From assembly GCA_016700095.1 (NCBI GenBank), contig CP065002.1, positions 1,060,145-1,124,144 on the forward strand: 64,000 bases of DNA, in the 5' to 3' direction. The notes beneath the pieces were generated by a model. That model had not been told where the DNA came from. It saw only the letters and a list, made by a program, of their open reading frames with translations, and did no database searches. The position numbers were made by a program, and so were the translations under genes. This document shows positions 1-64,000 of this stretch, piece after piece; positions within the stretch are counted from its first letter, which is position 1, and the number at the start of each line of letters is the position of its first letter. The DNA comes from Candidatus Woesebacteria bacterium. Lineage in GTDB: Bacteria; Patescibacteriota; Microgenomatia; UBA8517.

Positions 1-401
1 AAATACTGGGCCCTCAAAAAGTTTCAAAAACGTTACTCCTACTGCCATTGAGCCCACCATTGTTTTTATGTAAGCTAACAAAGTACGTTCGTTTGCCATT
101 GCTGTTCTCTCAAGAGCGAGTTGATCTCGAAGAATTATTTCATTATTGGTTGATACATGATTCAAAGCATTCATGGGTCTTAGTTACTTTAACATGTAAA
201 TTATATAACTTATAGTGTTAGCGTTGTTTCACTACTTCACTTATTAAGATAAATACTATTTTGTTACTTCAATTTATTAAACACACTAGTGTATTATATT
301 GAGAAAGAGATACAGGAAACAGCTTCTTTTTTGTGTTTTATTGTTTGTCCTTAATGGACTATTTAAAATTTATTACTTTAGGAACTAAACGTGTAATTGT
401 A

Positions 402-1098
402 TTAGGATCTTTTTTTCAAAAACTCTCTGGTGGCTGGGGACTCATCAATTTTATCTATATTAAATCCCGATTTTATAAACAAATTGATATAGTAGTCTAA
501 AGGTCGATGGATAAAACTGAACCTGAGATTTTTATCTCCCTGAATTGAAAACGAAAACTTTTTTATTTTAAAATATCCTTTAAGATCAGAAAAACCTTCT
601 CTTTTGTTTATATTCCAATAACTTGCAAGCCAGAAATGGAACCAATAAGTTGGATGGGGGTTTGATACAACTAATACCCCATTTGTTTTTAATACTCTTT
701 TAAATTCTTTTAATAGTGTTTCTGGTTTTTCAATAAACATAAATACATACTTGCAAAGTATTTTGTCAAAAGTCCCATTATTAAATGGTAACCTCTTGTT
801 TAGATCTGCAACTATAAATTCAACATTTTGATAATGTATTTTAATCTGAGACCAACTTCTCCGCTCCGTCTATGCCTGTTACTTGTGCACCTCTCGCAGC
901 TAAGAGATTGCTGAATTCTCCTGTCCCACTACCAGCATCTAGTATTCTTTTACCTTTTATGTTTCCCAAAAGTTTTAAACAAGAAGGAAAATTTACTAGT
1001 TCTTCGTACGGATCCAGCCCGCCAAGTCGTAATTTAGAATACGATTTAGAGGATTCATTCCATTGACTTATATAGTTAATATTTTTCATTAAGCACAT
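402..1098 (-). pseudogene. Class I SAM-dependent methyltransferase interrupted by a frameshift (ORFs 841..1098 and 402..740; the open frame of the downstream part continues through 741..840)
   Basis: The N-terminal ORF carries motif I (ILDAGSGTGEFSNLLAARGAQVTGID). The downstream frame reads QNVEFIVADLNKRLPFNNGTFDKILCKYVFMFIEKPETLLKEFKRVLKTNGVLVVS, the post-I/II region of the same fold. The two parts are in different frames with a stop at 841-843, and the shift lies near 843-850. Confidence 0.5.
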
Positions 1099-1509
1099 TG
1101 TAGCATCAAAGCGTGTTGAAATTTGAATGAATAGGTATAAAAACCTTACACAAAGAAGATTTAATAACCCATCAGAGAGTCGAACTTTTTTAACCCCATA
1201 ACACGAAAAAAACTACAAAACTTAATAATCCAGCCTCGTGTGACCCCACCTAAATAGATTAAAACTCGCACTATTTATCCAATAATATTTAACACACTAA
1301 CCTATCGTTGGGAGAAGATAATATGATTCTCACCACCCCACAACTACCTCTGATAATTTGAGATATGAGGCCATTTTAGCTCACATACCCACCGATTCAA
1401 CTAGGAAAAACTAGCGGGTATTTCACGTCTAGACTTTGTCAGAGTTTGCGGAAATGTTTGTATAGAGCGCCTTTATGTAAAGGGGGAATTAAAGTAAAAT
1501 ACGATTAAT

Positions 1510-2004
1510 ATGATTTTAGATAACTATAAAGAATTTCTGGATAAATTGTTTACTGATATCCACTCCGAGAAGATTGATGTCTCTGGTTATTATTTGGATC
1601 ATTTTGGCTACCAATGCTCGTCAAATGACGACTACGATAATTTGAAACCAGAACTACAAAAAGTTGCTGAAATGATATCTGAGAATGTAGTTGGTGGCAG
1701 GAGAGTAGGCATTTTTAAGCTCAATACTCCACTTATATATAACAATAAGGAAATTCCAGCAGTTGAGCTGGTTGCCCCTAAAGAAGCTCAAGTTTGTCCT
1801 TCAGCGCTAGAACATGCTGAATTTGTTATAGATACTGATTTCGATTCATTTATTAAGAAGTATCCAAACTTAGATTGGGACTTAAATGCTATTAACCAAC
1901 CAACATTCCCCATGGTTAAACTAAAACTATCTGAAAACACTCAGGTTAAATTTCATTTGAGGCCAGTGTTGGATATTATTGAAGACGAAAAGAAAAATGA
2001 TTAA
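1510..2004 (+). CDS. Hypothetical protein (164 aa)
   Basis: Long ORF that overlaps the next gene by 26 nt. No motif I can name. Confidence 0.4.
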   Translation: MILDNYKEFLDKLFTDIHSEKIDVSGYYLDHFGYQCSSNDDYDNLKPELQKVAEMISENVVGGRRVGIFKLNTPLIYNNKEIPAVELVAPKEAQVCPSALEHAEFVIDTDFDSFIKKYPNLDWDLNAINQPTFPMVKLKLSENTQVKFHLRPVLDIIEDEKKND

Positions 2005-2608
2005 ATTTGTATATTTCGATGTTGGCGGAGTTGTAATCAGGGATTTTAGTGGAACAAATAAATGGGAAGAACTCAAAACTGAAATGGGTATTAAACCCGA
2101 ACAAGCAGAAGAGTTTAACGAGATTTTTGATAAATACGAACCCGAAGTTTGTGTTGGGAGAGATGTTGAAACCTTAGTTCCCATACTCCGAAAAAAACTA
2201 GGTTTAGAATTGCCTACAAATTACTCGTTCCTTCAAGACTTTGTTAGTAGATTTGAGAAAAACGAATCAATCTGGTCAGTTATCGAAAAGGTGAAAGAAA
2301 AATACAAGGTCGGACTATTGACTAACATGTATCCAAATATGCTGGATGAAATTTACAAAGCCGGTTTAGTGCCAGATGTTACTTGGGATGTTGTTATTGA
2401 TTCGAGTATAGAAAAGGTGAGAAAGCCTCAAACGGAAATTTTCCAATTAGCTCAAGAGAGATCAGGATTTAAGGGAGAAGAGATCCTTTTCATAGACAAT
2501 GGAGCAAAGCATGTTGATGCAGCCAAAGCGTTTGGTTGGCAAGGTTTTGTATATGATCCCAACAATATCGAGAAATCAAACAAAAATTTAGAAGCAATTT
2601 TTCTCTAG
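1979..2608 (+). CDS. HAD superfamily hydrolase (subfamily IA-like)
   Basis: N-terminal motif I variant FDVGGVVI, a KVGLLTN motif, and a C-terminal FIDNGAKHVDAAKAFGW segment typical of HAD phosphatases. Confidence 0.7.
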   Translation: MKTKRKMIKFVYFDVGGVVIRDFSGTNKWEELKTEMGIKPEQAEEFNEIFDKYEPEVCVGRDVETLVPILRKKLGLELPTNYSFLQDFVSRFEKNESIWSVIEKVKEKYKVGLLTNMYPNMLDEIYKAGLVPDVTWDVVIDSSIEKVRKPQTEIFQLAQERSGFKGEEILFIDNGAKHVDAAKAFGWQGFVYDPNNIEKSNKNLEAIFL

Positions 2609-2848
2609 CCTAGAGCAAATCTTTACAGTACACAACGGTATTTTTTGTATTCGGTGTCCCATTGGGATAAATTCATATATTGCAGGATCTAAAACAGAAT
2701 TTCGAACATATCGAAAGAAAAATTGGCAATCTTTATCGGACTTTTTGGTGCAGACCAACGGGTCGCGCTGAACCATGAGAAATTTATGACCCCACCCGGA
2801 TGGATTCGGCAAGCTCACCATTTATCCCGAGTGGGTACTTTAACAAGC

Positions 2849-3125
2849 TCAAGATTTACTAAGCTTTATTAGCAAATCAATATCTCCTTCTATTAATGCT
2901 TTCTTCTTTGCTCTTGACCATTTTTTAAGTTGAATCTCTCTATTTTCCGCCTCTTTTCTAGTTTCATATTTCTCAAAGTAAATTAGTTTCAATTCAGAAA
3001 ACTTTTTTGTGGCAATGTTTTGTTCTGCTTTGTGTGACGCAAGTCTCTTATTAATATCTAAAGTCTAACCAATATAGTAGGTTTTCTGATCGCAAAGAAG
3101 TATATACACATACCACATACTTCAT
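2849..3125 (-). pseudogene. GIY-YIG nuclease remnant (frameshift plus in-frame TAG)
   Basis: The minus-strand translation starts MKYVVCVYTSLRSENLLY. After a -1 shift and a TAG it continues IG*TLDINKRLASHKAEQ...REIQLKKWSRAKKKALIEG. This matches the intact GIY-YIG paralog at 54293..54601 (YVYIL...LYIGVTNNLERRMYEHK...KQLKKWNR). Confidence 0.5.
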
Positions 3126-3148
3126 TATTGTGCGAAACCCTGATTATA

Positions 3149-3248
3149 AGAAGAGTAGTAAATCCTGAGCATTAGAAGGGTAGTTAACCCTGAGTATTAG
3201 AAGGGTAGTTAACCCTGAGTATTAGAAGGGTAGTTAACCCTGAGCTTG
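3149..3248. repeat. Tandem repeat, about 4 copies of a 25-bp unit (agaagggtagttaaccctgagtatt); the first copy is degenerate
   Basis: Direct reading. The unit resembles the tRNA-Glu flank gaagggtga. Confidence 0.8.
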
Positions 3249-3256
3249 TCGAAGGG

Positions 3257-3329
3257 TGACCCCACCCGGATTTGAACCGGGGTTTCTTGGATGAGAACCA
3301 AGTGTCCTAGGCCTCTAGACGATGGGGCC
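3257..3329 (-). tRNA. tRNA-Glu (anticodon CTC)
   Basis: The reverse complement reads GGCCCCATCGTCTAGAGGCCTAGGACACTTGGTTCTCATCCAAGAAACCCCGGTTCAAATCCGGGTGGGGTCACC. Acceptor and T stems pair, the T loop is TTCAAAT, and the anticodon loop TTCTCAT gives anticodon CTC. Confidence 0.85.
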
Positions 3330-3517
3330 AATAAATTGGCTATTATCAAAACACACCCTAAACACACATGACAACAAGGTGTATGGTAAACGGTTACTTA
3401 TTATGTGTAAAAATGGTAAACATAAACCGTTTCCATACTTTTGTATCAACCACCAGTATATTTTACCTTGAGCATAAGACAAACACAATTTTTATCACAA
3501 AATGTTAAGCTAGTAAT

Positions 3518-4183
3518 ATGCAAAATTATAAAAACGAAATTCTATTCCTAATTTTTACAATTCCGGCAACTATCGTACTGCTTTTGTTTATTGCAACATA
3601 TTCTACTAAGCAACCAAGTGAAGTTAACAATGCAAACGCAAGTTCTTACTTAGCCACAATTACGGTAAATCCCAGTCCCACACCTCAACCGACCATAACG
3701 CCATCACCCAGTCCAATACCTACAATCGACTGGGGCGGTGAAAAAATCAGTGCATATATAACCTTTTATGGATGGCCCGACAACACCCCATCAGGGAATG
3801 CTATCGCGTATCCAAACAGCAGATATAGCCAAACGTTACATAATTGGGCAAGTGGCATAGGAACATTTAATGATCCACTGACAATTGCAACCGATCCCAG
3901 TTTTCTTGCTATTGGAACAAAAATTTATATTCCGCTTCTTCAAAAATACGGAATAGTTGAGGATCTTTGTGAAGGTTGTGTAAACAATGTACAAGAAAGC
4001 GGTAGAAATCATATCGATGTCTGGATGGAAAGTAATGATAACCATTCGCAAAGTTTAGTGGCATGTCAGCATTACTGGACAAGACAAATCTCTACTGTTG
4101 TTATACATCCATCCCACAATCTTCCGGTAAATTCCTTACCACTTTTTAACAAAGATACCGGTGAGTGCTTGAAGACTATTTAG
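3518..4183 (+). CDS. Secreted or membrane-anchored protein with a Pro/Thr-rich linker and a C-terminal 3D/DPBB-like (MltA/YuiC-like) domain
   Basis: N-terminal TM helix and a PSPTPQPTITPSPSPIPT linker. The C-terminal region has a conserved Asp pattern (GTKIYIPLL...IVEDLCEGC...HIDVWMES) resembling the 3D domain of cell-wall-binding proteins. Confidence 0.45.
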   Translation: MQNYKNEILFLIFTIPATIVLLLFIATYSTKQPSEVNNANASSYLATITVNPSPTPQPTITPSPSPIPTIDWGGEKISAYITFYGWPDNTPSGNAIAYPNSRYSQTLHNWASGIGTFNDPLTIATDPSFLAIGTKIYIPLLQKYGIVEDLCEGCVNNVQESGRNHIDVWMESNDNHSQSLVACQHYWTRQISTVVIHPSHNLPVNSLPLFNKDTGECLKTI

Positions 4184-4191
4184 AAGAAGGG

Positions 4192-6687
4192 TTAATTTGC
4201 GGCTAAATAAGTCGGCCTTTGTATGGCACTATTTCTCACCACTCCGTCAATCGGCCATTTAACAAGTGCAATTTTCAAAACATCATCAAGATTATCTGCA
4301 AACACAAACTTAATGTCTTTTTTAACTTTGTCGGGTACATCTTCCATATCTTTTTTGTTGTCCTTGGGTAAGATGATAGTTTTCAAACCTGCACGATGCC
4401 CTGCAATAACTTTTTCTTTGACACCGCCAATTTCCAAAACTCTACCTCTTAGAGTCACTTCTCCGGTCATCCCGACCCACCTTCTAACAGCAATACCGGT
4501 AAGCGCTGAGACCAAAGCTGTTGTCATCGCGATTCCGGCTGATGGTCCATCCTTGGGAACGGCTCCTTCGGGTACATGGATATGAACATCGATTTTTCTT
4601 CCGAAATTCTCTTTAAGTCCAAGTATGTTCCAATTTGCCTTTGCCCAGGTAAATGCGGCGGTTGCTGATTCTTTCATTACATCACCCAATTGCCCGGTTA
4701 GAGTAAGTTTTCCAATACCCGGCATCAATGACACTTCAATAAACAATATTTCGCCACCGGATGCGGTTACTGCAAGCCCCGTTGACATACCGATCTCATT
4801 GTTTTTTTCGGCAATCAGTGAGTTGTATTTTTGTGGACCTAAAAACTTACGTACATCAGTTGGTGTTATTTTGGTGGGATATTTTTTCTTTTCGGCAACC
4901 AAACGAGCTATCTTTCTGCAAATTGTGGCAACATTTCGTTCCAGATTCCTTACACCCGCTTCTCTGGTATAGCTTGAAATAATTTCATTTATTGATTTTG
5001 AATCAATCTTAATATTTCTATCGTCCAAACCATGTACTCTAAGTTGCTTGGGAATAAGGAAATCTTTTGCTATATCAAACTTTTCATCAATGGTATAACC
5101 GGGGAAATTTATAACTTCCATTCTGTCTCGAAGCGGTCCCGGGATCGTATCGAGAACGTTCCCTGTACAAATGAACATGACATCACTTAGATCATAAGGT
5201 ACTTCCAAATAGTGATCCGAAAATTCTCTGTTTTGTTCTGGATCAAGCGCTTCCAAAAGCGCACTGCTTGGATCACCTCTAAAGTCAACACCAAGTTTGT
5301 CAACCTCGTCGAGCATAAAAACAGGATTTTTTGTCCCCGCGTTTTTTATACCTTGTATAATTCTTCCGGGAAGAGCACCGACATACGTTCTTCTGTGTCC
5401 TCTAATTTCGGCCTCATCTCTCACACCTCCGAGGGATACTCTTACAAATTCACGTCCCATTGCGTGCGCAATCGATTTGCCTATCGAGGTTTTTCCAACA
5501 CCCGGAGGGCCTATAAAACATAATATTGTCGGCTGAAACTCCTTGGGTTTGTCCTTTTTGAAACCACCCTCCTTGGCCATCTTTCTTTTATCGCTTTGTT
5601 CTTTTACTTTCATAACAGCTAAGTATTCAATAATTCTTTCTTTTGCTTTCCTCAGTCCGTAATGTTCATTTTCTAAAACATTAACTGCGTTTTTTATCGA
5701 TACATTATTTGAAGAAAACGTATTCCAGGGCATATCCGTTAACCAATCCAAGTAATTTCTTATATACCCGGTTTCGGGATTGTGAGGCGATAATCTTTCT
5801 AATTTCTTTAGTTCCTTTTCCGTTCTGTCTTTGACGTCTTTGGGCATGTTCGCCTTTTTTATTTTCTTTTTATATAATTTTATTTCTTCCGAGCCTTCTT
5901 CAATTTCCTCACCCAGTTCTTCATCGATCGTTTTTCTTTTCTCTCTGAGCATCGCTTTCCTCATTTGATTTTCGAATCTCTTTTGCGTTTTAACGGAAAT
6001 TGATCTCTCCAAATCCAGCACATTTACTTCGTGTGCAAGAAATTCCAACACCTTTTCGAGTCGTTGTTTGAGAGATAGAGTCTCTAATATTTTTTGTTTA
6101 TCCGAAGTTTTTAATTCAAGTAAAAAAGCAACCTGGTCGACAAGTTCAATCGACGATACGGGTCCGGAGACAAGCTTCATTACCGTCATGATTTCTGCTT
6201 GTTTCCCCAGATTAATCGAGTGTTTGAACAATTCACGTAGTTTTTTCGTCAAGGCTTTAGTTTCGGCATTTTCTTCAATGTTGTCTTCGACTTCAATAAC
6301 CTTACCGACTAGATATGGTTCAGAGGAAATTACTTGATTTAATCTAACCCGTGCCTGACCACGTACGACCGCATGAATTTCACCTTCAGTTGTCATCATT
6401 TGGTTAATTGTCGCGATAGTGCCAATCGGGAAAAGATCATCCAAATCCGGGTCAACAGTTCTTGCGTCCTTTTGAGCAAAGATGGCAACCACCTTATCTT
6501 CCTGGAAAGCTGCATTGACAGCAGCTAAACTTTTTTTACGTCCGAAGGATAAAACGGGTTCGGTATGGGGAAAAACTACGGTGCCACGTACGGCAACCAG
6601 TGGTACATTACGTGCAATTAATATTTTTTTGTCATCCATAATTTTGTAATATCTTAGCAGTCTATCAGCGGGTCTGCCAAATGTCAA
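4192..6687 (-). CDS. lon: ATP-dependent Lon protease
   Basis: 831 aa. LON N-domain, AAA+ Walker A GPPGVGKTS, and a C-terminal protease domain with catalytic Ser motif PKDGPSAGIAM. Confidence 0.95.
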   Translation of the reverse strand: MTFGRPADRLLRYYKIMDDKKILIARNVPLVAVRGTVVFPHTEPVLSFGRKKSLAAVNAAFQEDKVVAIFAQKDARTVDPDLDDLFPIGTIATINQMMTTEGEIHAVVRGQARVRLNQVISSEPYLVGKVIEVEDNIEENAETKALTKKLRELFKHSINLGKQAEIMTVMKLVSGPVSSIELVDQVAFLLELKTSDKQKILETLSLKQRLEKVLEFLAHEVNVLDLERSISVKTQKRFENQMRKAMLREKRKTIDEELGEEIEEGSEEIKLYKKKIKKANMPKDVKDRTEKELKKLERLSPHNPETGYIRNYLDWLTDMPWNTFSSNNVSIKNAVNVLENEHYGLRKAKERIIEYLAVMKVKEQSDKRKMAKEGGFKKDKPKEFQPTILCFIGPPGVGKTSIGKSIAHAMGREFVRVSLGGVRDEAEIRGHRRTYVGALPGRIIQGIKNAGTKNPVFMLDEVDKLGVDFRGDPSSALLEALDPEQNREFSDHYLEVPYDLSDVMFICTGNVLDTIPGPLRDRMEVINFPGYTIDEKFDIAKDFLIPKQLRVHGLDDRNIKIDSKSINEIISSYTREAGVRNLERNVATICRKIARLVAEKKKYPTKITPTDVRKFLGPQKYNSLIAEKNNEIGMSTGLAVTASGGEILFIEVSLMPGIGKLTLTGQLGDVMKESATAAFTWAKANWNILGLKENFGRKIDVHIHVPEGAVPKDGPSAGIAMTTALVSALTGIAVRRWVGMTGEVTLRGRVLEIGGVKEKVIAGHRAGLKTIILPKDNKKDMEDVPDKVKKDIKFVFADNLDDVLKIALVKWPIDGVVRNSAIQRPTYLAAN

Positions 6688-6715
6688 GGTGATTTTATTG
6701 ATTAATAACTAGTTT

Positions 6716-7234
6716 TCAACTGCGATGTCTTTTTTTTGTCTTCCTTTTTGCGATTAGATTATTAACATGCATTTTGCTTATTGAGTATGCAACAATAATT
6801 CCAATTGCAGCTCCCGCAATTATATCAAATGGATAATGTACATTGCCAATTACTCGGCCAATTCCCACTAAAACTGCACATAGTGCAAAAAGGGCACCGA
6901 TTTTTTTGTTGTGCAAATAAACGCTGGCAGCGATCGAAAAAGCTACAGCCGAATGCGACGAGGGAAATGACCCGTTGGTTTTAAACAGACTAATGGTAAT
7001 TGGAGGCATACCGTTTACCTGGTAAGGACGAAGCGTGGGAAACAGGGTTTTGATAATTTCGGTTATTACCCACGCAACCATAACCGCGATAACCGTGTGA
7101 AGTACGAGTTCTTTTTTAACCCTACCATCAATTACCCACAAAATTGCCAATCCAAAAAACATCAGCCAAATTAGGATGCTTGCAAAAAAAGTAATATAAA
7201 TATTTGTGTTACTGGATAAAACTGCAGGATTCAT
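6716..7234 (-). CDS. PAP2-family phosphatase (undecaprenyl-diphosphate/phosphatidylglycerophosphate phosphatase-like)
   Basis: Multi-TM protein with PAP2 motifs SFPSSHS and GRVIGNVHYPFD. Confidence 0.8.
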   Translation of the reverse strand: MNPAVLSSNTNIYITFFASILIWLMFFGLAILWVIDGRVKKELVLHTVIAVMVAWVITEIIKTLFPTLRPYQVNGMPPITISLFKTNGSFPSSHSAVAFSIAASVYLHNKKIGALFALCAVLVGIGRVIGNVHYPFDIIAGAAIGIIVAYSISKMHVNNLIAKRKTKKRHRS

Positions 7235-7235
7235 T

Positions 7236-7913
7236 TTACTCGTGAATTACCACTCTGGTTCCCTGATTATCTTTGTCAGATTTGACCGACCACTTCCCCG
7301 AAGGTAGCGTGGGAGAAGCCCAATCATACAGCTTAGCTGCTTCACTAACAGGTAAATTTACACATCCATGAGACCGCGGGGTACCAAATTCATTATGCCA
7401 ATAAGCTCCGTGAATTCCATAGCCTTTCCATCCGGGCACACTATCATTCTCAAAAAACATAACGTAGGGAACATTTGGCAAATTATAATAATACCTACCT
7501 TCTCCACCTTCCATTTTTGTAGCACGTAATTTTATCCAAATTCTAAATTCACCGGTTGGTGTCTTCCACCATTTTAGACCCGAGGATATCGGTGTTTGCA
7601 TGTATTGCGTATTTCCTTCCCAAGCAATTAGTTTTTGCTCCGATAAATCAACTTCTATCCATCGCTCCTCGCTTGATACACCCAAAACGGCAGTCTCACG
7701 CATCGCCAATACTTCATCGGGGACAGAAATTTTTTTATTTTCAAAATATGCAACATCTCCTGTCAGATCAGGTATACCGGAAATATCAAAAGGTGCACAT
7801 GCTTGTTGAATTTCATACGGAGCTTGTTTTACGGTTGGCTTATTAAATAGTTGTGTAAACAAGATAATTAGTAAAGTAGAAGAAGCTAAAATTAACAGAA
7901 AGTTTTTATGCAT
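7236..7913 (-). CDS. L,D-transpeptidase (YkuD family)
   Basis: Signal/TM region at the N-terminus. Catalytic motif GTPRSHGCVNL near the C-terminus. Confidence 0.85.
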   Translation of the reverse strand: MHKNFLLILASSTLLIILFTQLFNKPTVKQAPYEIQQACAPFDISGIPDLTGDVAYFENKKISVPDEVLAMRETAVLGVSSEERWIEVDLSEQKLIAWEGNTQYMQTPISSGLKWWKTPTGEFRIWIKLRATKMEGGEGRYYYNLPNVPYVMFFENDSVPGWKGYGIHGAYWHNEFGTPRSHGCVNLPVSEAAKLYDWASPTLPSGKWSVKSDKDNQGTRVVIHE

Positions 7914-8156
7914 TTATATCAGACTACAACAAATAAAAACTTTTTAAAAGTGCTTGTGGAAAATCGACTGAATTAGAATAATTTTCAACCATGCTTCGTA
8001 CGACTTTTTACGGCTCTTACATTTATTCTTTTAGCTAAATAAGTATTTTAGATTTGGACAATATACCTCGTTTATATTAATCACCGAATATATTTACTAA
8101 ATTAAGACAAAAGCACCCAGTCTGCCATTTTCATTTGTTTAATATATAATAATTCC

Positions 8157-8522
8157 ATGGGCTTACGACATTCAACTCAAAAAAGTTTTCGATATGCATT
8201 TTCTGGTATCAAAACCGCCTACATTAGCGAACCAAATCTAAGAATACATACAGTCATGGGTACACTTGCAGTGCTTTTCGGAATCGTACTAAAACTATCA
8301 CAAACAGAATGGCTTCTTTTGGTATTTACCATTTTTTACGTGATTACACTTGAACTTATGAATACAGTGCTCGAGGCAATTGTTGATCTTGTTAGTCCCG
8401 AAGTTAAAAATGCAGCAAAAACAGCAAAAGACGTATCCGCTGCGATGGTATTAATTGCCGCTTTTATGTCAATAATTGTCGGAGTTACTCTCTTTCTCCC
8501 CAAAATTATCGCTTTAGTCTAA
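8157..8522 (+). CDS. dgkA: Diacylglycerol kinase
   Basis: 121-aa three-TM protein. Motifs ITLELMNTVLEAIVD and AKDVSAAMVLIAA are typical of DgkA. Confidence 0.8.
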   Translation: MGLRHSTQKSFRYAFSGIKTAYISEPNLRIHTVMGTLAVLFGIVLKLSQTEWLLLVFTIFYVITLELMNTVLEAIVDLVSPEVKNAAKTAKDVSAAMVLIAAFMSIIVGVTLFLPKIIALV

Positions 8523-9275
8523 AAACACAACAACTAAAACACCGACAAATAAACAGTAATAAGAAAAATATCTGAATTTATTAGTATCTAATAGTTTTAT
8601 CACCCAAGCAATTGCTATGTAACCCGATATCACAGCCGCCAAAAAACCAGCCGAATAAGTAATAACGTTAATCTCAGAAACATTACCATATTTCACAAAT
8701 TGTAAAATGTTGGCTCCGATAATGGCGGGAATTGATAGTAGGAAGCTAAATTTCGCCGCTTCTTGTGCTTTGAGACCATATTTCGTACCTGCAAAAATGG
8801 TAGATCCGGATCGAGATATGCCCGGTGTAATGGCAATTGCCTGAAAAAGTCCGATAACGAAAGATGTTTTCATGGGATTTTTCACATCCGCAAAACCGAT
8901 CGACCGCTTCTTAATGTTTTTATCCGTTAGGTAGTTTAGAAAAGCTGTAATCATTAACATAAGTCCTACCAATTTTGCATTATCAAACAGCAATTCAATC
9001 GAATCACTAAAAAGAAAACCGACAACAGTAGCAGGTAAAGTTGCACACCCCAAGAAAAAATAATCCCTGAAAGTAAGTTTAAGAATATCTTTATAAAAAT
9101 AAATGATAACAGCAAGCAGTGTACCGGCATGTAAAAATACATCAAATAGCACTCCAGGCTGGCTGAAACCCGGGACTATTTGTTGAGCAATCACAAGATG
9201 ACCGGACGAGGAAACCGGGAAAAATTCAGTAAAGCCTTGCAATATTCCAAGTAATGTTGGGTATAGTAATTCCAT
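8514..9275 (-). CDS. uppP: Undecaprenyl-diphosphatase
   Basis: Motifs VSSSGHL and GISRSGSTI in a polytopic membrane protein. Confidence 0.9.
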   Translation of the reverse strand: MELLYPTLLGILQGFTEFFPVSSSGHLVIAQQIVPGFSQPGVLFDVFLHAGTLLAVIIYFYKDILKLTFRDYFFLGCATLPATVVGFLFSDSIELLFDNAKLVGLMLMITAFLNYLTDKNIKKRSIGFADVKNPMKTSFVIGLFQAIAITPGISRSGSTIFAGTKYGLKAQEAAKFSFLLSIPAIIGANILQFVKYGNVSEINVITYSAGFLAAVISGYIAIAWVIKLLDTNKFRYFSYYCLFVGVLVVVFLD

Positions 9276-9372
9276 TTTTGATAATCTTGCGGATGTCGGT
9301 TTTTAAATTTGGCGCACTAATTAAACTCGCTTAGCTAAGTAATTAACTCCAAACTTTAACAACGTTGGTAGT

Positions 9373-10050
9373 TTATAATTCTATAGCATACTTTATCCAA
9401 TTGTCAGTCTTTAATTTATGTAAATCTACGGCATTATCCACCTTGAAATCTCCGATTTTCGTCCTTCTTAAATCTTCCAAGTAACCATACATGTTTAGTT
9501 TTCGTCCTACATCTCGAGCTATGGCGCGAATATATGTTCCGCTTGATACATCACAGTCAATAATAAGTTTGGGAAACTCATAATCGATTAGTTTAATAGA
9601 ATGAATCATTATTGTTCGTGGTTTAAGTTCTACTATATTTCCCTTTCTGGCCAACTGATAAGACTTTCTTCCTTTAACTTTGATTGCAGAAAAAATAGGT
9701 GGTATTTGTTTTTGTTCCCCAACGAAGCTATTTAAAACGGTCACAACTTTTGCACTACTTGGAATATTAATTTTGTCTATCTCAATTTTATTGATAACTC
9801 TCCCTTCAATATCGTCGGAATCCCTTTCTTCGCCGAGCATAAGTGTCGCAAGGTATGTTTTACTTGCATGATTGGTAAGAGAGTCTAATTTTTTTGTCGA
9901 GTCGCGACCCACAGCAATAATTAGTAGTCCAGTCGCATTTGGGTCAAGTGTACCGGCATGCCCCACTCTTTTTTCACCGGTAATCTTTCTAACCGAGTTC
10001 ACAACATCGTGTGAGGTAACGCCCTTACTTTTGTCGACCAACAAAAACAT
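9373..10050 (-). CDS. truB: tRNA pseudouridine(55) synthase
   Basis: LLVDKSKGVTSHDVV...HAGTLDPNATGLLIIAVG catalytic Asp motif. The C-terminal part is PUA-like. Confidence 0.9.
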   Translation of the reverse strand: MFLLVDKSKGVTSHDVVNSVRKITGEKRVGHAGTLDPNATGLLIIAVGRDSTKKLDSLTNHASKTYLATLMLGEERDSDDIEGRVINKIEIDKINIPSSAKVVTVLNSFVGEQKQIPPIFSAIKVKGRKSYQLARKGNIVELKPRTIMIHSIKLIDYEFPKLIIDCDVSSGTYIRAIARDVGRKLNMYGYLEDLRRTKIGDFKVDNAVDLHKLKTDNWIKYAIEL

Positions 10051-10071
10051 AATTTGATTATATAATAGTAC

Positions 10072-10845
10072 ATGCCAAAAGTTCTTAATATTTACAAACC
10101 TCGTGGGAAAACACCGTTTGAGGTAGTTAAAAAATTACAAGAAATTATACCTACATACAAAAACTTGAAAATCGGTTACGCGGGTAGGCTTGATCCCATG
10201 GCTCACGGAGTACTTTTAATACTAATTCATCCTGAAACCAAAAATCGAACTACGTATCAAAACTTGGACAAAGAATACGAATTTGACCTACTACTGGGCA
10301 TTAATACCGATACTTACGATTTGTTGGGCTTAATTACTAATTACAAACACGTTATTTACTCGGATGACCTATTGAAGAATATTAGAAAATGTTCAAGCAA
10401 ATTAGTTGGTTCATATCGACAAGTTTATCCCGTGTACTCGTCAAAGACGATTAAAGGAAAACCGCTTTACAAATGGGCAAGAGAGAATTTACTAGACACA
10501 ATTGATATTCCAACTAAAGTTGTTAATATACATTCGCTAAAGATCGTGAAAATACGTGAAATAACACAAGTAAAATTACTCCAAAATGTTACTAAAAGAA
10601 TCAAGATGGTAGACGGAGATTTCAGACAAGATAAAATCCTCAAAACTTGGAACACATTTCTTACCACACATAGCAATGACAAATTTGTTCTCGTTAAATA
10701 TAGGGTAAAATGCCAAAGCGGTACGTATGTCAGATCAATCTGCCAAACATTGGGTGAAATGTTGGGTTGCGGTGCAGTCGCATACGAAATAAAAAGAACG
10801 AAGGTTGGAGAATTCTATATCAAAGACGCATTGAAGGTGTTTTAG
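10072..10845 (+). CDS. Second TruB-family pseudouridine synthase paralog
   Basis: GYAGRLDPMAHGVLLILI is the TruB catalytic motif with RLD in place of TLD. It sits divergently 22 bp from truB. Confidence 0.7.
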   Translation: MPKVLNIYKPRGKTPFEVVKKLQEIIPTYKNLKIGYAGRLDPMAHGVLLILIHPETKNRTTYQNLDKEYEFDLLLGINTDTYDLLGLITNYKHVIYSDDLLKNIRKCSSKLVGSYRQVYPVYSSKTIKGKPLYKWARENLLDTIDIPTKVVNIHSLKIVKIREITQVKLLQNVTKRIKMVDGDFRQDKILKTWNTFLTTHSNDKFVLVKYRVKCQSGTYVRSICQTLGEMLGCGAVAYEIKRTKVGEFYIKDALKVF

Positions 10846-10851
10846 ATTTGC

Positions 10852-11850
10852 TTATAGTTCTCCTTTTCTTGCGCTGCAAACTTTTTTCGCTCGCTTGATA
10901 AATTCCGCTTTCGCTTTCTCAACATTTTCTTTCTTACCTTCCCACGCATTCAATGCATCTTCCTGAAGCGCTCGTTCAAACGAAAAACTTACTTCCCAAG
11001 GTGCCTCAACTGATCTTTGGGCAATTAAATTAAGACGCCTTGTTGCGTCGTCTGCACTTTGCCCTCCAGACAAAAAGACAACTCCTGGTACTTCATCCGG
11101 AACTACTTCGTTTAATACACGGAAAGTTGCTTCGGCAACTTTATCATCTTCAATTTTTTGCTTACTGTCTTTTCCCGGAAGTATCATATTCGGCTTTAAT
11201 ATCATCCCACCTAAATAAATCCTATGTTCCGTAAGTTTTGTAAATACTTTTTTAAGTGTGGAGTAGGTCACTGATTCACACCTTTCCATGTCGTGACTTC
11301 CATCCATAACAACCTCGGGTTCAACAACCGGAACAATGTCCACTTCTTGGCAAAGTGCGGCATAGCGAGCTAAACTTTCCGCATTAGAATTAATGCATGT
11401 GTCTGTCGGTATACCCTCGCCAATAGTAATTACAGCCCGCCACTTCGCAAATGTCGCACCCATATTCTTATATTCAATTAATCTGTCGCGTAATCCATCC
11501 AATCCTTCCGCCAACATTTCACCCGGAAAATTCGCCATTGGCCATGCTTTTTTATCAACTTTTATTCCGGGCATGACACCTTTGTCAAGTAAGATTTTTG
11601 TAAACAAATCTCCCCCGTCGGAATATTCTCTAATCGTTTCATCAAACAAAATTACTCCTGTGATGTAATCTTCTAGACCTTCCGAGGTAATGAAAATATC
11701 CCTAAATGCCATCCTGGTCTCTTTGGTTGATTCGATACCAACTTTTTCGAGACGTCTTGTCATTGAGCCGACGCTTGAATCTGAAGCTAAAATTCCTTTC
11801 CCGTCGGCAACCAACTTTTTGGCTACCGCATTTAAGATCTTTTTGTCCAT
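10852..11850 (-). CDS. fba: Fructose-bisphosphate aldolase, class I
   Basis: Strong similarity across the full length to eukaryotic-type class I FBA (ILASDSSVGSMTRRLEKVGIESTKE...IYLGGMILKPNMILPG...VVFLSGGQS). Confidence 0.9.
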   Translation of the reverse strand: MDKKILNAVAKKLVADGKGILASDSSVGSMTRRLEKVGIESTKETRMAFRDIFITSEGLEDYITGVILFDETIREYSDGGDLFTKILLDKGVMPGIKVDKKAWPMANFPGEMLAEGLDGLRDRLIEYKNMGATFAKWRAVITIGEGIPTDTCINSNAESLARYAALCQEVDIVPVVEPEVVMDGSHDMERCESVTYSTLKKVFTKLTEHRIYLGGMILKPNMILPGKDSKQKIEDDKVAEATFRVLNEVVPDEVPGVVFLSGGQSADDATRRLNLIAQRSVEAPWEVSFSFERALQEDALNAWEGKKENVEKAKAEFIKRAKKVCSARKGEL

Positions 11851-12151
11851 ACATTTATATTGTGCTGAAAATATCTACTTGTCAAACAGTATAAAATTTC
11901 TTGACTCGAAAATAGTGTAACGCAATTCGCTCAGATTACTCAGAGAATTTCCTCACATTTAGTTTGTTTGTGTACAGATTAGTCTCAAGCATGCTGTTAA
12001 CAATCTTACTAATATAAATATATAGGAATTGATCTGGAATAACTTAAGGCGGCTAGCCAAAACATATATAGTATCCGGATCAAAACATAAATATCATGAA
12101 AAGAGGTCTACCACCCTAGAAAGAAAAAGAGAGTAGACACATAATTAATTA

Positions 12152-12184
12152 AAAACCCTGGAATTAAAACAGGGTTTTTAATTT
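12152..12184. terminator. Intrinsic-terminator-like hairpin (aaaaaccctg-gaattaaaa-cagggttttt); A/T runs on both sides make it potentially bidirectional
   Basis: Perfect 10-bp stem flanked by A and T runs. Confidence 0.5.
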
Positions 12185-12219
12185 GGATTTCATAAAATTT
12201 AAGATATAATATTCTCAAT

Positions 12220-12555
12220 ATGGCAGAAGAAGTGATTCAAAATACTAACTTTTTAATCCCAGGACAGAAAAGAATTATTGCTGATAGAGCATTTTCCGTA
12301 AACACGCCAACAGACGTTGGTCCTCGATTAGATATTGAATTTTGTGCACCAGAAGCAAAAGTGGAAGCCAAATTAGGTCTTGGGAACACTCTCTATATAC
12401 GTGGCGGTGAAAAAGCGTGGTATTTAGTAGATACGCATGATCCTAAAACCGGTAGAGATGTCAGGCACTGGAAACCATTTCCCAAAGCAAGTCTCAGCCC
12501 TCAGTGGGTCGAGATAACAGACAATGCAACTTCAGTTGCTTTTAAAAAAAGCTAA
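12220..12555 (+). CDS. Hypothetical protein (111 aa)
   Basis: ORF only. Confidence 0.4.
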   Translation: MAEEVIQNTNFLIPGQKRIIADRAFSVNTPTDVGPRLDIEFCAPEAKVEAKLGLGNTLYIRGGEKAWYLVDTHDPKTGRDVRHWKPFPKASLSPQWVEITDNATSVAFKKS

Positions 12556-12734
12556 AAGACCTGAACTACCAATCGTTTTTATAAAAAAAGAAGATGGTCT
12601 GTTGTCCGTAAGAAGAGAAAAAAAAGAGGCAAGATACAACGCCCTCATGTTTCCAGATGCACAATAAATCTTATTTGCATTACCCACCACGACCCAAAAT
12701 AGCAAGCCAACTTTCGATATGCTAGTCTTAACTA

Positions 12735-13967
12735 ATGAAAACTACTAGACTTCCAGGAATTACTTTTCCAAAACCCACAATTCTCAGAAAAATAGATTTC
12801 AAAATAGTCTCAATCGCACTCTTGTCTTTCATTGTCACTTTTCTTGGTGCCTCCTATTACTTTTCTTATACAAATAGTAATTCTATAAAAGCTTCACTTA
12901 GTAAATCTTTGCAAAATGAAAATGATTACAAGGTAAGTCTGGAAAATATTTCCCAAGAACTGGAAAACCTAAAAACCCAGGATCAAATAAAAAGAAACGA
13001 GGAACTAAATGCAACTATAAAAAGTATGGAGATTTCTTATGATACCGCGGTTAGTGTTTATGAGAACTTGCTCAAATTAAAAGATAAAACAGAAACCGAT
13101 GACAAACTTGATGATCTTTTCACCAGCTCCCTCACTCTTTTATCAGAGAGAAAATACAGTGAAGCAAATGAAAAACTAAAAGAGTTGACCAAAAATATTG
13201 ATGAGGTTGAGGCAAAAATTGCTGCAGCTGCTCAGCCGACAATTCCTGCAAACATAGCATCAAGCAACACTCCTCCCGGCACGGGATACAGTAGACAAAG
13301 TGTTACAACAGATGTTGGTACATTTGTTGTAAGTATGGTTGCGGCAGATATTGGTAGTACAAGGGTAATAGTCGATACGGCAAGTGAAGGTGACTGCGGA
13401 AACGATTGCCCCGTACTTTCCCTTGCTGATTATGTATCGCGAAACGGCGCCTTTGCGGGTATAAATGGTACCTACTTTTGTCCCGCCAGTTATCCTTCGT
13501 GTGCTGGAAAAACAAACACTTTTGACCTTCTTGTCATGAACAAGAATAAATACTACTTCAATTCAGGAAACAACGTCTACAGCAATAATCCGGCGGTGAT
13601 TTTTGGAAATGGTTACGTCAGATTTGTATCAAGCGCTTCGCAATGGGGCAGAGATACCTCAGTTGATGGTGTTATCTCTAATTATCCGCTGACTTTATTG
13701 AATGGCAATATCACCTTTGGCGGTGATGATGATCCCAAAAAAGGAAGTCGCGGGGCTAGAAGTTTTGTCGCAAACAAAGGCAATACGGTTTATATCGGCG
13801 TGGCTAGCGGTGTAACGGTTGCGGAAAGTGCGCACGTAATGAAATCACTGGGCATGGAAAACGCGATGAATCTCGACAGTGGTGGTTCAACCGCGCTTTG
13901 GTCGAGTGGATATAAGGCGGGTCCAGGTAGAAATATTCCAAATGCGATTTTGTTTGTGAAAAGGTAA
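12735..13967 (+). CDS. Membrane-anchored protein with a coiled-coil region and a C-terminal phosphodiester-glycosidase domain
   Basis: N-terminal TM helix, a heptad-rich region, and a C-terminal NLDSGGSTALWS motif characteristic of the phosphodiester glycosidase family. Confidence 0.65.
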   Translation: MKTTRLPGITFPKPTILRKIDFKIVSIALLSFIVTFLGASYYFSYTNSNSIKASLSKSLQNENDYKVSLENISQELENLKTQDQIKRNEELNATIKSMEISYDTAVSVYENLLKLKDKTETDDKLDDLFTSSLTLLSERKYSEANEKLKELTKNIDEVEAKIAAAAQPTIPANIASSNTPPGTGYSRQSVTTDVGTFVVSMVAADIGSTRVIVDTASEGDCGNDCPVLSLADYVSRNGAFAGINGTYFCPASYPSCAGKTNTFDLLVMNKNKYYFNSGNNVYSNNPAVIFGNGYVRFVSSASQWGRDTSVDGVISNYPLTLLNGNITFGGDDDPKKGSRGARSFVANKGNTVYIGVASGVTVAESAHVMKSLGMENAMNLDSGGSTALWSSGYKAGPGRNIPNAILFVKR

Positions 13968-14177
13968 TTGCCTCCATTTACACTTCTTTGAATCGGACAT
14001 ATCCATGTAATATTTTCGACATATGAAACATGAAGTCGATCCACCACAAAAAGAAGAAGAAGGTGATGAGGACGAGAGACATGAAAGAATCCTGAGAGAA
14101 AACGATCCAGTGACAGATGAAGATTCTTATCCTGACAACGACGAAGATATACCTCGAGGTTTTCCGAGATAATTCTG

Positions 14178-14249
14178 TGCCCTTGCCGGGATTTGAACCT
14201 GGATCTCACCCTTCGGAGGGGCGTATTCTATCCATTAAACTACAAGGGC
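14178..14249 (-). tRNA. tRNA-Arg (anticodon CCG)
   Basis: The reverse complement reads GCCCTTGTAGTTTAATGGATAGAATACGCCCCTCCGAAGGGTGAGATCCAGGTTCAAATCCCGGCAAGGGCA. Cloverleaf with anticodon loop CTCCGAA. There is one A-C mismatch in the T stem. Confidence 0.7.
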
Positions 14250-14392
14250 ATACTATTACTGACTACCAACACACAACTTCCAACCGACAACATTATAATT
14301 CACTCAGTGCTTTCTACCATTCAAAACTGCTAACTATATGCACAGTCTCAAATTACATTTCAATTTTACATCTCCTGATATAATTAAACCAA

Positions 14393-16126
14393 ATGGGTTT
14401 TGTATATTTTTTTGTTAGTGTCCTTTTATCTTACTTAATTACCAATTTTAGATATTTCCCCTACTTGGGATTTGCGCTTTCGGCATTGCTAGTTTCGTAT
14501 TTGATATTTCTTGGCAAATATCAAAAAACTTTATCAGTTAAATTATTGTTTGCATTGGTCGTGATTTTAAGTGTTTTATTGGTGTCTCGCTCAAATGGTT
14601 TTCTAACCTTTATAAACTTGTCGGCATTACTTTATGCAATGTCTGAGTTGGTTTTAGAAAACAAAAAACCTAAATCACTTGTCTCGACACTTCTTTCGCC
14701 TTTCGTAGTATTTATAAATTTACTAAGTACCAAAGTAAATTTATTTGTTTCCAAAAACGACAAACGCAATATATACTTTTTTTCTGTACTTCTTAGTTTA
14801 ATCATCTTATTCATCATCACCCCGGCGCTTATGATGGCAAATCCTATGTTTAATAACTTAGTACTGAAACTATTTGACAATCGCCTAACAAAGTTAATCT
14901 TTGTCGATAACTTATTTGTCTATATAATTCGAACACTGCTTGTAATATTTTTTGTAATTTTCGTGCCAAGGGCAGTTCGTTTTGCAAGTAAAAGCGGAAA
15001 AATACTAGAAACCCTTTTGTTTAAATTAACACCCACCATCCGTTTCATTATTCCCAAAGTAACCGTCATCATTGTTTTATGTATCTTTTTTGCTACTCAA
15101 ATCAAATTATACCTATCGTCAAGCCAAGATTTACTGGACATGGGATATACCAATTCCAAATATGCCAGAGAGATATTTGGGCAATTGTGTTTTGTTTCAC
15201 TCGTTTCATTTCTTTTGATCTATGCAGATAAAGCAAGAAAAACATGGAATCAACTAACCTCGTACATACTTATACTGCAAATGTTTTTCTTAAATGTCAT
15301 GGCTTTAAAAAGTGTTTATGATTACACCTATAATTGGGGTTTCACACAAAAAAGACTTTACGGTTATACACTTGTAGTGTGGTTATTCATCATACTGGTA
15401 ATATACGTAATTTCTTACTTAAAGAAAGCAAAAGAGGAAAAGTTTCTCCGTTTAAGTGTAGTAGTAACTTTTGCAACTTTAATATGTATTAACTTGGTGA
15501 ATTTTGACAAGCTAATATATTTTTGTTCAAAATCAAAAACACATCAGGGCGTCGATTATGTCTATCTCGCTCAGCTTTCTGCCGATTCCTCTTCATTTGC
15601 CTATCAAGTCAAAAATATCTTGGCAGATAATGCATCGGGTGACAATTTAAGCGACCGCTATCAAGCTATGTCAATTTTATTTTATAAAATCAATGATCTG
15701 GAAAACGAATATGAAAATCCAGATTTTCGCTCCTTTAATATAAATAGGTATTTGGAATACAAACGAGTAAAAGATATTGATAAAGTAAAAATAGAAGATT
15801 TTTTAAATTCTTCATCACACGAATTAACTTATCAAGTTGGTAATCCAAATACAGATAATAGAGTAAATGTGACAATAGAAAACCTTCCGGCAAATTTAGT
15901 AAATGCTAATTTCTATGTAAAATATTTGGATGTTAATACAGTATTACAAGAAGGATCTCTTGACAATATCTCGTATCTCCACCGTGTCGGACAAGGAAAT
16001 TTTATTGTCACTTTAGAAAGAAGTGAAATGAGTAGCGATGGAAAAAGGGAAAAAATACTAAACGAAATTCCCTATTCGATTTATTCAAATGAAGTGGAAA
16101 AAGGAGAACTAACTGTAAGTTATTAG
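14393..16126 (+). CDS. Large polytopic membrane protein of unknown function
   Basis: At least 10 predicted hydrophobic helices followed by a soluble C-terminal region. Confidence 0.5.
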   Translation: MGFVYFFVSVLLSYLITNFRYFPYLGFALSALLVSYLIFLGKYQKTLSVKLLFALVVILSVLLVSRSNGFLTFINLSALLYAMSELVLENKKPKSLVSTLLSPFVVFINLLSTKVNLFVSKNDKRNIYFFSVLLSLIILFIITPALMMANPMFNNLVLKLFDNRLTKLIFVDNLFVYIIRTLLVIFFVIFVPRAVRFASKSGKILETLLFKLTPTIRFIIPKVTVIIVLCIFFATQIKLYLSSSQDLLDMGYTNSKYAREIFGQLCFVSLVSFLLIYADKARKTWNQLTSYILILQMFFLNVMALKSVYDYTYNWGFTQKRLYGYTLVVWLFIILVIYVISYLKKAKEEKFLRLSVVVTFATLICINLVNFDKLIYFCSKSKTHQGVDYVYLAQLSADSSSFAYQVKNILADNASGDNLSDRYQAMSILFYKINDLENEYENPDFRSFNINRYLEYKRVKDIDKVKIEDFLNSSSHELTYQVGNPNTDNRVNVTIENLPANLVNANFYVKYLDVNTVLQEGSLDNISYLHRVGQGNFIVTLERSEMSSDGKREKILNEIPYSIYSNEVEKGELTVSY

Positions 16127-16440
16127 ATTCTTTTGTATTTGTTTGGCATGTGCCTTTTCTAACATATTTTGATATAATTCTCTGCATGGCAAGAGAAGTC
16201 GTTATTAAAACTGTTGTAGTTCCTATCGAATATGGATGTATAGAAATCGGTCAGCGTGTGAGGGCAGAGCTTGAAAATAGTGTTCCCAATGGAACTGCTT
16301 ACTGTTCAGATACACCTGGAATTAAAACTACAATATTAGGACGCCAGTGTTTAAATACAACATGCTCTAAATACTCGGGTTACAGATGATTTTTCATCAT
16401 CTTTTTGATATTTTGTTATAATACTTCTGAAAACTTTCAA

Positions 16441-16812
16441 TGCCCGGTCGTCTCAGTGAAACTCAGTGAGTATTCTCACGCAAGTGGTAGGACATGTCAT
16501 GCAAGGCATGACCTAAAGCATATTTTGAAGTATAATCTGGTTGGTGATTTAGTTAATCCTCCATTGCCCGGTCGTCTCAGTGAAACTCAGTGAGTATTCT
16601 CACGCAAGTGGTAGGACATGTCATGCAAGGCATGACCTAAAGCATATTTTGAAGTATAATCTGGTTGGTGATTTAGTTAATCCTCCATTGCCCGGTCGTC
16701 TCAGTGAAACTCAGTGAGTATTCTCACGCAAGTGGTAGGACATGTCATGCAAGGCATGACCTAAAGCATATTTTGAAGTATAATCTGGTTGGTGATTTAG
16801 TTAATCCTCCAT
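16441..16812 (+). repeat. Three exact tandem 124-bp units, each carrying a sigma70-like promoter (TGACCT-16nt-TATAAT) and the first 14 nt of tRNA-Gln with a 32-nt insert in place of nucleotides 15-17
   Basis: The sequence tgcccggtcgtct recurs at 16441, 16565, 16689 and 16813 with an exact 124-bp period. Each unit contains ggtaggacatg, which is tRNA-Gln nucleotides 18-28, and then diverges into a gtcatgc-aagg-gcatgac hairpin. Confidence 0.9.
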
Positions 16813-16883
16813 TGCCCGGTCGTCTAATGGTAGGACATGCGGCTCTGAACCGTATAATCGAGGTTCGAATCCTTGCCGGGCAG
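16813..16883 (+). tRNA. tRNA-Gln (anticodon CTG)
   Basis: TGCCCGGTCGTCTAATGGTAGGACATGCGGCTCTGAACCGTATAATCGAGGTTCGAATCCTTGCCGGGCAG. U1-A72 pair and G73 discriminator as expected for bacterial tRNA-Gln. All stems pair. Confidence 0.85.
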
Positions 16884-16926
16884 CTAAGACGGGCACCCCT
16901 AGGTGACCGTATTCTCTATTTAGCTT

Positions 16927-16951
16927 GAAGGGGCTTGCTAAAAGCCCCTTC
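16927..16951 (+). terminator. Stem-loop downstream of tRNA-Gln (gaaggggctt-gctaa-aagccccttc)
   Basis: 10-bp stem with no U tract, so it may be a processing or termination element. Confidence 0.35.
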
Positions 16952-17083
16952 AAGACGGGAAACATTCGGACCGGCAAAATACTCTTAAAATTCCAATATC
17001 AAGGCTGGATTCATATATGTCCTACTTAACCCAGAGAATAAGGATTCTAACCCCTCATTTTGCTATAATCCTTATATAACTAT

Positions 17084-17647
17084 ATGCGTCTCAGAAATGT
17101 ACTATTGATCCTCTTAATTGTAATTCCTTCTTTATTTTCTTTTTCCCCTCGCACTGCTTTTGCCTCTTGTGCTCCTCCTACATCACTTGCTGAATACAAA
17201 GAACAGGCAGATATAGTTGTGTTAGGCCGTGTAGCAAGCATTTCTGATACTTCAGCTATAGTTAATGTGGAACTATATTTTAAAGGTCATGGTGGACCTT
17301 CTCAGATTCAGGTAAGCGGACAAGAATCTCAAGGAGCAGTAACATCTGTTGATTTTTCGTTTGAGGAAGATAAAAAGTATCTCCTTTTTCTTAAGATGGA
17401 CTCCGGTAATCTTAAAACAAATGCCTGTATGGGAAATAAAGAAGTATCCGATGCACTTACTTCTGAAGATTTAGCTGTTTTAGGTACGGGATATTCACCG
17501 AGTGGGAACACTCAGGACTTATCATCCTCCGAAGGTAGTGAAAGACAGCCTTCAAATCCTAATATAAATTTTATGTTAGTAACTGGTGGTCTTTTAATTC
17601 TTGGAGTTGTTGCTGTTTCCTGGAAAAAGTTGCAAAAGAAGCGATAG
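17084..17647 (+). CDS. Secreted protein with a C-terminal membrane anchor (hypothetical)
   Basis: Signal peptide at the N-terminus. Hydrophobic C-terminal segment followed by KKLQKKR. Confidence 0.5.
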   Translation: MRLRNVLLILLIVIPSLFSFSPRTAFASCAPPTSLAEYKEQADIVVLGRVASISDTSAIVNVELYFKGHGGPSQIQVSGQESQGAVTSVDFSFEEDKKYLLFLKMDSGNLKTNACMGNKEVSDALTSEDLAVLGTGYSPSGNTQDLSSSEGSERQPSNPNINFMLVTGGLLILGVVAVSWKKLQKKR

Positions 17648-17655
17648 AAATAGTT

Positions 17656-18993
17656 TTAAATTAACGGTACTGAGGTAACAGTTTCGTTGTGGATATAGAG
17701 TTGCCGATTTAATATATTCGTTACTTCTCGTTTTTCCAGCATCGTTCCATTTCTGAAAATGTAGTTCGCATAATCCATAAAGTGAACAGGCTTGTTTTCA
17801 GGGTTAATGTCTTGCGCCCACAAAATCTCATCTCGCATTTTCTTGTAAGATTCCATACTTTCTTTTATAAATAACTTAAAAGTAAATATCTGCGGATGCG
17901 CCATATACATGAAGTTTAGGTATCGTAATATTTGCTTTACTAGCTTTTCCTCTGTGAGATATGGTTCCGGGCAACCATACTTTTTCTGCCTCGTACAGTG
18001 ATAGTAAATGTGATAGCGTGGTTCTCCATATTTTCGCTTTCTGTATCTATCTTCACCAATAACCAGTGAACCGCAACTCGCACATTTGAACAGTTCTTTG
18101 AAGGTAAAGGTTTTGCTACCCCATTTTGCTTTCTTTGGAGCTACAAGCTGTTTTTGTACTTGATCAAATAGCTCTTTGCTAATTAGTGGTTTATGTGACC
18201 CTTTGTACCAATTACCACTTCCGATAGGATACTCAAATTCTCCATAATAGAACGGGTTTTTAAGCATCAAGTAAATTTGACTGAGTGTTACTTTCTTTCC
18301 TGCTCTGGTTGTTAAACAAGAATCGAGCCACTTCTTGAGAGTTCTTCCGCTATCACCATTTTTCGCAACCCTTTCAAACATTTCTGTCACAAATGGTGCT
18401 CTTTCAGGATCAGGAATAATATCTTTTATGCCAGCCATGGCTCTATTGAAATAACCGATTGGCGGCATTCCCGGTCTCCATCCCATGTTACATTTCGCTC
18501 TGATACCTCTTTTTACATTTATTCCTTTCTGGTCATTCTCAAGTTTGGCTTGAGAGCAAAGGATCATAAGTAAAAACTTATCACTTGGGCTGTTTGAGAA
18601 TGCTTGCGTGAATGTTTTAATGTGGATGAGTTTTCCGCCATCCATCATATCTACAAGCATTCCTAAATCTCCTGCATTCCTTGATAATCTATCTGGAGCC
18701 CATGTTAAAATCCCTGTGAACATTCCATTACGAAGATCATTGAGGAGCTGATTAAAGACTGGTCGCTGCCCCGAAAGTTTGGCTGAATGACTTTCTTTGC
18801 GAATCTCTTTGATAAATAGTCCTTCTTTTATCGCCATGTCATTCATTTCTTTGATTTGAGAGTCAATTGACATGGCTTGCCGTTCATCATCCTCAGTTGA
18901 TTTTCGGGCATAGAGACAATATTCAACGGTCTGTACTTGCGGTAGAACTGCTTGCTGTAACAAGTTATTCTGGTAGTTCATATCAGGGAACAA
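17656..18993 (-). CDS. Large serine recombinase (resolvase/invertase N-domain, recombinase domain and zinc ribbon)
   Basis: YCLYARKSTEDDERQAMSIDSQ carries the catalytic Ser motif. A recombinase domain follows, then a Cys cluster CASCGS...CTRQKKYGC. Confidence 0.9.
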   Translation of the reverse strand: MFPDMNYQNNLLQQAVLPQVQTVEYCLYARKSTEDDERQAMSIDSQIKEMNDMAIKEGLFIKEIRKESHSAKLSGQRPVFNQLLNDLRNGMFTGILTWAPDRLSRNAGDLGMLVDMMDGGKLIHIKTFTQAFSNSPSDKFLLMILCSQAKLENDQKGINVKRGIRAKCNMGWRPGMPPIGYFNRAMAGIKDIIPDPERAPFVTEMFERVAKNGDSGRTLKKWLDSCLTTRAGKKVTLSQIYLMLKNPFYYGEFEYPIGSGNWYKGSHKPLISKELFDQVQKQLVAPKKAKWGSKTFTFKELFKCASCGSLVIGEDRYRKRKYGEPRYHIYYHCTRQKKYGCPEPYLTEEKLVKQILRYLNFMYMAHPQIFTFKLFIKESMESYKKMRDEILWAQDINPENKPVHFMDYANYIFRNGTMLEKREVTNILNRQLYIHNETVTSVPLI

Positions 18994-19050
18994 GGTACCG
19001 CAACAATTAAGGGAAGTCCAGACGCAAAATACTATGAGGATTAATCTAAA

Positions 19051-21270
19051 TTATACAGTTATAAGGTCTTTTTCTGACCTCTTCAATAGAACTGCATTTG
19101 TTGCAACGATAATTGAAGAGACACTCATCAAGAGTGCTGAAATTTCGGGTCTTAGTGAAATATTAAATGCAGGGTATAGAACACCTGCAGCAACAGGTAT
19201 AGCTAAGACGTTATAAATTGATGCCCAAAAGAGATTTTGTTTCATTTTCCTTACCGTTGCTTTTGAAAGCCTAATCGCCCTGATAACATCAGCCGGATCT
19301 GACTTCATAAGAACGACCCTTGCAGTTTCTATTGCAACATCAGTCCCCGCACCAATAGCGATTCCTATATCTGCTTGAGCAAGTGCTGGGGCATCATTCA
19401 CGCCATCTCCAACCATTGCGACAAATTTTCCTTCTTTTTGTAATTTCTTAACATAAGAAGCTTTATCCTCTGGCATTACATCCGCAAACACTCGCTTTAT
19501 TCCAAGTTTTTTCGCTACTGCAAGAGCTGTGGTTTCATTATCTCCTGTAATCATAGCTGTTTCGATACCTAGCTCATTCATCCGATCAACTGCTTTTTTG
19601 GCATTTTCTTTAATAGGGTCAGCTGCACCAACAACGGCTTTTACTTGTCCGTTCACGGCAAGAACCATGATTGTTTGTCCACTTTTTAAAAATGACTGTA
19701 TTTTAGTATCAAGTGGTGTAACATCAACATTATTTTCTCTCATGAGCTTTACCGTACCCACTAATACCTTTTTTCCTTCAATGACTGCCCGTACTCCTAA
19801 ACCTGAAAGATTCTCAAATTTTTCAATTCTGGTTGGAAGCTTAATCTTTTTACTCTTCATTTCTTCAAGAACTGCATTTGCAAGTGGATGGCTCGACTTT
19901 GCTTCTGCAGCTCCAATAAGTTGCAAAGCCTCTTTATCACTGAAGCCCTTAACACTACTCATGCTTGTAATTTTAGGCTTACCCTCTGTTAACGTTCCCG
20001 TTTTATCAAGCACGACGGCTTGAATTTTTGATACCTGCTCAAGAGTGGGAGCATCTTTAATAAGAATGTTGTGCTTTGCTCCAAGTCCTGTCCCAACTGC
20101 AACAGCAGTAGGTGTTGCAAGTCCTAATGCATCAGGACAGGCGATTACGACAGCAGATATTGCAAAAGTAAGTGCAAAGAGTAAAGGCTGTCCTGCTATA
20201 AAATACCAGACGGCAAAAGTAAGTAGACCGCTTCCTACGGCAAGAATTACCAAATAACCAGCGAATTTATCGGCGATTTTTTGTCCAGGAGCTTTGGAGT
20301 TCTGTGCTGTTTCAACCATTTTTGCTATTTGTGAAAGAGCAGTATCTTCTCCTACTTTTGTTGCTTTGAACTGAACTGACCCTGATTGATTGATAGATCC
20401 CCCAATAACCTGATCTCCACTACTTTTAGCAACAGGTATAGATTCTCCTGTAACGAGGGATTCATCAATTGCCGTTTCACCTTCAATAATTTCACCATCA
20501 ACAGGCACTTTATCACCAGGTTTTAATACTAATATATCTCCGATTTTTACCTCAGAAGTTGAAACCAACTCCTCTTTTCCATTTCTAAGGAGTCTTGCCT
20601 GGGGTGGAACTAAATTAAACAAAGCTTGGAGAGCGTCTGTCGTACCACGACGTGATTTCATCTCCATCCAATGTCCAAAGAGGACGAATGTAATAAGCAT
20701 TGCTGCTGCTTCATAGAATGTTTCATGACTCCCAAGCAGGGTGAGTATCACACTGAAACCATACGCTGCTGTTATACCCACCGCGATAAGCACAGACATT
20801 CCTAGCCGTCGGGTTTTCAATTCATAGTAAGAAGAATACAAGAATAACCAGCCACCATAAAAGAAAACCGGTGTTGTTAGCAAAAAGAGAAGCCAGGGAA
20901 TGGGAATTGGTGAGGGTAGGTTCCAATTAAACAGCATTCTACCCATTGAATATGCAAGGATAGGGATCGTTAAAATGAACGAGAAAAAGAACTTATTTCG
21001 TATATCCTCTTCCATGAGCTTTGCCATCTCACGTCCTGCTTTTCCTGTGTGATCCATACCCATTGTCATAGTCATGCTCATCTTTATTTTTTCCCAAAAG
21101 GACATATCATCAATGGGTTTCATTGTGTGCTCATGACTCATATGGCTTTCATGCATTCCATGTTTATCATTCTTTACTTCAACAAGTGCCATACCACATT
21201 TAGGACAAACACCAGGTTTGTCTTTTCTGACTTCAGGATGCATTGGACAGGAATATGTTTTGTTACTCAT
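19051..21270 (-). CDS. Heavy-metal (copper-type) P1B ATPase with an N-terminal CPxHPE...CPxCGM metal-binding domain, a His/Met-rich stretch and an atypical CPD transmembrane motif
   Basis: CPMHPEVRKDKPGVCPKCGM; HGMHESHMSHEHTM...MSMTMTMGMDH; DKTGTLT phosphorylation site; GDGVNDAPAL hinge. TM6 reads IACPDALGLATP, i.e. CPD where CPC or CPH is usual. Confidence 0.9.
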   Translation of the reverse strand: MSNKTYSCPMHPEVRKDKPGVCPKCGMALVEVKNDKHGMHESHMSHEHTMKPIDDMSFWEKIKMSMTMTMGMDHTGKAGREMAKLMEEDIRNKFFFSFILTIPILAYSMGRMLFNWNLPSPIPIPWLLFLLTTPVFFYGGWLFLYSSYYELKTRRLGMSVLIAVGITAAYGFSVILTLLGSHETFYEAAAMLITFVLFGHWMEMKSRRGTTDALQALFNLVPPQARLLRNGKEELVSTSEVKIGDILVLKPGDKVPVDGEIIEGETAIDESLVTGESIPVAKSSGDQVIGGSINQSGSVQFKATKVGEDTALSQIAKMVETAQNSKAPGQKIADKFAGYLVILAVGSGLLTFAVWYFIAGQPLLFALTFAISAVVIACPDALGLATPTAVAVGTGLGAKHNILIKDAPTLEQVSKIQAVVLDKTGTLTEGKPKITSMSSVKGFSDKEALQLIGAAEAKSSHPLANAVLEEMKSKKIKLPTRIEKFENLSGLGVRAVIEGKKVLVGTVKLMRENNVDVTPLDTKIQSFLKSGQTIMVLAVNGQVKAVVGAADPIKENAKKAVDRMNELGIETAMITGDNETTALAVAKKLGIKRVFADVMPEDKASYVKKLQKEGKFVAMVGDGVNDAPALAQADIGIAIGAGTDVAIETARVVLMKSDPADVIRAIRLSKATVRKMKQNLFWASIYNVLAIPVAAGVLYPAFNISLRPEISALLMSVSSIIVATNAVLLKRSEKDLITV

Positions 21271-21297
21271 AACTATTTCTCAGCTGCATAATATATT

Positions 21298-21318
21298 TGT
21301 ACTACTTATTGTAGTACA
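21298..21318. promoter_or_regulatory. Palindromic operator TGTACTAC-TTATT-GTAGTACA (TACTAC-N5-GTAGTA) 28 nt upstream of the ATPase start
   Basis: Perfect 8-bp inverted repeat. The same core is found at 26201, 27629 and 34774. Confidence 0.55.
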
Positions 21319-21321
21319 CAG

Positions 21322-21816
21322 TCAAAAGGATTTTTTGAGAGCGTTTTCGTATTTATATGGATTAGAGATTCCTGTCAGGGTAACTTCACCTTGATACCCT
21401 CCTGAAGCACTTGTTTTTAATATAACATCTCCGTAGTTAAAAATCTTTCCTAATAAAGACTGGTGTGTTGTAATAGATCTAATGTTTTCGAAATGAAATA
21501 CATCTTCTTCTGTGCTAAGTATTCCAGTTCTTTGTATTAAATGCTTATCTGTAAGAAAATAGGTATTATTGGCCCACTGCAAAATCACATAAGTAATGAG
21601 AAAAATTTCTAATATGATCTTTCCTATTTGTGTGATAAAGAGCATTACTGAAATGTGGTGATGGAAATCAAAAGGAATACCAAAGCCTAAATTAAGGAGA
21701 TAAAATATAAGGCTGTAAAGAGAGTCTATAATAAACAGTATAAGTGCAAGTTTTAGAGTTAAAACAAAAATGCTTCCTCTTATTGGTTCGACATTATGTT
21801 CGTGTTCCCTCGTCAT
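21322..21816 (-). CDS. Membrane protein with a bacterial PH (bPH_2/YdbS-like) domain
   Basis: Two TM helices, then LTDKHLIQRTGILSTEEDVFHFENIRSI...GDVILKT, resembling the DUF304/bPH_2 family. Confidence 0.5.
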   Translation of the reverse strand: MTREHEHNVEPIRGSIFVLTLKLALILFIIDSLYSLIFYLLNLGFGIPFDFHHHISVMLFITQIGKIILEIFLITYVILQWANNTYFLTDKHLIQRTGILSTEEDVFHFENIRSITTHQSLLGKIFNYGDVILKTSASGGYQGEVTLTGISNPYKYENALKKSF

Positions 21817-22039
21817 ACCTTGATCTCTTTCCTTTTAATATTTGGCTTATACCTCTTTTCACCTATTGTAAACGTCATCATAATCGGGCATAGAAGAACT
21901 ATTGTTAATAGTAATAGTACCGAAACATCAATAGATCTTTGAAAAAATAGAAAAGCTCCCATTGTCAAGACTACGATCCAAACAGGCCAAGATGTTTGGA
22001 GTTTTTTATTATTCAGATTATTTACACCTCCTCCACAAT

Positions 22040-23671
22040 TTAGATTACTTCAAACTGTGACATCATTCCCGCTTCCATATGCTCAGGTATATGACAGTGA
22101 AGCACCCAGTCACCCGGATTATCCATCTCGACAAGTAGCTCTACAGTATCACCAGTTTGGATAAGAACTGTGTCTTTCCAGACTAAATTTTGATTAGGTA
22201 CACCATTGGTATTAAGTACTAAGAAACGTTGTCCATGAACATGAATAGGGTGCTGCATTGGATGTGGTGCTTTTGGATCATTGATAAGTTTGAGTTTTAT
22301 TTTGTCACCTTTTTTAAACTGCCATTTTATATCCATATTCTCCTGCCTAGTTTCTGTATCAACAAGTTTCCAGTTAATCATTTTTGTATCAGACATCACA
22401 TTCATCTGACCCATATCATCTTCCCACTCAATCTTCTGAACCGTCCCGTCATTTAATGGCATTTCTTCATTACTCATCATTGATCCACCATGCATATTAT
22501 GCATACCTTCATTATTTTCATTTTGCTGCATCATATTCCCCATCATTGATAACGTCATATTGAGTGTTTTATCTGCAGGCTTTGTAAAGAGTGGTCGAAG
22601 GGCTGTAAGAGAGTTGATAAAATCTTGATTTACTCTTGGAACAAGAAGATAAGATGTGGTAACTGGAGTAGTAGCAACAGCTACTGTGCCCAGTGTATAC
22701 GTCTTTTCAGGTGTTTTATTAACTATCTGGAAATCTCCTGACTGTTCAAACCAGATTTCAACTATTGAGCGCTCAGATGGTCCTATTACAACTGTGTCCA
22801 CCCATTCTTCTTTTTCATATTTCCCGTTATCTGCACCTACTAATCTCATTCGAGTGTTTGGAATTGAAAAGTTAAATACTCTGGTATTGGCAGCATTCGT
22901 AAGATATAAGCGGACTCGTTCACCTTGTTTTATAGATAGTTTGTACTTGTCATCACCATTAATAAGCATGGTATTTCCATATCTTCCCATCAGGGTGTGA
23001 TTTGCTCCTGATTTACTAAAAGAGGCTATTTTGCCATTTTGAATGAGAATATCATCAAGAAACAGTGCTTCTTCCCGATCAACCTCTGCCCAATAATCTG
23101 ACTGATTTGGTGTCACAACATAATTACCATATAACCCCAGCTCTTGAGCATAGTCTTCTCGAAGATGTGGATGATACCAATATATTCCTTCATCAGGAAA
23201 CTTTATTTTATAAGTAAATGATTCACCGACTTTAATTGCTTCTTGGGTAACGTCCACTACGCCATCAAATTGATTATCAAGCCTTACTCCGTGTGAGTGG
23301 AGTGCTGTATCAACATCAGTGTCATTTTTAAAATTGAGAGTAATTTCTGAGCCTTGGTCTACTTTAATTAAAGGACCAGGAATTGAGCCATTATACGCAA
23401 GCATTTTGACTTCAGTGCCATTAATATTTTTTTTGACTATGCTTGCTGTCAAATCATAGGTATCACCATTTTTTAGCTCAACAACTCTTGATGCTTTTGC
23501 TTCAGGATAATTATTTACCTCTTTTGAATATTCTCCTGTCTTACTCGAACTTTCTCTTTGCTTCTGAGTATTTGAATACAAGTATATTCCTGCCCCCACA
23601 AGCACAATCCCAATAATAATCGCGGCTAGAACTTTTTGCATATTATTCATAACGAATTTCAATATTATCAC
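22040..23671 (-). CDS. Multicopper oxidase (CueO/PcoA-like) with a Met-rich insert
   Basis: Copper-ligand motifs WYHPHL and HCHIPEHMEAGMM. Met/His-rich segment MTLSMMGNMMQQNENNEGMHNMHGGSMM. Confidence 0.9.
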   Translation of the reverse strand: MIILKFVMNNMQKVLAAIIIGIVLVGAGIYLYSNTQKQRESSSKTGEYSKEVNNYPEAKASRVVELKNGDTYDLTASIVKKNINGTEVKMLAYNGSIPGPLIKVDQGSEITLNFKNDTDVDTALHSHGVRLDNQFDGVVDVTQEAIKVGESFTYKIKFPDEGIYWYHPHLREDYAQELGLYGNYVVTPNQSDYWAEVDREEALFLDDILIQNGKIASFSKSGANHTLMGRYGNTMLINGDDKYKLSIKQGERVRLYLTNAANTRVFNFSIPNTRMRLVGADNGKYEKEEWVDTVVIGPSERSIVEIWFEQSGDFQIVNKTPEKTYTLGTVAVATTPVTTSYLLVPRVNQDFINSLTALRPLFTKPADKTLNMTLSMMGNMMQQNENNEGMHNMHGGSMMSNEEMPLNDGTVQKIEWEDDMGQMNVMSDTKMINWKLVDTETRQENMDIKWQFKKGDKIKLKLINDPKAPHPMQHPIHVHGQRFLVLNTNGVPNQNLVWKDTVLIQTGDTVELLVEMDNPGDWVLHCHIPEHMEAGMMSQFEVI

Positions 23672-24152
23672 CCTCCTTCATCATGTAATTTTCAAAATCA
23701 GTATTTTCCTTTCCATTGACAAGCATTTTAACTGTTCCATCTTGACCGTTTTTCTTATCTAAAATTGTTGTTGAGTTAAAGTCCTCCCCCCAAATTTTAA
23801 AGAAATTGCCAAGTTTTGTATCATCTTTCGTAACTACTCCCTGCGCTTCTATATGTACCACACCATCTTTTGCATCTGTATCGTGAGTATGAATCTTTTG
23901 ATGCACTGCTCCAAGTCCAATATTAGCTGGAAGTTCTTGTTTCAGACCTTTAATAATAATCGTAAGCTTTGGATGCCAGTGCAACCCGTTGTTTGCTACT
24001 ACCTGGTCAGGAGGGACAGATGATTCGCTACCTTTTGATAAAAAGAAAACTCCACCAATTAGTATAGATATTGTTAAAAGTGCTATTCCACCAATTACTC
24101 TCTTCTCAGTTGTCATAATCCTTACTGATTTCTGCATCATAGCTATCATCAA
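23643..24152 (-). CDS. Membrane-anchored periplasmic protein with His-rich motifs (possible metal-binding; hypothetical)
   Basis: N-terminal TM helix, and HWHP and HTHDTD motifs. It overlaps the MCO start, so it is translationally coupled within the copper operon. Confidence 0.4.
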   Translation of the reverse strand: MMIAMMQKSVRIMTTEKRVIGGIALLTISILIGGVFFLSKGSESSVPPDQVVANNGLHWHPKLTIIIKGLKQELPANIGLGAVHQKIHTHDTDAKDGVVHIEAQGVVTKDDTKLGNFFKIWGEDFNSTTILDKKNGQDGTVKMLVNGKENTDFENYMMKEGDNIEIRYE

Positions 24153-24339
24153 GTTTTTTAATTATAGAAATAATCTTATCTATTGAAATTTTCTCTGGAT
24201 CAAAGGTAACCTCAGTTTGCTGCTTTGCATAGTTTGTTTTTGCTTCTTTAACCCCTTCAGTATCCTCAAGCTCACCATCTATATTCATAGCGCAGCTTGT
24301 ACAATGCATACCAAATATATTTAGTTTTACTTTTTGCAT
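24106..24339 (-). CDS. copZ: Copper chaperone, heavy-metal-associated domain
   Basis: GMHCTSCA is the MxCxxC motif of the HMA domain. The protein is 77 aa. Confidence 0.85.
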   Translation of the reverse strand: MQKVKLNIFGMHCTSCAMNIDGELEDTEGVKEAKTNYAKQQTEVTFDPEKISIDKIISIIKKLDDSYDAEISKDYDN

Positions 24340-24344
24340 ATGTT

Positions 24345-25379
24345 TTATATTACGTTAATTGTTCCTCTATACATTCCCATACTGCACATGAACGGTATTT
24401 GTGTGCCTGGTTCATTTGGTGCGGTAAAGGTGACCGTATCAGTGTTTCCATTTGTGACGATTTTTTGGATATTGTACTTCGGTAGAGTAAACGCCTGTGC
24501 ACATCCACCTCCACCATTATTTACTAACCGTAGAGTTACTTTGGAACCAGCCTTAACATTTATGTTGTTGGGATTATATCCATTGTTATCAATAGTAATT
24601 GTTGCATCAGTTACGGCAACTGCTGCCTGAGCAGTAGGAGAAAAATCTCCTTCGCAAAAGGTGAATGTGCAATAGAAATTTGACCACACATTATCGAGTG
24701 TCAGATTACTTCCAGTTAATGCTATCGCTCCATTAAGATTATATACAGCAAGAAGAATAAGTGCATACGCTGCTACTTTTAAAAACCGTTTATGCATTGC
24801 ATCCCCGAGCCTCGTTGCGAGATACCCAAGTGTAAAAAAGACTGGAGAAGTTCCCAGTGTAAAAGCAGCAAGTATTGCAGCTCCATATACTGGGTTACCG
24901 GATGCAATCGCTAACGCCATCATTGCCTGTGTCGTCCCGCAGGGAATAAACACAGTAAACGCTCCAAGCATAGCAGGTGCAAAAATGCTATTACTTTTTG
25001 ACTGGTTCCTCACGAGTTTTGTTAGAAACTTAGGTGGCTGGATAATAAAGTATCTGAATATCGGGTGTACATTTAAAAGATTCAATGCCGTCCCGATCAT
25101 AAAGACTGCAACTGCAACCGTCATTATAATTTTCGCTGTAAGTGATAACTGAACAACTGAACCAAGCCAGCCAAGCAAGAAGCCAAGAATGGTATAAGCA
25201 ATTACCTTCGCAATGAGAAAAGAAATGATAGGTAATGCGTTACCAGAATTTTTGGTTTTTTCTTTTAATTTTTCTTCTTCACGCTGCGCAATTGTTGTGG
25301 CTAGAAGACCTCCTTGCACAGCAAGGCAAGTAAGACCACCTGTAAAAAGTCCTGTTAAAAATATTGCCCACAAGTTCAT
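24345..25379 (-). CDS. Polytopic membrane protein (CcdA/DsbD_2- or TauE-like permease core) fused to a C-terminal cupredoxin-like domain
   Basis: Six or more TM helices with intramembrane Cys (GGLTCLAVQGG, FIPCGTTQ). The C-terminal roughly 100 aa carry a beta-sandwich-like pattern ending GGGGCAQAF...FMCSMGMYRGTINVI. It lies between copZ and the dsbA-like gene. Confidence 0.45.
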   Translation of the reverse strand: MNLWAIFLTGLFTGGLTCLAVQGGLLATTIAQREEEKLKEKTKNSGNALPIISFLIAKVIAYTILGFLLGWLGSVVQLSLTAKIIMTVAVAVFMIGTALNLLNVHPIFRYFIIQPPKFLTKLVRNQSKSNSIFAPAMLGAFTVFIPCGTTQAMMALAIASGNPVYGAAILAAFTLGTSPVFFTLGYLATRLGDAMHKRFLKVAAYALILLAVYNLNGAIALTGSNLTLDNVWSNFYCTFTFCEGDFSPTAQAAVAVTDATITIDNNGYNPNNINVKAGSKVTLRLVNNGGGGCAQAFTLPKYNIQKIVTNGNTDTVTFTAPNEPGTQIPFMCSMGMYRGTINVI

Positions 25380-25382
25380 AAT

Positions 25383-26183
25383 TTATTGTAATTGTTTATC
25401 TATTTCTGCTTTAAATGTTGCAAACGGCATAGCACCCACAAGCGGCGTACCAGTAATAACCCCATCAGAAGTTGATTTACCTATAAAAAATGTTGGTGTG
25501 CCAGTTGCACCTACAGCTGCAGCATCTGCCAAATCTTTATCTACCTCGGCTTTATATTTATCTGAGTCAAGACATGATTGCAAAACTGAGCCATCTAGCC
25601 CTAGATCATTCGCGATAACTGATAACTGATCAAGTGCTAGCCCTGTTCCATTTGAGGTTGTTTTGGTAAATATTGCATCATGGTATTTGAAGTATGCTTC
25701 ATCTCCTCCTTGTTCTCTTGCACACTCAGCAGCCTGTGCTTCTTTATGAGCATTTGCGTGGAAGCTTAATGGTAAATCTCGAACAACATACTTTACTTTA
25801 CCTGTATCGATGTATTCTTTTTTAATTTGTGAGAATGTCTCATCATAATATCGTTTACAGAATGGACATTCATAATCTGTAAAGTCTATTAGAGTAACCT
25901 TTGCATTTTTATCACCAAGTACAGGATCATCATCAATTGAAACTTGTTTTGGAGTGGTGTCCTCCGGAGGAGCTTGTTGAGGCGGGACTTGCTGTGCTGC
26001 ACCTTGTGCGTTTGCAGTTGCTCCTTTTGCTAAAGCCCCACCTTTTTCTAAGTACTGCATCTTTGTCCAAAGAGACCCAATTAGGAAGGATGCAACCATT
26101 AAAGCAGCTATCAACAATAGTTGTGTTTTATTCAACTTTGGAACTCGTAACGTTATGTATTTATTTTCTGTTTGTTCAGCCAT
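25383..26183 (-). CDS. DsbA-like thiol-disulfide oxidoreductase (thioredoxin fold, CPFC)
   Basis: N-terminal TM anchor. A Pro/Gln-rich linker. Active site YECPFCKRYY. Confidence 0.8.
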   Translation of the reverse strand: MAEQTENKYITLRVPKLNKTQLLLIAALMVASFLIGSLWTKMQYLEKGGALAKGATANAQGAAQQVPPQQAPPEDTTPKQVSIDDDPVLGDKNAKVTLIDFTDYECPFCKRYYDETFSQIKKEYIDTGKVKYVVRDLPLSFHANAHKEAQAAECAREQGGDEAYFKYHDAIFTKTTSNGTGLALDQLSVIANDLGLDGSVLQSCLDSDKYKAEVDKDLADAAAVGATGTPTFFIGKSTSDGVITGTPLVGAMPFATFKAEIDKQLQ

Positions 26184-26200
26184 AATATAGCTAATAACTA

Positions 26201-26219
26201 CCTACTACATATTGTAGTA
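26201..26219. promoter_or_regulatory. Palindromic operator CTACTACA-TAT-TGTAGTAG upstream of the dsbA-like operon
   Basis: Perfect 8-bp arms. It contains the TACA..TGTA core of BlaI/MecI/CopY-family operators and lies 18-36 nt upstream of the start codon. Confidence 0.55.
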
Positions 26220-26262
26220 GTATTACTTTAGGAATGTCAAGGGTAAAAAATATTAGAGGCTA

Positions 26263-27276
26263 CTAATGTGTTGGGGTATATGGTTGTGATGCGTTTGGTT
26301 GATTTACTTCAGTATTTGGTATTTCAGAATAAAACTTATTTAAACTTTTTTCACTTGCGCATGAATTCATACACGCCCCATCTGCGCACAACATCATAAC
26401 ATCATGTTCTTCGTGATGAAGCTCTTTAGCGTGTACCGGCACAACAAAGATTGTTGCAAGAATAAGTGAAGAAAATACTGTGATTAGTAGATGTTTTAAT
26501 TTAAACTGTTTTTTAACAAATGGTTTATCCACTAATGAGTAAATTCTTGGCTCTAGAGTATCATGATCGGCAATTGCAGCAACAGGCACTGACTGAACAG
26601 TTGGGAAAGCAAGTAGTTTTTTGAGGGCGGATATAAGTGCGTAATGATTACCCAGCCTTTTAACGGCATATTGGTCAGCAGCGATCTCCCGATCAATTCT
26701 GTATTTTGTGATGAGATCACCTACAAGTGGGAAGAAGGGGAAGAGCGAATGAGCGACTGAGGCAACTATCATAGTAAATGTATCCCTGTTCTCTAAGTGG
26801 TATTGTTCATGCAGAAGTACTGCCTCAACTTCTTTTACTGACAGTTGAGATAATAAACCAGTTGATATGTAAATTTTAGTAGTTCTGATTCCTAGACAAA
26901 ATGCGAAGTGTTTACTTGATTTTACTAAGCTTACCTTATCTTGCAACCCAAGGTGCATGATAAGTTTATCGATCTTTTGGTTAGCAAAGACATTACCTCC
27001 TAATTTATATTTCAGAAATTGTACTTTGATATATAAAATCAAAAATTTTATGATTGAGATCGTTAAAATAATAAAAAGGAACGCAAAAGGAATAATACTG
27101 AGATAATAGGGAATTGGAACCATATTTGCCTCTATTAGTAATGACTGACAGTAATATGTAACGTGACCTAAAAGCGGAGAAAACTTTTGAAGCGTGTAAA
27201 ATAAAAGCGTTCCCAATAAAAGAAATAACCCTGAAAATAAGGCAAGATTTTTATTTATTTTTATCATACTCGTCAA
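26263..27276 (-). CDS. BlaR1/MecR1-like M56 signal-transducing metalloprotease that lacks the penicillin-binding sensor and instead has a short His/Met/Cys-rich C-terminal tail
   Basis: Four-TM M56 core with LLHEQYHLENRD (HExxH). After a final TM helix the tail reads HAKELHHEEHDVMMLCADGACMNSCASEK. The gene overlaps the blaI-like gene by 26 nt. Confidence 0.8.
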   Translation of the reverse strand: MTSMIKINKNLALFSGLFLLLGTLLFYTLQKFSPLLGHVTYYCQSLLIEANMVPIPYYLSIIPFAFLFIILTISIIKFLILYIKVQFLKYKLGGNVFANQKIDKLIMHLGLQDKVSLVKSSKHFAFCLGIRTTKIYISTGLLSQLSVKEVEAVLLHEQYHLENRDTFTMIVASVAHSLFPFFPLVGDLITKYRIDREIAADQYAVKRLGNHYALISALKKLLAFPTVQSVPVAAIADHDTLEPRIYSLVDKPFVKKQFKLKHLLITVFSSLILATIFVVPVHAKELHHEEHDVMMLCADGACMNSCASEKSLNKFYSEIPNTEVNQPNASQPYTPTH

Positions 27277-27628
27277 GAACTTCTAAAAAATACTTTCTCT
27301 TTTTTTCCGGCAGTTTATCAATACTATCCGCAAATGAAGCGATTGCAGTATCACCAAAAGAGCTAATGAAGTTCTTTAAGAACGATTGAGCTACATTTTT
27401 AGTATATTTTCCTTTTGAAATCTTAGGAGAGTAAATATGCCCAGCAGTATTTTCTTTTCGAGTTAGGAGACCTTTATCGAAGAGTCTTTGTAGAATTGTT
27501 GCAACTGTAGTGTATGCAAGCTTTTTATCTGTCTCAAGTTTATTAAGTACATCTCGTGCTGAACAATTTTTGCACTCCCATACAATATCCATTATCTGCT
27601 GCTCAAGCTCACCAAGAGAAGGTTTCAT
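27251..27628 (-). CDS. BlaI/MecI/CopY-family winged-helix transcriptional repressor
   Basis: LGELEQQIMDIVWE...ARDVLNKL...YTTVATILQRLFDKGLL is the family signature. There is no C-terminal CxCxxxxCxC motif. Confidence 0.85.
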   Translation of the reverse strand: MKPSLGELEQQIMDIVWECKNCSARDVLNKLETDKKLAYTTVATILQRLFDKGLLTRKENTAGHIYSPKISKGKYTKNVAQSFLKNFISSFGDTAIASFADSIDKLPEKKRKYFLEVLDEYDKNK

Positions 27629-27643
27629 ACTACATATTGTAGC
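27629..27643. promoter_or_regulatory. Operator-like palindrome ACTACATATTGTAGC abutting the blaI-like start codon
   Basis: Matches TACTAC-N5-GTAGTA with one mismatch. Confidence 0.45.
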
Positions 27644-27661
27644 AGGTTAGATTAATAATCA

Positions 27662-28582
27662 CTACTTCAGATGCTTGTTATAAAAGTCCAAGGTTCTCTC
27701 CGAGATTAAATCCCACCCTAAATTCCTAAAGTTATGATCTTGTCCTTCATATTCAAAGTACTCAAGTTGCTTTCCTTCTTTTTTTAATGCGTCTGAAAGT
27801 ATAATACTTGTCTCAGGATCAACTTCTGTGTCAGATAGGCCTTGATGAAGACTTATTGGAGTTTTATTCTTTGTAAGATTACTCATGAGAGAGTTATCCG
27901 AAGAATGACCACCACCAAGTGTTGGTGCCCAGAGAACTAAAGCTTTAATTGCATCAGTAGCTTCAACAGTTCGCAATGAAGTTTCTCCACCCATACTATG
28001 CCCCCACATACCTACTCGGTTTGCATCTCCTTTTTCAATATTCTTGACCGATGCGAGTAAATTGAGTACGTCTATGGCGTATTCCGGTTGATGCCCTCCA
28101 CCTTGTCCTTCAGACTTTCCATGTCCCCGATAGTCTGATGCCAAAGTTATGTAGCCATTGTTTGCCAGTATAGTTGCCATTCCATTTGTTCCATCTCCAG
28201 TCTGAAACGTTTGAGTGTCATAGTAACCGTGATTGAGAAGAATTACAGGAAAAGGTCCGATCCCTTCGGGTATATTCATAGCTGCATAAATCTTAAGGTT
28301 ATCAGATGTGTAAGAAATGATATATGGAGTAAAGTTAGATTCATTAGGAAGCACTTCTTCAATTTTTATTTCTCCACCATTAAACTCTCTCTTTCGTAAA
28401 CCCTCAATAAAGGATCGATCCTTGTCACTATCATTTTCTAGCAATTGATCACGCTCTGTATTTATATTTTGCGAAATGCCTATTTGCTGATTTGAGACAG
28501 GGAAGCTTTGTCTTTGCCATAGAATAAATGCTCCTATTCCAAAGATTAATATAACAGCTAAAATTATTAACTTTCTATTCAT
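27662..28582 (-). CDS. Secreted alpha/beta-fold hydrolase (S9/dienelactone-hydrolase-like)
   Basis: Signal anchor at the N-terminus. Nucleophile elbow GHSMGG. Confidence 0.75.
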   Translation of the reverse strand: MNRKLIILAVILIFGIGAFILWQRQSFPVSNQQIGISQNINTERDQLLENDSDKDRSFIEGLRKREFNGGEIKIEEVLPNESNFTPYIISYTSDNLKIYAAMNIPEGIGPFPVILLNHGYYDTQTFQTGDGTNGMATILANNGYITLASDYRGHGKSEGQGGGHQPEYAIDVLNLLASVKNIEKGDANRVGMWGHSMGGETSLRTVEATDAIKALVLWAPTLGGGHSSDNSLMSNLTKNKTPISLHQGLSDTEVDPETSIILSDALKKEGKQLEYFEYEGQDHNFRNLGWDLISERTLDFYNKHLK

Positions 28583-28592
28583 AACAACTTAT

Positions 28593-29321
28593 TTAATGGC
28601 TCGACCATCTAAGGCTTTTTGTTTCTTCATTGTTATTTTGGTTTTTAACTTCATTAGTGCTTATTGAAATAAGAAACATTTTATTATTTGTCTGGTTTCT
28701 CGCATAAAGTTTTGTTCCCTCAGCAGATAGAGCAAGTTGGTGAGGTTTACTTTCGGGAGGCAGTTGTATTAAATCAACTTTATAGGTACTTGTGTTAATT
28801 TTATATATCGCGTTACCAGTTTCTGCTGAAGTATAAGCGTATTTACCATCTGGTGAAATTATCAAGTCAGTCAACCCTAACTGCATGCCTATGTTTAATC
28901 TCTTTGCAACATTATGTGTCTGAGTATCAACAACAAATATTTGATCGGAAGTCATCAATAAATGAATATGTTCGAGACTTTCCTTACTTATTGCTTGAAA
29001 CTGTTCTTCAGGTGCAGTTGCTGTTAGCCAAATTTGTTTTTTATCAGGTATCAGAGTAATATTATGAGGAGTAAATTTAATAGTAAATTCTCCTTCTTTT
29101 GCAGATAAGTCGATTGCGGTTATTTCTTTCTTGTTCTGTCTTCCCAATACTATTACTTTTCCTTCCCTTACTTTATACTCTTTTTTCTCTATATTTTGAG
29201 AATTATTTGCTTGTTGATTGGAAGAAGAGAAATTGGTCTTTCGCCACAGAATCAATCCTCCAACAGCTATAATGACTAAAAGAGCCAAAATTCCTATATT
29301 TCTTAGGTTCATAAATAACAA
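28593..29321 (-). CDS. Membrane-anchored beta-propeller repeat protein (YVTN-like)
   Basis: N-terminal TM helix. Repeated KLYA, KYAY and QIWL blade motifs. Confidence 0.5.
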   Translation of the reverse strand: MLFMNLRNIGILALLVIIAVGGLILWRKTNFSSSNQQANNSQNIEKKEYKVREGKVIVLGRQNKKEITAIDLSAKEGEFTIKFTPHNITLIPDKKQIWLTATAPEEQFQAISKESLEHIHLLMTSDQIFVVDTQTHNVAKRLNIGMQLGLTDLIISPDGKYAYTSAETGNAIYKINTSTYKVDLIQLPPESKPHQLALSAEGTKLYARNQTNNKMFLISISTNEVKNQNNNEETKSLRWSSH

Positions 29322-30227
29322 TTACCGAACTTTGTTCCATGAGTTACCACCATCTAAACTTTTATAAATACTATTTTTCTCAGTTAATGTATATAACATT
29401 TCAGGACTTTGTTTATTAAAAGCTATAAATAATGGTGTTTCATCATTAAATGTTTCGCTCAATTTTTCCCAATTTTTACCACTATCATTACTCCGAGCTA
29501 GTCCATTCATTTCAGAAAAAGATAATAACTTTTGTGAATCCTGGGGATGAATAGTCACGACCGATACAAATCCATCCAATAATGTACTCCAATCAGCTCC
29601 TTTATTTACACTGATCATCAACCCCTGTGGAGTTGCTGCATAGACTATGCTCTCATCTTTAGGATCAGCAGCAAGATTAATAATTGGATAGGTGCTAGTT
29701 GATGCAACTTCCCATGTCTTACCTTGATCTATGCTTCGCTGCAACATACCGTTATACCAACCATAAACAAGATTAGAATTTGCTGGGCTTATTGTCATTG
29801 CATGGAAATCAGCCGGACCTTGTATACCATCTGATACTTTATTCCAAGTGAACCCCCCGTCTACGGATTTTTGAAAGCCAATATTACCTCCTGTGCTAGG
29901 GTGTCCACTACTAAAAAGCACTTTAGGATCGCTCGGATGAGGGGTAAATCCCATATAGTCATCTTGAGTAGTTCCCACTCTATTTAACTCTTTATCATTG
30001 GTCAGAACGAGCAAACCATGATGAGTCGCAATATATACTCTACTTGGATCAGCAACATCAACCGCTAAACCATGTCCATGAGTTATTTCATCAACCTGAG
30101 TTATCTCTTTTGATACATTTTCAGTTTCTTTCTTTGGTGAATTATTGCCCTCCTGTCGAAATAGTACGAAAAATCCAACAATAGCTATCAAGACGAAACC
30201 TATTAAAATAATCTTATTCATTTTCAT
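29322..30227 (-). CDS. BNR/Asp-box repeat beta-propeller protein (Ycf48-like)
   Basis: Repeated SxDxGxTW-type motifs ([35 protein letters not shown]). Confidence 0.6.
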
Positions 30228-32563
30228 ATTTTATACCTTTTCAAGAGAAGTGAATTGGTTACAACTGAAACACTGCTAAAAGCCATTGCTGCACCAGCGA
30301 TTGCAGGATTAAGCATAATACCAATGAATGGGTATAGCGCTCCCGCTGCTACTGGGATTCCTACAACATTATAAAAGAAGGCCCAGAAAAGGTTCTGTTT
30401 GATTACTTTCATTGTTGTGCGAGCAAGCCTTATGGCTTTGGGTAGTTTGGAAATGTGACCGCCAAGTAGGGTAATACCAGCAGATTCGATAGCTACATCT
30501 GTTCCTGTTCCCATAGCAACTCCTACATCCGCAGTTGCCAAAGCTGGCGCATCATTTATACCATCTCCAACCATTGCTACTTTATACCCTTCGTCCTGTA
30601 GCTTCTTGACTTCATTAGCCTTATCCCCAGGGAGCACTTCAGCAATCACCCGATCGATTCCTACCTGTTTCGCAATGTACTCTGCAGTACGTCTGTTATC
30701 TCCTGTTAACATGGCAACTTTGATACCCAGCTTATGAAGGGCAGCTACCGCTTCCTGCGCATCATCTTTAATAGTATCGGCAATCGCAATATACGCAAGA
30801 ATTGTTTTTTTAGTTGCAAAAATTACTGGTGTTTTTCCTTGTGAAGTTAATTTTTTGATATGATTAGTGTCTACCGTTAATCCCAGGTCATCTGCTAGTT
30901 TAAGATTTCCGGCAAAGTAATGAGTTCCAGTAATCGTTCCTTCAAGACCTTTTCCTTCCAACGCTTTAAAATTAGAAACAGATAAGAAATTAATCCTCTC
31001 ATCTTTAGCTCTTCCTACTACTGCCTGGGCTAATGGATGTTCTGATTGTTTCTCTAATGACGCAAGCAGCTGTAATATCTTTTTCTGTGCTATATTCGAA
31101 GTCACCTTTATGTCAGTCACTGAGGGCGTTCCATTTGTTATTGTCCCTGTTTTATCCATGACAACAAAGTTAACACTCTGGAATTTTTCAAGACTTTCTG
31201 CATTTTTGATAAGAATTCCATTCTGTGCTGCTTTGCCAACTCCAACAATAACAGCAGTAGGTGTGGCAAGACCCATCGCACACGGACAGGCAATAACAAG
31301 AATACCGACAAAACTAATTAGGCCAAGTGAGAGACTTTGCGAAAAAGGCATAAATTGAGAACCTACAATAGTCCATAGAAAAAGCATGACTACTGCAAAG
31401 ACCAGAACAATCGGCACAAATATTCCTGATACTTGATCAGCTATTCTTTCTATCGGTGCTTTAGAACCCTGTGCTGACTCAACCATTTTGATAATTTGGG
31501 ATAGTACTGTCTGCCCACCAACCTGGGTTGCCCTCATCTGAAACGCACCATGTTTGTTAATTGTGGCTCCAATTACTGTGTCCCCAACAGTTTTATCTAC
31601 CGGTATGGGTTCACCAGTAATCATAGATTCATCAATTGAGGATTTACCAGAACTAATCTCTCCATCAACCGGAATTTTTTGACCTGGTTTGACAATTATG
31701 GTGTCTCCGACAACAACCTGCCCAATTGGAAGCTCTATTTCTTCTCCATCACGGACTACAACTGCAAATTTTGCCGCAAGTCCTAAGAGTTTTTCAATTG
31801 CCTCACCAGTCTTTAGTTTTGATTTTGCTTCAAGGTATTTACCTAATGTGATGAACCCGATAACAACAATGGTAACATCATAATATAGTCCTTCAGGAGC
31901 GTTTAAGAGTGACTTTATTTCAGGAAAAAGAAGCATGATACTACTATAGAAATACGCAACTAGTGTACCAATTCCGACCAATGTATCCATATTTGCAGCT
32001 CTATATTTAATAAAACGTACAACACCATTTATAAATGGTCTTCCTATCCAAAACATGACAGGAGTCGCCAGTATAAATGATGCTCTGTTGAACGCATCCA
32101 TCGAAAGAGGGAAGGTGGGAAGGAATGCCACACTATGTGCAAGAATTTCCCAAAGCATTAGAAGAAAAACCACTGCAGCAATCGGCATGACAAAAGCTGT
32201 TTTCTGTCTCATTTCTTCAAGTTCTTTAAGCTTCTGGTCTTTCGCCTGATTTTCTGAAGTAATTTGTGGATACTCGGAAGATTTGCCAACTTCAGTATCG
32301 TTGAGCGTATATCCAAGCTTACTAACTTGCTCATTCATTTGAGGCAAATCAACTTTTGTTGCGTCAAATGCTACTTCTGCCTTTTCTGTACCGAAATTAA
32401 CAGCGCACGTTGAAACACCATCGAGCTTTTCAAGTTTTCTTTTAATGATATTTGCACATGATGCGCAGTGCATTCCCTTAACCTGAAATGTTTTTGTTTC
32501 CATATTAGGGTGTTCCTCCCGACTGATTTGACCACAAACTAATACCATTTGGCATTTTGCCAA
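30224..32563 (-). CDS. copA: Cu(I)-translocating P1B-1 ATPase
   Basis: HMA domain [17 protein letters not shown]6 [27 protein letters not shown]. 779 aa. Confidence 0.95.
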
Positions 32564-33662
32564 CCTTTATTTTGGCAATCTCTTTATTAGTGGCAGTATC
32601 AATAACTGAAACATCATCACTTAAAAGATTGGTAATATATGCTCTTTTCCCATCAGGTGAAACAACGACACCATGCGGTGCAACACCCGCTTGAATATTA
32701 CTGGTAACACGCTTTTCTTGAATATCGATGACATATACATAATCGCTAGTTGGCTTGCCAAAGTAATAGCCCTGATCTGCAACATACAAATACCGACCAT
32801 CTGGTGTGGCATATGACTGTATTGCGCCTTCGGATTCAGATGGTAAACTTATATAGAAAACCTCTCCTGTGTCTGTATCATAAAATGCCATCTGCTTTGT
32901 GTCGTAAACAGAAGCGGCTATATAGTTGGTGTTAGGAATAACCGCTGTTTGTACCGCGCTTCCGGAAAGCAGGATAGTTGTTACTTCATTTGTTCTGGTA
33001 TCAACCACACCAATCCCTTTTCCGCCAATAAATGCAACATATGCTTTTGTATCATCAGTAGAAAGACGGAGTCCATGTGGTTGTGCGTCTTTTGTAAGTG
33101 GGATGGTTTTCTCAACTTTGTATGTTATTCCGCTTATTTTATATACTAGTCCTGGTTCCTGTGCGGTAGTAAAAGCAGTTTTCCCGTCCCTGGTTACAAC
33201 AATATGCGCAAGATGTTGGTCAGTTCCTATATCTATGCGTTTTACTATCGAGTCTTTTTGTGGATCAATCACAATTACTTGATCTGAAATTACTTCTTCT
33301 GTTTCATCATTTTCAGTGGAATCATTTTCTTCTTCATGTCCTCCAAGACCCATAAAGTTTGCCGTTACCCAAACACTTTTTCCATCTGGAGCTACTTGCA
33401 CATTATGCGCTGAATAACCGACTTCCATCTCTCCATTCTTATAAGTAAGATCGATCTTACCAAGAAGTGAGTTATCTTTTGTATCAATTATAGCGATTGC
33501 ACCCTCATCCTCTAGTGCTACATACAGTTTTTCTGTCGCTTGATTTTGCCTAACAGTTGACTTACTGGTGGGTACTATTCTATCTGAGAAAAAAGCCAAT
33601 CCCAACACGATTATTACGAAAACAAAGGAGGCGATTATATATATGTGTTTAGATAATTGCAT
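32505..33662 (-). CDS. YVTN-family beta-propeller repeat protein, membrane-anchored
   Basis: N-terminal TM helix. Repeated 40-residue blades ([45 protein letters not shown]). Confidence 0.6.
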
Positions 33663-33694
33663 AGCAAAAGTTATTATTTCCTACATTTCTTGAT

Positions 33695-34483
33695 TTAATT
33701 TACGACTACTACTCCTCCCGAACTTGGATTTAAGTGATCGTGGTACTCCCATGCACCTGTCTTTTTGAATATATATCGATAGACAGATCCTTTTGTGAAC
33801 GCTCTAAACTGATCAAATGTTGGAAGCTTTTCATGTCCCGGGTGATTGGCTGAGGCAACCCACATATTCATACTGCTTTCATTTTGAAACTCAACCATGC
33901 CTCCTTCATTAATTTCTATCTTATCTGGTGTAAATCCATTGTCTGTGTACTTTACAGTTACCATTCCTTCCATACTGTGTGCAGGCATATCTGATGTGTT
34001 TCCTTCAACCAGATTTCCTGGAAGGGGTTCACCAGATCTTACATACCTTGCAATCAATGAGCCTTTCTCATTAACTACCGGAATTTCAAGATCATTAAAA
34101 ACCTGATCGTTTTCCTGATCTTCATAAACCATTACAATTAATTCTTTATTCTTTATATCGACGTTGCCAAGCGGAATCTCTACATCAGTATGTGTTCCTG
34201 CTTTTAGGAAAGCACTTATCTCAACAATTTGACTCAGTGTGTCTCCTTGCATTTCACGAAGCGCAAGAAATCCATCTTTCTTAAGAGTTGCGCTTTTTAT
34301 AACTACTTTATTTGTTGGCGTTTGCGGAGCAACAACAAGATCTTGTGTGCTTCGATTGCGTTCTTGAACTTTTGTTTTTGAGTTCTCTTGAGCTTTTGTA
34401 CCGTTTTTATTAACCACAAAGTACAAAAGTCCTGATACGGTAATGGCAAAGAATAAAATAACAATAATTAAAATTCCTTTCAT
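33695..34483 (-). CDS. Membrane-anchored protein with a possible cupredoxin-like C-terminal domain (hypothetical)
   Basis: N-terminal TM helix. The C-terminal segment PDKIEINEGGMVEFQNESSMNMWVASANHPGH resembles a cupredoxin_1-type fold. Confidence 0.4.
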   Translation of the reverse strand: MKGILIIVILFFAITVSGLLYFVVNKNGTKAQENSKTKVQERNRSTQDLVVAPQTPTNKVVIKSATLKKDGFLALREMQGDTLSQIVEISAFLKAGTHTDVEIPLGNVDIKNKELIVMVYEDQENDQVFNDLEIPVVNEKGSLIARYVRSGEPLPGNLVEGNTSDMPAHSMEGMVTVKYTDNGFTPDKIEINEGGMVEFQNESSMNMWVASANHPGHEKLPTFDQFRAFTKGSVYRYIFKKTGAWEYHDHLNPSSGGVVVVN

Positions 34484-34752
34484 TGATATTTCTTAAAAAC
34501 TTGCATTATTTCCTTTAGAGCTTCATCCTTTTTACCTTTGTTGATTGCATCTGCTGCACATTTTTGTAAATGGTTTTCAAGCATGAGGTGATCTACTTCC
34601 TTTAAGGCTTTTTGAATTGCTTGTGATTGGTGAAGCACATCAATGCAATATACATCTTCATGAACCATTTTGATTACTTTCTCTAGTTGCCCCTTGGCGA
34701 TTTTGAGTCGGTGGATTATTCGCTCTTGTGTATCTTTAGGTCTGTATGCCAT
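34480..34752 (-). CDS. csoR: CsoR/RcnR-family metal-sensing repressor (Cu(I)-type C-H-C ligand pattern)
   Basis: 90 aa. RLKIAKGQLEKVIKMVHEDVYCIDVLHQSQAIQKALKEVDHLMLENHLQKC carries the Cys/His/Cys triad. Confidence 0.8.
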   Translation of the reverse strand: MAYRPKDTQERIIHRLKIAKGQLEKVIKMVHEDVYCIDVLHQSQAIQKALKEVDHLMLENHLQKCAADAINKGKKDEALKEIMQVFKKYQ

Positions 34753-34773
34753 ATACCCCCCATGGAGATAATC

Positions 34774-34792
34774 TACTACATCATGTAGTAGT
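34774..34792. promoter_or_regulatory. Palindromic operator CTACTACAT-C-ATGTAGTAG 22 nt upstream of csoR
   Basis: Perfect 9-bp arms. Same TACTAC-N5-GTAGTA core as the other three sites. Confidence 0.55.
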
Positions 34793-34949
34793 ATGTCAAG
34801 AGCAGAATTCCTTCATATGAGATTTGGAAAGTAGGGGAGCTAATTATTTAAACTAAAGATACATCATTATTCTAGTTTCAAAAAGGATCTTTAATAACAC
34901 AAAAAATGCCCGATGTTATTCAGGCATTTTTGTCTTCGGATAGTAATAA

Positions 34950-35498
34950 TTACATTCCAAGATCAACTAAGATGTTTTTATTGCTATAAAAACTAGCATT
35001 ATATTGAAGTTTAAGACCTGTTGCGGTCTTTGGAACCTCAAATCCTACCCAATCAGTTTTTTTTGCTTTCGCTACTAATGCTCCATCCATTCCTAAAGAG
35101 CCAGAATTTTCTAGCCGTTTTCCAGTAACAGCAACTTGGTATTGATTGTTTTCACCATCAATAACAAACATCTGACCCATTGTAGTTATGAACTCTTGGT
35201 CTGACCCAGTATTTTCTATGGTCATATTCACATCTACCCAATGATTTCCTTCAGACGGCTTGGTATACTGAGCACCATCTGATGTTTCTACGTTGTTAAC
35301 GGTTAGAATAACATCTCCCATCTGTACTTTGTCGCCAACCTTGTATGTCTCCTGACTTTGTTGTGAGTCATTATTTGAAGCTTGAGTATTATCAGAATTT
35401 GATCCTACTTTCTCACTATCACTACCCATACTGCTGAAGACGCCAATTACAATGATAACTAAGAGTGCAATTCCTCCCCATTTTAATAATTTCTTCAT
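34950..35498 (-). CDS. DUF4352-like secreted protein
   Basis: Signal anchor at the N-terminus. Ser/Asn/Gln-rich linker followed by a beta-rich domain (GDKVQMGDVILTVNNVE...NMTIENTG). Confidence 0.5.
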   Translation of the reverse strand: MKKLLKWGGIALLVIIVIGVFSSMGSDSEKVGSNSDNTQASNNDSQQSQETYKVGDKVQMGDVILTVNNVETSDGAQYTKPSEGNHWVDVNMTIENTGSDQEFITTMGQMFVIDGENNQYQVAVTGKRLENSGSLGMDGALVAKAKKTDWVGFEVPKTATGLKLQYNASFYSNKNILVDLGM

Positions 35499-35594
35499 TT
35501 TATCTACACCTCCTCTCCTTATAGGTTAAATCCTAAGTTACCGCTAATTATAGAGGAAATCAAGCACTAAATCTACTAATAGTGCGTTGTACTA

Positions 35595-35849
35595 ATGTGC
35601 GAGTTATTACGAAAATATATTACTATGTTAAGTAAGCTTAGATTTACCGAAATTGTCGGTGCGAATATAAGAGAGGAGAGAAAGAAGAAAGGCTGGTCGC
35701 AGGATCAGTTATCTGCTGAGTGTGGGTTCTATAGAACCTATATTAATCTAGTAGAAACGGCTAAGCGGACTCCTTCATCGTACACTCTTTTTAGAGTTGC
35801 GAAGGCACTGAAAGTCCCTGTCGATAATCTATATCCTTCCACCGTCTAA
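35595..35849 (+). CDS. XRE-family helix-turn-helix transcriptional regulator
   Basis: IREERKKKGWSQDQLSAECGFYRTYINLVETAKRTPSSYTLFRVAKALKV is a canonical HTH_3 motif. Confidence 0.7.
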   Translation: MCELLRKYITMLSKLRFTEIVGANIREERKKKGWSQDQLSAECGFYRTYINLVETAKRTPSSYTLFRVAKALKVPVDNLYPSTV

Positions 35850-35876
35850 TTAAAACATTATCCTTCAAATGTTTAT

Positions 35877-37400
35877 TTAAAATTTTGTATCAAATGTTAA
35901 ACGGTCCTCGTTTAAATTCCCGAGAGGTGAATACCTATCATACATACTACTTCCCATATCAATAATAATAACACTAGGTTCTCCCTGGTCTTCTTCTAAA
36001 ACTTTTAGGATTAAAAGCGAAAAAGCATCAGCAAGATCGTCATGTTTTTCTATTCCAAAACCAGTTAGTTGCATAAGTAGTTCTTCGGCTCCTTTTCTTG
36101 GGAAGCGTACTTTGCCCAGTTTTATAAGATGAGTAACAAGCGCAAGTCTTGATCTTTTATCTTGTCCTGATACTTTCACTCCTTCTGCGGGAACGTTATT
36201 ATTTTCCAAATGATGGATAAGAGCCGCTTGATATCCAACCTCTTCAATAAAAAGTTTTGTATATTGCCCGCTTCCCAGCTCTCTTGATAAGTCTTTTGCA
36301 AGCTCATATGTCTCAGGAAAACTTAATCTTTTATTGACCGGGAAAGGCAGTATATACACAGCAAGTTTATCGTTATATCCAAATACTTTTGCCGAAACCA
36401 TAGCAGTATAATCAGCCGATTCCTTTTGGGAAATAGCAAGGTCAATTCCAGTTGCTGTATACAAAAACTCTCTGTTGTCTTCGGGTGGAAGCACATCGTA
36501 ATATTGGATCCATTCGGGGTGAACAAGGCGGTCAGCGTCTGAAATTATCTTAAGTAAAAATTCTCTATACCAAGCGGATTCGCTTCCTATCTTTGATTTT
36601 AGATCATTTATTGATTCTTCGGTTTGAAATTTCTCAGGCCAAGCCACCCGACCTTCAGAACTAATAAGTGGATAAGAATAAAACTTGCCTTTTATCACAA
36701 GGTTTTCAATATTCTGCCTCAGTCTCATTAGAAGACTATCCTCGTGTAAAAGATTTCCAATAATCATGTATTTCGTATCACGATCTCCGATTGGTAAAAC
36801 CTCTCCTGTTAACCATTGATGTGTTTTGTCTCTTCCTTCACGGGTCTTAACGCTATTTAGATCCTCCACATCATCGCAAATGACTAAGTCTGGTCTATAT
36901 TGTTTATGTCTTAATCCTCTTATGCTTTGTTCAGATGATGCAACAGTAATTCTTGCTCCAAAGTTTGATAGTTCAAAAGTAGCAAGTCCTTTCTCATCTC
37001 CAGTTTCTTGAAATGGTCCAATGTCATTTTTAAGCAGTTCATTTCCTTCAAGCTCGTTTCTAATATTTGTCATTAGCTGTTTTGCCTGACTTTGAGTTTG
37101 ACTTAGTATTAAAACAAACTTTTTCTGTTGTTCGCCAATTATTGACCAGATGACATATGAGAGGGTGATAAGGGTTGATTTTCCTGATCCTCTAAATGCT
37201 ACAAGAACTACAAATTTATTATCCACGTCTTCTGTTATTTGAAACATTTCGGTGTGGAAGGAAGCAAATGGATAGCCAATGTAGTGAGATAGATAAATGG
37301 AGAAGAACCATTTATGGCTGTTTTTAGCAAGCATTCGTCTTACCGATCTTTTCTTCTTTATTGCCTCAAGCTCTTTATCAGAAATCACTTGTGCTGTCAT
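35877..37400 (-). CDS. terL: Phage terminase large subunit
   Basis: N-terminal ATPase Walker A VLVAFRGSGKSTLITL and a Walker B-like VICDDVED. The C-terminal part has a nuclease-like acidic pattern. Overlaps the upstream small-subunit gene by 4 nt. Confidence 0.85.
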   Translation of the reverse strand: MTAQVISDKELEAIKKKRSVRRMLAKNSHKWFFSIYLSHYIGYPFASFHTEMFQITEDVDNKFVVLVAFRGSGKSTLITLSYVIWSIIGEQQKKFVLILSQTQSQAKQLMTNIRNELEGNELLKNDIGPFQETGDEKGLATFELSNFGARITVASSEQSIRGLRHKQYRPDLVICDDVEDLNSVKTREGRDKTHQWLTGEVLPIGDRDTKYMIIGNLLHEDSLLMRLRQNIENLVIKGKFYSYPLISSEGRVAWPEKFQTEESINDLKSKIGSESAWYREFLLKIISDADRLVHPEWIQYYDVLPPEDNREFLYTATGIDLAISQKESADYTAMVSAKVFGYNDKLAVYILPFPVNKRLSFPETYELAKDLSRELGSGQYTKLFIEEVGYQAALIHHLENNNVPAEGVKVSGQDKRSRLALVTHLIKLGKVRFPRKGAEELLMQLTGFGIEKHDDLADAFSLLILKVLEEDQGEPSVIIIDMGSSMYDRYSPLGNLNEDRLTFDTKF

Positions 37401-37828
37401 TTATTTTCCTCCTCGTGTGTATTCGGCAGTAATGCCGCAAGTTTTAATGCTCTCGTTACCAATGCTTCTTGTTCTGGAGTAAGAGCTTCATTATCTGCTT
37501 TAAGCCTAGCCGTTACTTCAACTTTAGTTGCGTAATGAGGATGGTGGTGTTTCAGCCAGAAAATGATAGCTGTGAGGTTTTTGTCTCGGATCGCAGCCAT
37601 GAGCTGGGACTCAGCCATATCATTCACAAGTAATGAACCTTCAGCTATGGAAATGTCTGCTTGTTCTGCGAAGACTTCATTTTCCTTTCGCCATCTATAA
37701 TATGTTGCTCGACCAATACCAACTTTCTCACACGCAACTTGGACAATAGGCGTTTTCTTAAGTTGTTCAAGAAGTAATTCCTGAGTCTTATCAATCCGCT
37801 TCTGAATCGTAGTTTGATTATTTTCCAT
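37397..37828 (-). CDS. terS: Phage terminase small subunit (HTH DNA-binding)
   Basis: 143 aa. VACEKVGIGRATYYRWRKEN HTH. Position and coupling with terL. Confidence 0.6.
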   Translation of the reverse strand: MENNQTTIQKRIDKTQELLLEQLKKTPIVQVACEKVGIGRATYYRWRKENEVFAEQADISIAEGSLLVNDMAESQLMAAIRDKNLTAIIFWLKHHHPHYATKVEVTARLKADNEALTPEQEALVTRALKLAALLPNTHEEENK

Positions 37829-38573
37829 CTTTTATCCTTTCTGCTTTAATTCCAGAAACTTTTTCAAAGCGATCAATAATTACTTGGCAGTACTCCGGAT
37901 CTATCTCAACCATGAGGCATTTCCGTTTCGTTTGTTCGCAAGAAATAAGTGTTGATCCTGATCCGCCGAACGGATCATAGACATAGTCATTAACTTTTGA
38001 ACTGTTAAGGATTAAGTTTCGCAATAACCCAACAGGTTTCATGGTTGGATGAAGAGGACTTTTATTTGGTTTTGGATAAATGAGAATACTTTTGTCTTTT
38101 GCCTTATAGAATTCATGGCTTCCAAACCATCCGTATGCGATCAGCTCATGTTGTGGTAAATAGTGAAGCCGTCCGACGACAACATTGTTTTTGATCCAAA
38201 CAAGTAGTTGTGTAAGTCGAAAACCCGCATCAACAATGCCATCTCGCAAGGAGAACACCATTTTGTCTGAGTTAAAAATGTAAAAAGAATTTTTCTTGGC
38301 AAGATATGGCTTTATTGCTTCTAGCCATTCCTTCGTAAAATGGCGATACGTTCCTTCTGTTTGGTTGTGATCGTTGGCTATCTTTTTATTACTCTTAATT
38401 TCCGTAAGTTCAGCTTTTCCTTCAACATAAGCCACGCCGTAGGGCGGATCCGTCAGAAGGAGAGAGATTCGATCATCTAAAATAAGCCTCTTTAACAACG
38501 CTGAGTCTTTTGCATCTCCACACGCCAAGCGATGATCACCGAGTTGTAGAACATCACCTATTTTTATTTGCAT
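37818..38573 (-). CDS. DNA methyltransferase, N6-adenine/N4-cytosine class (DPPY)
   Basis: Motif IV LLLTDPPYGVAY and motif I VYDPFGGSGSTLISC. Confidence 0.85.
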   Translation of the reverse strand: MQIKIGDVLQLGDHRLACGDAKDSALLKRLILDDRISLLLTDPPYGVAYVEGKAELTEIKSNKKIANDHNQTEGTYRHFTKEWLEAIKPYLAKKNSFYIFNSDKMVFSLRDGIVDAGFRLTQLLVWIKNNVVVGRLHYLPQHELIAYGWFGSHEFYKAKDKSILIYPKPNKSPLHPTMKPVGLLRNLILNSSKVNDYVYDPFGGSGSTLISCEQTKRKCLMVEIDPEYCQVIIDRFEKVSGIKAERIKDGK

Positions 38574-39856
38574 AGCTTTGCCTCCTGTCCAGTCAACTTC
38601 TCGAAGCGCTTGATAATAAGGTCACAAAAAATAGGCTCAATTTCGCAAAGATATGCTCTGCGTTTGAGTTGTTCACACGCAATGAGAGTAGATCCGGAGC
38701 CACCGAATACATCAAGCACGATGTCTCCAGCTTTCGTGCAACGACGTAATGCTTTTTCATGGAGTGTTGGTGGTTTTTCTGTCGGATGTTCGTATTCTTG
38801 TGCAGGAAGACGTTTTGCTAGCCATATATTAAAAAGGTCAAGGATATCATCTGTCAGTCGATTTCCTGTTCCTACCTCTTTATTGAGAACCTCATTCAGG
38901 TTTTTGACTGATTCGGAAAGATACGGATTACCTTGAATACCATAAACGCATGGTTCATACACTTTATTAAATGCAGTTTGTGGAGTGACGTTCTGGTTAT
39001 TCTTAATCCAAAGACAAACTCGTTTGTTTATAATCCCAAGTTCCTTGTATATTCCCTGGATTAGTCCAATGTAATTTTCATCACACCAATAAAACACGTG
39101 TGCATCAGGAAAAGCAGTTGATAGCCCATTTTCAAGCGTTTTCTTGAGAAACGCTTTATATTCTTCTTCAGATTTCTTGTCATTCGTTTTCCCGCCATAT
39201 TTTCCATTTGTTCCAATCCCGTTGCTGTAATCGAGCGAGATATTATATGGGGGATCGCAGTAGAGCATGGATATCTTGTCATCCTGTACTAGCTTTTTGA
39301 GTACTTCGGGATCTGTCGCGTCTCCACAAATAAGTCGGTGCGATCCAAGCTGGTATATATCTCCCCATTTGCTTTTTGGTTCTTTGATCTTTTCAATTTC
39401 TTTTTTAACATCAAAGTCGTCATTTTCGACTCCCAAGTTATCATCCCAAATGTGTGAAAGATCGCTATCATCAAATCCAACATCAAGTAACAGCTCGACA
39501 TTAAATGATTTCAGAAGTTCAAAATCCCATTCTCCAGTATTGCGGTTAAGACGTAGATTCAACTCCTTTTCCTTCTGAAGATTGGGGATATTAACATAAA
39601 CTACAGGTACTTTTTCTATACCTAGTCTTTTTCCTACTTCGAGTCTGAAATGTCCACCAATTACAATATTTTTTCGATTAGATGCACCATTCGCAATAAT
39701 GGGATCTATCAATCCGAAGCGCTTAATACTCTCCGTTAATTGCTTGGCAGCTTCCTCATCCCATTTTCTTGGATTGTATTCAGCGGGGCGAAGTTCTTGA
39801 GCTGAAACATAAACGATAGAATATGGGTTCTCTTGTTTAGTATGTGCGTTCAACAT
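38564..39856 (-). CDS. ParB-like nuclease N-domain fused to a DNA methyltransferase (DPPY class)
   Basis: N-terminal ParB/Srx-like region (ELRPAEYNPRKWDEEAAKQLTESIKRFGLIDPIIAN). Then MLYCDPPYNISLDY and VLDVFGGSGSTLIACE. Confidence 0.85.
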   Translation of the reverse strand: MLNAHTKQENPYSIVYVSAQELRPAEYNPRKWDEEAAKQLTESIKRFGLIDPIIANGASNRKNIVIGGHFRLEVGKRLGIEKVPVVYVNIPNLQKEKELNLRLNRNTGEWDFELLKSFNVELLLDVGFDDSDLSHIWDDNLGVENDDFDVKKEIEKIKEPKSKWGDIYQLGSHRLICGDATDPEVLKKLVQDDKISMLYCDPPYNISLDYSNGIGTNGKYGGKTNDKKSEEEYKAFLKKTLENGLSTAFPDAHVFYWCDENYIGLIQGIYKELGIINKRVCLWIKNNQNVTPQTAFNKVYEPCVYGIQGNPYLSESVKNLNEVLNKEVGTGNRLTDDILDLFNIWLAKRLPAQEYEHPTEKPPTLHEKALRRCTKAGDIVLDVFGGSGSTLIACEQLKRRAYLCEIEPIFCDLIIKRFEKLTGQEAKLCK

Positions 39857-39906
39857 ACTATCAATAATAGGATGAAAAAGGGCTTGTGTATAAACAACAA
39901 TTGTGA

Positions 39907-40650
39907 CTAATTGATGTTGAGGCGTTTCTTGTAGCGGTTGATAGCTATATTTATTTCGTTGTAATCAAGTGAGTCACCAAATTCTTGCTGTATGATATCC
40001 CCAATATCCTTTTCCGACTTTCCTTCTTGTTCAAGCTCATAAATTCTTTGATCTCGGTCAAAGTTCTTAATAGGCTGGAACTTATCAGCCTTCCTATACA
40101 TTAAATCTTTCTGCATTCGCTTCACCCACGGCCAAATATGCCTGATGTCATTGAGGGTCGTATCGCCATCAATTTCAAGCGAAAGTCTTTTCATACCGTT
40201 TTCCCATGTCGTAACCATAGTTACTCCTGCGGTCAAGTTCAGATTATCGGGATCATTAAATAAAAGGTAGCGACGAATACCAGTGTGCCAACGTGGAGAA
40301 AGGCGATATTTTCTGACGACACCCCATACATCCTCACGAAATGCATGCATTGGAGCTTTAGCGTTACACTCTTTTCTTTTATCCTCAGCTTCTAGGAACT
40401 TTTTCTCTTTATTTAAGCTATCAATCTCTGCTCGACACTTCGGCCATTCTGTTTTGTAATACTCGTCAGTTGCAATATCAAGCTTATGATTCCATTCTAA
40501 ATTGTCATCCTCATTCTTTATTCCTTCGGAAGGAATATTCCATTTTTTCCTGAGGTCAGCAATTTCTTTCTGAAATGCAGGTCTGCTGACAAGCACTTTT
40601 ATTTCCTGTTTCAGTCGCTTCGTTTTTTCAGCAAAATAGTCTTTTTTCAT
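39907..40650 (-). CDS. Hypothetical protein (247 aa), divergent from the helicase gene
   Basis: ORF only. Charged and coiled-coil-like. Confidence 0.4.
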   Translation of the reverse strand: MKKDYFAEKTKRLKQEIKVLVSRPAFQKEIADLRKKWNIPSEGIKNEDDNLEWNHKLDIATDEYYKTEWPKCRAEIDSLNKEKKFLEAEDKRKECNAKAPMHAFREDVWGVVRKYRLSPRWHTGIRRYLLFNDPDNLNLTAGVTMVTTWENGMKRLSLEIDGDTTLNDIRHIWPWVKRMQKDLMYRKADKFQPIKNFDRDQRIYELEQEGKSEKDIGDIIQQEFGDSLDYNEINIAINRYKKRLNIN

Positions 40651-40723
40651 AGCCCATAATTCTAGCTTTATACATTCGTATTGTATATAATTCAGCTAAT
40701 AAAAGGAACAGCTTCAAATCACC

Positions 40724-43700
40724 GTGAATAATGATCAATTTATAATCAACACAAAAGTATTAGGTAATCCTATTAGGCAGGTTAATAAATCTGCTACATT
40801 TTCCGGCGATAAACCTAGAGCGTTAACACTTAGTAATAGAAGAATTGCTACATTCCCCAGATCTTGCGAAAAAGTAATTAAATCCTGGGATAAGCAATTC
40901 TCTTTCGTCGAAGAAAAACGAGAAAATGATCAAATTCTTGAAGAAGGATTGCGTCCGCCCCAAATCGGTGCACTCCATGCCGCACTCGCTCATTGGAAAG
41001 TAACAAACGCATCAGCCACCATTGTTATGCCTACTGGTACAGGAAAAACGGAAACAATGCTTGCACTTATGGTTTGCGAGCGAATAGATAAAATCCTAGT
41101 AGTTGTACCAACAGATGCGCTAAGAGATCAGATCACGAATAAGTTCCTAGGTCTCGGATTATTAAGAAAAATTGGAGCTGTTGGAAGGAAAGCAGAAAAT
41201 CCTATCGTGGGGACCCTCGAGCATCGACTCAAAACAGTAGATGAGGTAAATAAATTTTTTGGGTCATGCAATGTGGTGATAACGACAATGGCAATAGTAG
41301 GTGGATGCTCAGAAGAAATTCAAAAGGCAATGGCTGGAACAGCTACGTACCTTTTTATAGATGAGGCACATCATATTTCAGCACCAACTTGGCAAAAATT
41401 CAGAAAATTCTTCAAAGAAAAAACCATATTACAATTTACCGCCACACCTTTTAGAGGAGATGGAAGACATATTGATGGAAAGGTAATTTTTAATTATCCA
41501 TTACGAAAAGCGCAAAGCGAAGGGTATTTCAAGCAAATCAGTTTTATTGGTGTAAGAGATTATAATAAACAACGTGCCGATGAGACTATTGCCAAAAGAG
41601 CAATCAAAAAGCTGGAAGAAGACCTTGCACAAAATCTAGACCATATTATCTTGGCGCGAGCAGATAGTATAACTCGTGCGCGAGATATATTTGCTATTTA
41701 CCAACAACACGGCGCAAATCATAATCCTCAACTTTTTCATAGTAAGAAAAAAGTGGCTGAAAAACGCCAATCTCTTAATGAAATAAATGAAAGAAAATCA
41801 AGAATTATTGTATGTGTTGACATGTTTGGAGAAGGTTTTGACTTACCTGAATTAAAAATTGCAGCACTCCATGATGTGCATAAAGGTCTTGCCATTACAT
41901 TGCAGTTTACAGGAAGATTTACAAGAACAAAACCAAATATTGGTTCCGCAACGATTGTTGCAAATATCGCCAACCCTGGTGTTGAAGAAGCGTTAAAAGA
42001 CTTATATGCAGAAGATGCTGATTGGGATAAATTACTACGGAACTTAAGTGAAGGAGCGACTACCAAACAGGAAAAGCTATCTCAGTTTTTTGAAGGATTT
42101 GTGGATTTGCCTCCAGAATTCTTACCTCAAAATATTTTGCCTAAAATGAGCACTGTTGTTTATAAAACAAATAATACGCGGTGGACTCCCGAAAACATAC
42201 CAAAAGTAGTAAAAGAATCTAGGCTTTTTATTGACCCTACTGTAAATCAAGGAGAAAAAGTCGTGTTCTTTGTTACCTGCGAGAAAGAACCAATTTCTTG
42301 GGGCAATTTTAAGGATATCCATAATACGATTTGGGATCTGTATTTGATTCATTGGGATGAAGCTCAAAAATTATTATTTATCAATAGCTCAAACAACAGG
42401 TCCTTCCATGGGGAATTAGCAAAAGCTATTTGTGGCGATGATGTTGAAATAGTTCGTGGAGAACAAGTGTTTCGTACTCTCTCTGGGATCAATAGATTAA
42501 GCCTTATGAATCTTGGCTTAACACATTCCTTAAATCGAGCAATGCGATTCACAATGTATGTTGGATCAGACATACTATCAGCAATCTCGGACGCTCAGCA
42601 ACAAAATAGGATTAAATCCAATCTTTTTGGAAGAGGTTTTGAGAATGGTAGTAAAACAAGCATCGGGTCATCTTACAAAGGGAGGATTTGGTCTTATAAA
42701 ATAGCAGATGATATCTCGGAATGGATTGAATGGTGCCGAAAAACAGGCACAAAATTACTTGATGATACTTTTTCTGCAACAGATATTCTTAAATATGTAT
42801 TGCGCCCAACTTTAATAACACAACGGCCAAACCTCGTACCGCTAACAATAGAGTGGCCAGAAGACTTACTCTTGAAAAGCGAGGAAACTGTTGAACTAAA
42901 TATCGCGGGAGAGACGATTCCATTGTATGAAGCAGGTATTGAGTTAACGGACTTTAATAAAACAGGCCCAATAAAGTTCCAGGTTTTTAGTGAAAACAAA
43001 AGTGTTGAATATAAAATTGCATTTAATAATAACAATGTTGAGTATTTACCGACTGGGCAAGACACTGCACAAATTATAATTGCGAGAAAACCACAATCCC
43101 TTCCTGATTGGTTAAAAGAGAATTCTCCTATTGTTCGTTTTGAAAACGATTCATACCTACAATACAACGTTCTTTTTGAAAATCCTGCTGATCCGCCTGC
43201 ACCTTTTGATAAGGATAAGATTCAAATATGGGACTGGAATGGTATTGATTTGAGTAAAGAATCGCAGACAGTAAATAAAGATACTGACTCAATACAATAT
43301 CGAGTCATACAAGAGGCACTAAAGGATACCCACGATTCACAATATGATGTCGTTTTTGACGATGACGATTCCTATGAAGCTGCGGATGTAATAGGAATTA
43401 AAATGACAGAGGAGAAATTAATAGTTGATTTATACCATTGTAAGTTCTCCCAATCTGCCACTCCCGGAGCAAGAGTCGAAGATCTATATGCAGTTTGCGG
43501 TCAAGCACAAAAAAGTGTTCATTGGAGAGATGATATACAAAAACTTATCGATCACTTAACTTTACGTGAGGTGAGTCGACAAAAGAAAGGATTGGTTTCA
43601 AGATTTGAAAAAGGTGATTTAGAAAAACTCGAAGAAATAAGAAATAAAGTACCTTATCTTATTCCTGAATTTACAATCACAGTTGTTCAGCCAGGTTTAT

Positions 43701-43804
43701 CTAAAAACCAAGCAAGTAATAGTCAACTAGAACTACTCGCCGTTACAGAAAATTATCTTAAAGAAACACACGCAATAAACTTAGAAGTGATAGCCAGTCA
43801 ATAA
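40724..43804 (+). CDS. 1026-aa DEAH-box SF2 helicase with a large C-terminal extension containing a PD-(D/E)xK-like motif (Type III Res-like architecture)
   Basis: Q-like LRPPQIGALHA; motif I MPTGTGKT; motif II FIDEAHHI; motif III FTATPFR; motif V VCVDMFGEGFDLP; motif VI QFTGRFTR. The C-terminal region includes DVVFDDDDSYEAADVIGIKMTEEKLIVDLYHCKFS. Confidence 0.8.
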   Translation: MNNDQFIINTKVLGNPIRQVNKSATFSGDKPRALTLSNRRIATFPRSCEKVIKSWDKQFSFVEEKRENDQILEEGLRPPQIGALHAALAHWKVTNASATIVMPTGTGKTETMLALMVCERIDKILVVVPTDALRDQITNKFLGLGLLRKIGAVGRKAENPIVGTLEHRLKTVDEVNKFFGSCNVVITTMAIVGGCSEEIQKAMAGTATYLFIDEAHHISAPTWQKFRKFFKEKTILQFTATPFRGDGRHIDGKVIFNYPLRKAQSEGYFKQISFIGVRDYNKQRADETIAKRAIKKLEEDLAQNLDHIILARADSITRARDIFAIYQQHGANHNPQLFHSKKKVAEKRQSLNEINERKSRIIVCVDMFGEGFDLPELKIAALHDVHKGLAITLQFTGRFTRTKPNIGSATIVANIANPGVEEALKDLYAEDADWDKLLRNLSEGATTKQEKLSQFFEGFVDLPPEFLPQNILPKMSTVVYKTNNTRWTPENIPKVVKESRLFIDPTVNQGEKVVFFVTCEKEPISWGNFKDIHNTIWDLYLIHWDEAQKLLFINSSNNRSFHGELAKAICGDDVEIVRGEQVFRTLSGINRLSLMNLGLTHSLNRAMRFTMYVGSDILSAISDAQQQNRIKSNLFGRGFENGSKTSIGSSYKGRIWSYKIADDISEWIEWCRKTGTKLLDDTFSATDILKYVLRPTLITQRPNLVPLTIEWPEDLLLKSEETVELNIAGETIPLYEAGIELTDFNKTGPIKFQVFSENKSVEYKIAFNNNNVEYLPTGQDTAQIIIARKPQSLPDWLKENSPIVRFENDSYLQYNVLFENPADPPAPFDKDKIQIWDWNGIDLSKESQTVNKDTDSIQYRVIQEALKDTHDSQYDVVFDDDDSYEAADVIGIKMTEEKLIVDLYHCKFSQSATPGARVEDLYAVCGQAQKSVHWRDDIQKLIDHLTLREVSRQKKGLVSRFEKGDLEKLEEIRNKVPYLIPEFTITVVQPGLSKNQASNSQLELLAVTENYLKETHAINLEVIASQ

Positions 43805-43807
43805 ACT

Positions 43808-44401
43808 TCAGCTGATAAGTCTCAAAACAAACGGGACAATTCTTGTTGTCGGCAGTTTATATCGATACGCAATTTTGTAATACCACTTGAAACATATCTT
43901 CTTCATTTCTTCACATTGCTGATCAAAGACAAAGTCATCCTCTACGTCATTAAGAAGACTTCCTGCTGCTCGTTCTATTGCAATACTGAGTAGCGCATAT
44001 TCATTTTCATAATCAGGGTCGAAAAAGTCTCGTGATCTGTGCCTTTTTGATTCGGCAAGAGCAATCAGTTCGTCCTCGATGGCAAGATATAACCTAATTC
44101 CATCACTGCTTCTTACCTGCTTACTCAGTAGCGGCTTTTTATTCAATAGTATTGCTCTCCATAGAACTTCGTAGTCAAAATGTAGCGAATAAGAAAGCCT
44201 AGAAATTTCTGGAATAATTCTCTTATTGATATATCTCTTTCGTAATTCTCGTGGCGTTAGGTTATCATTAATTTTATATTTCGTTTTTACATGGCAAGTA
44301 ATAGCATAACAGGCATATGAATGAGTAAATAACATAAGCCTTGCCCTATTAAATGTTGTATATTTTCTTGCCCTTGCCATAATTAAAGGGCAGAAACACA
44401 A
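43808..44401 (-). CDS. Hypothetical protein (197 aa), convergent with the helicase gene and 4 bp from its stop
   Basis: ORF only. Confidence 0.4.
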   Translation of the reverse strand: MCFCPLIMARARKYTTFNRARLMLFTHSYACYAITCHVKTKYKINDNLTPRELRKRYINKRIIPEISRLSYSLHFDYEVLWRAILLNKKPLLSKQVRSSDGIRLYLAIEDELIALAESKRHRSRDFFDPDYENEYALLSIAIERAAGSLLNDVEDDFVFDQQCEEMKKICFKWYYKIAYRYKLPTTRIVPFVLRLIS

Positions 44402-44708
44402 CTATATCAAAATATATCATTTATCTGTTGTGTTGTTATGGGATATTATAGAAAATAAGACACCCTTTTTTATAGTGTCTCGTTTGTCTCATTTAGCCTT
44501 GATGTGAGACAATCGTTATAAGGATAAGAAGGTTCTAGACCGAGCCTCTCAGCAAACTCGGAAAAACAAAGATAGAAGTAGTATTTTGGGCCGCTACTTC
44601 GGGCTTTTCTGAGAGTTCGAATAAAACACTTTATTTATAATCCTTTGTTTTTTTCATATCCTGAAGTACCAAGAATGGATTTAGGCCTTCAATTCGGAGT
44701 TTTCTGCC

Positions 44709-44984
44709 TTATAATTTTAAGTTCGAACCTAAAGCACTTAAAATTGTCCTTTTTGTATCTGTATCTCCTTTTGCAAACCAATAACGAGCGTGGGTGGTAA
44801 AATTATAGATTTTTTCAAGATCCGCCTGATATGAGTTTCTCTCTGCTCGCCACCGTTTTGTATGCCTACCAGAATTTCCATTAGGAGCAATACCATTCTT
44901 AGATAAGAACTTGCGTACAGATTCTATTTCACCGTAAATATACTTATTTTTAAGGCTAATCCAGTCAATTTTTAATTGTTTCAC
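44709..44984 (-). CDS. Hypothetical small basic protein (91 aa)
   Basis: ORF only. Confidence 0.35.
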   Translation of the reverse strand: MKQLKIDWISLKNKYIYGEIESVRKFLSKNGIAPNGNSGRHTKRWRAERNSYQADLEKIYNFTTHARYWFAKGDTDTKRTILSALGSNLKL

Positions 44985-45050
44985 ACCCAGGTTGTACCTT
45001 AATCATTACATTTTCTTTCTCTAGGAAAAACAGGAGCTTTGAGTGTAGAT

Positions 45051-45449
45051 TTAAGGATTAATGTGTACCAATGCAAGCCATACCACGGTTAAATCGACGA
45101 CTAAACCAGCCAGTGCATAAGAAACTGTGAGAAGTAACCATAATCCAAATACACGCCAAATATATCTTTTAATTTTCTTTTTATCTCGTCTTTTATGGGC
45201 AAGATAAGAAACTAATAATAGATATCCTAAAAGAGGGATGTAAACAATATTTCTTATCCCGCGATATAGATTAATGTAGTGCTCAGAACCAAATTGGTAA
45301 CCAGAGAAACCTCCTTCTTTTGTAGGAACATTTTCAGGAGCAAATAGCCCATCATTTATAGAAAGATATACAAAATATACAGTAATCAATAAAGCTGACA
45401 CCAAGATAATTTTCCTCAATAGGTATTCTGTTTTTTCAAGATTATCCAT
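45051..45449 (-). CDS. Small membrane protein (hypothetical)
   Basis: Three or four hydrophobic helices. Confidence 0.4.
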   Translation of the reverse strand: MDNLEKTEYLLRKIILVSALLITVYFVYLSINDGLFAPENVPTKEGGFSGYQFGSEHYINLYRGIRNIVYIPLLGYLLLVSYLAHKRRDKKKIKRYIWRVFGLWLLLTVSYALAGLVVDLTVVWLALVHINP

Positions 45450-46355
45450 TTGTTTAAATCTGACCTTCTTGAATACTCATACTATTACTATGCTACACTA
45501 ATTGTATTACCGAAACAAAGATTGATTAAACCTATGAAAGAAAGGTTGCAAAATAAATTATCCGCAGAGCTCCAATTAATAAAATCTCAAAAACATTTAA
45601 GAATATATCTAGGTTTAGGATTCTTTTTCACACTTATTGGTACGCTAATAAGGGCAACATTTACTAATAATGAGTTGTTAACCAACTTAGGAATACTTCT
45701 TGGAGCTGTTGGTAGTGTTATGTTTGTTTGGGGAACTATCAAATACGCACATATTAAGGGAAGAAATATCTTCTCGTTTTTGGTCGTATTGTTTATGCCA
45801 TTTACTTATCTATGGTTCCTTGTGCTTTTTGTATTAAAACCAAAGATTGCCACTGAAAAAATACCCTGTATTCCGATGATGGCTAAAGAATATGTATTAA
45901 CTTTGGTGTCAACCCTTTGCTTGTTCACATACTCACTGATTAGGTTGAATGTTCACTTTACTTATCTTGGATTGGATAATTACAGTAATTTAATCCCAAT
46001 GTGGTTGGTAGTTATCGTTTTACCAACAGTACTTATACTTCCCGTTTGGGCTTTAATAAAAAACAAAAGGAAAATGCTGACGGCAACTGGCTGGTTAATG
46101 TTACTTTTATTTTTTCTGTGGCTTTTTATTGTACCAAAAGATAGTGCCGAAGAGATTTACAAAGTTATGAGAAATCAAGTATATGTGTATTTACTTTTTT
46201 ATGCAATATTACACTTGCTAATTCACGGAATTTATTGGATTAAATCTAAAAAGAGAAGTTGGGTAACTCCTGAAGGTTTATTTCACTGGTATTGGGCACT
46301 GATATTCACCACCTTCTATTACTCAGTTTATGACTTTGTGTTGAAGCTAATTTAG
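45450..46355 (+). CDS. Polytopic membrane protein (hypothetical)
   Basis: Eight or more hydrophobic helices. Confidence 0.5.
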   Translation: MFKSDLLEYSYYYYATLIVLPKQRLIKPMKERLQNKLSAELQLIKSQKHLRIYLGLGFFFTLIGTLIRATFTNNELLTNLGILLGAVGSVMFVWGTIKYAHIKGRNIFSFLVVLFMPFTYLWFLVLFVLKPKIATEKIPCIPMMAKEYVLTLVSTLCLFTYSLIRLNVHFTYLGLDNYSNLIPMWLVVIVLPTVLILPVWALIKNKRKMLTATGWLMLLLFFLWLFIVPKDSAEEIYKVMRNQVYVYLLFYAILHLLIHGIYWIKSKKRSWVTPEGLFHWYWALIFTTFYYSVYDFVLKLI

Positions 46356-46728
46356 TACGCTGGAGTAACAGTAGGGATGAAAACTGGTTTACTAACTATA
46401 GCAAAATATGTTCGAATAGCGTCTATGCTCGCCAGCACTTCGGCAGGCTCAGTGCATGCCCAGATTCGTTCATATGACATGGTATGTATCAAGGTGAAGA
46501 TTAAAGAACCACCTAATGGGACAAAAGAAAACCAATATGACATATAACTATATCAAATTACGTCATTATTAACTCTTTTTATACTGTCCCATTTGTTCCA
46601 TTTAGCTTCAAGATGGTACACTTATAGCGACAGTAATGGTTTAGACCCGTATGTTCAGCAAAATCCAAAAATTGTAGTAAAAAGCCTGCCTCATGTCTAG
46701 TTTTTTAAACCGTTTGATATAATTAGAT

Positions 46729-47811
46729 ATGGATTATGCAAAAATATCGATTAACGAACTTGGATTTGATAAATTTTTTGAATCTAATCTTAAAGAATTG
46801 GAAGTTGAAAAATACACAATCGCACGCGTTATTGCGGAATATAAAGAAGCATATAGGGTAATAAGCAATAATGGTGAATTTTTAGCAAAAATTACAGGTA
46901 AACAAATATTTAATGCTACAAAAAGAGAAGATTATCCCGCAGTTGGAGATTGGATTTTAATAACTGAGCTTAATGATAACAAGGCAATAATCCATCAAAT
47001 ACTACCTAGAAAAACTTTATTAGAGAAAAAATATAGCAATAAACAAGAAAATCAATTAATCGCTACAAATATCGATACTGCCTTTATTATTGAATCTGTT
47101 GACAGAGACTTTAATCTTAATCGATTTGAAAGATATTTGATTATTTCGCGGAAAGCAAATATTATTCCGGTCTTTATACTTAATAAGATTGATTTAATTT
47201 CTAAAACAGAGATTAATAACCTATTTTCTCAAGTAAAAAGTAGATTTAATAAAGTAGAAGTTATTTTAACAAGCACAAAAACAGAAGCGGGAATTAATAA
47301 TTTAATAAAATATATAAAGAAAGGGCAAACTTATTGTTTCTTGGGTTCATCTGGAGTTGGTAAATCTTCACTGGTAAATGCATTGCTTGGGAAAAACATA
47401 ATTAAAACACAGGAAATTAATACAACAAACGAGCGTGGGAGACATACAACCTCTGTTAGAGAGTTATATCTTTTAAAAAATGGCGGAATAGTAATAGATA
47501 ATCCTGGAACCAGAGAAGTTGGAATATCAGATTCATATAGCGGAATAGAAAATGTTTACAATGAAATAACCGACTTATCTAGAAATTGTAAATTTTCTAA
47601 TTGTACACATACAAACGAACCAGAATGTGCAATATTGGCTGCAATAGCGAATAATTTGCTTGATATAAATAAATTTGATAATTATCTTAAACTTAAGAAA
47701 GAGTCAGAATATTTTGAAATGAATAAGCGAGAAAAAAGACTGAAAGATCGTAAATTTGGGATATATGTAAAAAAATATTTTGATAACTTAAACAAAGAAC
47801 CACATATTTAG
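46729..47811 (+). CDS. rsgA: Ribosome small-subunit-dependent GTPase A
   Basis: OB-like N-domain. Circularly permuted GTPase motifs (G4 LNKID, then G1 GSSGVGKSS). C-terminal zinc finger CKFSNCTHTNEPEC. Confidence 0.85.
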   Translation: MDYAKISINELGFDKFFESNLKELEVEKYTIARVIAEYKEAYRVISNNGEFLAKITGKQIFNATKREDYPAVGDWILITELNDNKAIIHQILPRKTLLEKKYSNKQENQLIATNIDTAFIIESVDRDFNLNRFERYLIISRKANIIPVFILNKIDLISKTEINNLFSQVKSRFNKVEVILTSTKTEAGINNLIKYIKKGQTYCFLGSSGVGKSSLVNALLGKNIIKTQEINTTNERGRHTTSVRELYLLKNGGIVIDNPGTREVGISDSYSGIENVYNEITDLSRNCKFSNCTHTNEPECAILAAIANNLLDINKFDNYLKLKKESEYFEMNKREKRLKDRKFGIYVKKYFDNLNKEPHI

Positions 47812-47850
47812 CTTTAACGATAAAATGAGTTCAGACCAAAATTCTCAGCA

Positions 47851-48063
47851 ATGAAATTTCTTGAAAATGTTTTAATAAAAATCTTAAGTGTTATTTTCTC
47901 TCCGTTGATTGATAAAGATGGCTTCCTGAAGTTACCAAAGAACAAAAAGGGGAGGATTAGAATTCTTTATCTTTTGATGTTATCTGTCATGGTTGTTTCC
48001 GTAATTTACTTCCTTACTCAAGATGCTATTTTTAGACTGCCGCTTCTGATCATGGAAGAGTAA
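47851..48063 (+). CDS. Small membrane protein (hypothetical)
   Basis: 70-aa ORF with one hydrophobic helix. Confidence 0.3.
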   Translation: MKFLENVLIKILSVIFSPLIDKDGFLKLPKNKKGRIRILYLLMLSVMVVSVIYFLTQDAIFRLPLLIMEE

Positions 48064-48292
48064 AGAAAATAGATCCGAATAACATCCACAGTTCGCCAGC
48101 AACATAATGTAACAAGCGCCTTGTCAAAACTTTAAATTAGACTCATGAGTGCAATTGTTTCGAATTAATAGATTTAACGAGAGTTGGATCCGAATTAAAC
48201 AAGCTCGCAATCATTAACACAGCGTTTTGAACAAACACTCCTTATCTAAATTCCTGGAATAACGACCGCACGTGTGTTAGTATTTCGTATAA

Positions 48293-49006
48293 ATGGCTCA
48301 GGAAAAAGAAATAAAGATTCAACTAAAAATACAACTTGACGATTTTGTTAAAAGAATCCAGAGAAAAGGATATAAATTGGTTCACAAACTTAACCAAACC
48401 GATATCTACTTTGATACAAAAGATTGGTTTCTGTATGAAAGCATTGCTGCCTTAAGACTAAGGCGAATTGATAATAACGATAGCTCTTTTTCGTTTAAAA
48501 AAGTATTTTATCTTCCTAAACAAAAAGATTACTATGTCGAAGAAATTGAAGTAAAATTTCCGATAAATAATTTTGATGAGGCTAAGAAAATTTTTGAGAA
48601 AGTAACAATTCCCTTTGACAAAAGTATATTAAAAAGCGGAAGTGAGTTAACTAAATATTTAGCGAAGTACAACTATTTCGACGAACAGAAAATGACGAAA
48701 TTACGAACGGTGTATTCAAAAGGTGAAGATGAGATAACCATCGACGAAGCTGACAATGTCGGGATAATTATTGAACTTGAATGTCAGAATAACGAACCAC
48801 TTCACGTTGTAAAAACTTTTTTAAGTGACAACGAATGGGAACGAAGTGTCGAAGGTACAAGTTATATTTGGTTAAAAAACGTCAAAGGGTTAACATCACA
48901 TATTAAAAACCTGGAAAGATTCAAGACAGAACCCGACTGGAATGTTTGGGAAAATGAAAAGGAAATGTATGAAGAAATCCAAAAAAAACAAGATGGTGGA
49001 TATTAA
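48293..49006 (+). CDS. CYTH-domain protein (class IV adenylyl cyclase / triphosphate tunnel metalloenzyme-like)
   Basis: N-terminal ExExK (EKEIKIQLKI) and a second EIEVKF strand. Several further acidic beta-strand motifs. Confidence 0.55.
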   Translation: MAQEKEIKIQLKIQLDDFVKRIQRKGYKLVHKLNQTDIYFDTKDWFLYESIAALRLRRIDNNDSSFSFKKVFYLPKQKDYYVEEIEVKFPINNFDEAKKIFEKVTIPFDKSILKSGSELTKYLAKYNYFDEQKMTKLRTVYSKGEDEITIDEADNVGIIIELECQNNEPLHVVKTFLSDNEWERSVEGTSYIWLKNVKGLTSHIKNLERFKTEPDWNVWENEKEMYEEIQKKQDGGY

Positions 49007-49775
49007 TAAATCAAGTCTATACAAGGCACTCATTTCTGACATCGATGGTACACTTACACCGATTATCCCCAATTCCCTTCCTTCAGAAAAAGTGACCTGC
49101 AAAATTAAAGAGGCTGTGAATAAAGGTCTAATATTTTCACTTGCCACTGGAAGACCGTTTTTCTTGGCTAAATATCTTGTCGACCATTTGGGATTAATTG
49201 GTCCCTCCATAGTTGATAACGGTGCAGTAATTGTTGATAGTCATGACGGATCTACAATATGGGAAGCTAATTTACCAAACGAGGAAGCAAACCAAGTAAT
49301 ATCTTCGGTAAAAAAGTATAAATTACGCAGAGCCTCGTTGGATAGTGGCGTACTTGAAAATCCAACGAAACTGCCCAACAACTCCAAAGTAAGAAAACTG
49401 TCAATCCACGATATTTCTGAAGACATTGCAGATAAAATTATTTCGAAAGTAAGTTCATTGTATAGTGACGTCATCGGAACGAAGGCAGCATCGTACAAGG
49501 GTCAGCATTTAGTTGACGTTTATTTTTCGAATATCAAGGCGACAAAGCAATACGCAGTTTTCAAACTATCAAAAATATTAGGTATACAGGAAAGTGAAAT
49601 AATTGGAGTGGGTGACGGATATAACGATTTTCCTCTCTTGATGGCATGTGGCATGAAAGTTGCAATGGGTAATTCCGTGAATGATTTGAAGGGTATTGCG
49701 GATTACATAGCTCTTTCGGTCGAGGAAGATGGACTGGCAGAGGTAATTGATAAATTCTACTTAAACAAGCTGTAG
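48942..49775 (+). CDS. Cof-type HAD-IIB phosphatase; the likely true start is ATG 48993, overlapping the CYTH stop
   Basis: Motif I ISDIDGTLTP and motif IV GVGDGYNDFPLL. Confidence 0.8.
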   Translation: MFGKMKRKCMKKSKKNKMVDINKSSLYKALISDIDGTLTPIIPNSLPSEKVTCKIKEAVNKGLIFSLATGRPFFLAKYLVDHLGLIGPSIVDNGAVIVDSHDGSTIWEANLPNEEANQVISSVKKYKLRRASLDSGVLENPTKLPNNSKVRKLSIHDISEDIADKIISKVSSLYSDVIGTKAASYKGQHLVDVYFSNIKATKQYAVFKLSKILGIQESEIIGVGDGYNDFPLLMACGMKVAMGNSVNDLKGIADYIALSVEEDGLAEVIDKFYLNKL

Positions 49776-49939
49776 TGAATATAATTTAATAAAATTATAT
49801 TTATCCATCAAATCATTGATTAAATACCAAATATCATTTGAACAAACACACAAGCCAAAAAGTAATGGCAAAATTGTAAGAAAAACATATTAGCTGGGAT
49901 AACCTATCACCCTAAAGGAAATATACTTCTAAAGCTATT

Positions 49940-50700
49940 ATCTTCTCACCCTACAGGTGATATAGCTTTACACATCTCCCTATTAATATTATATTTTAGT
50001 AATGCCCAATAAAAGATCAGTTGTATTTGCAACTAACGAAATCTATCACACGTATAACCGGTCGGTTGCCAACGAAGAAATATTTAATAATTCCAGAAAT
50101 ATAAACCGGGCCTTAGACCTTATCAATTATTACAAAAATCTTTCTAATTTGAGATTCTCGTATTTTGTAAAATTGAGTCAAGACAAGAAAAATGAACACC
50201 TCAAGTCTAAAAAAATCATTCCTCTTGTGGAAGTTTATGCCTTTTCCATAATGCCCAATCATTTTCATTTACTGGTAAGACAACTTTCCGAAAATGGGAT
50301 AGAAAAATTCTTATCAAATTTTCAAAACAGCTTTGCAAAATATTATAATATTAGAAACAAAAGATATGGAGCCTTGTTTCAGCGACCGTTTAAAGCGAAA
50401 CATGTCGCGGGTGACAAGGAATTACTACATCTGTCTAGATATATACATCTTAATCCCGTAACCTCTTTCATGTTGGATCTCGAGGAATTGAAAACAAGCA
50501 ACCTAACATCCTTTCCCCATTATTTGAAACCTGTAAATAACTTAGTGAATAGCGATTTAATTATAAAGCTTGCTGGTTCCAAAACAAAATATCTGCAATT
50601 TGTTTCAAATCAAGTAGATTATCAAAGGAAGTTGGGCAAGATCAATCATTTAATAATTAAAAAGTAAGTTGTGTAGCCTTATTTCACCCGTAGGGTGTAA
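49940..50700 (+). mobile_element. IS200/IS605-like unit: Y1 HUH transposase (RAYT-like) flanked by short hairpins
   Basis: The CDS at 50002..50667 carries the HUH motif IMPNHFHLLV and the catalytic Tyr region LSRYIHLNPV. Hairpins tcacc-ctaca-ggtga sit upstream and caccc-gta-gggtg downstream. Confidence 0.75.
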
Positions 50701-50756
50701 TTCTTTATTAGAATAAATACTTTTCTAACTATACAAGATGTTATAAAATCCAAATC

Positions 50757-50990
50757 GTGAGTAATAATTTGAAACCGGGTAAATACAAACATTACAAGGG
50801 TCACCTCTACAACGTAATTGGGGTTGCAAAGCACTCTGAATCCTTGGAAGAATTAGTTGTTTATGAGACTTTATATGACAATCCCACAGCAAAATTATGG
50901 GTAAGGCCGCTTGAGATGTTTACCGGGAAAGTCAAAATTGGGGGCAAAACGATTCCAAGATTTATTTTTGTAGGAAATAGAAAAGTATGA
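50757..50990 (+). CDS. DUF1653-family small protein
   Basis: GKYKHYKGHLYNVIGVAKHSESLEELVVYETLY...WVRPLEMF is the DUF1653 pattern. Confidence 0.6.
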   Translation: MSNNLKPGKYKHYKGHLYNVIGVAKHSESLEELVVYETLYDNPTAKLWVRPLEMFTGKVKIGGKTIPRFIFVGNRKV

Positions 50991-51670
50991 AAAAAGTAGT
51001 ATTAATTACAGGTGGCTCTGATGGTTTAGGACGAACAATTGCCAAATGCGTATCATCGGATTACCAAGTTGTCATACTCTCGCCAACTGAACAGAAATTG
51101 AAAAAGGTGGCAAAAGAAATTGGGGTAGATTATGTCTTAGCTGACGTTTCCAATTATGCAAGTGTTGAGAACGCCATTAAGCTAATTATCAAGAAATACA
51201 AACAAATCGACTGTTTGGTAAACAATGCAGGTCTTTGGATTCAGGGCGAACTGGATGACAACGACATAACACACATTGAAAACGTTATGAAAGTGAATGC
51301 CTTGGGTGTTATTTATATTACTAAAGCTATTATTCCTCTAATGAAAAAACGCAAATCGGGATTAATCATCAACATAAATTCTCAAGGAGGGTTGTATGCA
51401 AAAGCGGAAAGGTCGGTTTATAGTGCCGCAAAATGGGGCATCACTGGTTTTACAAAATCGCTTCAACCGGAATTGGCAAAATATGGAATTGCCGTCACGG
51501 GAATTTATCCGGGTAAATTGGATACCAAGATGTTTGAAAAAATCGGAATCGACAAAGATATGACCGACGCCCTTGATACCAAAGAAGTAGCACGGGTTAT
51601 TAAGTTTCTACTTGAATCTCCACAGGGTGTCGTCTTTCCGGAGATCGGCATCATGTGTATAAAGTATTAG
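50987..51670 (+). CDS. Short-chain dehydrogenase/reductase
   Basis: ITGGSDGLGRTIA is the TGxxxGxG cofactor motif. Catalytic YSAAK. Confidence 0.85.
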   Translation: MKKVVLITGGSDGLGRTIAKCVSSDYQVVILSPTEQKLKKVAKEIGVDYVLADVSNYASVENAIKLIIKKYKQIDCLVNNAGLWIQGELDDNDITHIENVMKVNALGVIYITKAIIPLMKKRKSGLIININSQGGLYAKAERSVYSAAKWGITGFTKSLQPELAKYGIAVTGIYPGKLDTKMFEKIGIDKDMTDALDTKEVARVIKFLLESPQGVVFPEIGIMCIKY

Positions 51671-51680
51671 TGAAGAATCG

Positions 51681-52412
51681 TTAATTATTCTCGAGTAATT
51701 GTTTTTTAGCCAACTTAAACTCCTCATTCGTAATAATGTTTTGTTTTCTCATATCGGCAAGTTTTTTTATCTCTTCCGCGATGGATGACGAAGGAGGTGT
51801 TTCAGGTTTATTATTATGTGTAGAATTATTTGCATCCACATCATCATTTTGGCCTCCTATAGCTTTGGAGATAATCGCAAGAATCCTATCGCGTTCATCA
51901 CAAACGGCCATTATTTCTTTGCTTGCATTGTGGAATCTTTTCGACCACCATCTCCATTGGAGTCTCCCAATAAGTACTCCTCCAGAACCCATAAACTCAA
52001 TGCAAAATTTTCCATCTTTTCCTTGATCGTTATAGTCTATGGGTGCATAATTTCGAAATGCCGTAAAAGGAATGGATTCATATTTTATTGCTTTACTCAT
52101 GAATTTATTCTTCCCCACCGAAACTATAAATCCTTTGGTGTGGATAAAAACCAAAGTCGGCGCATCAGCACTTGATTCAATATTCCATTTATTATACGTA
52201 CACCAACTGGCAGCCAAAACGTCAGCGAATTTTACACCTTCAGTTGCCAACACTTTCAACAATCCATCCGCGTCAATATCTACCGAGGCATTGAAATATG
52301 CAGGTAACGAGGCTATTAAAGATTTGATTTCTTCAGTGTCAGTCATAGGTCGCATGATAAAAGTAGTGTATTCCTCTATCGCCAGAATTTTCCATGTGCA
52401 GGACATTCCCAA
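51681..52412 (-). CDS. PH-like/SHOCT-domain protein; the probable start is the internal Met (MRPMTDTEE)
   Basis: The C-terminal IAEEIKKLADMRKQNIITNEEFKLAKKQLL is a SHOCT motif. Confidence 0.5.
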   Translation of the reverse strand: MGMSCTWKILAIEEYTTFIMRPMTDTEEIKSLIASLPAYFNASVDIDADGLLKVLATEGVKFADVLAASWCTYNKWNIESSADAPTLVFIHTKGFIVSVGKNKFMSKAIKYESIPFTAFRNYAPIDYNDQGKDGKFCIEFMGSGGVLIGRLQWRWWSKRFHNASKEIMAVCDERDRILAIISKAIGGQNDDVDANNSTHNNKPETPPSSSIAEEIKKLADMRKQNIITNEEFKLAKKQLLENN

Positions 52413-52531
52413 CCTGTTTTATCGCACGTGTTACAATTCAACTTGCCTGCAATACCAGCCGTATAACCTTCTCCCTTACAAACTTTACATTTAATAAGAT
52501 TTAATTGACATTTTCGACACTTCGGCGTCAT
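52376..52531 (-). CDS. Small zinc-ribbon protein (51 aa, below the ORF-track cutoff)
   Basis: MTPKCRKCQLNLIKCKVCKGEGYTAGIAGKLNCNTCDKTGWECPAHGKFWR has four CxxC-type pairs. Immediately upstream of the SHOCT protein. Confidence 0.4.
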   Translation of the reverse strand: MTPKCRKCQLNLIKCKVCKGEGYTAGIAGKLNCNTCDKTGWECPAHGKFWR

Positions 52532-52703
52532 ACGTGAATAGTAACAAAATAATAAATTTTACACAATTATATTTAAAACAAAGATTGTATGTGTATGTAC
52601 TTGTTTTGATAGTTAGAAGTTGTATCATTATTCAAAGTGAACCTGATTGGCAATTATTAATGACTTTTAAAACATATTAAGATCAATAATTAATCAAGGG
52701 AGG

Positions 52704-52847
52704 TGAATAAATATGAGTAATCCAAATCAACGTCCCAATTCTGAAACGAGACCAGAAAAGCGTCCCGAATGGCCGCCACAGAAACAATCCCAACCCAATC
52801 CAAGTATTGCTCGGGCATTAGGTAATTTAGCAGTTAAAAATTCAGGT
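52704..52847 (+). CDS. Small Pro/Gln-rich protein (47 aa) with a strong Shine-Dalgarno
   Basis: AAGGGAGGTG sits 8 nt before the ATG. MSNPNQRPNSETRPEKRPEWPPQKQSQPNPSIARALGNLAVKNSGNK. Confidence 0.35.
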
Positions 52848-52859
52848 AATAAGTAATAT

Positions 52860-53987
52860 ATGGGATTTTTCAATGCATTTAAAACATTCGAACTAGACGA
52901 CAAGCACAAAAGTGCTATTAGCCGCCATTTTAACCCTGAAATAATTGGTGATGATGTATATGCCACAAGCCTTACAAATCTTGCGTCGTGGATGTCCAAA
53001 CTATCCAAAGATAAATTACCCGATGAAGAAATACTTCTTATTACTAGTGATAACTTTGGTGAGGATGCTTTCTCGCAGACAGTGTATATCATCTCGAATA
53101 AACGCATTGTCAAATTGACAAATTTTCCCGATCCGTTTACAAATCAAAAGGTACGGATCTTTCATATCAATGAAATCGCCGATGTTCAGTTAAAGGTATA
53201 TCCATCGGGACGATTCAGTGCCTATGTTCTCAATAATTCTGCTCTGCCTTTTGCAAATATGTTAGAAGGTGGCGGATCACCACCCTTGAGCTTTTTTACA
53301 AATAGCATATTTTTTGATATTAATCGAGAAGATTTGTTCCTTGAATTTGACACGGCTCTGAAAAAAGCCCGCGGGATACATGACTCACCCGATCCCTCCA
53401 AAGTTAAATCATCAGCAGATACCGACACAACTTCCTTTCAGCACCTAAAAGATTTAATCGACGCCTATGTTGAAATTAAGAAAGAGAATTTTGTCATACA
53501 GGAACGCGGGGAACTTTTGGAAGCAAGACAAGATCAGCTTGATATTGATAAAGAAATTCGCTCAATTGTAAAATCTGCAAAACTTGCCAATAACACTAAT
53601 CTTATTACAGATGCGTTAAATTATTATCATACATTAACGAAAGAGTTTCCCAAACATCAATTGGATGATCTTGAGTTATTTGGCAATCGATTGTTCGGGA
53701 CATTTCTAAAAGATGCAAAACGAGAAACTCTTGAAGACATGATAGACAATATCGTAAAAGCATGGAGCCAACCACTTATACTTATTATTTCCGATGAGGA
53801 ATTGCAGGAATTAAACGATGAATTAACCAAAGCAGCTATTGCAAAAATTGATGCGGGAGACGAGGAAGCGATAAACCAAGCTCACAGACATTTGCTTTTG
53901 GAGGAAACAAAAAAAGATCTGTCTCCAGGTGCCCGTGCAAACATCGAAAAATTCTTACCGGCAGCCCTTGCGGGTAAATATATATAG
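52860..53987 (+). CDS. Hypothetical protein (375 aa)
   Basis: ORF only. Confidence 0.45.
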   Translation: MGFFNAFKTFELDDKHKSAISRHFNPEIIGDDVYATSLTNLASWMSKLSKDKLPDEEILLITSDNFGEDAFSQTVYIISNKRIVKLTNFPDPFTNQKVRIFHINEIADVQLKVYPSGRFSAYVLNNSALPFANMLEGGGSPPLSFFTNSIFFDINREDLFLEFDTALKKARGIHDSPDPSKVKSSADTDTTSFQHLKDLIDAYVEIKKENFVIQERGELLEARQDQLDIDKEIRSIVKSAKLANNTNLITDALNYYHTLTKEFPKHQLDDLELFGNRLFGTFLKDAKRETLEDMIDNIVKAWSQPLILIISDEELQELNDELTKAAIAKIDAGDEEAINQAHRHLLLEETKKDLSPGARANIEKFLPAALAGKYI

Positions 53988-54044
53988 AGCAAACTAATTA
54001 ACTCTATTAAACTACCTGCCAAATAATATTTCCCGTACAACTTT

Positions 54045-54300
54045 CCCCTTTCTTTCTGGATTCCCTTTTTCAAGGGAATGACAACGTCTCTGTCACTCTC
54101 TGTTGTTTTCTGTCATCCTCTTCTGTTTTCTGTCATCCTCTGTTGTTTTCTGTCATCCTCAAAAAGCGTTTTGTCATTCCTGGCTTATGTTTTGTCATCC
54201 TCGCGAAGGCATATTGTCATCCCGCACTCGATGCGGGATCCAGTCCCCTTTCTTTCTGGATTCCCTTTTTCAAGGGAATGACAACGTCTCTGTCATCCCC
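54045..54300. repeat. Repeat cluster: two 60-bp direct copies (54045 and 54245), six spaced TTGTCATYC units and 8-bp-stem hairpins
   Basis: cccctttctttctggattccctttttcaagggaatgacaacgtctctgtca occurs twice. ttttctgtcatcctc occurs three times. The hairpins are atcccgca-ctcga-tgcgggat and atccccga-ctccga-tcggggat. Confidence 0.85.
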
Positions 54301-54601
54301 GACTCCGATCGGGGATCCAGTCCCCAGATAAATCTTTCCACTCTGGATTAACACTCTCAATCAATTCCAGTTTCCATGTCCTATTCCATTTCTTCAATTG
54401 TTTTTCTCGTACAAGAGCAGCCTCTATATCATTAGTAACTTCAAAATATACCAGCATACTAACATTGTGTTTTTGGGTAAAACCTTTAATTAAATGATGT
54501 TTATGTTCATACATCCTTCGTTCTAAATTATTCGTGACTCCTATGTAGAGTGTCCCGTTTCTTTTACTTGCAAGAATGTAGACATAATAAGTTTTGGCCA
54601 T
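54293..54601 (-). CDS. GIY-YIG nuclease (small URI-domain endonuclease)
   Basis: YYVYILASKRNGTLYIGVTNNLERRMYEHK. The C-terminal tail DWIPDRSRG is encoded by one of the hairpin repeats. Confidence 0.85.
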   Translation of the reverse strand: MAKTYYVYILASKRNGTLYIGVTNNLERRMYEHKHHLIKGFTQKHNVSMLVYFEVTNDIEAALVREKQLKKWNRTWKLELIESVNPEWKDLSGDWIPDRSRG

Positions 54602-54609
54602 ACAAATAG

Positions 54610-54965
54610 TATTAATGTCTAGATTCCCTTTTTCAAGGGAATGACAAAGAGACTACGCAAACAACCAAAGGATACAGGAATGACAAAGGTGAAAAGGAAT
54701 GACAATGTTGTTTTCTGTCATCCTCAAAAAGCGTTTTGTCATTCCTGGCTTATGTTTTATCATCCTCACGAAGGCATATTGTCATCCCGCACTCGATGCG
54801 GGATCCAGTGTTCTCCTGTCATCCCCCGCGAAAGCGTATTGTCATCCCGCACTCGATGCGGGATCCAGTCCCCTTTCTTTCTGGATTCCCTTTTTTCCTC
54901 CTTCGCTGATAGCTTCGGAAGGACACAGCAAGGGAATGACAAAAAGGCTGTAGAAATGACAACGA
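54610..54965. repeat. Second half of the repeat cluster. It includes a 104-bp direct copy (54704-54807) of 54123-54226 and more gaatgacaa/tgtcatcc units and hairpins
   Basis: Direct comparison of the two segments shows two mismatches. The ggattccctttttcaagggaatgacaa palindrome also recurs. Confidence 0.85.
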
Positions 54966-55030
54966 CGTAAGTGGATATAACTATCAAAACTCGTGATTAT
55001 TAAACCTAATTCTGCTACAATCTAATCATT

Positions 55031-55747
55031 ATGAAAGTGTTGAAGGTACTTCTTGTCGTCTTTTTCCTCTTTGTCGTTAGCATCGTTTTAGTTATTGGAT
55101 ACTTGGGCTTTATTCCTGGAGTATCAAGTGTCATGGGCAGTGATAAACCACGCGATCTTGGTATGACATACTCCCAAGAAAGCTATGACAACGCCCTTGC
55201 CAAAGCTCAAACTGAGGTAAAAGAACTTCCCGCAAACTCAGTTGCATCAATTCAATACGAGGGCAGCCATTCTGTAAAAGAGTCTTTCGCCAGCGAAGAA
55301 CTTACTGCACACGCTTACAATAAAACATGGGTTCACTATCCAATTTCACAAGTGCAGGTAAGGATAAACGATGATGACACGTGCGAAGTATCAGGTCTAA
55401 TTGACCTTACAAAAGTTGACGCGTTTCTAAATGCATTTGGGATTAGTCAAGGTGATTACAAAAAAGCACTTGAAAAAGCAAACATTCCGATGAAAACGCT
55501 TCCTTTTTATGCAATGGGGTCAGGAACTGCTAAGGATGGAAATCTAAACATTGACGTTTCTAAATTTGAAATCGGCAGATTCTCGGTCCCTGCAAATTAT
55601 ATTGCAGAATACAAAGAAGAATATAATTCTTTTGGTGAAATGGTCATGGGGAAAATTGATGGCTTTTCGGTAAATGAAGCATATATTGATAACGGCCAAA
55701 TAAACTTTGACGGTACTCTCCCAGACAAAGAACTGACGAAAAGGTAA
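55031..55747 (+). CDS. Secreted or membrane-anchored hypothetical protein
   Basis: N-terminal TM/signal anchor. No recognisable motif. Confidence 0.45.
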   Translation: MKVLKVLLVVFFLFVVSIVLVIGYLGFIPGVSSVMGSDKPRDLGMTYSQESYDNALAKAQTEVKELPANSVASIQYEGSHSVKESFASEELTAHAYNKTWVHYPISQVQVRINDDDTCEVSGLIDLTKVDAFLNAFGISQGDYKKALEKANIPMKTLPFYAMGSGTAKDGNLNIDVSKFEIGRFSVPANYIAEYKEEYNSFGEMVMGKIDGFSVNEAYIDNGQINFDGTLPDKELTKR

Positions 55748-55833
55748 TTAATATTTTCTCCCCCTCCCCCTATTGGATTTATAGTTATAACATCACTTAA
55801 TGCACTTACGCATTGAATATTTAGTCTGAAGAA

Positions 55834-56589
55834 ATGAATCGACCTCGTTCCCTACTTGAACGTAAGTTCAAGACGCGCGCCATCCGGCGACAATTCGGTA
55901 ACGAGGTCTTTGTAACTTTATTATACACAACTGGTATCATAAGAATAATGGCATACGTTTTTATCGACGAAAGTGGAGATTTGGGATTTAATTTCCAGAA
56001 AAAGGGAACTTCAAGCTATTTTGTGATAACTCTTTTATTTAGCTCTACCAAACGTTCTGTTGAAAAAGTAGTCAAAAAAACATTCAGAAGTTTACCCGCT
56101 AAGGTACAGCAAAAACATACAGGCTGTCTACATGCTGTGAACGAAAAACCAAAAACTCGCATTAAACTGCTGAGTCTTCTCAACAAACAAGACATCTCAA
56201 TAGTCACGATATATCTTAATAAGAAAAAGGTCTATACCAGATTACAAGATGAGAAACACGTTCTCTATAATTACGTAACAAATATTTTACTAGATAGAGT
56301 CTATTCAAAGAAGCTGATTCCAACCAAAGGCCAAATACAATTAATCGCTTCTCAGAGAGAAACAAATAAGTTTCTTAATGCAAATTTTAAACAGTACTTA
56401 GAAAATCAGGCTAAAAATAATCACAAGCTAAATATTACTATTGAAATAAGACCATCCCACTCAGAAAAGGGTTTGCAAGCTGTCGATTTTGCATGTTGGG
56501 CAATTTACCGAAAAATTGAAAGGGGTGATTCTAGCTACATCAATATAATTAATAGCAGAATAATAGAAGAAAGCCCGTTGTTTCCTTAA
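55834..56589 (+). CDS. DUF3800-family protein; the likely true start is the internal Met at about 55948
   Basis: MAYVFIDESGDLGF is the DUF3800 N-terminal signature. Confidence 0.65.
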   Translation: MNRPRSLLERKFKTRAIRRQFGNEVFVTLLYTTGIIRIMAYVFIDESGDLGFNFQKKGTSSYFVITLLFSSTKRSVEKVVKKTFRSLPAKVQQKHTGCLHAVNEKPKTRIKLLSLLNKQDISIVTIYLNKKKVYTRLQDEKHVLYNYVTNILLDRVYSKKLIPTKGQIQLIASQRETNKFLNANFKQYLENQAKNNHKLNITIEIRPSHSEKGLQAVDFACWAIYRKIERGDSSYINIINSRIIEESPLFP

Positions 56590-56739
56590 AAAACAAAACC
56601 CTATGCGCTATTTACGAGCAACCATCCGGAAGCCCACGCATAAGGATTTACTTGTTAAATAAATTATACTTTACTTTGTCAAGAAATAACAATTCCCCCT
56701 CCCCTGCCAGATTGGTGAAAAAGTGGTAAAATAGCATCA

Positions 56740-57108
56740 ATGAATAAGCAATTATCAGACATCCAGAAACTGACTGCGAAAATTATTAAATTTCGAGATG
56801 CTAGAGATTGGAAACAATTTCATAACCCCAAAGACGTTTCGCTCTCTTTGGTGCTAGAGGCCACAGAAGTTATGGAACATTTCCAATGGAAGAGCAACGA
56901 AGAAATAGTTGAGTATGTCAAAACTCACAAAGAAGAAATTTCAGAGGAATTGGCCGATGTAATGTACTGGATACTTTTGTTGAGCCATGATCAAAACATA
57001 AACATATTTAGTGCCTTAAAAAAGAAAATTAGAAAAAATGAGCTAAAGTATCCCGTAAAAAAAGCTAAGGGAAATGCAAAAAAATATACTGAGTTAGAAA
57101 AATTATGA
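56740..57108 (+). CDS. MazG-like nucleoside triphosphate pyrophosphohydrolase
   Basis: EATEVMEHFQW and EELADVMYWILLL all-alpha NTP-PPase motifs. 122 aa. Confidence 0.75.
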   Translation: MNKQLSDIQKLTAKIIKFRDARDWKQFHNPKDVSLSLVLEATEVMEHFQWKSNEEIVEYVKTHKEEISEELADVMYWILLLSHDQNINIFSALKKKIRKNELKYPVKKAKGNAKKYTELEKL

Positions 57109-59027
57109 TCGTTTACTCTTCCACAAAAAGAAACTTCAATCTAGATGTTACGACAAATCAAATCGAAAAGTCTATATTGTCATCTTTTGTAAGAGAATTA
57201 GGGCATTCAACGGGTAAATCAGAAGTCGCATCATGGAGAAACTCCATGCTATATATGAACAATATTGTTTCGGATCCTGAAATTCCTGATGATACAGGAG
57301 TAGCAATTGAGTATAAAATTCCACGGACGACAAAAAGAATTGACTTCATATTAACTGGTGCAAATTCCGAACATAAAAAAACCGCCATACTCATCGAACT
57401 AAAACAGTGGAGCGATGGTGTTGCGATATCCGACAAAGATGGAATTGTAAGTACGAAGTTTTTCGGAGAAGTTAATCATCCCTCTTATCAAATATGGTCT
57501 TATGCAATGCTTTTGAAGGATTACAATTCCAATGTACAGGAACAAGACATTGCACTAAAACCATGTGCTTATCTACACAACTATGATCGTGACAATAATG
57601 ACGGTGACACTGTCATTGAAAATGAATTTTATAACGAATATCTTACTAAAGCACCTGTTTTCTTAAGGGAAGACATGCTGAAACTTCAAACATTTATCAA
57701 AAAATATGTGAAATATGGAGATAATGGAGATGTTATATATGCAATCGAAAACGGGAAGATACGTCCATCAAAAGCGCTTGCCGACAGTTTATCTTCAATG
57801 CTTGAGGGTAACAAGGAGTTTATTTTAATTGACGATCAAAAACTAGTATACGAAACCGCATTGAAGCTTGCCAGAGAATCAAATGAAAGCAACAAGAATG
57901 TTTTGATAGTGGAAGGTGGACCGGGAACTGGCAAGTCAGTAGTTGCGATTAACTTACTCACTGAATTAACCAATCGTGGACAAGTAACACAGTACGTAAC
58001 CAGAAATTCTGCACCTCGTGAAGTCTATCAGATTAAACTAACTGGGAAATTTACAAAATCTAGGATATCGAATTTATTTAGTTCATCTGGATCTTTTTAC
58101 AACATTGAACAAAATACATTTGATTCTCTGATCATAGATGAAGCTCACAGACTTAATGAAAAGTCTGGATTATTTAACCATCTTGGTGAAAATCAAATCA
58201 AAGAACTAATTAGTGCTGCAAAATTTAGTGTCTTTTTCATAGACGAGGACCAAAGAGTAACTTTAAAAGACGTCGGTAATATTTCAGATATCGAAACTAC
58301 CGCTGAACTACTCGGGGCAAAAGTACATAATCTTAAGTTAGCTTCTCAATTTCGCTGTAACGGATCAGATGGATATCTTGCATGGGTCGATAATACGCTA
58401 CAAATTCGAGAAACGGCAAACGAAACACTAGAAGATATTGATTATGATTTTAGAGTATTAGACAATCCGAATGCTGTTCATCAATTAATTATTGAAAATA
58501 ATAATGATAATAAATCCCGAGTGCTTGCAGGATACTGCTGGAATTGGGTAAGTAAAAATTCCCCAGAGTTGAAGGACATAATCATTGGTGATTACAAAGC
58601 CACTTGGAACCTTAATAAACACGGTCAAGCCTGGATTATTCATCCTGATTCCGTCAATGAGGTAGGGTGTATTCACACATCTCAAGGCCTTGAACTTGAC
58701 TATGTTGGGGTTATCATTGGCCCAGATCTAGTAATTCGCGATAACGAAGTTATAACTGATGCAAGTAAACGGGCAAGAACTGATAAATCCATCTTTGGAT
58801 ATAAAAAGATGTTGAATCAAAATCCTGTAAAAGCCCGAGAAATCACTGACATGATAATTAAAAACACTTATCGAACTCTGATGACAAGAGGCATGAAGGG
58901 TTGCTATGTTTATTGCACAGACACAGAAACACAAGAGTATTTTCGCAATAAACTTAGATCAAAAAAAACAGCTGGTACTGATTACGGAAGTATTCCATCA
59001 GGTGTTTCCGTTAACACTGATAAGTAG
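57105..59027 (+). CDS. DUF2075-type protein: an N-terminal PD-(D/E)xK-like nuclease domain fused to an SF1-like P-loop ATPase/helicase core
   Basis: N-terminal RIDFILTG...ILIELKQW has a D...ExK pattern. Walker A VEGGPGTGKSVVA. Walker B/DEAH-like LIIDEAHRL. The start overlaps the MazG-like stop by 4 nt. Confidence 0.7.
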   Translation: MIVYSSTKRNFNLDVTTNQIEKSILSSFVRELGHSTGKSEVASWRNSMLYMNNIVSDPEIPDDTGVAIEYKIPRTTKRIDFILTGANSEHKKTAILIELKQWSDGVAISDKDGIVSTKFFGEVNHPSYQIWSYAMLLKDYNSNVQEQDIALKPCAYLHNYDRDNNDGDTVIENEFYNEYLTKAPVFLREDMLKLQTFIKKYVKYGDNGDVIYAIENGKIRPSKALADSLSSMLEGNKEFILIDDQKLVYETALKLARESNESNKNVLIVEGGPGTGKSVVAINLLTELTNRGQVTQYVTRNSAPREVYQIKLTGKFTKSRISNLFSSSGSFYNIEQNTFDSLIIDEAHRLNEKSGLFNHLGENQIKELISAAKFSVFFIDEDQRVTLKDVGNISDIETTAELLGAKVHNLKLASQFRCNGSDGYLAWVDNTLQIRETANETLEDIDYDFRVLDNPNAVHQLIIENNNDNKSRVLAGYCWNWVSKNSPELKDIIIGDYKATWNLNKHGQAWIIHPDSVNEVGCIHTSQGLELDYVGVIIGPDLVIRDNEVITDASKRARTDKSIFGYKKMLNQNPVKAREITDMIIKNTYRTLMTRGMKGCYVYCTDTETQEYFRNKLRSKKTAGTDYGSIPSGVSVNTDK

Positions 59028-59030
59028 TTA

Positions 59031-59723
59031 ATGACCAAAAAAACTATTCAAAAGCATATTGGAGAAGGCCACCGAAAAAGACTGAGGGATAAATTTTTAA
59101 ACGCTGGTCTTGACGGATTTTTGGATTATGAAGTTGTTGAATTACTACTAACTCTTGGCACCCCTAGAAAAGATTGTAAACAACCCGCAAAAGAAGCAGT
59201 AAAAAAATTCAAAGGACTACTGGGTGTATTGGATTCATCACTGGAGGAATTGCAACAAATAAAAGGTATTGGACCTTCAAACGCATTTGGAATCAAGCTA
59301 TTTCAAGCAGTGTCTAAACGATACACTAAAGAAAAACTTACACCCACAACACTTCTTAATTCACCGCAATCAATATTTGAATATTTAAGAGAGCGAATAG
59401 GGAAAGAAAAAAAAGAACACTTTTCAATTATGTGTCTCGACACTCGCAGTAATTTAATCATCGAAGACGTATCAGTTGGAATTCTCAATGCCAGCCTTGT
59501 CCATCCTCGTGAGGTTTTCAAAAAAGCAATTCTCAATAATTCATCTTATGTTGTACTTGCACACAATCACCCGTCTGGTGATCCAACTCCGTCCAGTGAT
59601 GATATTATAACTACGAGAAGACTTGTTGAATCCGGCAAGATTCTTGGCATTACAGTTGTCGATCATCTAATTATTACTAAAAATGAATTTGTCAGCTTGA
59701 AAGAGAAAGGCTTCATTCAATAG
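59031..59723 (+). CDS. radC: RadC-like JAB/MPN domain protein
   Basis: N-terminal HhH LQQIKGIGPSNAFGIKL. JAMM motif HNHPSGDPTPSSDD. Only 4 nt after the DUF2075 gene. Confidence 0.85.
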   Translation: MTKKTIQKHIGEGHRKRLRDKFLNAGLDGFLDYEVVELLLTLGTPRKDCKQPAKEAVKKFKGLLGVLDSSLEELQQIKGIGPSNAFGIKLFQAVSKRYTKEKLTPTTLLNSPQSIFEYLRERIGKEKKEHFSIMCLDTRSNLIIEDVSVGILNASLVHPREVFKKAILNNSSYVVLAHNHPSGDPTPSSDDIITTRRLVESGKILGITVVDHLIITKNEFVSLKEKGFIQ

Positions 59724-59912
59724 GAGCTAATCTACATAACCATCCAGTAATTCGCTCGAACCTCCAGAATGTCTAATAAAACAAAATCTTCTCTTTTCTT
59801 GGGCAACAACTATGTTACAACATCATTCACAACACATTGAAGCACAGCACTACGGCTTCGTCGTAGTGGCTATCTTTAATTGATGAAAATATTCCTATAA
59901 ATATCTGACGAC

Positions 59913-61298
59913 ATGAGAAGTAATAAAATTTTGTATAATAGCGTCATGGAAGCACAGGAATTTAATAAAACAATAAAAAGTATTAGTAATTCTTCAATAA
60001 AGGAGCTTTATCTCCTTATGGATAAAAATAAATTAACTTCAGATAAGAAAATCTACGACTATTTTGTTAATACAAGTTTTGAAAAAGTTTTAGAAATCAC
60101 AACTGAAGCATATATCATAACAACCACAACTAACAATTATATAAATCCATCATTATTTAACTTCTCAGCATCCATTTCCTTAAGCGGTGGAGATAAATCC
60201 TGTGGTGCATGGGAATGTAGAATAAATAAAGTACAGGAAATAGCAGCTTTTTCTTCACTTTATGCCGATACTCTGACTCTTCATAATCCTTTTGACTTTG
60301 TGTATTTCTATATAAATCCTGTAAACAACTTTCGCATTGCTGAAAGAAAATTTAGAAACGAGTCTATAGTTGCTTTTTCAATAGCATTAAACTTCAAATA
60401 CCTAATTGAAAGAAAGCTAATGTTGTTTTCTAAAACAACAAATTTAATGTGTAGTGAATGTGTCACCAAAAAAGATCAATATTTATTGTCAATAGAAAAT
60501 AAATTAAAAGATATTGCAAAGAACAAACTCTATCCAATTATTAATAATTTTGACATTAAATACGGAGATAATTTCTATAATTTAGAGGGGATCAAAGATA
60601 TTCTTGGAGAGGAAATATTTAATCATTTCGAAGTTTTTCCTAAATATCTCATAAAAGATGGAATAAAAGTTAACAACACTAGACAATTAAAATATGATAA
60701 TTATTTAATACAAAATTTAATCGGAAATGCGATAAATAGTTTGTTGTTTCAAAAATTTGGGAACATTAATGCAGTCAGTCAAACTTATCTGACAACAAAT
60801 TTGTTTGAATCAAGATTATTAGAAAATCTAGGAAGTACATCGGAAAACAACACTCTGAATCTTTTAGCACATGGATTACCTGTATTACAGAGTAAATCAC
60901 TTGAAGATATAATAAAAATTAGAGAAAAACATAAAGATGAATTCATCTCATTTAGAGAACATCTTTATGATATTTTAGAAAAAGCTAGTTTCTTTAAAAC
61001 ACAAGTTGAATATAACGCTTTTGTAAACAATAAATTATACTCTGAATTGAAAGATCTTATACAAATTCAGAATGAAGCAAAAAAGAAATTTATAAGAAAA
61101 GGATTCATTACAGGAGTTTTTTTGAGTGCTATTGCTATCCCAACAGCAATAGATCCATCTACCAAAGATATTATATCAACACTCTTAACTATATATAATT
61201 GTAAGGAATTTTATAATAGCGTTACTGAAAAAGAAAAACAAATTACTGAATTGCCTATATATTTCTATTTTAGACTTACAGAATCTTTGTCTGAATAA
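59913..61298 (+). CDS. Hypothetical protein (461 aa)
   Basis: ORF only. Asn/Lys-rich. Confidence 0.45.
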   Translation: MRSNKILYNSVMEAQEFNKTIKSISNSSIKELYLLMDKNKLTSDKKIYDYFVNTSFEKVLEITTEAYIITTTTNNYINPSLFNFSASISLSGGDKSCGAWECRINKVQEIAAFSSLYADTLTLHNPFDFVYFYINPVNNFRIAERKFRNESIVAFSIALNFKYLIERKLMLFSKTTNLMCSECVTKKDQYLLSIENKLKDIAKNKLYPIINNFDIKYGDNFYNLEGIKDILGEEIFNHFEVFPKYLIKDGIKVNNTRQLKYDNYLIQNLIGNAINSLLFQKFGNINAVSQTYLTTNLFESRLLENLGSTSENNTLNLLAHGLPVLQSKSLEDIIKIREKHKDEFISFREHLYDILEKASFFKTQVEYNAFVNNKLYSELKDLIQIQNEAKKKFIRKGFITGVFLSAIAIPTAIDPSTKDIISTLLTIYNCKEFYNSVTEKEKQITELPIYFYFRLTESLSE

Positions 61299-61556
61299 AG
61301 TATATTTACTAAAATGTGAACGTTAATGACCGCAGCCTCAAGAAAAGACCATACTTTACCCCTTAGTCACCACATTTTCGTCATTCGCGCTTACTCTTGG
61401 GAATCCTTGTTATAATTCACTAAACTGAACCGAGGGTAATAATCTACATATTACTCAACAACTCTAATTAATTACTTACCAAAGCACAAGAGGCGTAGGA
61501 ACAATATCGTCAATTTGACCCTATAGTGCGTATTTTGTGCTCATCTATAGTATAAT

Positions 61557-62279
61557 TTGCATATTATGACAATTGAGATAAACGGTAAAGAATATAACAC
61601 TTATCAAGCCAGAAGGGGTCAAAAATACATTGATTCATTATTCCTTGAGTCACGAACAAAAAATAAACCCCTTGATAACGCGATAAGACAAGTATTGCAA
61701 CAACAAGTAGAGTCAATACATGGACCGATTGAGTTTTATGCGCACGACTCAGCTGATGTCAGTGAACCTCGAATTGTCACACTAAAAAATGTGAATAGAT
61801 CAACGGGTGGATTTAGATCATTTTTTGCAGACGGTGCGAGAGTACTTGATATCGGTAGCGGAGCAGGTTTAGCAGTAAGTGAGTTTTCTATGGCTTTTCC
61901 TAAAACAGACTTCATCGGGGTGGATAATGGTTACACATCAGAGTTAGTTCCAGCCTATCCTGATTATGGTAAGTTTGTTTGTGCTGATTGGAACAACTTA
62001 CCGTTTGCACCAAATACTTTTACCGGTTTTTTGTCAGCAGAATCATTTCCCAAACATGCTGTTCCGATAGAAAAGCATGCGGCGACTTTTCAGCAAATAA
62101 CAAGAATTGCTCAACCTGGGGCCGTTTGGAGAGGAACAAATCAAGATAATTTGCAAATATCGTTTGGCCATAAAAATACAAATTATCGTAGAGAGTTTCT
62201 AGATAATATGCATCAAAACGGATGGGATGTATTTTTGACAAATCATATATTTATCGCAAAGCTTACAGGTAAACAATAA
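61557..62279 (+). CDS. Class I SAM-dependent methyltransferase (substrate unknown)
   Basis: Motif I VLDIGSGAGLAV. Motif II/III region FIGVDNG...FVCADWNNLPF. Confidence 0.7.
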   Translation: MHIMTIEINGKEYNTYQARRGQKYIDSLFLESRTKNKPLDNAIRQVLQQQVESIHGPIEFYAHDSADVSEPRIVTLKNVNRSTGGFRSFFADGARVLDIGSGAGLAVSEFSMAFPKTDFIGVDNGYTSELVPAYPDYGKFVCADWNNLPFAPNTFTGFLSAESFPKHAVPIEKHAATFQQITRIAQPGAVWRGTNQDNLQISFGHKNTNYRREFLDNMHQNGWDVFLTNHIFIAKLTGKQ

Positions 62280-63595
62280 TCGTTTAACCAGCCCCAGATG
62301 GAGATGATGATGGAATCCCTTGTGAATATTTGTGTAGGTAATTAAATCCCACAATGCCCTTTCGTTATATTGGGGAGCTACACACCCGTCGGGTGAGCTA
62401 TTGGCTGACAAAGTTAAAATACCTCTTCAATACGTTATAAACTAGCTAAATTATTATCACGTTTCGGAACCAGAAGGCGTTTTTTCAGATTTACCAAGTT
62501 CTTTTCTCCAGTCCATGACTTGTTTGAAAACCCTTTCTTTCGTTCGATCACTAATTTCGGGTGAAGCATGTATCTCAAGGAGAAAACTTTGGGCTAATAA
62601 AGATCCTGGAGTTGCCACTACACCACCTACTTTTCCAGGCTTATCTTTATTTTCTGCTGTCATACCGCAATTATACACATAGTGTAAGATAGTACAAATA
62701 ATTACATACCCCTCGGGTGAACTACGACTTTCGTATCAGGTCAAAATCAATCTTGTAATAATAACTTAAACAATCTACAATTCCCACATTATGAGAAGAG
62801 AAGTATTACTTGATGACTATGACGCCGCACAAGTCGCAGCCGCCGAAGAACTATATAAACGACGTAAGTCCGGTTTCGTACCTGGTTTGGGCGGGTTAGT
62901 TAACGAACTTTCAAAGGTAAGTGACCACAGAAAGGTCGAAGGGGTAATTTCTGGTTGGGATAACTGAAAGCATTTTAGACTTCCCGAACCAAAAATAAAA
63001 ACTCAAATTGATTGGTACTAATCAATGATTATCGTTTTTCCAGCAGAGACAATAAACAGCATCTTTTGTGGAAATTTGTGTAAATAATAAATTAGGAGAA
63101 TTATATCAGTAGAAATTAGGTTGATTAAACCACAGGACACCCTTTACATCTGCTTATCCCATTTTTTCGTCTTTCTAAAGTTTTTATTTGTCTTTGCATA
63201 TCACCTGCTCTTTTACCAAGTGCAATAACTTGATCAAGATCATTTGAATTTTGTATCCTTGTGCCTATTCCATCTAATAATAGATTTAATCCGTTAATTT
63301 CGTTCGCTAGTCCGACAACCGGACATTCATTATGGCCTGGCAATTCACAACTCATACCTATAGTATAGACCAAAACTATATAAATTCAACAAATAATTTT
63401 ACCCAATTAACCCGATTTAGAAAATTGTTGAAACTTCTACAAGCTTACGCTTAAGGATCTTAGAATAAGAAGTGGTACACAAGTTTTTAAAAATGTTTTG
63501 TATTCAAACTAACTTAAATAGGCAATATTTTCCCAAACTTTGGCAAACAACAATCAAAAGAGTTAAAATAGAGATAATATCTATTGTAAATTAAT

Positions 63596-64000
63596 ATGGA
63601 TTACAAATTATCACCATCAGATTTTGCATATCTTTACGAAGAATGTAAATTATGTTATTGCCTTAAAATTAAACAAGGTATTTATCAACCAAGCATGCCG
63701 ATGCCCGGAGTTTTCTCGGCAATAAATACAAGACTTCAGGGAAAACTGGTAGGAATAAATCTTAAAGAACTATCCTCTGACTTACCGGATGGTGAAGTAA
63801 TTGCGCAGGAAGGTTGGGTCGAGTCAATTCTGGTTCCCGATACCTCGGTTTTTATTAAAGGAAAATATGATTTATTAGTTAAAAATCCGGACGGCACACA
63901 TACTTTGGTTGATCTAAAAATCAGCCAACAAAGTGATGACAAAATAGATAAGTACAAAACTCAATTAACCGCATATAAATTTGCTTTAGAAAATCCTAAG
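63596..64000 (+). CDS. Partial (3'-truncated) protein with an N-terminal Cys cluster and a PD-(D/E)xK-like motif
   Basis: EECKLCYC near the N-terminus. GKYDLLVKNPDGTHTLVDLKIS has a D...(D/E)xK pattern. The ORF runs off the end of the window. Confidence 0.35.
   Translation, partial: MDYKLSPSDFAYLYEECKLCYCLKIKQGIYQPSMPMPGVFSAINTRLQGKLVGINLKELSSDLPDGEVIAQEGWVESILVPDTSVFIKGKYDLLVKNPDGTHTLVDLKISQQSDDKIDKYKTQLTAYKFALENPK

Follow-up and report, generated by a model that had tools for sequence, protein, structure and literature searches.

Known bacterial copper sensors comprise the cytoplasmic one-component regulators CueR, CsoR and CopY, the two-component kinases CusS and CopS, the ECF sigma factor CorE and the cyanobacterial protease pair PetRP. 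The members of this last pair, PetR and PetP (Slr0240/Slr0241) of Synechocystis sp. PCC 6803, form a characterised copper-dependent system of the BlaR/BlaI type (10.1101/2020.07.31.226407; PMC7896320), in which degradation of PetR by PetP requires copper, as seen in cell extracts both from Synechocystis and from PetP-expressing E. coli (10.1101/2020.07.31.226407). As that paper describes it, PetP has four transmembrane (TM) helices and essentially no C-terminal ectodomain, and its candidate ligands are two methionines in the 14-residue loop between TM2 and TM3. PetR is both an activator and a repressor, and its regulon, which swaps plastocyanin and cytochrome c6 (petE/petJ), consists of four genes with GACN5GTC sites. 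According to a 2023 review, PetRP drives no copper-homeostasis response (PMC10141476).

BlaR1 and MecR1, known from S. aureus and B. licheniformis, combine a gluzincin core (HExxH...ExxxD) with an autocleavage loop and a terminal TM helix that leads to an extracellular sensor module. Most of the M56 family is built otherwise: about 94% of its members have no beta-lactam sensor and about 6% carry a transpeptidase domain (PMC13492132). The commonest M56 architecture, found in CenIR of Clostridioides difficile and Rv1845c/Rv1846c of M. tuberculosis, pairs a BlaI-like repressor with a protease that ends in a short unmatched C-terminal region (PMC13492132), and these regions are mostly predicted to be disordered. 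Two other types of regulator control copper genes. The CopY/CopR/TcrY repressors of Firmicutes control cop operons with CopA and CopZ-type genes, and CopY senses Cu(I) by its own C-terminal CxCx4CxC motif, with no protease partner. CsoR is a soluble four-helix bundle that binds Cu(I) directly through a Cys-His-Cys triad, and involves neither proteolysis nor a membrane part.

We analysed a pair of overlapping genes in a 64-kb window (the whole stretch of DNA under analysis) from an uncultured member of Candidatus Woesebacteria. As in PetR/PetP, a BlaI/CopY-family gene whose product lacks the CopY cysteines lies upstream of, and overlaps, a gene for a sensor-less M48/M56 protease, and proposed ligands lie in an outer loop before the TM helix that enters the protease domain. 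Unlike PetP, the Woesebacteria protease is predicted to have three TM helices, its loop has 27 residues and offers His and Cys, and it ends in a conserved tail of 56 residues with His, Cys and Met. The predicted regulon, unlike that of PetR, concerns copper detoxification and carries TACA-N3-TGTA palindromes, and the host is a non-photosynthetic Patescibacterium. The original prediction knew of no characterised variant of BlaR1/BlaI of this kind, but PetR/PetP is a characterised copper-dependent one (10.1101/2020.07.31.226407; PMC7896320). Since this copper-responsive cousin is known in cyanobacteria, the locus does not represent a new principle; what is new here is the conserved His/Cys ectodomain, the predicted copper-detoxification regulon and the CPR host.

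A BlaI-like repressor and an M56 protease without a beta-lactam sensor

The two genes and their functional motifs are as follows.

26263..27267 (including stop codon), minus strand: M56 (BlaR-type) membrane metalloprotease, 334 aa, QQS38788.1 of Candidatus Woesebacteria (exact database match)
26797..26811, minus strand: HEQYH zinc-binding/catalytic motif, residues 153-157 (codons checked; aligns with BlaR1 H201EXXH, PMC9834060)
26674..26688, minus strand: E194-x3-D198 gluzincin motif with the third zinc ligand (aligns with BlaR1 E242XXXD, PMC9834060)
27251..27628, minus strand: BlaI/MecI/CopY-family repressor, 125 aa, QQS38789.1 (exact database match; Pfam Penicillinase_R, 1.3e-26)
27332..27337, minus strand: S98-F99 of the repressor, aligned by HMMER with the scissile bond N101-F102 of S. 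aureus BlaI (1sd4/1xsd)

The open reading frame of the protease extends over 26263..27276 on the minus strand, and its translation contains HEQYH and ends in ...PVHAKELHHEEHDVMMLCADGACMNSCASEK... We place the start at the ATG at 27267 and not at the TTG at 27276, because all homologues begin with MI[KR]INKN in the alignment; the exact database match agrees. Pfam identifies Peptidase_M56 (3.4e-15; 56.4 bits against a cut-off of 31) as well as Peptidase_M48, and after the last TM helix, where 56 residues are left, it finds no transpeptidase or penicillin-binding domain (PF00905 or other). The original prediction of an intact M56 core without a penicillin-binding domain, in a gene overlapping its BlaI-like partner, is thus borne out; the two genes are co-oriented and share 17 nt. 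The closest solved structure, by sequence and by fold, is S. aureus BlaR1. In an alignment of 109 homologues, from which all residue counts for the protease are taken, H153, E154, H157, E194 and D198 are invariant, and a conserved AAIADxDTLEPRI loop aligns with the BlaR1 autocleavage loop.

A canonical BlaR1 or beta-lactam sensor can be rejected. The protein is 334 aa long, compared with 585 positions in the BlaR1 model, of which it matches only positions 111-327, and it lies far below the NCBIfam cut-offs for BlaR1/MecR1 (NF000326/NF033108), scoring 46.1 bits where 400 are required and 23 bits where 1200 are. It has no penicillin-binding sensor domain, and in the window no gene for a beta-lactamase, PBP2a or other such target carries the operator described below.

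The repressor covers 113 of the 115 positions of the Penicillinase_R model (93.7 bits against a cut-off of 22.6), and its matches in the PDB are BlaI, MecI and Mtb BlaI. Like BlaI and MecI, it is a winged-helix repressor with Phe at the presumed P1' position, TACA/TGTA-type palindromes and predicted autoregulation (PMC9834060; PMC7253601). This Phe is almost invariant in BlaI (PMC9834060). At P1 of the putative cleavage site, on the other hand, the repressor has Ser where BlaI has Asn, which speaks against cleavage in the manner of BlaI. Around this site, the partner repressors of the 17 close-family loci (L001-L018) share the motif TA[IV]ASFA.

The N-terminal winged-helix domain also belongs to the same family as that of CopY. 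The CopY-type CxCx4CxC motif, however, is absent from the C-terminus of the repressor, both in the sequence and in the alignment of partner repressors, and this alignment contains no conserved Cys pair or His cluster. The repressor has just two cysteines, C19 and C22, both within the N-terminal domain; the former is variable, and the latter is kept in most close homologues. The protein falls below the equivalog cut-offs of the CopY_TcrY, BlaI and MecI models; TIGR02698 (CopY/TcrY) gives 51.5 bits against a cut-off of 121.95, and matches only at positions 4-86 of 130, the DNA-binding half. With no Cys motif and a score below this cut-off, direct copper sensing of the CopY type was rejected on sequence.

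A conserved His/Cys ectodomain is predicted outside the membrane

Hydropathy predicts three TM helices in the protease: TM1 (8-26), TM2 (54-80) and a last helix (257-278). The segments that they delimit are the following.

27109..27189, minus strand: outer loop 1 between TM1 and TM2, residues 27-53, with H35-x2-Y38-Y39-C40; counterpart of the BlaR1 EL1 loop
26434..26499, minus strand: last TM helix, residues 257-278 (hydropathy 2.54; six K/R before it; AlphaFold helix 257-275)
26359..26433, minus strand: tail ectodomain core, residues 279-303, with H279, E282, H284, H285, H288, D289, M291, M292, C294, C299, M300 and C303
26266..26358, minus strand: distal tail, residues 304-334, with helix NLNKLYSEIP, a variable spacer and a conserved C-terminal S-x-x-Y-T-P-x-x (alignment)

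The last helix corresponds to the terminal TM helix of BlaR1, with the profile alignment reaching BlaR1 residue 324, so that the tail would sit at the position of the BlaR1 sensor (PMC9834060). BlaR1 has four TM helices and its N-terminus outside, whereas three are predicted here, and the Pfam and BlaR1 alignments begin at the equivalent of BlaR1 TM3. Charges are biased accordingly for a cytoplasmic protease domain, which is flanked by 5 and 6 K/R, and the tail has 3 K/R versus 8 D/E. The AlphaFold model (pLDDT 81.9) contains helices at 6-32, 54-90 and 257-275. In the predicted topology, the N-terminus is inside and TM1 leads to the outer loop of 27 residues; TM2 then returns to the gluzincin domain in the cytoplasm, and TM3 leads out again to the tail of 56 residues. 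Hydropathy, the alignment to the BlaR1 cryo-EM structure and AlphaFold agree in predicting that the His/Cys/Met tail is extracytoplasmic. As in BlaR1, whose EL1 loop stands in the same place, outer loop 1 precedes the protease domain and would face the C-terminal outer module (PMC9834060).

The tail is rich in candidate metal ligands, as the original prediction had it: 10 of the 25 residues from 279 to 303 are H, C or M, compared with 5.2% in the remainder of the protein (binomial P = 2e-7). The candidates are each 88-100% conserved among the 109 homologues. In the tail core, E282 is kept in 107 of these, H284 in 105, H285 in 96, D289 in 105 and C303 in all 109; in loop 1, H35 is kept in 108, and Y38 and C40 in every one. 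The frequency of the majority residue is 0.80 in the loop-1 core and 0.71 in the tail core, similar to the protease core (0.78), and 0.56-0.62 in the TM helices. AlphaFold predicts beta-hairpins at residues 36-52 of loop 1 and 279-294 of the tail, the latter followed by a helix, with pLDDT values of 64-78 in the ectodomain and below 50 at residues 319-334 of the distal tail. In contrast to the mostly disordered C-terminal regions of CenIR-type proteins, the ectodomain core is therefore conserved and predicted to fold. The 58-residue tail does not appear as a reusable module, since a phmmer search against 1.84 billion representatives returned only M56 fragments of the same family and one spurious repeat protein.

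The idea that the tail is a sensor therefore stands in part. Its predicted location outside the membrane and its conservation agree with such a role, but the sensor is probably not the tail alone, as the equally conserved His/Cys motif of loop 1 (H35-x4-C40) appears to be part of the picture.

The ectodomain cysteines behave as two pairs, the invariant C40/C303 and C294/C299, and each pair could therefore be a disulfide or bind Cu(I) through its two thiols. Of the 109 sequences, 98 have Cys at both 294 and 299, 10 have other residues at both and 1 is gapped at both. A structural zinc site made of all four cysteines is unlikely, because ten sequences have replaced both members of the second pair, whereas the first pair never varies. 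The subclade without C294/C299 retains ELHHDHYD, C40 and C303, so the His cluster is the part retained even where one Cys pair is gone. Joint loss of this pair and of the neighbouring DsbA-like gene would have favoured disulfides; in the subclade, the M56 gene is followed by an inserted RND pump and, farther downstream, by a DsbA-like gene. Among more distant CPR relatives, the ectodomain has either 4 or 6 cysteines. One such relative (L026) has the same C-x4-C-x3-C spacing without the His cluster, and its neighbour is only a DsbA-like gene.

Some properties of these residues can be read in more than one way. The Cys pattern fits metal ligands and structural disulfides alike, and clusters of His, Asp and Glu also bind Zn or Ni. 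Relatives of the L026 type, beside only a DsbA-like gene, hint at an ancestral signal of thiol stress rather than metal.

The gene pair lies in a copper island with shared operators

A search for CTACA-N3-TGTAG with at most one mismatch gave four sites in the 64 kb, at 21302, 26205, 27630 and 34776. All four lie in promoter regions of minus-strand operons of a copper island of about 16 kb, each within a palindrome of 15-21 bp.

27629..27643, unstranded: operator 1, ACTACATATTGTAGC, abutting the blaI start codon
26202..26220, unstranded: operator 2, CTACTACATATTGTAGTAG, in the gap that separates the M56 gene from that of the DsbA-like protein
21298..21318, unstranded: operator 3, TGTACTACTTATTGTAGTACA, which precedes the gene of the HMBD-type Cu ATPase by 28 nt
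34773..34791, unstranded: operator 4, CTACTACATCATGTAGTAG, inside the csoR-copA operon promoter (TTGACA-18-TAGATT at 34799..34770)

The genes behind these operators, in addition to the blaI-M56 pair itself, are listed below.

25383..26183, minus strand: membrane-anchored DsbA-like thioredoxin (CPFC), directly downstream of the M56 gene (Pfam Thioredoxin_4/DSBA)
22040..25379, minus strand: remaining operon behind operator 2 (Pfam, synteny), composed of the next four genes
24345-25379, minus strand: DsbD_2-cupredoxin fusion (Pfam)
24106-24339, minus strand: HMA chaperone (Pfam)
23643-24152, minus strand: 169-aa protein
22040-23671, minus strand: multicopper oxidase with a Met-rich insert (Pfam)
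19051..21270, minus strand: HMBD-containing P1B ATPase whose N-terminus is rich in His and Met, behind operator 3 (Pfam; passes TIGR01511)
34480..34752, minus strand: CsoR-family Cu(I) repressor, 90 aa, first gene of the copA operon (Pfam Trns_repr_metal, 3e-23)
27662..34483, minus strand: genes downstream of csoR behind operator 4 (Pfam, NCBIfam, synteny), namely a DUF7282-cupredoxin protein, a beta-propeller, CopA (30224-32563), a BNR protein, a beta-propeller and an alpha/beta hydrolase

Both Cu-type P1B ATPases of the island pass the NCBIfam model of the copper-translocating subfamily. A search for an att-type repeat of tRNA-Gln that might delimit a mobile island found none of 14 nt or more.

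The region's two best sigma-70-like promoter matches overlap two of the operators; the best (TTGACA-18-TACAAT, 26240..26211) has its -10 element within operator 2. The promoter match of the csoR-copA operon contains operator 4. At operator 1, a minus-strand TACAAT precedes the ATG by 7 nt, which suggests a leaderless blaI mRNA. The half-sites resemble those of CopY (KACA/TGTA; PMC7253601, PMC11672702), but their spacer is 3 nt at all four operators and at the orthologous sites, whereas it is 2 nt in BlaI/MecI operators and in the cop box KACANNTGTA (PMC7253601).

The number of sites is only mildly unusual, in that 4 of 100 shuffles reach the count of four. Because these window-only statistics are weak, the case for the operators rests on their positions and their conservation across loci. 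In related loci an operator lies upstream of blaI in 14 of 17 cases and downstream of the M56 gene in 15 of 16, and these 29 sites are about two thirds of the 45 found in 261 kb, within about 2% of the sequence.

The synteny of blaI, M56 and dsbA with copper genes, together with the operator positions, recurs in 17 related Patescibacteria loci, and blaI is upstream of the M56 gene in all 17 of the close loci. More broadly, blaI-M56 pairs adjoin genes for DsbA-like proteins, CopA or other ATPases, DsbD-cupredoxin and HMA proteins in L001-L018, in the distant CPR loci L020 and L034, and in L037/L039. The pair is thus embedded among copper genes with BlaI-type operators, as the original prediction had it, and related M56 proteins occur beside copper genes elsewhere.

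The protein also matches M48/HtpX models, which could mean that it is no sensor at all, and instead turns over the repressor constitutively or performs HtpX-like membrane quality control, with the tail as a folding or anchoring element. We consider this very improbable. The overlapping genes, the autoregulatory operators and the strict pairing with blaI, in every close-family locus, are hallmarks of BlaIR-type signalling, and conservation extends to the loop that corresponds to the autocleavage (autoinhibitory) loop.

If the pair is indeed a signalling system, it might respond to a different cue, be it another metal (Zn, Ag, Cd or Ni), a peptide or the state of the cell wall, and the copper specificity of the island would then come from CsoR only. 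The ligands of most non-canonical BlaR ectodomains are not known (PMC13492132), sites made of His, Asp, Glu and Cys are not specific for copper, and the operator count in the window is just modestly above chance. However, all operator-bearing operons encode copper-handling proteins (two ATPases, a multicopper oxidase, an HMA protein and cupredoxins), and the association with copper genes holds for each of the 17 close loci as well as for two distant loci. Within the 64 kb, no site lies outside the copper-island operons, and no beta-lactamase, PBP or other target has one. A cue other than copper is therefore unlikely; in contrast to the CenIR and Rv1845c systems, the gene neighbourhood here suggests a particular ligand.

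Thiol enzymes and CsoR in the same island

Directly after the M56 gene, and with its own operator, the DsbA-like gene is found in 16 of 18 close-family loci (L001-L018), followed by that of the DsbD_2 protein. This arrangement raises the possibility that the ectodomain senses thiol-oxidative stress in the envelope: formation or scrambling of disulfides among C40, C294, C299 and C303 would activate the protease, thiol repair by the DsbA-like and DsbD-like proteins would be induced first and the copper exporters next, and the trigger could be copper or oxidants. The DsbA/DsbD-like Scs proteins of Salmonella protect against copper. The pairwise variation of the ectodomain cysteines also fits this explanation, as do the distant relatives with 4 or 6 cysteines, including L026 with its DsbA-like neighbour. 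On the other hand, the best conserved ectodomain residues other than Cys are classic metal ligands (H35, H284, H285, E282, D289 and M292), and the subclade without C294/C299 keeps the His cluster and is still found in a copper island. We thus regard a purely thiol-oxidative signal as rather unlikely.

The predicted CsoR scores 82.4 bits with Trns_repr_metal, against a cut-off of 22.8, and its translation contains the triad C36/H61/C65, conserved in related loci, ten of which have csoR. Upstream of csoR is a CsoR-type G/C box, a degenerate variant whose spacing differs from the consensus of the related loci; a pattern search with this consensus found only a chance-level match elsewhere in the window. 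Because the island also encodes CsoR with its own operator, copper control is split between two regulators, and the sequence evidence shows a cytoplasmic copper sensor, the predicted CsoR, that would act separately from the protease. Both CsoR and the BlaI-type pair would derepress copper efflux genes, and here they share one promoter region. Against a role of the pair, CsoR might by itself explain an induction by copper, at a minimum that of the copA operon.

Copper could also be sensed in the cytoplasm by the pair itself, if Cu(I) turned the repressor into a better substrate or acted on the protease domain, for instance at C124 (FAFCLG) in the substrate-binding edge strand; the ectodomain would then be structural only. 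C124 is invariant in the 109 homologues and is Thr in the tail-less Paenibacillus relatives, most close homologues of the repressor retain C22, and the authors of the PetRP study left an action of copper through PetR possible (10.1101/2020.07.31.226407). However, neither a Cys pair nor a His cluster is conserved in the repressor, where C19 is variable, a second cytoplasmic Cu(I) sensor would be redundant with CsoR, and a merely structural role would leave unexplained why a ligand-rich ectodomain is conserved like the catalytic core. Such sensing by the pair is, in our view, quite improbable.

A proposed copper-responsive proteolytic switch

With moderate confidence, we propose that blaI and the M56 gene form a regulated-proteolysis switch of the BlaI/BlaR type that controls the copper island, most likely reporting copper outside the membrane. 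In the resting state, judging by the behaviour of the family and the operator positions, repressor dimers would occupy the 15-21 bp palindromes, overlapping the -10 regions of four promoters. The units controlled would be the pair's own operon, the operon for the DsbA-like, DsbD-cupredoxin, HMA and multicopper oxidase proteins, the HMBD-ATPase gene and the csoR-copA operon.

The beta-hairpins of loop 1 and the tail core may pack together as a small ectodomain that displays H35, E282, H284, H285, H288, D289 and M292 along with the pairs C40/C303 and C294/C299. Copper might bind to the His/Met/carboxylate cluster, with the cysteines as disulfide staples, or Cu(I) might bridge the thiol pairs. 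Since C40-C303 would tie loop 1 to the tail, binding could alter the contact between them, as acylation by a beta-lactam alters the contact between EL1 and the sensor in BlaR1. By homology, TM2 and TM3 would relay this change to the protease domain, and the AAIADxDTLEPRI loop would vacate the active site. The repressor would then be cut at or near S98-F99, lose its dimerisation and release the operators, while CsoR, as cytoplasmic Cu(I) sensor, would add further control of the copA operon.

More tentatively, we suggest that the loop-1 hairpin and the His/Cys tail are a dedicated extracellular copper receptor that replaces the penicillin-binding domain. This receptor would keep the EL1-to-sensor logic of BlaR1, and copper, possibly as Cu(I) bridging C40-C303, would trigger cleavage of the repressor, beside CsoR.

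The pair offers a small, conserved and ligand-rich ectodomain, a repressor without CopY-type sensing and a compact predicted regulon with clean operators. With these three features, signal perception by a sensor-less BlaR protein becomes directly testable with few point mutants, and the same question of perception applies to PetP and to most of the roughly 15,000 M56 proteins. If the proposal is true, this would be the first BlaR ectodomain with a nameable ligand other than a beta-lactam; if the signal is instead a redox one, the protease would serve to detect the thiol damage that copper causes, a finding of use as well. Patescibacteria have very small regulatory repertoires. A copper-sensing pair would give them a one-protein transmembrane route from copper to detoxification genes, in which copper outside and inside the cell is reported separately and wired into the same promoters, and it would be among the few signalling pathways that can be assigned in these bacteria.

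Identity of the gene pair

On the minus strand of 26263-27628, a repressor gene lies upstream of a membrane protease gene, and the checked translations bear out the overlap that had been claimed for the two, which spans 17 nt.

27251-27628, minus strand: winged-helix repressor of the BlaI/MecI/CopY family, 125 aa (Pfam Penicillinase_R, 1.3e-26)
start ATG 27267, minus strand: M56/M48 membrane metalloprotease, 334 aa (Pfam), downstream gene of the overlapping pair

ORF calling places the protease start at TTG 27276, but every homologue begins with MI[KR]INKN, so the true start is ATG 27267. Both proteins have exact database matches in Candidatus Woesebacteria (repressor, QQS38789.1; M56 protein, QQS38788.1), annotated by generic names only. 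The HEQYH zinc site and the tail HAKELHHEEHDVMMLCADGACMNSCASEK quoted in the original prediction are both present in the M56 translation.

The best solved relative of the M56 protein, using a profile of 109 homologues, is Staphylococcus aureus BlaR1 (8exs/8exp, E = 2e-8), with residues 60-271 aligned to BlaR1 107-324, and Foldseek with the AlphaFold model again gave BlaR1. According to landmarks from the cryo-EM paper (PMC9834060), H153EQYH157 corresponds to H201EXXH of BlaR1, E194-x3-D198 to E242XXXD, and the last transmembrane helix to the terminal helix, while a nearly invariant AAIADxDTLEPRI segment aligns with the autocleavage loop, placing A231-I232 opposite S283-F284. The 56-residue tail (residues 279-334) thus sits exactly where BlaR1 has its beta-lactam sensor domain, in agreement with the claimed absence of a penicillin-binding domain. 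Curated BlaR1 models likewise fail, scoring 46 bits against 400 and matching only model positions 111-327 of 585, so the protein is a member of the M56 family and not a BlaR1. The first transmembrane helix of BlaR1, and of the Synechocystis protease PetP, is missing, which makes the outer loop at residues 27-53 (loop 1) the counterpart of the BlaR1 EL1 loop. The EL1 loop of BlaR1 extends into the sensor domain, and acylation drives it out (PMC9834060).

A conserved, predicted extracytoplasmic domain

Hydropathy indicates transmembrane helices at 8-26, about 54-80 and 260-278, and a weaker hydrophobic segment at 164-182 that corresponds to a re-entrant helix in BlaR1. Five and six Lys/Arg residues flank the protease domain, whereas the tail has three K/R against eight D/E. 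As in BlaR1, the protease domain must be cytoplasmic to reach a DNA-binding substrate, which puts loop 1 and the tail outside. The AlphaFold model (mean pLDDT 81.9, pTM 0.76; helices 6-32, 54-90 and 257-275) folds loop 1 into a beta-hairpin (36-52) and the tail into another hairpin (279-294) and, after it, two short helices, with 319-334 disordered. Three independent lines (hydropathy and charge, the BlaR1 comparison, and AlphaFold) therefore agree in predicting that loop 1 and the tail are extracytoplasmic, as the original prediction had it for the tail.

His, Cys and Met make up 10 of the 25 residues of the tail core (279-303), compared with 5.2% in the rest of the protein (P = 2e-7). Of 216 relatives identified by protein search, the top 120 are 48-100% identical and mostly about 305-345 aa long; the named relatives among these 120 are Patescibacteria (Woesebacteria, Levybacteria). 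Over 109 aligned homologues, loop 1 retains H35 (108/109), Y38 and C40 (109/109 each), and the tail retains E282 (107/109), H284 (105/109), H285 (96/109), H288 (72/109), D289 (105/109), M292 (91/109) and C303 (109/109). Majority frequency in the loop-1 core (0.80) is similar to that of the protease core (0.78), and the tail core (0.71) exceeds the transmembrane helices (0.56-0.62). When the tail alone was compared by phmmer with 1.84 billion representatives, the only matches were fragments of the same family, and the module is thus private to this M56 family.

The cysteines behave as two pairs, C40/C303 and C294/C299, since the former are invariant and the latter vary jointly: both are Cys in 98 of the 109 homologues, both are replaced in 10 and both are gapped in one. 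Loss of C294/C299 and of the distal tail marks a subclade of about 305-308 aa, which keeps ELHHDHYD, C40 and C303 and is still located in a copper island. This pairwise behaviour argues against a single four-Cys site. Judging from the sequences, the pairs could be either disulfide staples or two-thiol Cu(I) sites; two-thiol coordination is favoured by Cu(I).

Two further features of the M56 protein are conserved. C124 (window 26896-26898) is an invariant cytoplasmic Cys in an FAFCLG strand that corresponds, in the alignment, to the edge strand by which BlaR1 binds its substrate. In tail-less Paenibacillus relatives this position is Thr, and in certain other relatives, from CPR and Chloroflexota, C124 is accompanied by a second Cys (RPK[IV]C). 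C124 might form an additional metal or redox site on the cytoplasmic side. The last ~12 tail residues (window 26266-26300), which follow a variable spacer and are disordered according to AlphaFold, end in ...[NS]-[AS]-S-x-x-[YF]-[TS]-P-x-x in most homologues, possibly as a signal for docking or processing.

Operators and predicted regulon

The window contains four palindromes of the form CTACA-N3-TGTAG (extended, TACTACA-N3-TGTAGTA).

27630: at the blaI start codon
26205: between the M56 gene and a DsbA-like gene
21302: one mismatch, 28 nt before the gene of the HMBD-type ATPase
34776: in the promoter of the csoR-copA operon

These palindromes share their half-sites with BlaI/MecI/CopY operators but separate them by 3 nt, where the cop box (KACANNTGTA; PMC7253601) has 2 nt. 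The number of sites in the window is weak evidence by itself, as 4 of 100 shuffles reached it, and the case is made by where the sites lie. The top two sigma-70-like matches in the 16.6-kb region (TTGACA-18-TACAAT, 26240..26211; TTGACA-18-TAGATT, 34799..34770) each overlap an operator, and the -10 hexamer of the first belongs to the palindrome. In 17 related loci (261 kb, 36-78% protein identity), a site is found upstream of blaI, at a distance of at most 100 nt, in 14 of 17, and downstream of the M56 gene, at a distance of at most 200 nt, in 15 of 16. These adjacent sites account for 29 of the 45 sites (about two thirds) within about 2% of the sequence. On the coding strand at 27628-27645, blaI begins with an ATG 7 nt after the TACAAT of the operator (GCTACAATATGTAGTATG), as in most related loci, which suggests a leaderless blaI-M56 mRNA whose -10 element lies inside the operator.

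The genes preceded by operators are copper genes by Pfam and NCBIfam, consistent with the setting originally described, among copper genes with BlaI-type operators.

CopA: HMA domain and CPC motif
19051-21270, minus strand: second P1B ATPase, passes the copper subfamily model
multicopper oxidase: Met-rich insert
HMA chaperone
24345-25379, minus strand: DsbD_2-cupredoxin fusion
DsbA-like thioredoxin
33695-34483, minus strand: DUF7282-cupredoxin protein

The second ATPase has CPD as its transmembrane metal-site motif, where such ATPases usually have CPC/CPH. Its N-terminus is of the zinc-ribbon-like HMBD type, and it also has a stretch rich in His and Met. Both fusions, of a DsbD_2 membrane domain to a C-terminal cupredoxin-like domain and of DUF7282 to a weak cupredoxin-like domain, are conserved across related islands.

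The repressor could in principle sense copper directly, as CopY does. However, the CopY-type C-terminal CxCx4CxC motif is absent from its sequence, and it has just two cysteines, a non-conserved C19 and a C22 found in most but not all close relatives. The CopY/TcrY model matches below its cut-off and only in the DNA-binding half (positions 4-86 of 130). Direct CopY-type sensing is thus unsupported. The BlaI and MecI models also fail. HMMER aligns S98-F99, which lies within a family-wide TA[IV]ASFA motif, with the scissile N101-F102 bond of S. aureus BlaI, and the P1' Phe is a nearly invariant determinant in BlaI (PMC9834060). The repressor is, from its sequence, a plausible substrate of the M56 protease.

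Related loci

Taking one genome per species, we obtained 36 loci. The close family (L001-L018) keeps the order blaI-M56-dsbA-like in nearly every locus, surrounded by CopA/ATPase, DsbD-cupredoxin, HMA and multicopper oxidase genes; similar tails beside cop genes elsewhere, which the original prediction had suggested looking for, are thus found. The DsbA-like neighbour fits the main rival to direct copper perception, namely that the Cys pairs sense copper-driven thiol oxidation. This alternative also recalls the Scs DsbA/DsbD-like proteins of Salmonella, which are copper-protective.

In more distant CPR relatives (Doudnabacteria L020; L025, L026, L029, L034), the tails differ and contain 3-4 Cys, loop 1 has 1-2 Cys, and two of these five loci again adjoin DsbD-cupredoxin, HMA and CopA genes. 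These CPR variants, with their unrelated Cys-rich tails, have 4 or 6 ectodomain cysteines; L026 has the C-x4-C-x3-C spacing of the window's protein without its His cluster. The nearest non-CPR relatives, from Paenibacillus (282 aa), end at the last transmembrane helix and have no copper genes nearby. The sensor-less pairs of this group (L024, L027, L028, L030-L033, L036) keep a conserved Cys in the outer loop (FDMCNSW).

Several loci have features of their own. In two members of the subclade without C294/C299 (L037, 8924-13823; L039, 8995-10371), a membrane-fusion protein directly follows the M56 gene, and in L037 an RND (ACR_tran) pump comes next, with the DsbA-like gene lying beyond both. 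Such pumps would not be expected in bacteria that are thought to be single-membraned. One 1.61-Mb chromosome (OZ246394.1; L006 and L007) has two full csoR...copA...blaI-M56-dsbA-dsbD-HMA islands about 250 kb apart, with M56 proteins 54% and 55% identical to the window's. Records including L001-L003, L006, L007, L009, L011 and L016 are titled 'uncultured Gammaproteobacteria bacterium'. With M56 proteins up to 78% identical, the same synteny and genomes of 0.8-1.6 Mb, these contigs clearly belong to this Patescibacteria family, and the titles are probably an automatic mislabel.

The window's island, which may lie within a mobile or prophage-derived region, has tRNA-Gln and a serine recombinase at one end, and at the other a terminase-like gene, an HTH gene and a pair of DNA methylases, of which one is a ParB-methylase fusion (16813-18993, 35877-39856). 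A search for a direct repeat of the tRNA-Gln end of at least 14 nt found none. Unrelated to the pair, a DUF3800-IX sRNA motif lies at 55837-55908 on the minus strand (Rfam, 56.9 bits, above the gathering score).

A second regulator and comparison with known systems

A CsoR-family gene heads the operon holding copA, and is found in 10 related loci.

34480-34752, minus strand: CsoR-family regulator, 90 aa (3e-23), with the C36/H61/C65 Cu(I) triad

The box ATATCCCC-N4-GGGGGATAT lies just upstream of csoR in most csoR-bearing loci (seven related loci), and the window has a degenerate G/C-tract box, TATCTCCATGGGGGGTATA, right after the BlaI-type operator (34753-34800). With both kinds of site at one promoter, csoR-copA appears to integrate two inputs. 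Copper induction of copA need not require the M56 pair, given CsoR at this operon. As CsoR already covers cytoplasmic Cu(I) sensing, a distinct role is left for the M56 protein, most simply sensing outside the membrane.

That the gene pair is a BlaIR-type switch controlling the copper island is well supported, and we consider it highly probable. The signal is best read as copper perceived directly by the ectodomain, to which we give about an even chance; all mechanistic steps beyond DNA sequence and topology are ones that we infer.

The original prediction did not know of a characterised BlaR1/BlaI variant of this kind; a related copper-dependent system has in fact been characterised. PetR/PetP of Synechocystis comprises a sensor-less BlaR-type protease and a BlaI-family regulator whose copper-dependent proteolysis has been shown (10.1101/2020.07.31.226407; PMC7896320). 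Moreover, the transpeptidase domain occurs in only about 6% of roughly 15,000 M56 proteins, the commonest architecture being a short C-terminal region without a domain, with ligands generally unknown (2026 CenIR paper, PMC13492132). Thus, both the lack of a beta-lactam sensor and the idea of using this scaffold for copper signalling have precedents. However, PetP has four transmembrane helices, no C-terminal domain and, as candidate ligands, two Met in a 14-residue loop; the PetRP regulon is four genes, a plastocyanin/cytochrome c6 switch, and a review notes that copper homeostasis is not among the responses driven by PetRP (PMC10141476). Our literature search for a BlaI/M56 system with a His/Cys ectodomain and a copper-detoxification regulon found no description. 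What is new is the conserved, predicted-folded His/Cys ectodomain formed from the EL1-equivalent loop and the tail, the predicted regulon for copper detoxification and the operator variant particular to it, the pairing of a BlaI/M56 switch with CsoR, and the occurrence of such a switch in Patescibacteria.

Follow-up and report, generated by a model that had tools for sequence, protein, structure and literature searches.

In a Candidatus Woesebacteria genome, a gene for a putative helicase-nuclease lies within a small mobile element, at a site where the cargo is exchanged and where sister Patescibacteria elements carry known defence systems. Its product, from a family without a name, is a good candidate for a bacterial immune system that is new and consists of one gene. 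It is probably an ATP-driven DNA translocase that acts alone and ends in a metal-dependent nuclease, carried as anti-phage or anti-plasmid cargo by a small integrative element. What was observed is that the gene is intact, that the residues of the ATPase and of the putative nuclease do not vary across the family, that one architecture is conserved, that the spread is sporadic and horizontal, that the gene lies in a defence slot and that homologs have defence systems as neighbours; from these observations we infer a nuclease fold and a role in defence. Coordinates refer throughout to the whole 64,000-nucleotide stretch analysed (the window).

Gene and motor core

The open reading frame was intact, and thousands of full-length homologs were found (family range 1026–1100 aa). 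The initial annotation had placed a complete series of SF2 helicase motifs in the first 450 aa; reading frame and motif positions were borne out, and the motif residues were all invariant in an alignment of 47 sequences sharing 49–90% identity.

40724..43804, + strand: helicase-nuclease gene, GTG start, 1026 aa, product QQS38804.1
40949..41971, + strand: SF2 motor core, RecA1 and RecA2 (aa 76–416)
41036-41050, + strand: motif I, GTGKT (aa 105–109)
41360-41371, + strand: motif II, DEAH (aa 213–216)
41438-41446, + strand: motif III, TAT (aa 239–241)
41903-41926, + strand: motif VI, QFTGRFTR (aa 394–401)

Pfam assigned ResIII (2.8e-25) and Helicase_C (2.8e-9) to the protein, with DEAD also matched, and found no domain past approximately residue 450, where an extension of some 570 aa had been described. 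The motor core resembled the translocases HsdR, XPB and RadD, dsDNA translocases being the nearest, and its best sequence matches were the repair helicases RadD and XPB. An AF2 model built from an alignment had a mean pLDDT of 82.6 (31 for a single-sequence AlphaFold model); RecA1 (aa 76–245) was contiguous in it, and helicases filled the match lists of fold searches made with the full-length model. Counts from a promoter and terminator scan were no higher than those of shuffled controls.

Central region and candidate nuclease

The remainder of the protein could be divided into a central region and a C-terminal domain.

42086..43273, + strand: central region, mostly beta-strand, with many invariant Trp and Gly (aa 455–850)
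43274..43801, + strand: putative PD-(D/E)xK-like nuclease domain (aa 851–1026)
43361-43366, + strand: candidate catalytic D880/D881, invariant
43385-43387, + strand: D888, candidate catalytic together with E885, both invariant
43436-43444, + strand: candidate catalytic H905-C-K907, with H905 and K907 invariant

Apart from one low-confidence loop (aa 597–631), the central region was confidently folded in the AF2 model, and neither the window protein nor 26 homologs gave a Pfam, PADLOC or PDB match within it. A representative search found the central region always joined to the motor, and the C-terminal module almost exclusively in one architecture. No match to the C-terminal 570 aa or so was obtained in Pfam, NCBIfam or the PDB.

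Conservation nevertheless marks out a candidate active site. D880, D881, E885, D888, H905 and K907 were invariant in the 47-sequence alignment, and in 26 remoter C-terminal halves (34–66% identity) the candidate nuclease residues were invariant or nearly so; a further invariant feature, the GQxQ helix at 926–929, lies C-terminal to H905-C-K907. Together with the predicted secondary structure, D888...H905-C-K907 fits the order of a PD-(D/E)xK site, although with His, atypically, at the position where the (D/E)xK triad normally has Asp or Glu. A PD-(D/E)xK nuclease had been proposed initially from an acidic patch, DDDD (879–882), and from DVIGIK (888–893)...EEK...HCK (905–907); D880/D881, D888, H905 and K907 stood up as invariant, but D882 was not conserved, K893 was variable, and EEK fell in a variable loop and was not conserved. 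H905-C-K907 was also considered as an HxK motif of the PLD type, for which there was no Asp four residues past the Lys and no GSxN motif; this was rejected, as the invariant acidic residues that precede the motif suit a metal-dependent site.

It could be that the C-terminal domain is no nuclease. The protein would then be a remodeller or translocase in which the conserved acidic, His and Lys side chains serve to bind a ligand or partner, any effector function being located elsewhere. In favour of this, the H-x-K variant is unusual and no profile or structural match to nuclease families was obtained: Pfam searches at E up to 1 with the 26 C-terminal halves returned no family that two or more of them shared, the nuclease-domain alignment and the C-terminal half gave chance matches only in PDB profile searches (MotB, E 0.24; MoaD, E 1.5), and hhalign comparison of the nuclease-domain alignment with the PDDEXK_1 domains of AddA and AddB gave a probability below 2%. 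We nevertheless consider it improbable, given that the invariant D880/D881, E885, D888 and HxK907 lie on a predicted beta-hairpin in canonical order in the AF2 model, that there was no partner gene conserved family-wide that could supply an effector, and that the core matches the nuclease-like candidate defence protein PDC-S71. The last of these is a phage defence candidate from a guilt-by-embedding screen (Payne et al., bioRxiv 10.1101/2024.01.29.577857); its PADLOC profile weakly matched the putative nuclease core in 15/22 family members (best E 1.3e-7), over profile positions 415–478, or approximately 64 of 589. The match thus fell short of the full 589 positions, and the profile had no match to the helicase or central region.

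Element backbone and cargo slot

The gene stands between two flanking genes, both on the opposite strand to it, the left of which heads the backbone operon of the element.

17656..18993, − strand: large serine recombinase (Pfam Resolvase, Recombinase, Zn_ribbon_recom)
19051-34752: copper-resistance insertion of approximately 16 kb, between recombinase and backbone
35877..39856, − strand: backbone operon (Pfam)
35877-37400, − strand: terL-like protein (Pfam; PDB terminases 4bij, 2e-6, and 8dgc, 1e-4)
37397-37828, − strand: terS-like HTH protein (Pfam)
37818-38573, − strand: MTase (Pfam)
38564-39856, − strand: ParB_N-MTase (Pfam)
39907..40650, − strand: 247-aa gene, first gene of the backbone operon and left flank of the cargo slot
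43808..44401, − strand: 197-aa gene, bounding the cargo slot on the right and co-oriented with the 247-aa gene

The island had been called phage-derived; it is not a prophage, as it combines terS/terL-like genes, two MTases, a serine recombinase and the copper-resistance block with no structural genes. No convincing direct repeats were found as att sites, as is to be expected with a serine recombinase. The backbone operon was kept, at 57–98% identity, in loci L001 and L095–L106; in L095–L106 a homolog of the 247-aa gene is followed by ParB-MTase, terS and terL, and the divergent neighbour differs between loci. Neither the 247-aa nor the 197-aa protein matched any family. The 247-aa family comprises 40 clusters, whose named or located members belong to Patescibacteria, and 197-aa homologs (49–57% identity) bordered the opposite end of the slot in L014, L096/L097 and L102–L105, whatever the cargo. 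The window recombinase was 67–73% identical to a recombinase lying approximately 1 kb from terL in L098–L100, and in L001 a recombinase fragment adjoins a p182 homolog.

The content of the slot varied. The helicase-nuclease lies between the 197-aa and 247-aa flanks in the window, L001 and L014, its place being taken elsewhere by an OLD/AriA/GajA-like nuclease (1e-27; L095), a CBASS cyclase (4e-109) with a 2TM effector (1e-38; L096/L097) or a type IIS R-M system (L106). Genes without assigned function were also among the cargo: an 803-aa protein in L098–L100, and in L102–L105 a five-gene cluster containing an HNH gene. P4/P2-type satellite and prophage defence hotspots (PMC13586616) likewise have a conserved backbone and one position that exchanges unrelated defence systems, whereas the backbone here is of Patescibacteria, with terS, terL, ParB-MTase and recombinases but without capsid genes, and the element is at most a possible satellite.

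The two flanking genes had been put forward as possible partners of the helicase. A three-gene defence module of 247-aa protein, helicase and 197-aa protein would suit two observations: in the five closest loci the 247-aa gene is the divergent neighbour of the helicase, and in L014 the helicase is followed by the 197-aa gene. Both genes, however, hold their positions around unrelated cargo, and the joint conservation that such a module would display was not seen, both flanks being missing at all homolog loci of ≤65% identity. An obligate module is thereby refuted, and we give the three-gene reading next to no credence: neither flanking gene is a partner of the helicase. The 247-aa gene is the head of the backbone operon, although its product possibly regulates expression of the slot.

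Similar reasoning applies to restriction-modification. The ResIII domain found by Pfam, and two N6/N4 MTases within 2.2 kb, could be taken to indicate a Res-like subunit working with the neighbouring MTase genes. The initial annotation had seen no Mod-like gene nearby, and rightly, in that these MTases are part of the backbone operon and are still present where the cargo differs; no conserved MTase was present among the neighbours of 94 loci. This alternative is largely refuted and very improbable. The type III Res-like layout that had been remarked upon does hold as far as domain order is concerned, a ResIII-type motor preceding a C-terminal candidate endonuclease as in EcoP15I Res (PDB 4zcf), but past the motor the overall structure did not resemble that of EcoP15I Res, and there was no adjacent, same-operon or co-conserved Mod. 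The protein is neither a type III Res subunit nor, judged by its length and motor type, Hna, which is discussed below.

Distribution, known systems and proposed action

Clustered at 50% identity, the family falls into about 1,500 groups, with homologs in many phyla and on at least 57 plasmids. That members from unrelated phyla are approximately 50% identical is indicative of horizontal transfer. Homologs were solitary in most lineages and sporadic, being present in only 8/5,426 E. coli genomes, which does not agree with the ubiquitous core gene that had been raised as an alternative.

Some contexts nevertheless suggest a different role. An AddA-like UvrD-nuclease gene adjoins the homolog at 21/80 species-representative genome loci (in L054 the homolog begins 15 bp downstream of it), the homolog closes a five-gene helicase/nuclease operon on a Sulfitobacter plasmid, and in Alphaproteobacteria it comes last in an operon that also encodes AddAB-like proteins, a position which might indicate a part in DNA repair or recombination. 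Taken with the resemblance of the motor to RadD and XPB, this would accord with a helicase-nuclease that works for the mobile element or host in repair, recombination or replication, for example in DNA-end processing with AddAB-like enzymes, and that is no immune effector. We regard this as unlikely: against it are the very sporadic spread and solitary occurrence, the interchange in the Woesebacteria-type element with CBASS, OLD and R-M cargo, none of which are replication or repair genes, and the fact that the AddAB-linked subclade is usually also next to Azaca. Azaca adjoined the homolog at 14 of these 80 loci, and is a neighbour only, an association that does not prove a defence role; the ZacA, ZacB and ZacC models matched neither the window protein nor the L054 homolog.

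The conclusion that the protein could not be placed in a named defence family was upheld, as neither PADLOC (v2.0.0, the version used), Pfam nor NCBIfam recognised it as such, and the family was not named in literature on PDC-S71 and WP_001549206 or in the DefensePredictor and domain-centric discovery papers. Two further systems are nonetheless comparable. Hna, according to Hooper et al. 2026 (PMC13381803), is a helicase-nuclease of abortive infection that is 845 aa long, DinG/XPD-like and equipped with a reduced Arch domain (described by Sather et al. 2023, as cited in PMC13381803). It too joins an N-terminal SF2 ATPase to a C-terminal PD-(D/E)xK-type nuclease (putative in our case) in one polypeptide, is broadly but sporadically distributed and requires no partner gene. 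The window protein differs in its ResIII and Helicase_C core of HsdR/XPB/RadD type, its additional central region of approximately 400 aa and its HxK site; membership was rejected on length (1026–1100 aa here), on the contiguous RecA1 of the model and on there being no DinG/XPD-type Pfam domain. As to sequence homology with the Hna of S. meliloti, no Hna chain was among the matches of PDB sequence searches, although the Hna entries (9YKJ/10UJ) may be absent from the copies searched, and PADLOC v2.0.0 may lack an Hna model.

SauUSI (PDB 7clg), an ATP-dependent type IV restriction enzyme, is likewise a single chain of nuclease, motor and extra domain that works without a methyltransferase, and its motor was matched at 5e-9. 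Its nuclease, however, is an N-terminal PLD and its reader a C-terminal DUF3427, neither of which Pfam found in the window protein, where the candidate nuclease is C-terminal and of another class. A type IV enzyme of SauUSI type was rejected on these grounds, the PADLOC mREase_IV match (1e-10) also being confined to the motor (aa 83–417).

Returning to the favoured reading of a translocase fused to a nuclease, the N-terminal motor, of the HsdR/XPB/RadD dsDNA-translocase type, would bind DNA and track along it, the beta-rich central region of approximately 400 residues would recognise the target or keep the enzyme inactive, and the C-terminal domain would cut DNA with a PD-(D/E)xK site of variant form, D-x16-H-x-K, aided by D880/D881 and E885. 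Nuclease activity, DNA as its substrate, a defence phenotype and discrimination of self from foreign are all presumed in this scheme. Since there is no conserved methyltransferase partner, discrimination is probably not by cognate methylation; recognition of modified phage DNA (type IV-like), or of a replication intermediate or phage protein (Hna/Nhi-like), is more likely. More tentatively, the family may be an unnamed, widespread single-polypeptide immune system in which the central region is a new sensor coupled to the translocase and variant nuclease, and the slot a defence-cargo hotspot in a terminase-bearing, capsid-less element of Patescibacteria. If so, the hotspot holds further candidates in the 803-aa protein and the HNH-containing cluster, and the conserved flanks offer a simple way of collecting more candidate defence genes from Patescibacteria.

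Confirmation would reveal a broadly distributed one-gene helicase-nuclease defence family among proteins now annotated only as 'DEAD/DEAH box helicase family protein'. Members in defence islands of E. coli and on Klebsiella plasmids make testing in standard hosts possible: the E. coli homolog (WP_001549206.1) lies next to retron Ec78, and a Klebsiella plasmid homolog (WP_074091248.1) is solitary and IS-flanked. At a further locus, L005, the homolog adjoins a type III-like R-M pair.

Architecture and conservation of the putative helicase-nuclease

The open reading frame claimed by the initial annotation was present, and the public record of the exact protein, QQS38804.1 (encoded on a Candidatus Woesebacteria contig of 1.27 Mb), is labelled 'DEAD/DEAH box helicase family protein'.

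40724..43804, plus strand: helicase-nuclease, 1026 aa, GTG start

The SF2 motifs (GTGKT 105–109, DEAH 213–216, TAT 239–241, QFTGRFTR 394–401) and the C-terminal motifs (DDDD 879–882, DVIGIK 888–893, HCK 905–907) also lay where they had been reported. All helicase motif residues, together with D880, D881, E885, D888, H905 and K907, were invariant across 47 aligned homologs (49–90% identity), and D881, E885, D888, H905 and K907 were still invariant in 26 C-terminal halves of homologs (34–66% identity); the 'EEK' formerly read as part of the nuclease motif is not conserved.

Pfam recognised ResIII (2.8e-25) and Helicase_C at residues 76–402 and gave no match past approximately residue 450, while PADLOC, NCBIfam and PHROGs matched the motor only (PbeA, mREase_IV, Cas3, RadD, phrog_16), in all cases far below family cut-offs. 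An AlphaFold model built from the 47-sequence alignment was confident (mean pLDDT 82.6), and ran from a short N-terminal stretch through two RecA lobes and a helical linker to a mostly beta region of ~400 residues, followed by a C-terminal domain (alpha 857–866, beta 876–879, beta 889–894, beta 898–906, alpha 918–935, beta 980–993) in which D888 sits where the second strand starts and H905-C-K907 where the third ends. This modelled arrangement fits a restriction-endonuclease-like core in which His replaces the usual acidic residue. The invariant acidic/His/Lys cluster suggests that the putative nuclease would carry out metal-dependent DNA cleavage; that the C-terminus is non-catalytic we regard as improbable.

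Distribution and genomic neighbourhoods of the family

A search with the full-length protein returned 5,772 matches, including homologs of ~1,090–1,100 aa at ~50% identity in Daviesbacteria, Methylobacterium, Gemmata and Chitinophagaceae, and a scan of species-representative genomes yielded at least 569 relatives, in Patescibacteria, Acidobacteriota, Planctomycetota, Proteobacteria, Bacteroidota, Actinomycetota, Firmicutes, Deinococcota, Thermotogae and one archaeon. The C-terminal half alone retrieved 1,545 representatives at 50% clustering (436 at E ≤1e-30), nearly all being C-terminal halves of 1,000–1,110-aa proteins; the shorter matches aligned from their very first residues to an internal part of the query, pointing to truncated ORFs. 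The family is one architecture, and no name for it was found in PADLOC v2.0.0, NCBIfam 20.0, Pfam or the literature searched.

The gene turned up in 86 plasmid records, at full length in 57, was essentially absent from the phage genomes searched, and was found, at DNA-level sensitivity, in only 8/5,426 complete E. coli genomes. It is sporadic accessory cargo that moves horizontally, rather than a core gene. A role in repair or recombination appears unlikely.

Homologs at ≥45% identity were solitary, lying near transposases, HTH/M78 genes, DUF4365, T5orf172 or a type III-like restriction–modification pair. In a mainly alphaproteobacterial subclade at 42–44% identity, the homolog followed an AddB-like/AddA-like pair in 21/80 genome loci (15-bp gap in locus L054), as the last gene of the operon (L054:69-14942; L107:406-11985), and in 14/80 it directly adjoined a complete Azaca system (ZacA 8e-89, ZacB 3e-114, ZacC 7e-261), in two different orientations. 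On Sulfitobacter plasmid p3SUD7 it closed a five-gene helicase/nuclease operon (AddB-like, AddA-like, ATP-binding protein, another DEAD/DEAH helicase, homolog). The AddAB-like operon, often abutting Azaca, may represent a larger multi-gene system. In E. coli ECONIH5, the homolog sat beside retron Ec78 (RT, PtuA, PtuB) amid IS elements and integrases.

Just downstream of an 83%-identical homolog lay an RVT_1 reverse transcriptase (L003:4567-5634, L004:8779-9846) and a bAvd gene (L002:11849-12169), suggesting a diversity-generating retroelement.

Proposed mode of action

On balance we favour a standalone ATP-dependent translocase-nuclease defence effector, a promising and testable candidate. The class of the motor points to translocation on dsDNA of the kind known from HsdR, XPB, SNF2 and Mfd, and the central region (aa 455–850) is likely a sensor or autoinhibitory module. 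No methyltransferase was conserved with the family, and a restriction–modification Res subunit working with the adjacent methyltransferases is very improbable. Speculatively, self would probably be told from non-self through modified phage DNA, recognition of which is reported for the neighbouring system Azaca on T4 DNA, or through replication intermediates or phage SSB, as in the triggering of Hna (PMC13381803). The protein is like Hna, type III Res and SauUSI in general logic, but departs from each in the defining features that could be tested.

A cargo slot in a terminase-bearing element

The genes on either side had been put forward as possible partners of the helicase.

39907..40650, minus strand: 247-aa gene
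43808..44401, minus strand: 197-aa gene

Among helicase-family loci, 247-aa homologs occurred only beside the closest helicase-nuclease relatives; they form a small family of 40 clusters, whose placeable members were from Patescibacteria. There the element backbone comprised the 197-aa gene, a slot, the 247-aa gene, a ParB-methyltransferase, an optional second methyltransferase, terS- and terL-like genes (terL backed by PDB terminase matches), and serine and/or tyrosine recombinases, those from the 247-aa gene (first) to terL forming an operon of conserved order. The slot, divergent to the 247-aa gene, varied between loci, with six different cargoes seen.

Cargo of the slot in the window and in related loci (L numbers)
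Window, L001, L014: helicase-nuclease
L095: OLD-family ATPase-TOPRIM protein (PADLOC AriA 1e-27, also Old, GajA)
L096/L097: CBASS, with S24 peptidase, CD-NTase cyclase (4e-109) and 2TM effector (1.4e-38)
L106: type IIS restriction–modification system, RE_Alw26IDE and two methyltransferases
L102–L105 (L102:3575-6926, minus strand): five-gene cluster; products in L102 of 317, 190, 203 (weak HNH_5 match), 305 and 89 aa
L098–L100 (L098:3478-5889, minus strand): 803-aa protein, no match in Pfam or PADLOC

In L014, L096/L097 and L102–L105, the far side of the slot was taken by the 197-aa gene, which shares its strand with the 247-aa gene. The two genes bracket other cargo too and are therefore backbone genes, not helicase partners; a three-gene module of both with the helicase-nuclease is scarcely credible. 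By slot position, the 803-aa protein and the L102 cluster are further defence candidates.

The island had been called phage-derived. It carries a terminase pair, portal and capsid genes were absent (window; L095–L106), and its serine recombinase shares 67–73% identity with one ~1 kb from terL in L098–L100; it is therefore an integrative element, not a prophage, and from its gene content may be satellite-like.

17656–18993: serine recombinase
19051–34752: copper/heavy-metal resistance block (two P-type ATPases, multicopper oxidase, DsbD-cupredoxin, thioredoxin, M56 peptidase)

The ~16-kb copper block separates the recombinase from the backbone, and is lacking at the equivalent position in L001, a 96%-identical relative. 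An 18-nt palindrome, TACTACATATTGTAGTAG, recurs at four intergenic sites inside the block (21300–21317, 26203–26220, 27628–27645, 34774–34791), close to a 125-aa ORF and an M56/BlaR-like peptidase gene; the copies resemble operators of a CopY/BlaI-type repressor. At 16441–16825, ~800 bp from the recombinase gene, a 124-bp unit is repeated perfectly in tandem (3.1 copies, 100% identity); the array extends into the 5′ end of tRNA-Gln (16813–16884) and might reflect either duplication of an integration site or an artefact of assembly. A 91-aa ORF (44709–44984, minus strand), at the position equivalent to that of a 580-aa resolvase in L095, has its last 32 residues 59% identical to the resolvase C-terminus, and may be what is left of a recombinase, marking the element end. 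At 55837–55908 (minus strand), Rfam matched the DUF3800-IX RNA motif (56.9 bits; gathering score 36.8).

Follow-up and report, generated by a model that had tools for sequence, protein, structure and literature searches.

Nhi (S. epidermidis SERP2475) and Nhi-like proteins such as SG141 from B. cereus join an N-terminal PD-(D/E)xK nuclease to a DUF2075 SF1 helicase, act as single genes, and defend against phages (Bari et al.; Millman et al. 2022). A helicase of the same family, now called SLFN-g3_helicase, is found in the group 3 Schlafen proteins (SLFN11, SLFN5 and SLFN13), which also couple a nuclease domain to the helicase and which, like Nhi-type proteins, have antiviral roles. Schlafen group 3 proteins are, however, eukaryotic, use a Schlafen core RNase in place of the PD-(D/E)xK domain, and have neither a pyrophosphatase nor RadC as a partner. 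Closer still is a gene pair listed as the candidate ‘Pyrophosphatase’ in Table S2 of Millman et al. 2022 (bioRxiv 10.1101/2022.05.11.491447), with two representatives, SG192 and SG193. SG192, from Bacillus firmus, was marked ‘x’ (no defence observed), the cloning of SG193 failed, and the candidate was neither named as a system nor discussed in the text of that paper. We analysed a 64,000-nucleotide stretch of a Candidatus Woesebacteria genome (hereafter the window) which holds a pair homologous to SG192 and in the same order, a small MazG-type pyrophosphatase gene followed by a gene for a DUF2075 protein (~640 aa in SG192); identity to SG192 is 46% for the pyrophosphatase and 54% for the DUF2075 protein over the 400 aa shown. 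SG192 and SG193 comprise two genes only, without RadC, and come from Bacillus rather than CPR. New here are the RadC version of the pair, sister variants with a fused S24 domain, and a C-terminal tail that is nearly limited to the RadC-linked clade. The unit in the window is a three-gene cassette at 56740-59723 encoding a MazG-like protein, a nuclease-helicase and RadC, and we lean modestly towards its being a CPR-clade module for defence against phages or other mobile DNA.

The preliminary description of this DNA had proposed a six-gene operon and candidate defence locus, made up of genes for a DUF3800 protein, the three cassette proteins, a 461-aa protein and a methyltransferase. All six ORFs were recovered at the same coordinates on the plus strand, and Pfam bore out the domain assignments, the 461-aa protein having no significant family. 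A row of six same-strand genes has little meaning here, because the window has far longer same-strand runs. The short or overlapping junctions attributed to the whole set are a property of the middle three genes only. The MazG-like gene (56740..57108, +) overlaps the nuclease-helicase gene (57105..59027, +) by 4 nt, as had been described, and radC (59031..59723, +) follows after 3 intervening bases (TAG tta ATG) rather than 4. The other gaps are larger, with 150 nt between the DUF3800 and MazG-like genes, 189 nt between radC and the gene for the 461-aa protein, and a further 258 nt before the methyltransferase gene. A terminator-like hairpin after radC (59848..59868, +; 9-bp stem with 5 GC pairs) is a possible, weak candidate for the 3′ end of the cassette transcript; promoter and terminator scans gave site counts not above shuffled expectation. 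Upstream lies the GIY-YIG and repeat cluster that had been noted, a minus-strand GIY-YIG gene (54293-54601) flanked by direct repeats.

The central protein of the cassette is a Nhi-like nuclease-helicase. Its N-terminal domain (approximately residues 1-215) has a restriction-endonuclease fold of the PD-(D/E)xK type, with D80, E98 and K100 invariant. The helicase domain (264-606) matches PF09848 with 359 bits, retains an invariant Walker A lysine (GPGTGK277S) and Walker B pair (D345/E346), and is SF1B-like, resembling SLFN11; Foldseek matches were RecD2, SLFN11, Dna2, Upf1 and Dda, and the last three are also the reported structural neighbours of Nhi. We found that the D..ExK, Walker A and Walker B motifs of Nhi-like SG141 lie colinear and in register with those of the window protein, at a low identity of 22% over 355 residues (pairwise E 7e-6). 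PADLOC-DB v2.0.0 recognised no known system and gave no full-length component matches to any one system. Its matches to the DUF2075 protein were partial or weak: PDC-S41 (55.6 bits over the N-terminal half), AbiO, and Nhi at 48.7 bits, which covers only residues 237-419, the P-loop region. Generic JAB models were matched only at E>0.002, and neither the 461-aa nor the DUF3800 protein had a match. The earlier statement that this is not a named system holds true, with the qualification that its core pair has been listed before and tested once, as SG192.

The first gene of the cassette encodes an all-alpha NTP pyrophosphatase of the DCTPP1/RS21-C6 type, as indicated by Pfam and PDB matches, conserved residues and linkage. 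Both the family score (PF12643, 60.6 bits against a cut-off of 27) and the metal-binding motif place it among the MazG-like/DCTPP1 enzymes; the ExxE...ExxD ligands E40, E43, E46, E70 and D73 are kept in 46-48 of 48 cassette homologues. Its PDB sequence matches include 4qgp (1.4e-20) and mouse and human dCTP pyrophosphatase 1 (1.1e-17). Removal of a dNTP pool is reportedly an established defence strategy, and the cassette resembles the dCTP deaminase and dGTPase defences in encoding an enzyme of a dCTP pyrophosphatase family with intact metal ligands. It differs from them in fold and chemistry, as an all-alpha NTP-PPase yielding dNMP and PPi, and in its pairing with a nuclease-helicase.

To our knowledge, RadC has no known function in any context, although it is near-universal, and its ‘DNA repair’ name has been shown to be misleading. 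The RadC of the cassette is full length, with a UPF0758/HhH N-terminal domain (UPF0758_N, 35.8 bits) and a JAB/JAMM domain (PF04002, 142 bits), and it exceeds the equivalog cut-off of NCBIfam NF000642 (210 bits against 180). As in canonical RadC (YicR/YsxA), the metal site is intact: in the JAMM motif E...HxH(x7)SxxD, H178, H180, S188 and D191 are kept in 16/16 homologues and E161 in 15/16. RadC is also tied to a DNA helicase in the RadC-like DinG proteins (PMC11981726), where it is an N-terminal fusion to an SF2 helicase, whereas in the cassette it is encoded on its own, after the gene for an SF1 helicase.

We compared the window with 72 related loci, all non-redundant and drawn from bacteria, archaea and plasmids; their sources include Patescibacteria, Gammaproteobacteria, Bacteroidota, Firmicutes, Methanobrevibacter, and haloarchaeal and other plasmids. 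Neighbourhood tabulation revealed that MazG-like and RadC-like genes do co-occur with DUF2075 homologues. The MazG-like gene lies directly upstream in 49 of 64 evaluable loci, namely 46 of 61 non-redundant ones (at <=60 nt) plus all three closest relatives, and in a further 3 of the 61 it lies within 1.5 kb. Thus, unlike Nhi and Nhi-like proteins, the window family does not generally stand alone. The 15 of 64 loci without an adjacent MazG-like gene count against the reading as a defence cassette. RadC linkage is narrower. Within the clade of at least 64% identity, which is mostly CPR, the gene directly after DUF2075 is radC in 19 of the 20 evaluable loci (16/17, then 3/3 for the closest relatives, with RadC/DUF2075 identities of 86/84, 81/82 and 77/78%); outside this clade, it is next to DUF2075 in 0 of 33 evaluable loci. 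Protein identities also covary, with a Spearman coefficient of 0.75 (p 9e-10) for DUF2075 and MazG and of 0.65 (p 0.006) for DUF2075 and RadC. Starting from RadC gave a similar picture: among the 119 closest RadC homologues for which a contig size is on record, 39 lie on a contig exactly as long as that of a top DUF2075 match, and two further RadC homologues that we checked both sit within the cassette. The scenario in which RadC is a core gene and only the MazG/DUF2075 pair is variable is not what we observed, because RadC moves with the pair and its identity tracks that of DUF2075.

Two features of the nuclease-helicase's C-terminus distinguish the clades. A disordered tail at approximately 620-640, with the motif Y..D....G.S.N.D, is almost confined to the RadC-linked clade; one locus, L004, has a tail-like motif but no adjoining RadC, and carries a RadC-PIF1 helicase gene pair. 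In six sister loci, a LexA-like Peptidase_S24 domain is fused to the C-terminus instead, and it occupies the position that the tail and RadC take in the RadC clade. These parallels between RadC and the tail and between RadC and S24 are co-occurrences at the level of clades and are phylogenetically non-independent. The addition of RadC or S24 in some clades is a further difference from Nhi and Nhi-like proteins.

The outer genes of the proposed operon behave differently. DUF3800 proteins have an RNase H-like fold per the literature, and an association of DUF3800 genes with DUF3800 RNA motifs, on either side and in either orientation, has been described (Weinberg et al. 2017, PMC5737381). The window fits that description. 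A full-length DUF3800-IX RNA (Rfam RF02968; 55837..55908, −; model positions 1-67/67, 56.9 bits where the gathering score is 36.8, E 2.4e-10) lies 40 nt from the DUF3800 gene, on the opposite strand. The ORF listed for this gene starts at 55834, and its first 38 codons overlap the RNA; the most likely start is M39, which opens the sequence MAYVFIDESGD and would place the gene at 55948..56589 (+). The Pfam domain (PF12686, 59.9 bits against 21) begins at residue 41, and the sequence shows DE (FIDESGD) and QxxD (QAVD) motifs. Other loci whose cassette has DUF3800 neighbours are L043, L045, L092 and L049, the last on both sides; in L049 and L092 the RNA motif, too, adjoins DUF3800 and MazG. We found no description of this repeated placement directly beside the cassette in the literature that we searched. 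These neighbours occur in a minority of loci, on either side, and are only 27-45% identical to one another. DUF3800 and its RNA are therefore a separate protein-plus-ncRNA module that recurs next to the cassette without being obligatory there, rather than an operon member.

The two downstream genes are bystanders. The 461-aa orphan (450 aa at NCBI; 59913..61298, +; gene GC 0.27, which is low) has only 6 homologues, at 40-44% identity, among 5.8 billion proteins searched; their neighbourhoods differ, and one adjoins a type IIG R-M gene. The class I SAM-dependent methyltransferase (61557..62279, +) has generic Methyltransf_25 (31.6 bits) and Methyltransf_11 matches, with BioC-like matches weak and below cut-off, and neither a (D/N/S)PP(Y/F) motif nor a DNA-methyltransferase signature was present in its sequence or profile matches. 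Both genes adjoin the cassette in the window genome only and are absent from all other cassette loci (70+), including the three closest relatives (78-84% identity). It is thus highly improbable that all six genes make up one multi-gene defence operon: they are contiguous and on one strand, and DUF3800 does recur near the cassette in several loci, but gaps of 150-258 nt separate the outer genes from it, the last two are never seen with it elsewhere, and DUF3800 has an ncRNA partner of its own and only loose, two-sided association with the cassette. We separately considered a restriction-modification system and rejected it, as no DNA methyltransferase is linked to the nuclease gene and the methyltransferase is never linked to the cassette elsewhere.

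Within its narrower limits of three genes, the earlier proposal of a defence locus stands in so far as the gene set is conserved, horizontally mobile and associated with defence islands. The flanks of the cassette differ in every locus and often hold defence genes; neighbours include the Mrr type IV REase, Mrr_cat-nSTAND3, Fic/SoFic, Cas9, DRT reverse transcriptases, McrB-like AAA_5, R-M genes and TA pairs. In two loci (L040 and L041), the cassette is inserted between fusA and tuf together with Bro-N, TIR and RHH genes. MazG-like plus Nhi-like is a widespread, horizontally transferred two-gene module, of which the window cassette is the CPR-clade form. This distribution bears on a reading without any immune role, in which a mobile module for DNA maintenance and nucleotide house-cleaning would sanitise non-canonical dNTPs and process damaged or stalled DNA with the help of RadC. 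DCTPP1-type proteins are house-cleaning enzymes, and the classical view of both the MazG-like and the RadC family as ‘house-cleaning’ or housekeeping counts against defence. The equivalog-level RadC score, the lack of phage defence by SG192, the S24-fused variants, suggestive of a connection with RecA and the DNA-damage response, and the high sequence conservation among CPR lineages point the same way. Patchy occurrence over bacteria and archaea with unrelated flanks, presence on plasmids and insertion in the str operon, enrichment of defence genes among the neighbours, and the proven defence activity of Nhi and Nhi-like proteins of the same architecture argue against it, and we regard it as unlikely.

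Alternatively, the cassette might work for its carrier mobile elements rather than for the host, either as an addiction or toxin-antitoxin-like pair whose pyrophosphatase restrains a toxic nuclease-helicase, or in replication, exclusion or counter-defence. Plasmids do carry homologues, as does a record submitted under the name Microcystis phage Mwe-JY31, Bro-N genes are close by in three loci, MazG-like and RadC proteins have phage relatives, and the failed cloning of SG193 may hint at toxicity. We consider this quite improbable, however, given that 2.9 million IMG/VR viral contigs yielded no relative, that the DUF2075 protein has no match to a specific PHROG family, and that most loci lie on chromosomes and lack integrase or replication genes adjoining the cassette.

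Under the defence reading that we prefer, the helicase would load on DNA that is foreign or being replicated, for the nuclease domain to cut, by analogy with what has been shown for Nhi. The MazG-like pyrophosphatase, probably translationally coupled to the Nhi-like enzyme, would hydrolyse dCTP or modified dCTP-type precursors, serving either as a regulator or as a second effector by which phage replication is starved. RadC, combining HhH DNA binding with a JAB metallo-hydrolase, may be an accessory particular to this clade that works on or together with the nuclease-helicase, possibly via the C-terminal tail; it sits where sister clades carry the fused LexA-like S24 peptidase domain. The linkage of the genes, the domain folds, the intact catalytic motifs, the mobility and the defence-island context are results of this comparison, and from them we infer the defensive role, the substrates and any regulatory step that involves RadC and the tail or S24. 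Bolder, and distinctly doubtful, is a version in which RadC is a dedicated regulator, a metallo-hydrolase that docks on or processes the conserved tail as the equivalent of the self-cleaving S24 domain, and forms with the Nhi-like enzyme and the pyrophosphatase a DNA-damage- or replication-sensing immune system of three enzymes spreading among CPR, with the recurrent DUF3800 and DUF3800-IX RNA module cooperating as an RNA-guided or RNA-sensing component.

The enigmatic DUF3800 RNA motifs gain a defined genomic neighbourhood from this locus. If the cassette is defensive, it would extend Nhi/Schlafen-type nuclease-helicase immunity to a version coupled to a DCTPP1-like pyrophosphatase, linking DNA degradation to nucleotide-pool control. 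RadC would gain a concrete, testable partner in an SF1 helicase-nuclease, a parallel both to the RadC-DinG fusions and to the LexA-like S24 domain at the equivalent position. Ultra-small CPR genomes would, moreover, be shown to retain and exchange cassettes of this kind, with insertion even into the fusA-tuf ribosomal gene cluster.

In the Candidatus Woesebacteria (CPR/Patescibacteria) genome that contains the window, the DUF2075 gene lies in a run of six ORFs (window 55834-62279), all on the + strand, whose products are in order a DUF3800 protein, a MazG-like protein, the DUF2075 protein, RadC, a 461-aa protein and a SAM methyltransferase; Pfam and NCBIfam upheld each of the named families and gave no significant family for the 461-aa protein. 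In the Pfam scan of the window protein the DUF2075 domain, since renamed SLFN-g3_helicase, scored 359 bits, while RadC reached 210 bits against an NCBIfam equivalog cut-off of 180, and the methyltransferase is of a generic class I SAM type. The preliminary description had the six genes joined by short or overlapping junctions, which is true of the middle three only: MazG-like (56740-57108) and DUF2075 (57105-59027) overlap by 4 nt and a spacer of 3 bases precedes RadC (59031-59723), but the remaining junctions measure 150, 189 and 258 nt. We found that the 461-aa gene and the methyltransferase are absent from every related locus, including the three closest relatives (78–84% identity), and the unit therefore shrinks to three genes, a cassette of MazG-like, DUF2075 and RadC. 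That all six co-oriented genes form a single system, as had been proposed, is essentially excluded; what stands of that proposal is a conserved, mobile cassette. Among related loci, the two-gene core of MazG-like and DUF2075 is far more widespread than the three-gene form. PADLOC, run on the six proteins and four neighbours, called no system and returned partial matches only, and scans revealed no promoters or terminators above chance.

The 461-aa ORF (window 59913-61298; 27% GC) is a near-orphan, with six homologues of 40–44% identity among 5.8 billion proteins and a weak, sub-threshold match to DUF6236. Neighbourhoods of these homologues are unrelated, one adjoining a type IIG restriction-modification (R-M) gene; together with the related loci, they show no tie between this protein and methyltransferases or the cassette elsewhere.

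Linkage was assessed in DUF2075 relatives from 30 loci (one genome per species) and 42 metagenome loci, along with plasmids, phages and contigs bearing the closest database homologues. Near-identical loci were collapsed first, and neighbours were then tabulated by tblastn with the window proteins. Of 64 evaluable loci, 49 carry a co-oriented MazG-like gene no more than 60 nt upstream of DUF2075, and three others have one within 1.5 kb; in the close clade (at least 64% DUF2075 identity to the window) the tight spacing is seen in 23/24 loci. The loci come from Patescibacteria, Gammaproteobacteria, Bacteroidota, Firmicutes, Bifidobacteriaceae, Methanobrevibacter, Methanosphaera and one haloarchaeal plasmid, on which RefSeq's own ‘nucleotide pyrophosphohydrolase’ is located 5 nt upstream of the DUF2075 relative. 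RadC is directly 3′ of DUF2075 in 19 of 20 evaluable close-clade loci, versus 0/33 in the distant clade comprising the remaining relatives. Identities of paired RadC and DUF2075 proteins move together (86/84, 81/82, 77/78, 77/77 and 72/75%), and identity tracks DUF2075 identity for both partners (Spearman 0.75 for MazG, 0.65 for RadC). The best 120 RadC homologues listed, out of 5.8 billion proteins, are all at least 69% identical, and of the 119 among them whose contig size is recorded, 39 are on a contig exactly equal in size to one with a top DUF2075 match; two matches on long contigs outside those 39 were inspected, and both lie directly 3′ of MazG-DUF2075. Clustering of 124 flanking ORFs in search of a recurrent third or fourth gene produced no large cluster other than TPR proteins from one Bacteroidota subclade, additional DUF2075 paralogues, and pairs common to near-identical loci.

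DUF3800 neighbours were called by Pfam scan, as the local profile search was too insensitive. Such genes stand at most two genes away from the cassette in the window and in comparison loci (designated L, with locus-internal coordinates) L049/L072 (one each side), L043 (downstream of RadC), and L045 and L092 (upstream). An Rfam scan identified a full-length DUF3800-IX RNA (RF02968) on the minus strand at window 55837-55908, scoring 56.9 bits (gathering score 36.8). It underlies codons 1–38 of the DUF3800 ORF as listed, a stretch that is probably the opposite strand of this RNA; given also that the Pfam domain begins at residue 41 and that M39 opens the typical MAYVFIDESGD, the start is most likely at 55948. 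The RNA falls between DUF3800 and MazG in L049 (2974-3044, minus strand) and L092 (3342-3413, minus strand), and on DUF3800's other side in the window, such that a DUF3800 and RNA module is directly upstream of MazG-DUF2075-RadC in three independent loci. DUF3800 proteins are mutually 27–45% identical, versus 68–73% for cassette proteins of the same loci, and DUF3800 is absent from the three closest cassette relatives. DUF3800 is no fixed component of the cassette, yet it is a non-random neighbour, and the pattern fits an independent DUF3800 and ncRNA module as described by Weinberg et al. (PMC5737381). In the literature, an RNase H-like fold has been modelled for DUF3800, and the domain is present in type VII retrons and in one branch of Cas12a2. 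L092 has DUF2075 split into two ORFs of 258 and 289 aa (4073-5992) and retains MazG, RadC, DUF3800 and the RNA motif; its cassette may be a decaying copy.

The cassette's flanks differ in every locus examined. In L040/L041, the cassette and genes for Bro-N, TIR-domain and RHH proteins are wedged between fusA and tuf of an otherwise canonical rpsL-rpsG-fusA-tuf-rpsJ (str/S10) ribosomal cluster; this accessory insert of ~9 kb in a Patescibacteria genome (L040 5187-14027; L041 is the same contig) also holds an RNase H/exonuclease-like gene. Elsewhere the neighbours are Mrr_N and RE_endonuc genes in one case, Mrr_cat-nSTAND3 in another, a DUF433/DUF5615 pair beside rpoB in a third, and Fic and PemK/SocA genes in a fourth, and on a Hymenobacter plasmid an R-M system and a second DUF2075 gene adjoin the cassette. 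A scan of 112 flanking ORFs detected Fic/SoFic/PDC-S04 (4), DUF3800 (4), AAA_5 (3), Cas9 (2) and DRT-type reverse transcriptases (2), as well as type II methyltransferases, PD-(D/E)xK and PIF1 proteins. No DUF2075 relatives were found in the IMG/VR viral scan, and the DUF2075 protein matched no specific PHROG family. Among GenBank phages there was a single close match, in a ‘Microcystis phage’ record that is 22 kb in length and holds only hypothetical proteins; we did not accept it as evidence of a phage gene. Within the window, an IS200/Y1-transposase-like gene (50002-50667; Y1_Tnp, 31.6 bits by Pfam) is situated ~6 kb upstream, among small accessory genes (DUF1653, SDR, SHOCT). A small GIY-YIG gene on the minus strand (54293-54601) lies in a repeat region (54044-54949), bracketed by direct repeats of 100–200 nt (54141-54295 versus 54706-54920) with up to 98% identity; the region also has 20-nt sub-repeats, and some repeat copies are similar to the gene's own 3′ end.

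The MazG-like protein of the window is homologous to DCTPP1/RS21-C6 (PDB 6sqw/2a3q at 1.1e-17, 4qgp at 1.4e-20), and its ExxE...ExxD metal ligands E40, E43, E46, E70 and D73 are kept in 46–48 of 48 cassette homologues. The RadC JAMM motif (H178, H180, S188, D191) is intact in 16/16. A PDB sequence search with the DUF2075 protein gave no match and a fold search was used instead; the full-length AF2 model was moderate (pLDDT 68), leading to low Foldseek TM-scores, so fold class alone was relied on. A conserved, predicted-disordered C-terminal tail (window 58962-59027, DUF2075 residues ~620-640, e.g. TDYGSIPSGVSVNTDK) has a consensus of about Y..D....G.S.N.D in RadC-linked DUF2075 proteins and is absent from the distant clade except for one partial match (L009). 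Its association with RadC is a clade-level co-occurrence only; L004 keeps a tail-like motif without an adjacent RadC. Upstream of L004's MazG-DUF2075 pair, which has no RadC of its own, a RadC gene (38% identity to that of the window) overlaps one for a PIF1-like SF1B helicase; the overlapping genes (4429-6469) are 1.2 kb away, with RadC 3 kb upstream. A PIF1-like gene 76% identical to that of L004 is upstream of a complete cassette in L003 (6026-7351). RadC-like domains are known to occur fused to DinG helicases (PMC11981726).

Six distant-clade loci encode a DUF2075 protein ~160 aa longer, with a C-terminal Peptidase_S24 (LexA/UmuD-like) domain bearing a GxSM serine motif and an AAG/ACG site upstream of it (L007 8001-10382; L013 4328-6709; L014 8412-10382; L029 8001-10424; L057 73-2478; L073 6001-8409). 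This places a protease-type module in the sister clade at the position held by the separate RadC gene in the CPR clade. In another variant, a TPR protein of 520–670 aa abuts the MazG start or overlaps it by 4 nt, and is translationally coupled (L013 2328-3998; L014 6101-7675; L015 5687-7678; L035 3629-5647); it occurs in the Bacteroidota subclade and in the GenBank record filed under the name Microcystis phage Mwe-JY31. Tandem divergent DUF2075 paralogues were also observed (L032 6001-9987; L055 2223-5959; L058 3699-7860), the second replacing an absent MazG-like gene in L032 and L055, and L058 retaining MazG directly upstream.

The nuclease and DUF2075 architecture of the window protein is exactly that of two single-gene anti-phage proteins, Nhi, described by Bari et al., and Nhi-like, described by Millman et al. 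(2022, bioRxiv 10.1101/2022.05.11.491447). The validated Nhi-like SG141 is 22% identical and colinear with the window protein, and the D..ExK, Walker A and Walker B motifs of the two line up; the PADLOC models Nhi, AbiO and PDC-S41 match it only in part. Table S2 of Millman et al. lists a candidate system named ‘Pyrophosphatase’, comprising SG192 from Bacillus firmus LK28 (pyrophosphatase of 98 aa and DUF2075 of 643 aa; observed defense ‘x’) and SG193 from B. thuringiensis (‘Cloning failed’). SG192 proteins are 54% (DUF2075) and 46% (pyrophosphatase) identical to the window's. The two-gene core had thus already been noticed and tested once without effect, and is neither named nor discussed there. 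Our literature search for DUF2075, Nhi or Nhi-like with MazG or pyrophosphatase, and for DCTPP1 with phage defence, found no paper in the library searched that links both genes, that supplementary table being the sole record of the pair. The cassette joins an Nhi-like nuclease-helicase to a previously flagged, unvalidated pyrophosphatase partner.

We lean slightly towards the cassette being a defence module. Because the one test so far was negative and the MazG and RadC families have a housekeeping character, two alternatives stay in play: a mobile DNA-maintenance module, which we consider unlikely, and an element-selfish or TA-like role, which seems quite improbable. For a defence module, the most likely mechanism is like that of Nhi: the SF1 domain would use ATP-driven translocation or unwinding to bring the PD-(D/E)xK nuclease to DNA that is foreign or being replicated. 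Its DCTPP1-like partner enzyme could serve as second effector or regulator by hydrolysing dCTP or modified dCTP-type precursors, and RadC, or the fused S24 domain, may provide proteolytic or hydrolytic control. New here is the three-gene form with RadC, which prevails in the close clade; most records of that clade carry CPR labels, and a few are annotated as Gammaproteobacteria, Omnitrophica or Nanoarchaeota MAGs. Also new are the S24-fused DUF2075 variants, the RadC-linked tail and the TPR-coupled variant. The link to RadC is the cassette's most interesting aspect.
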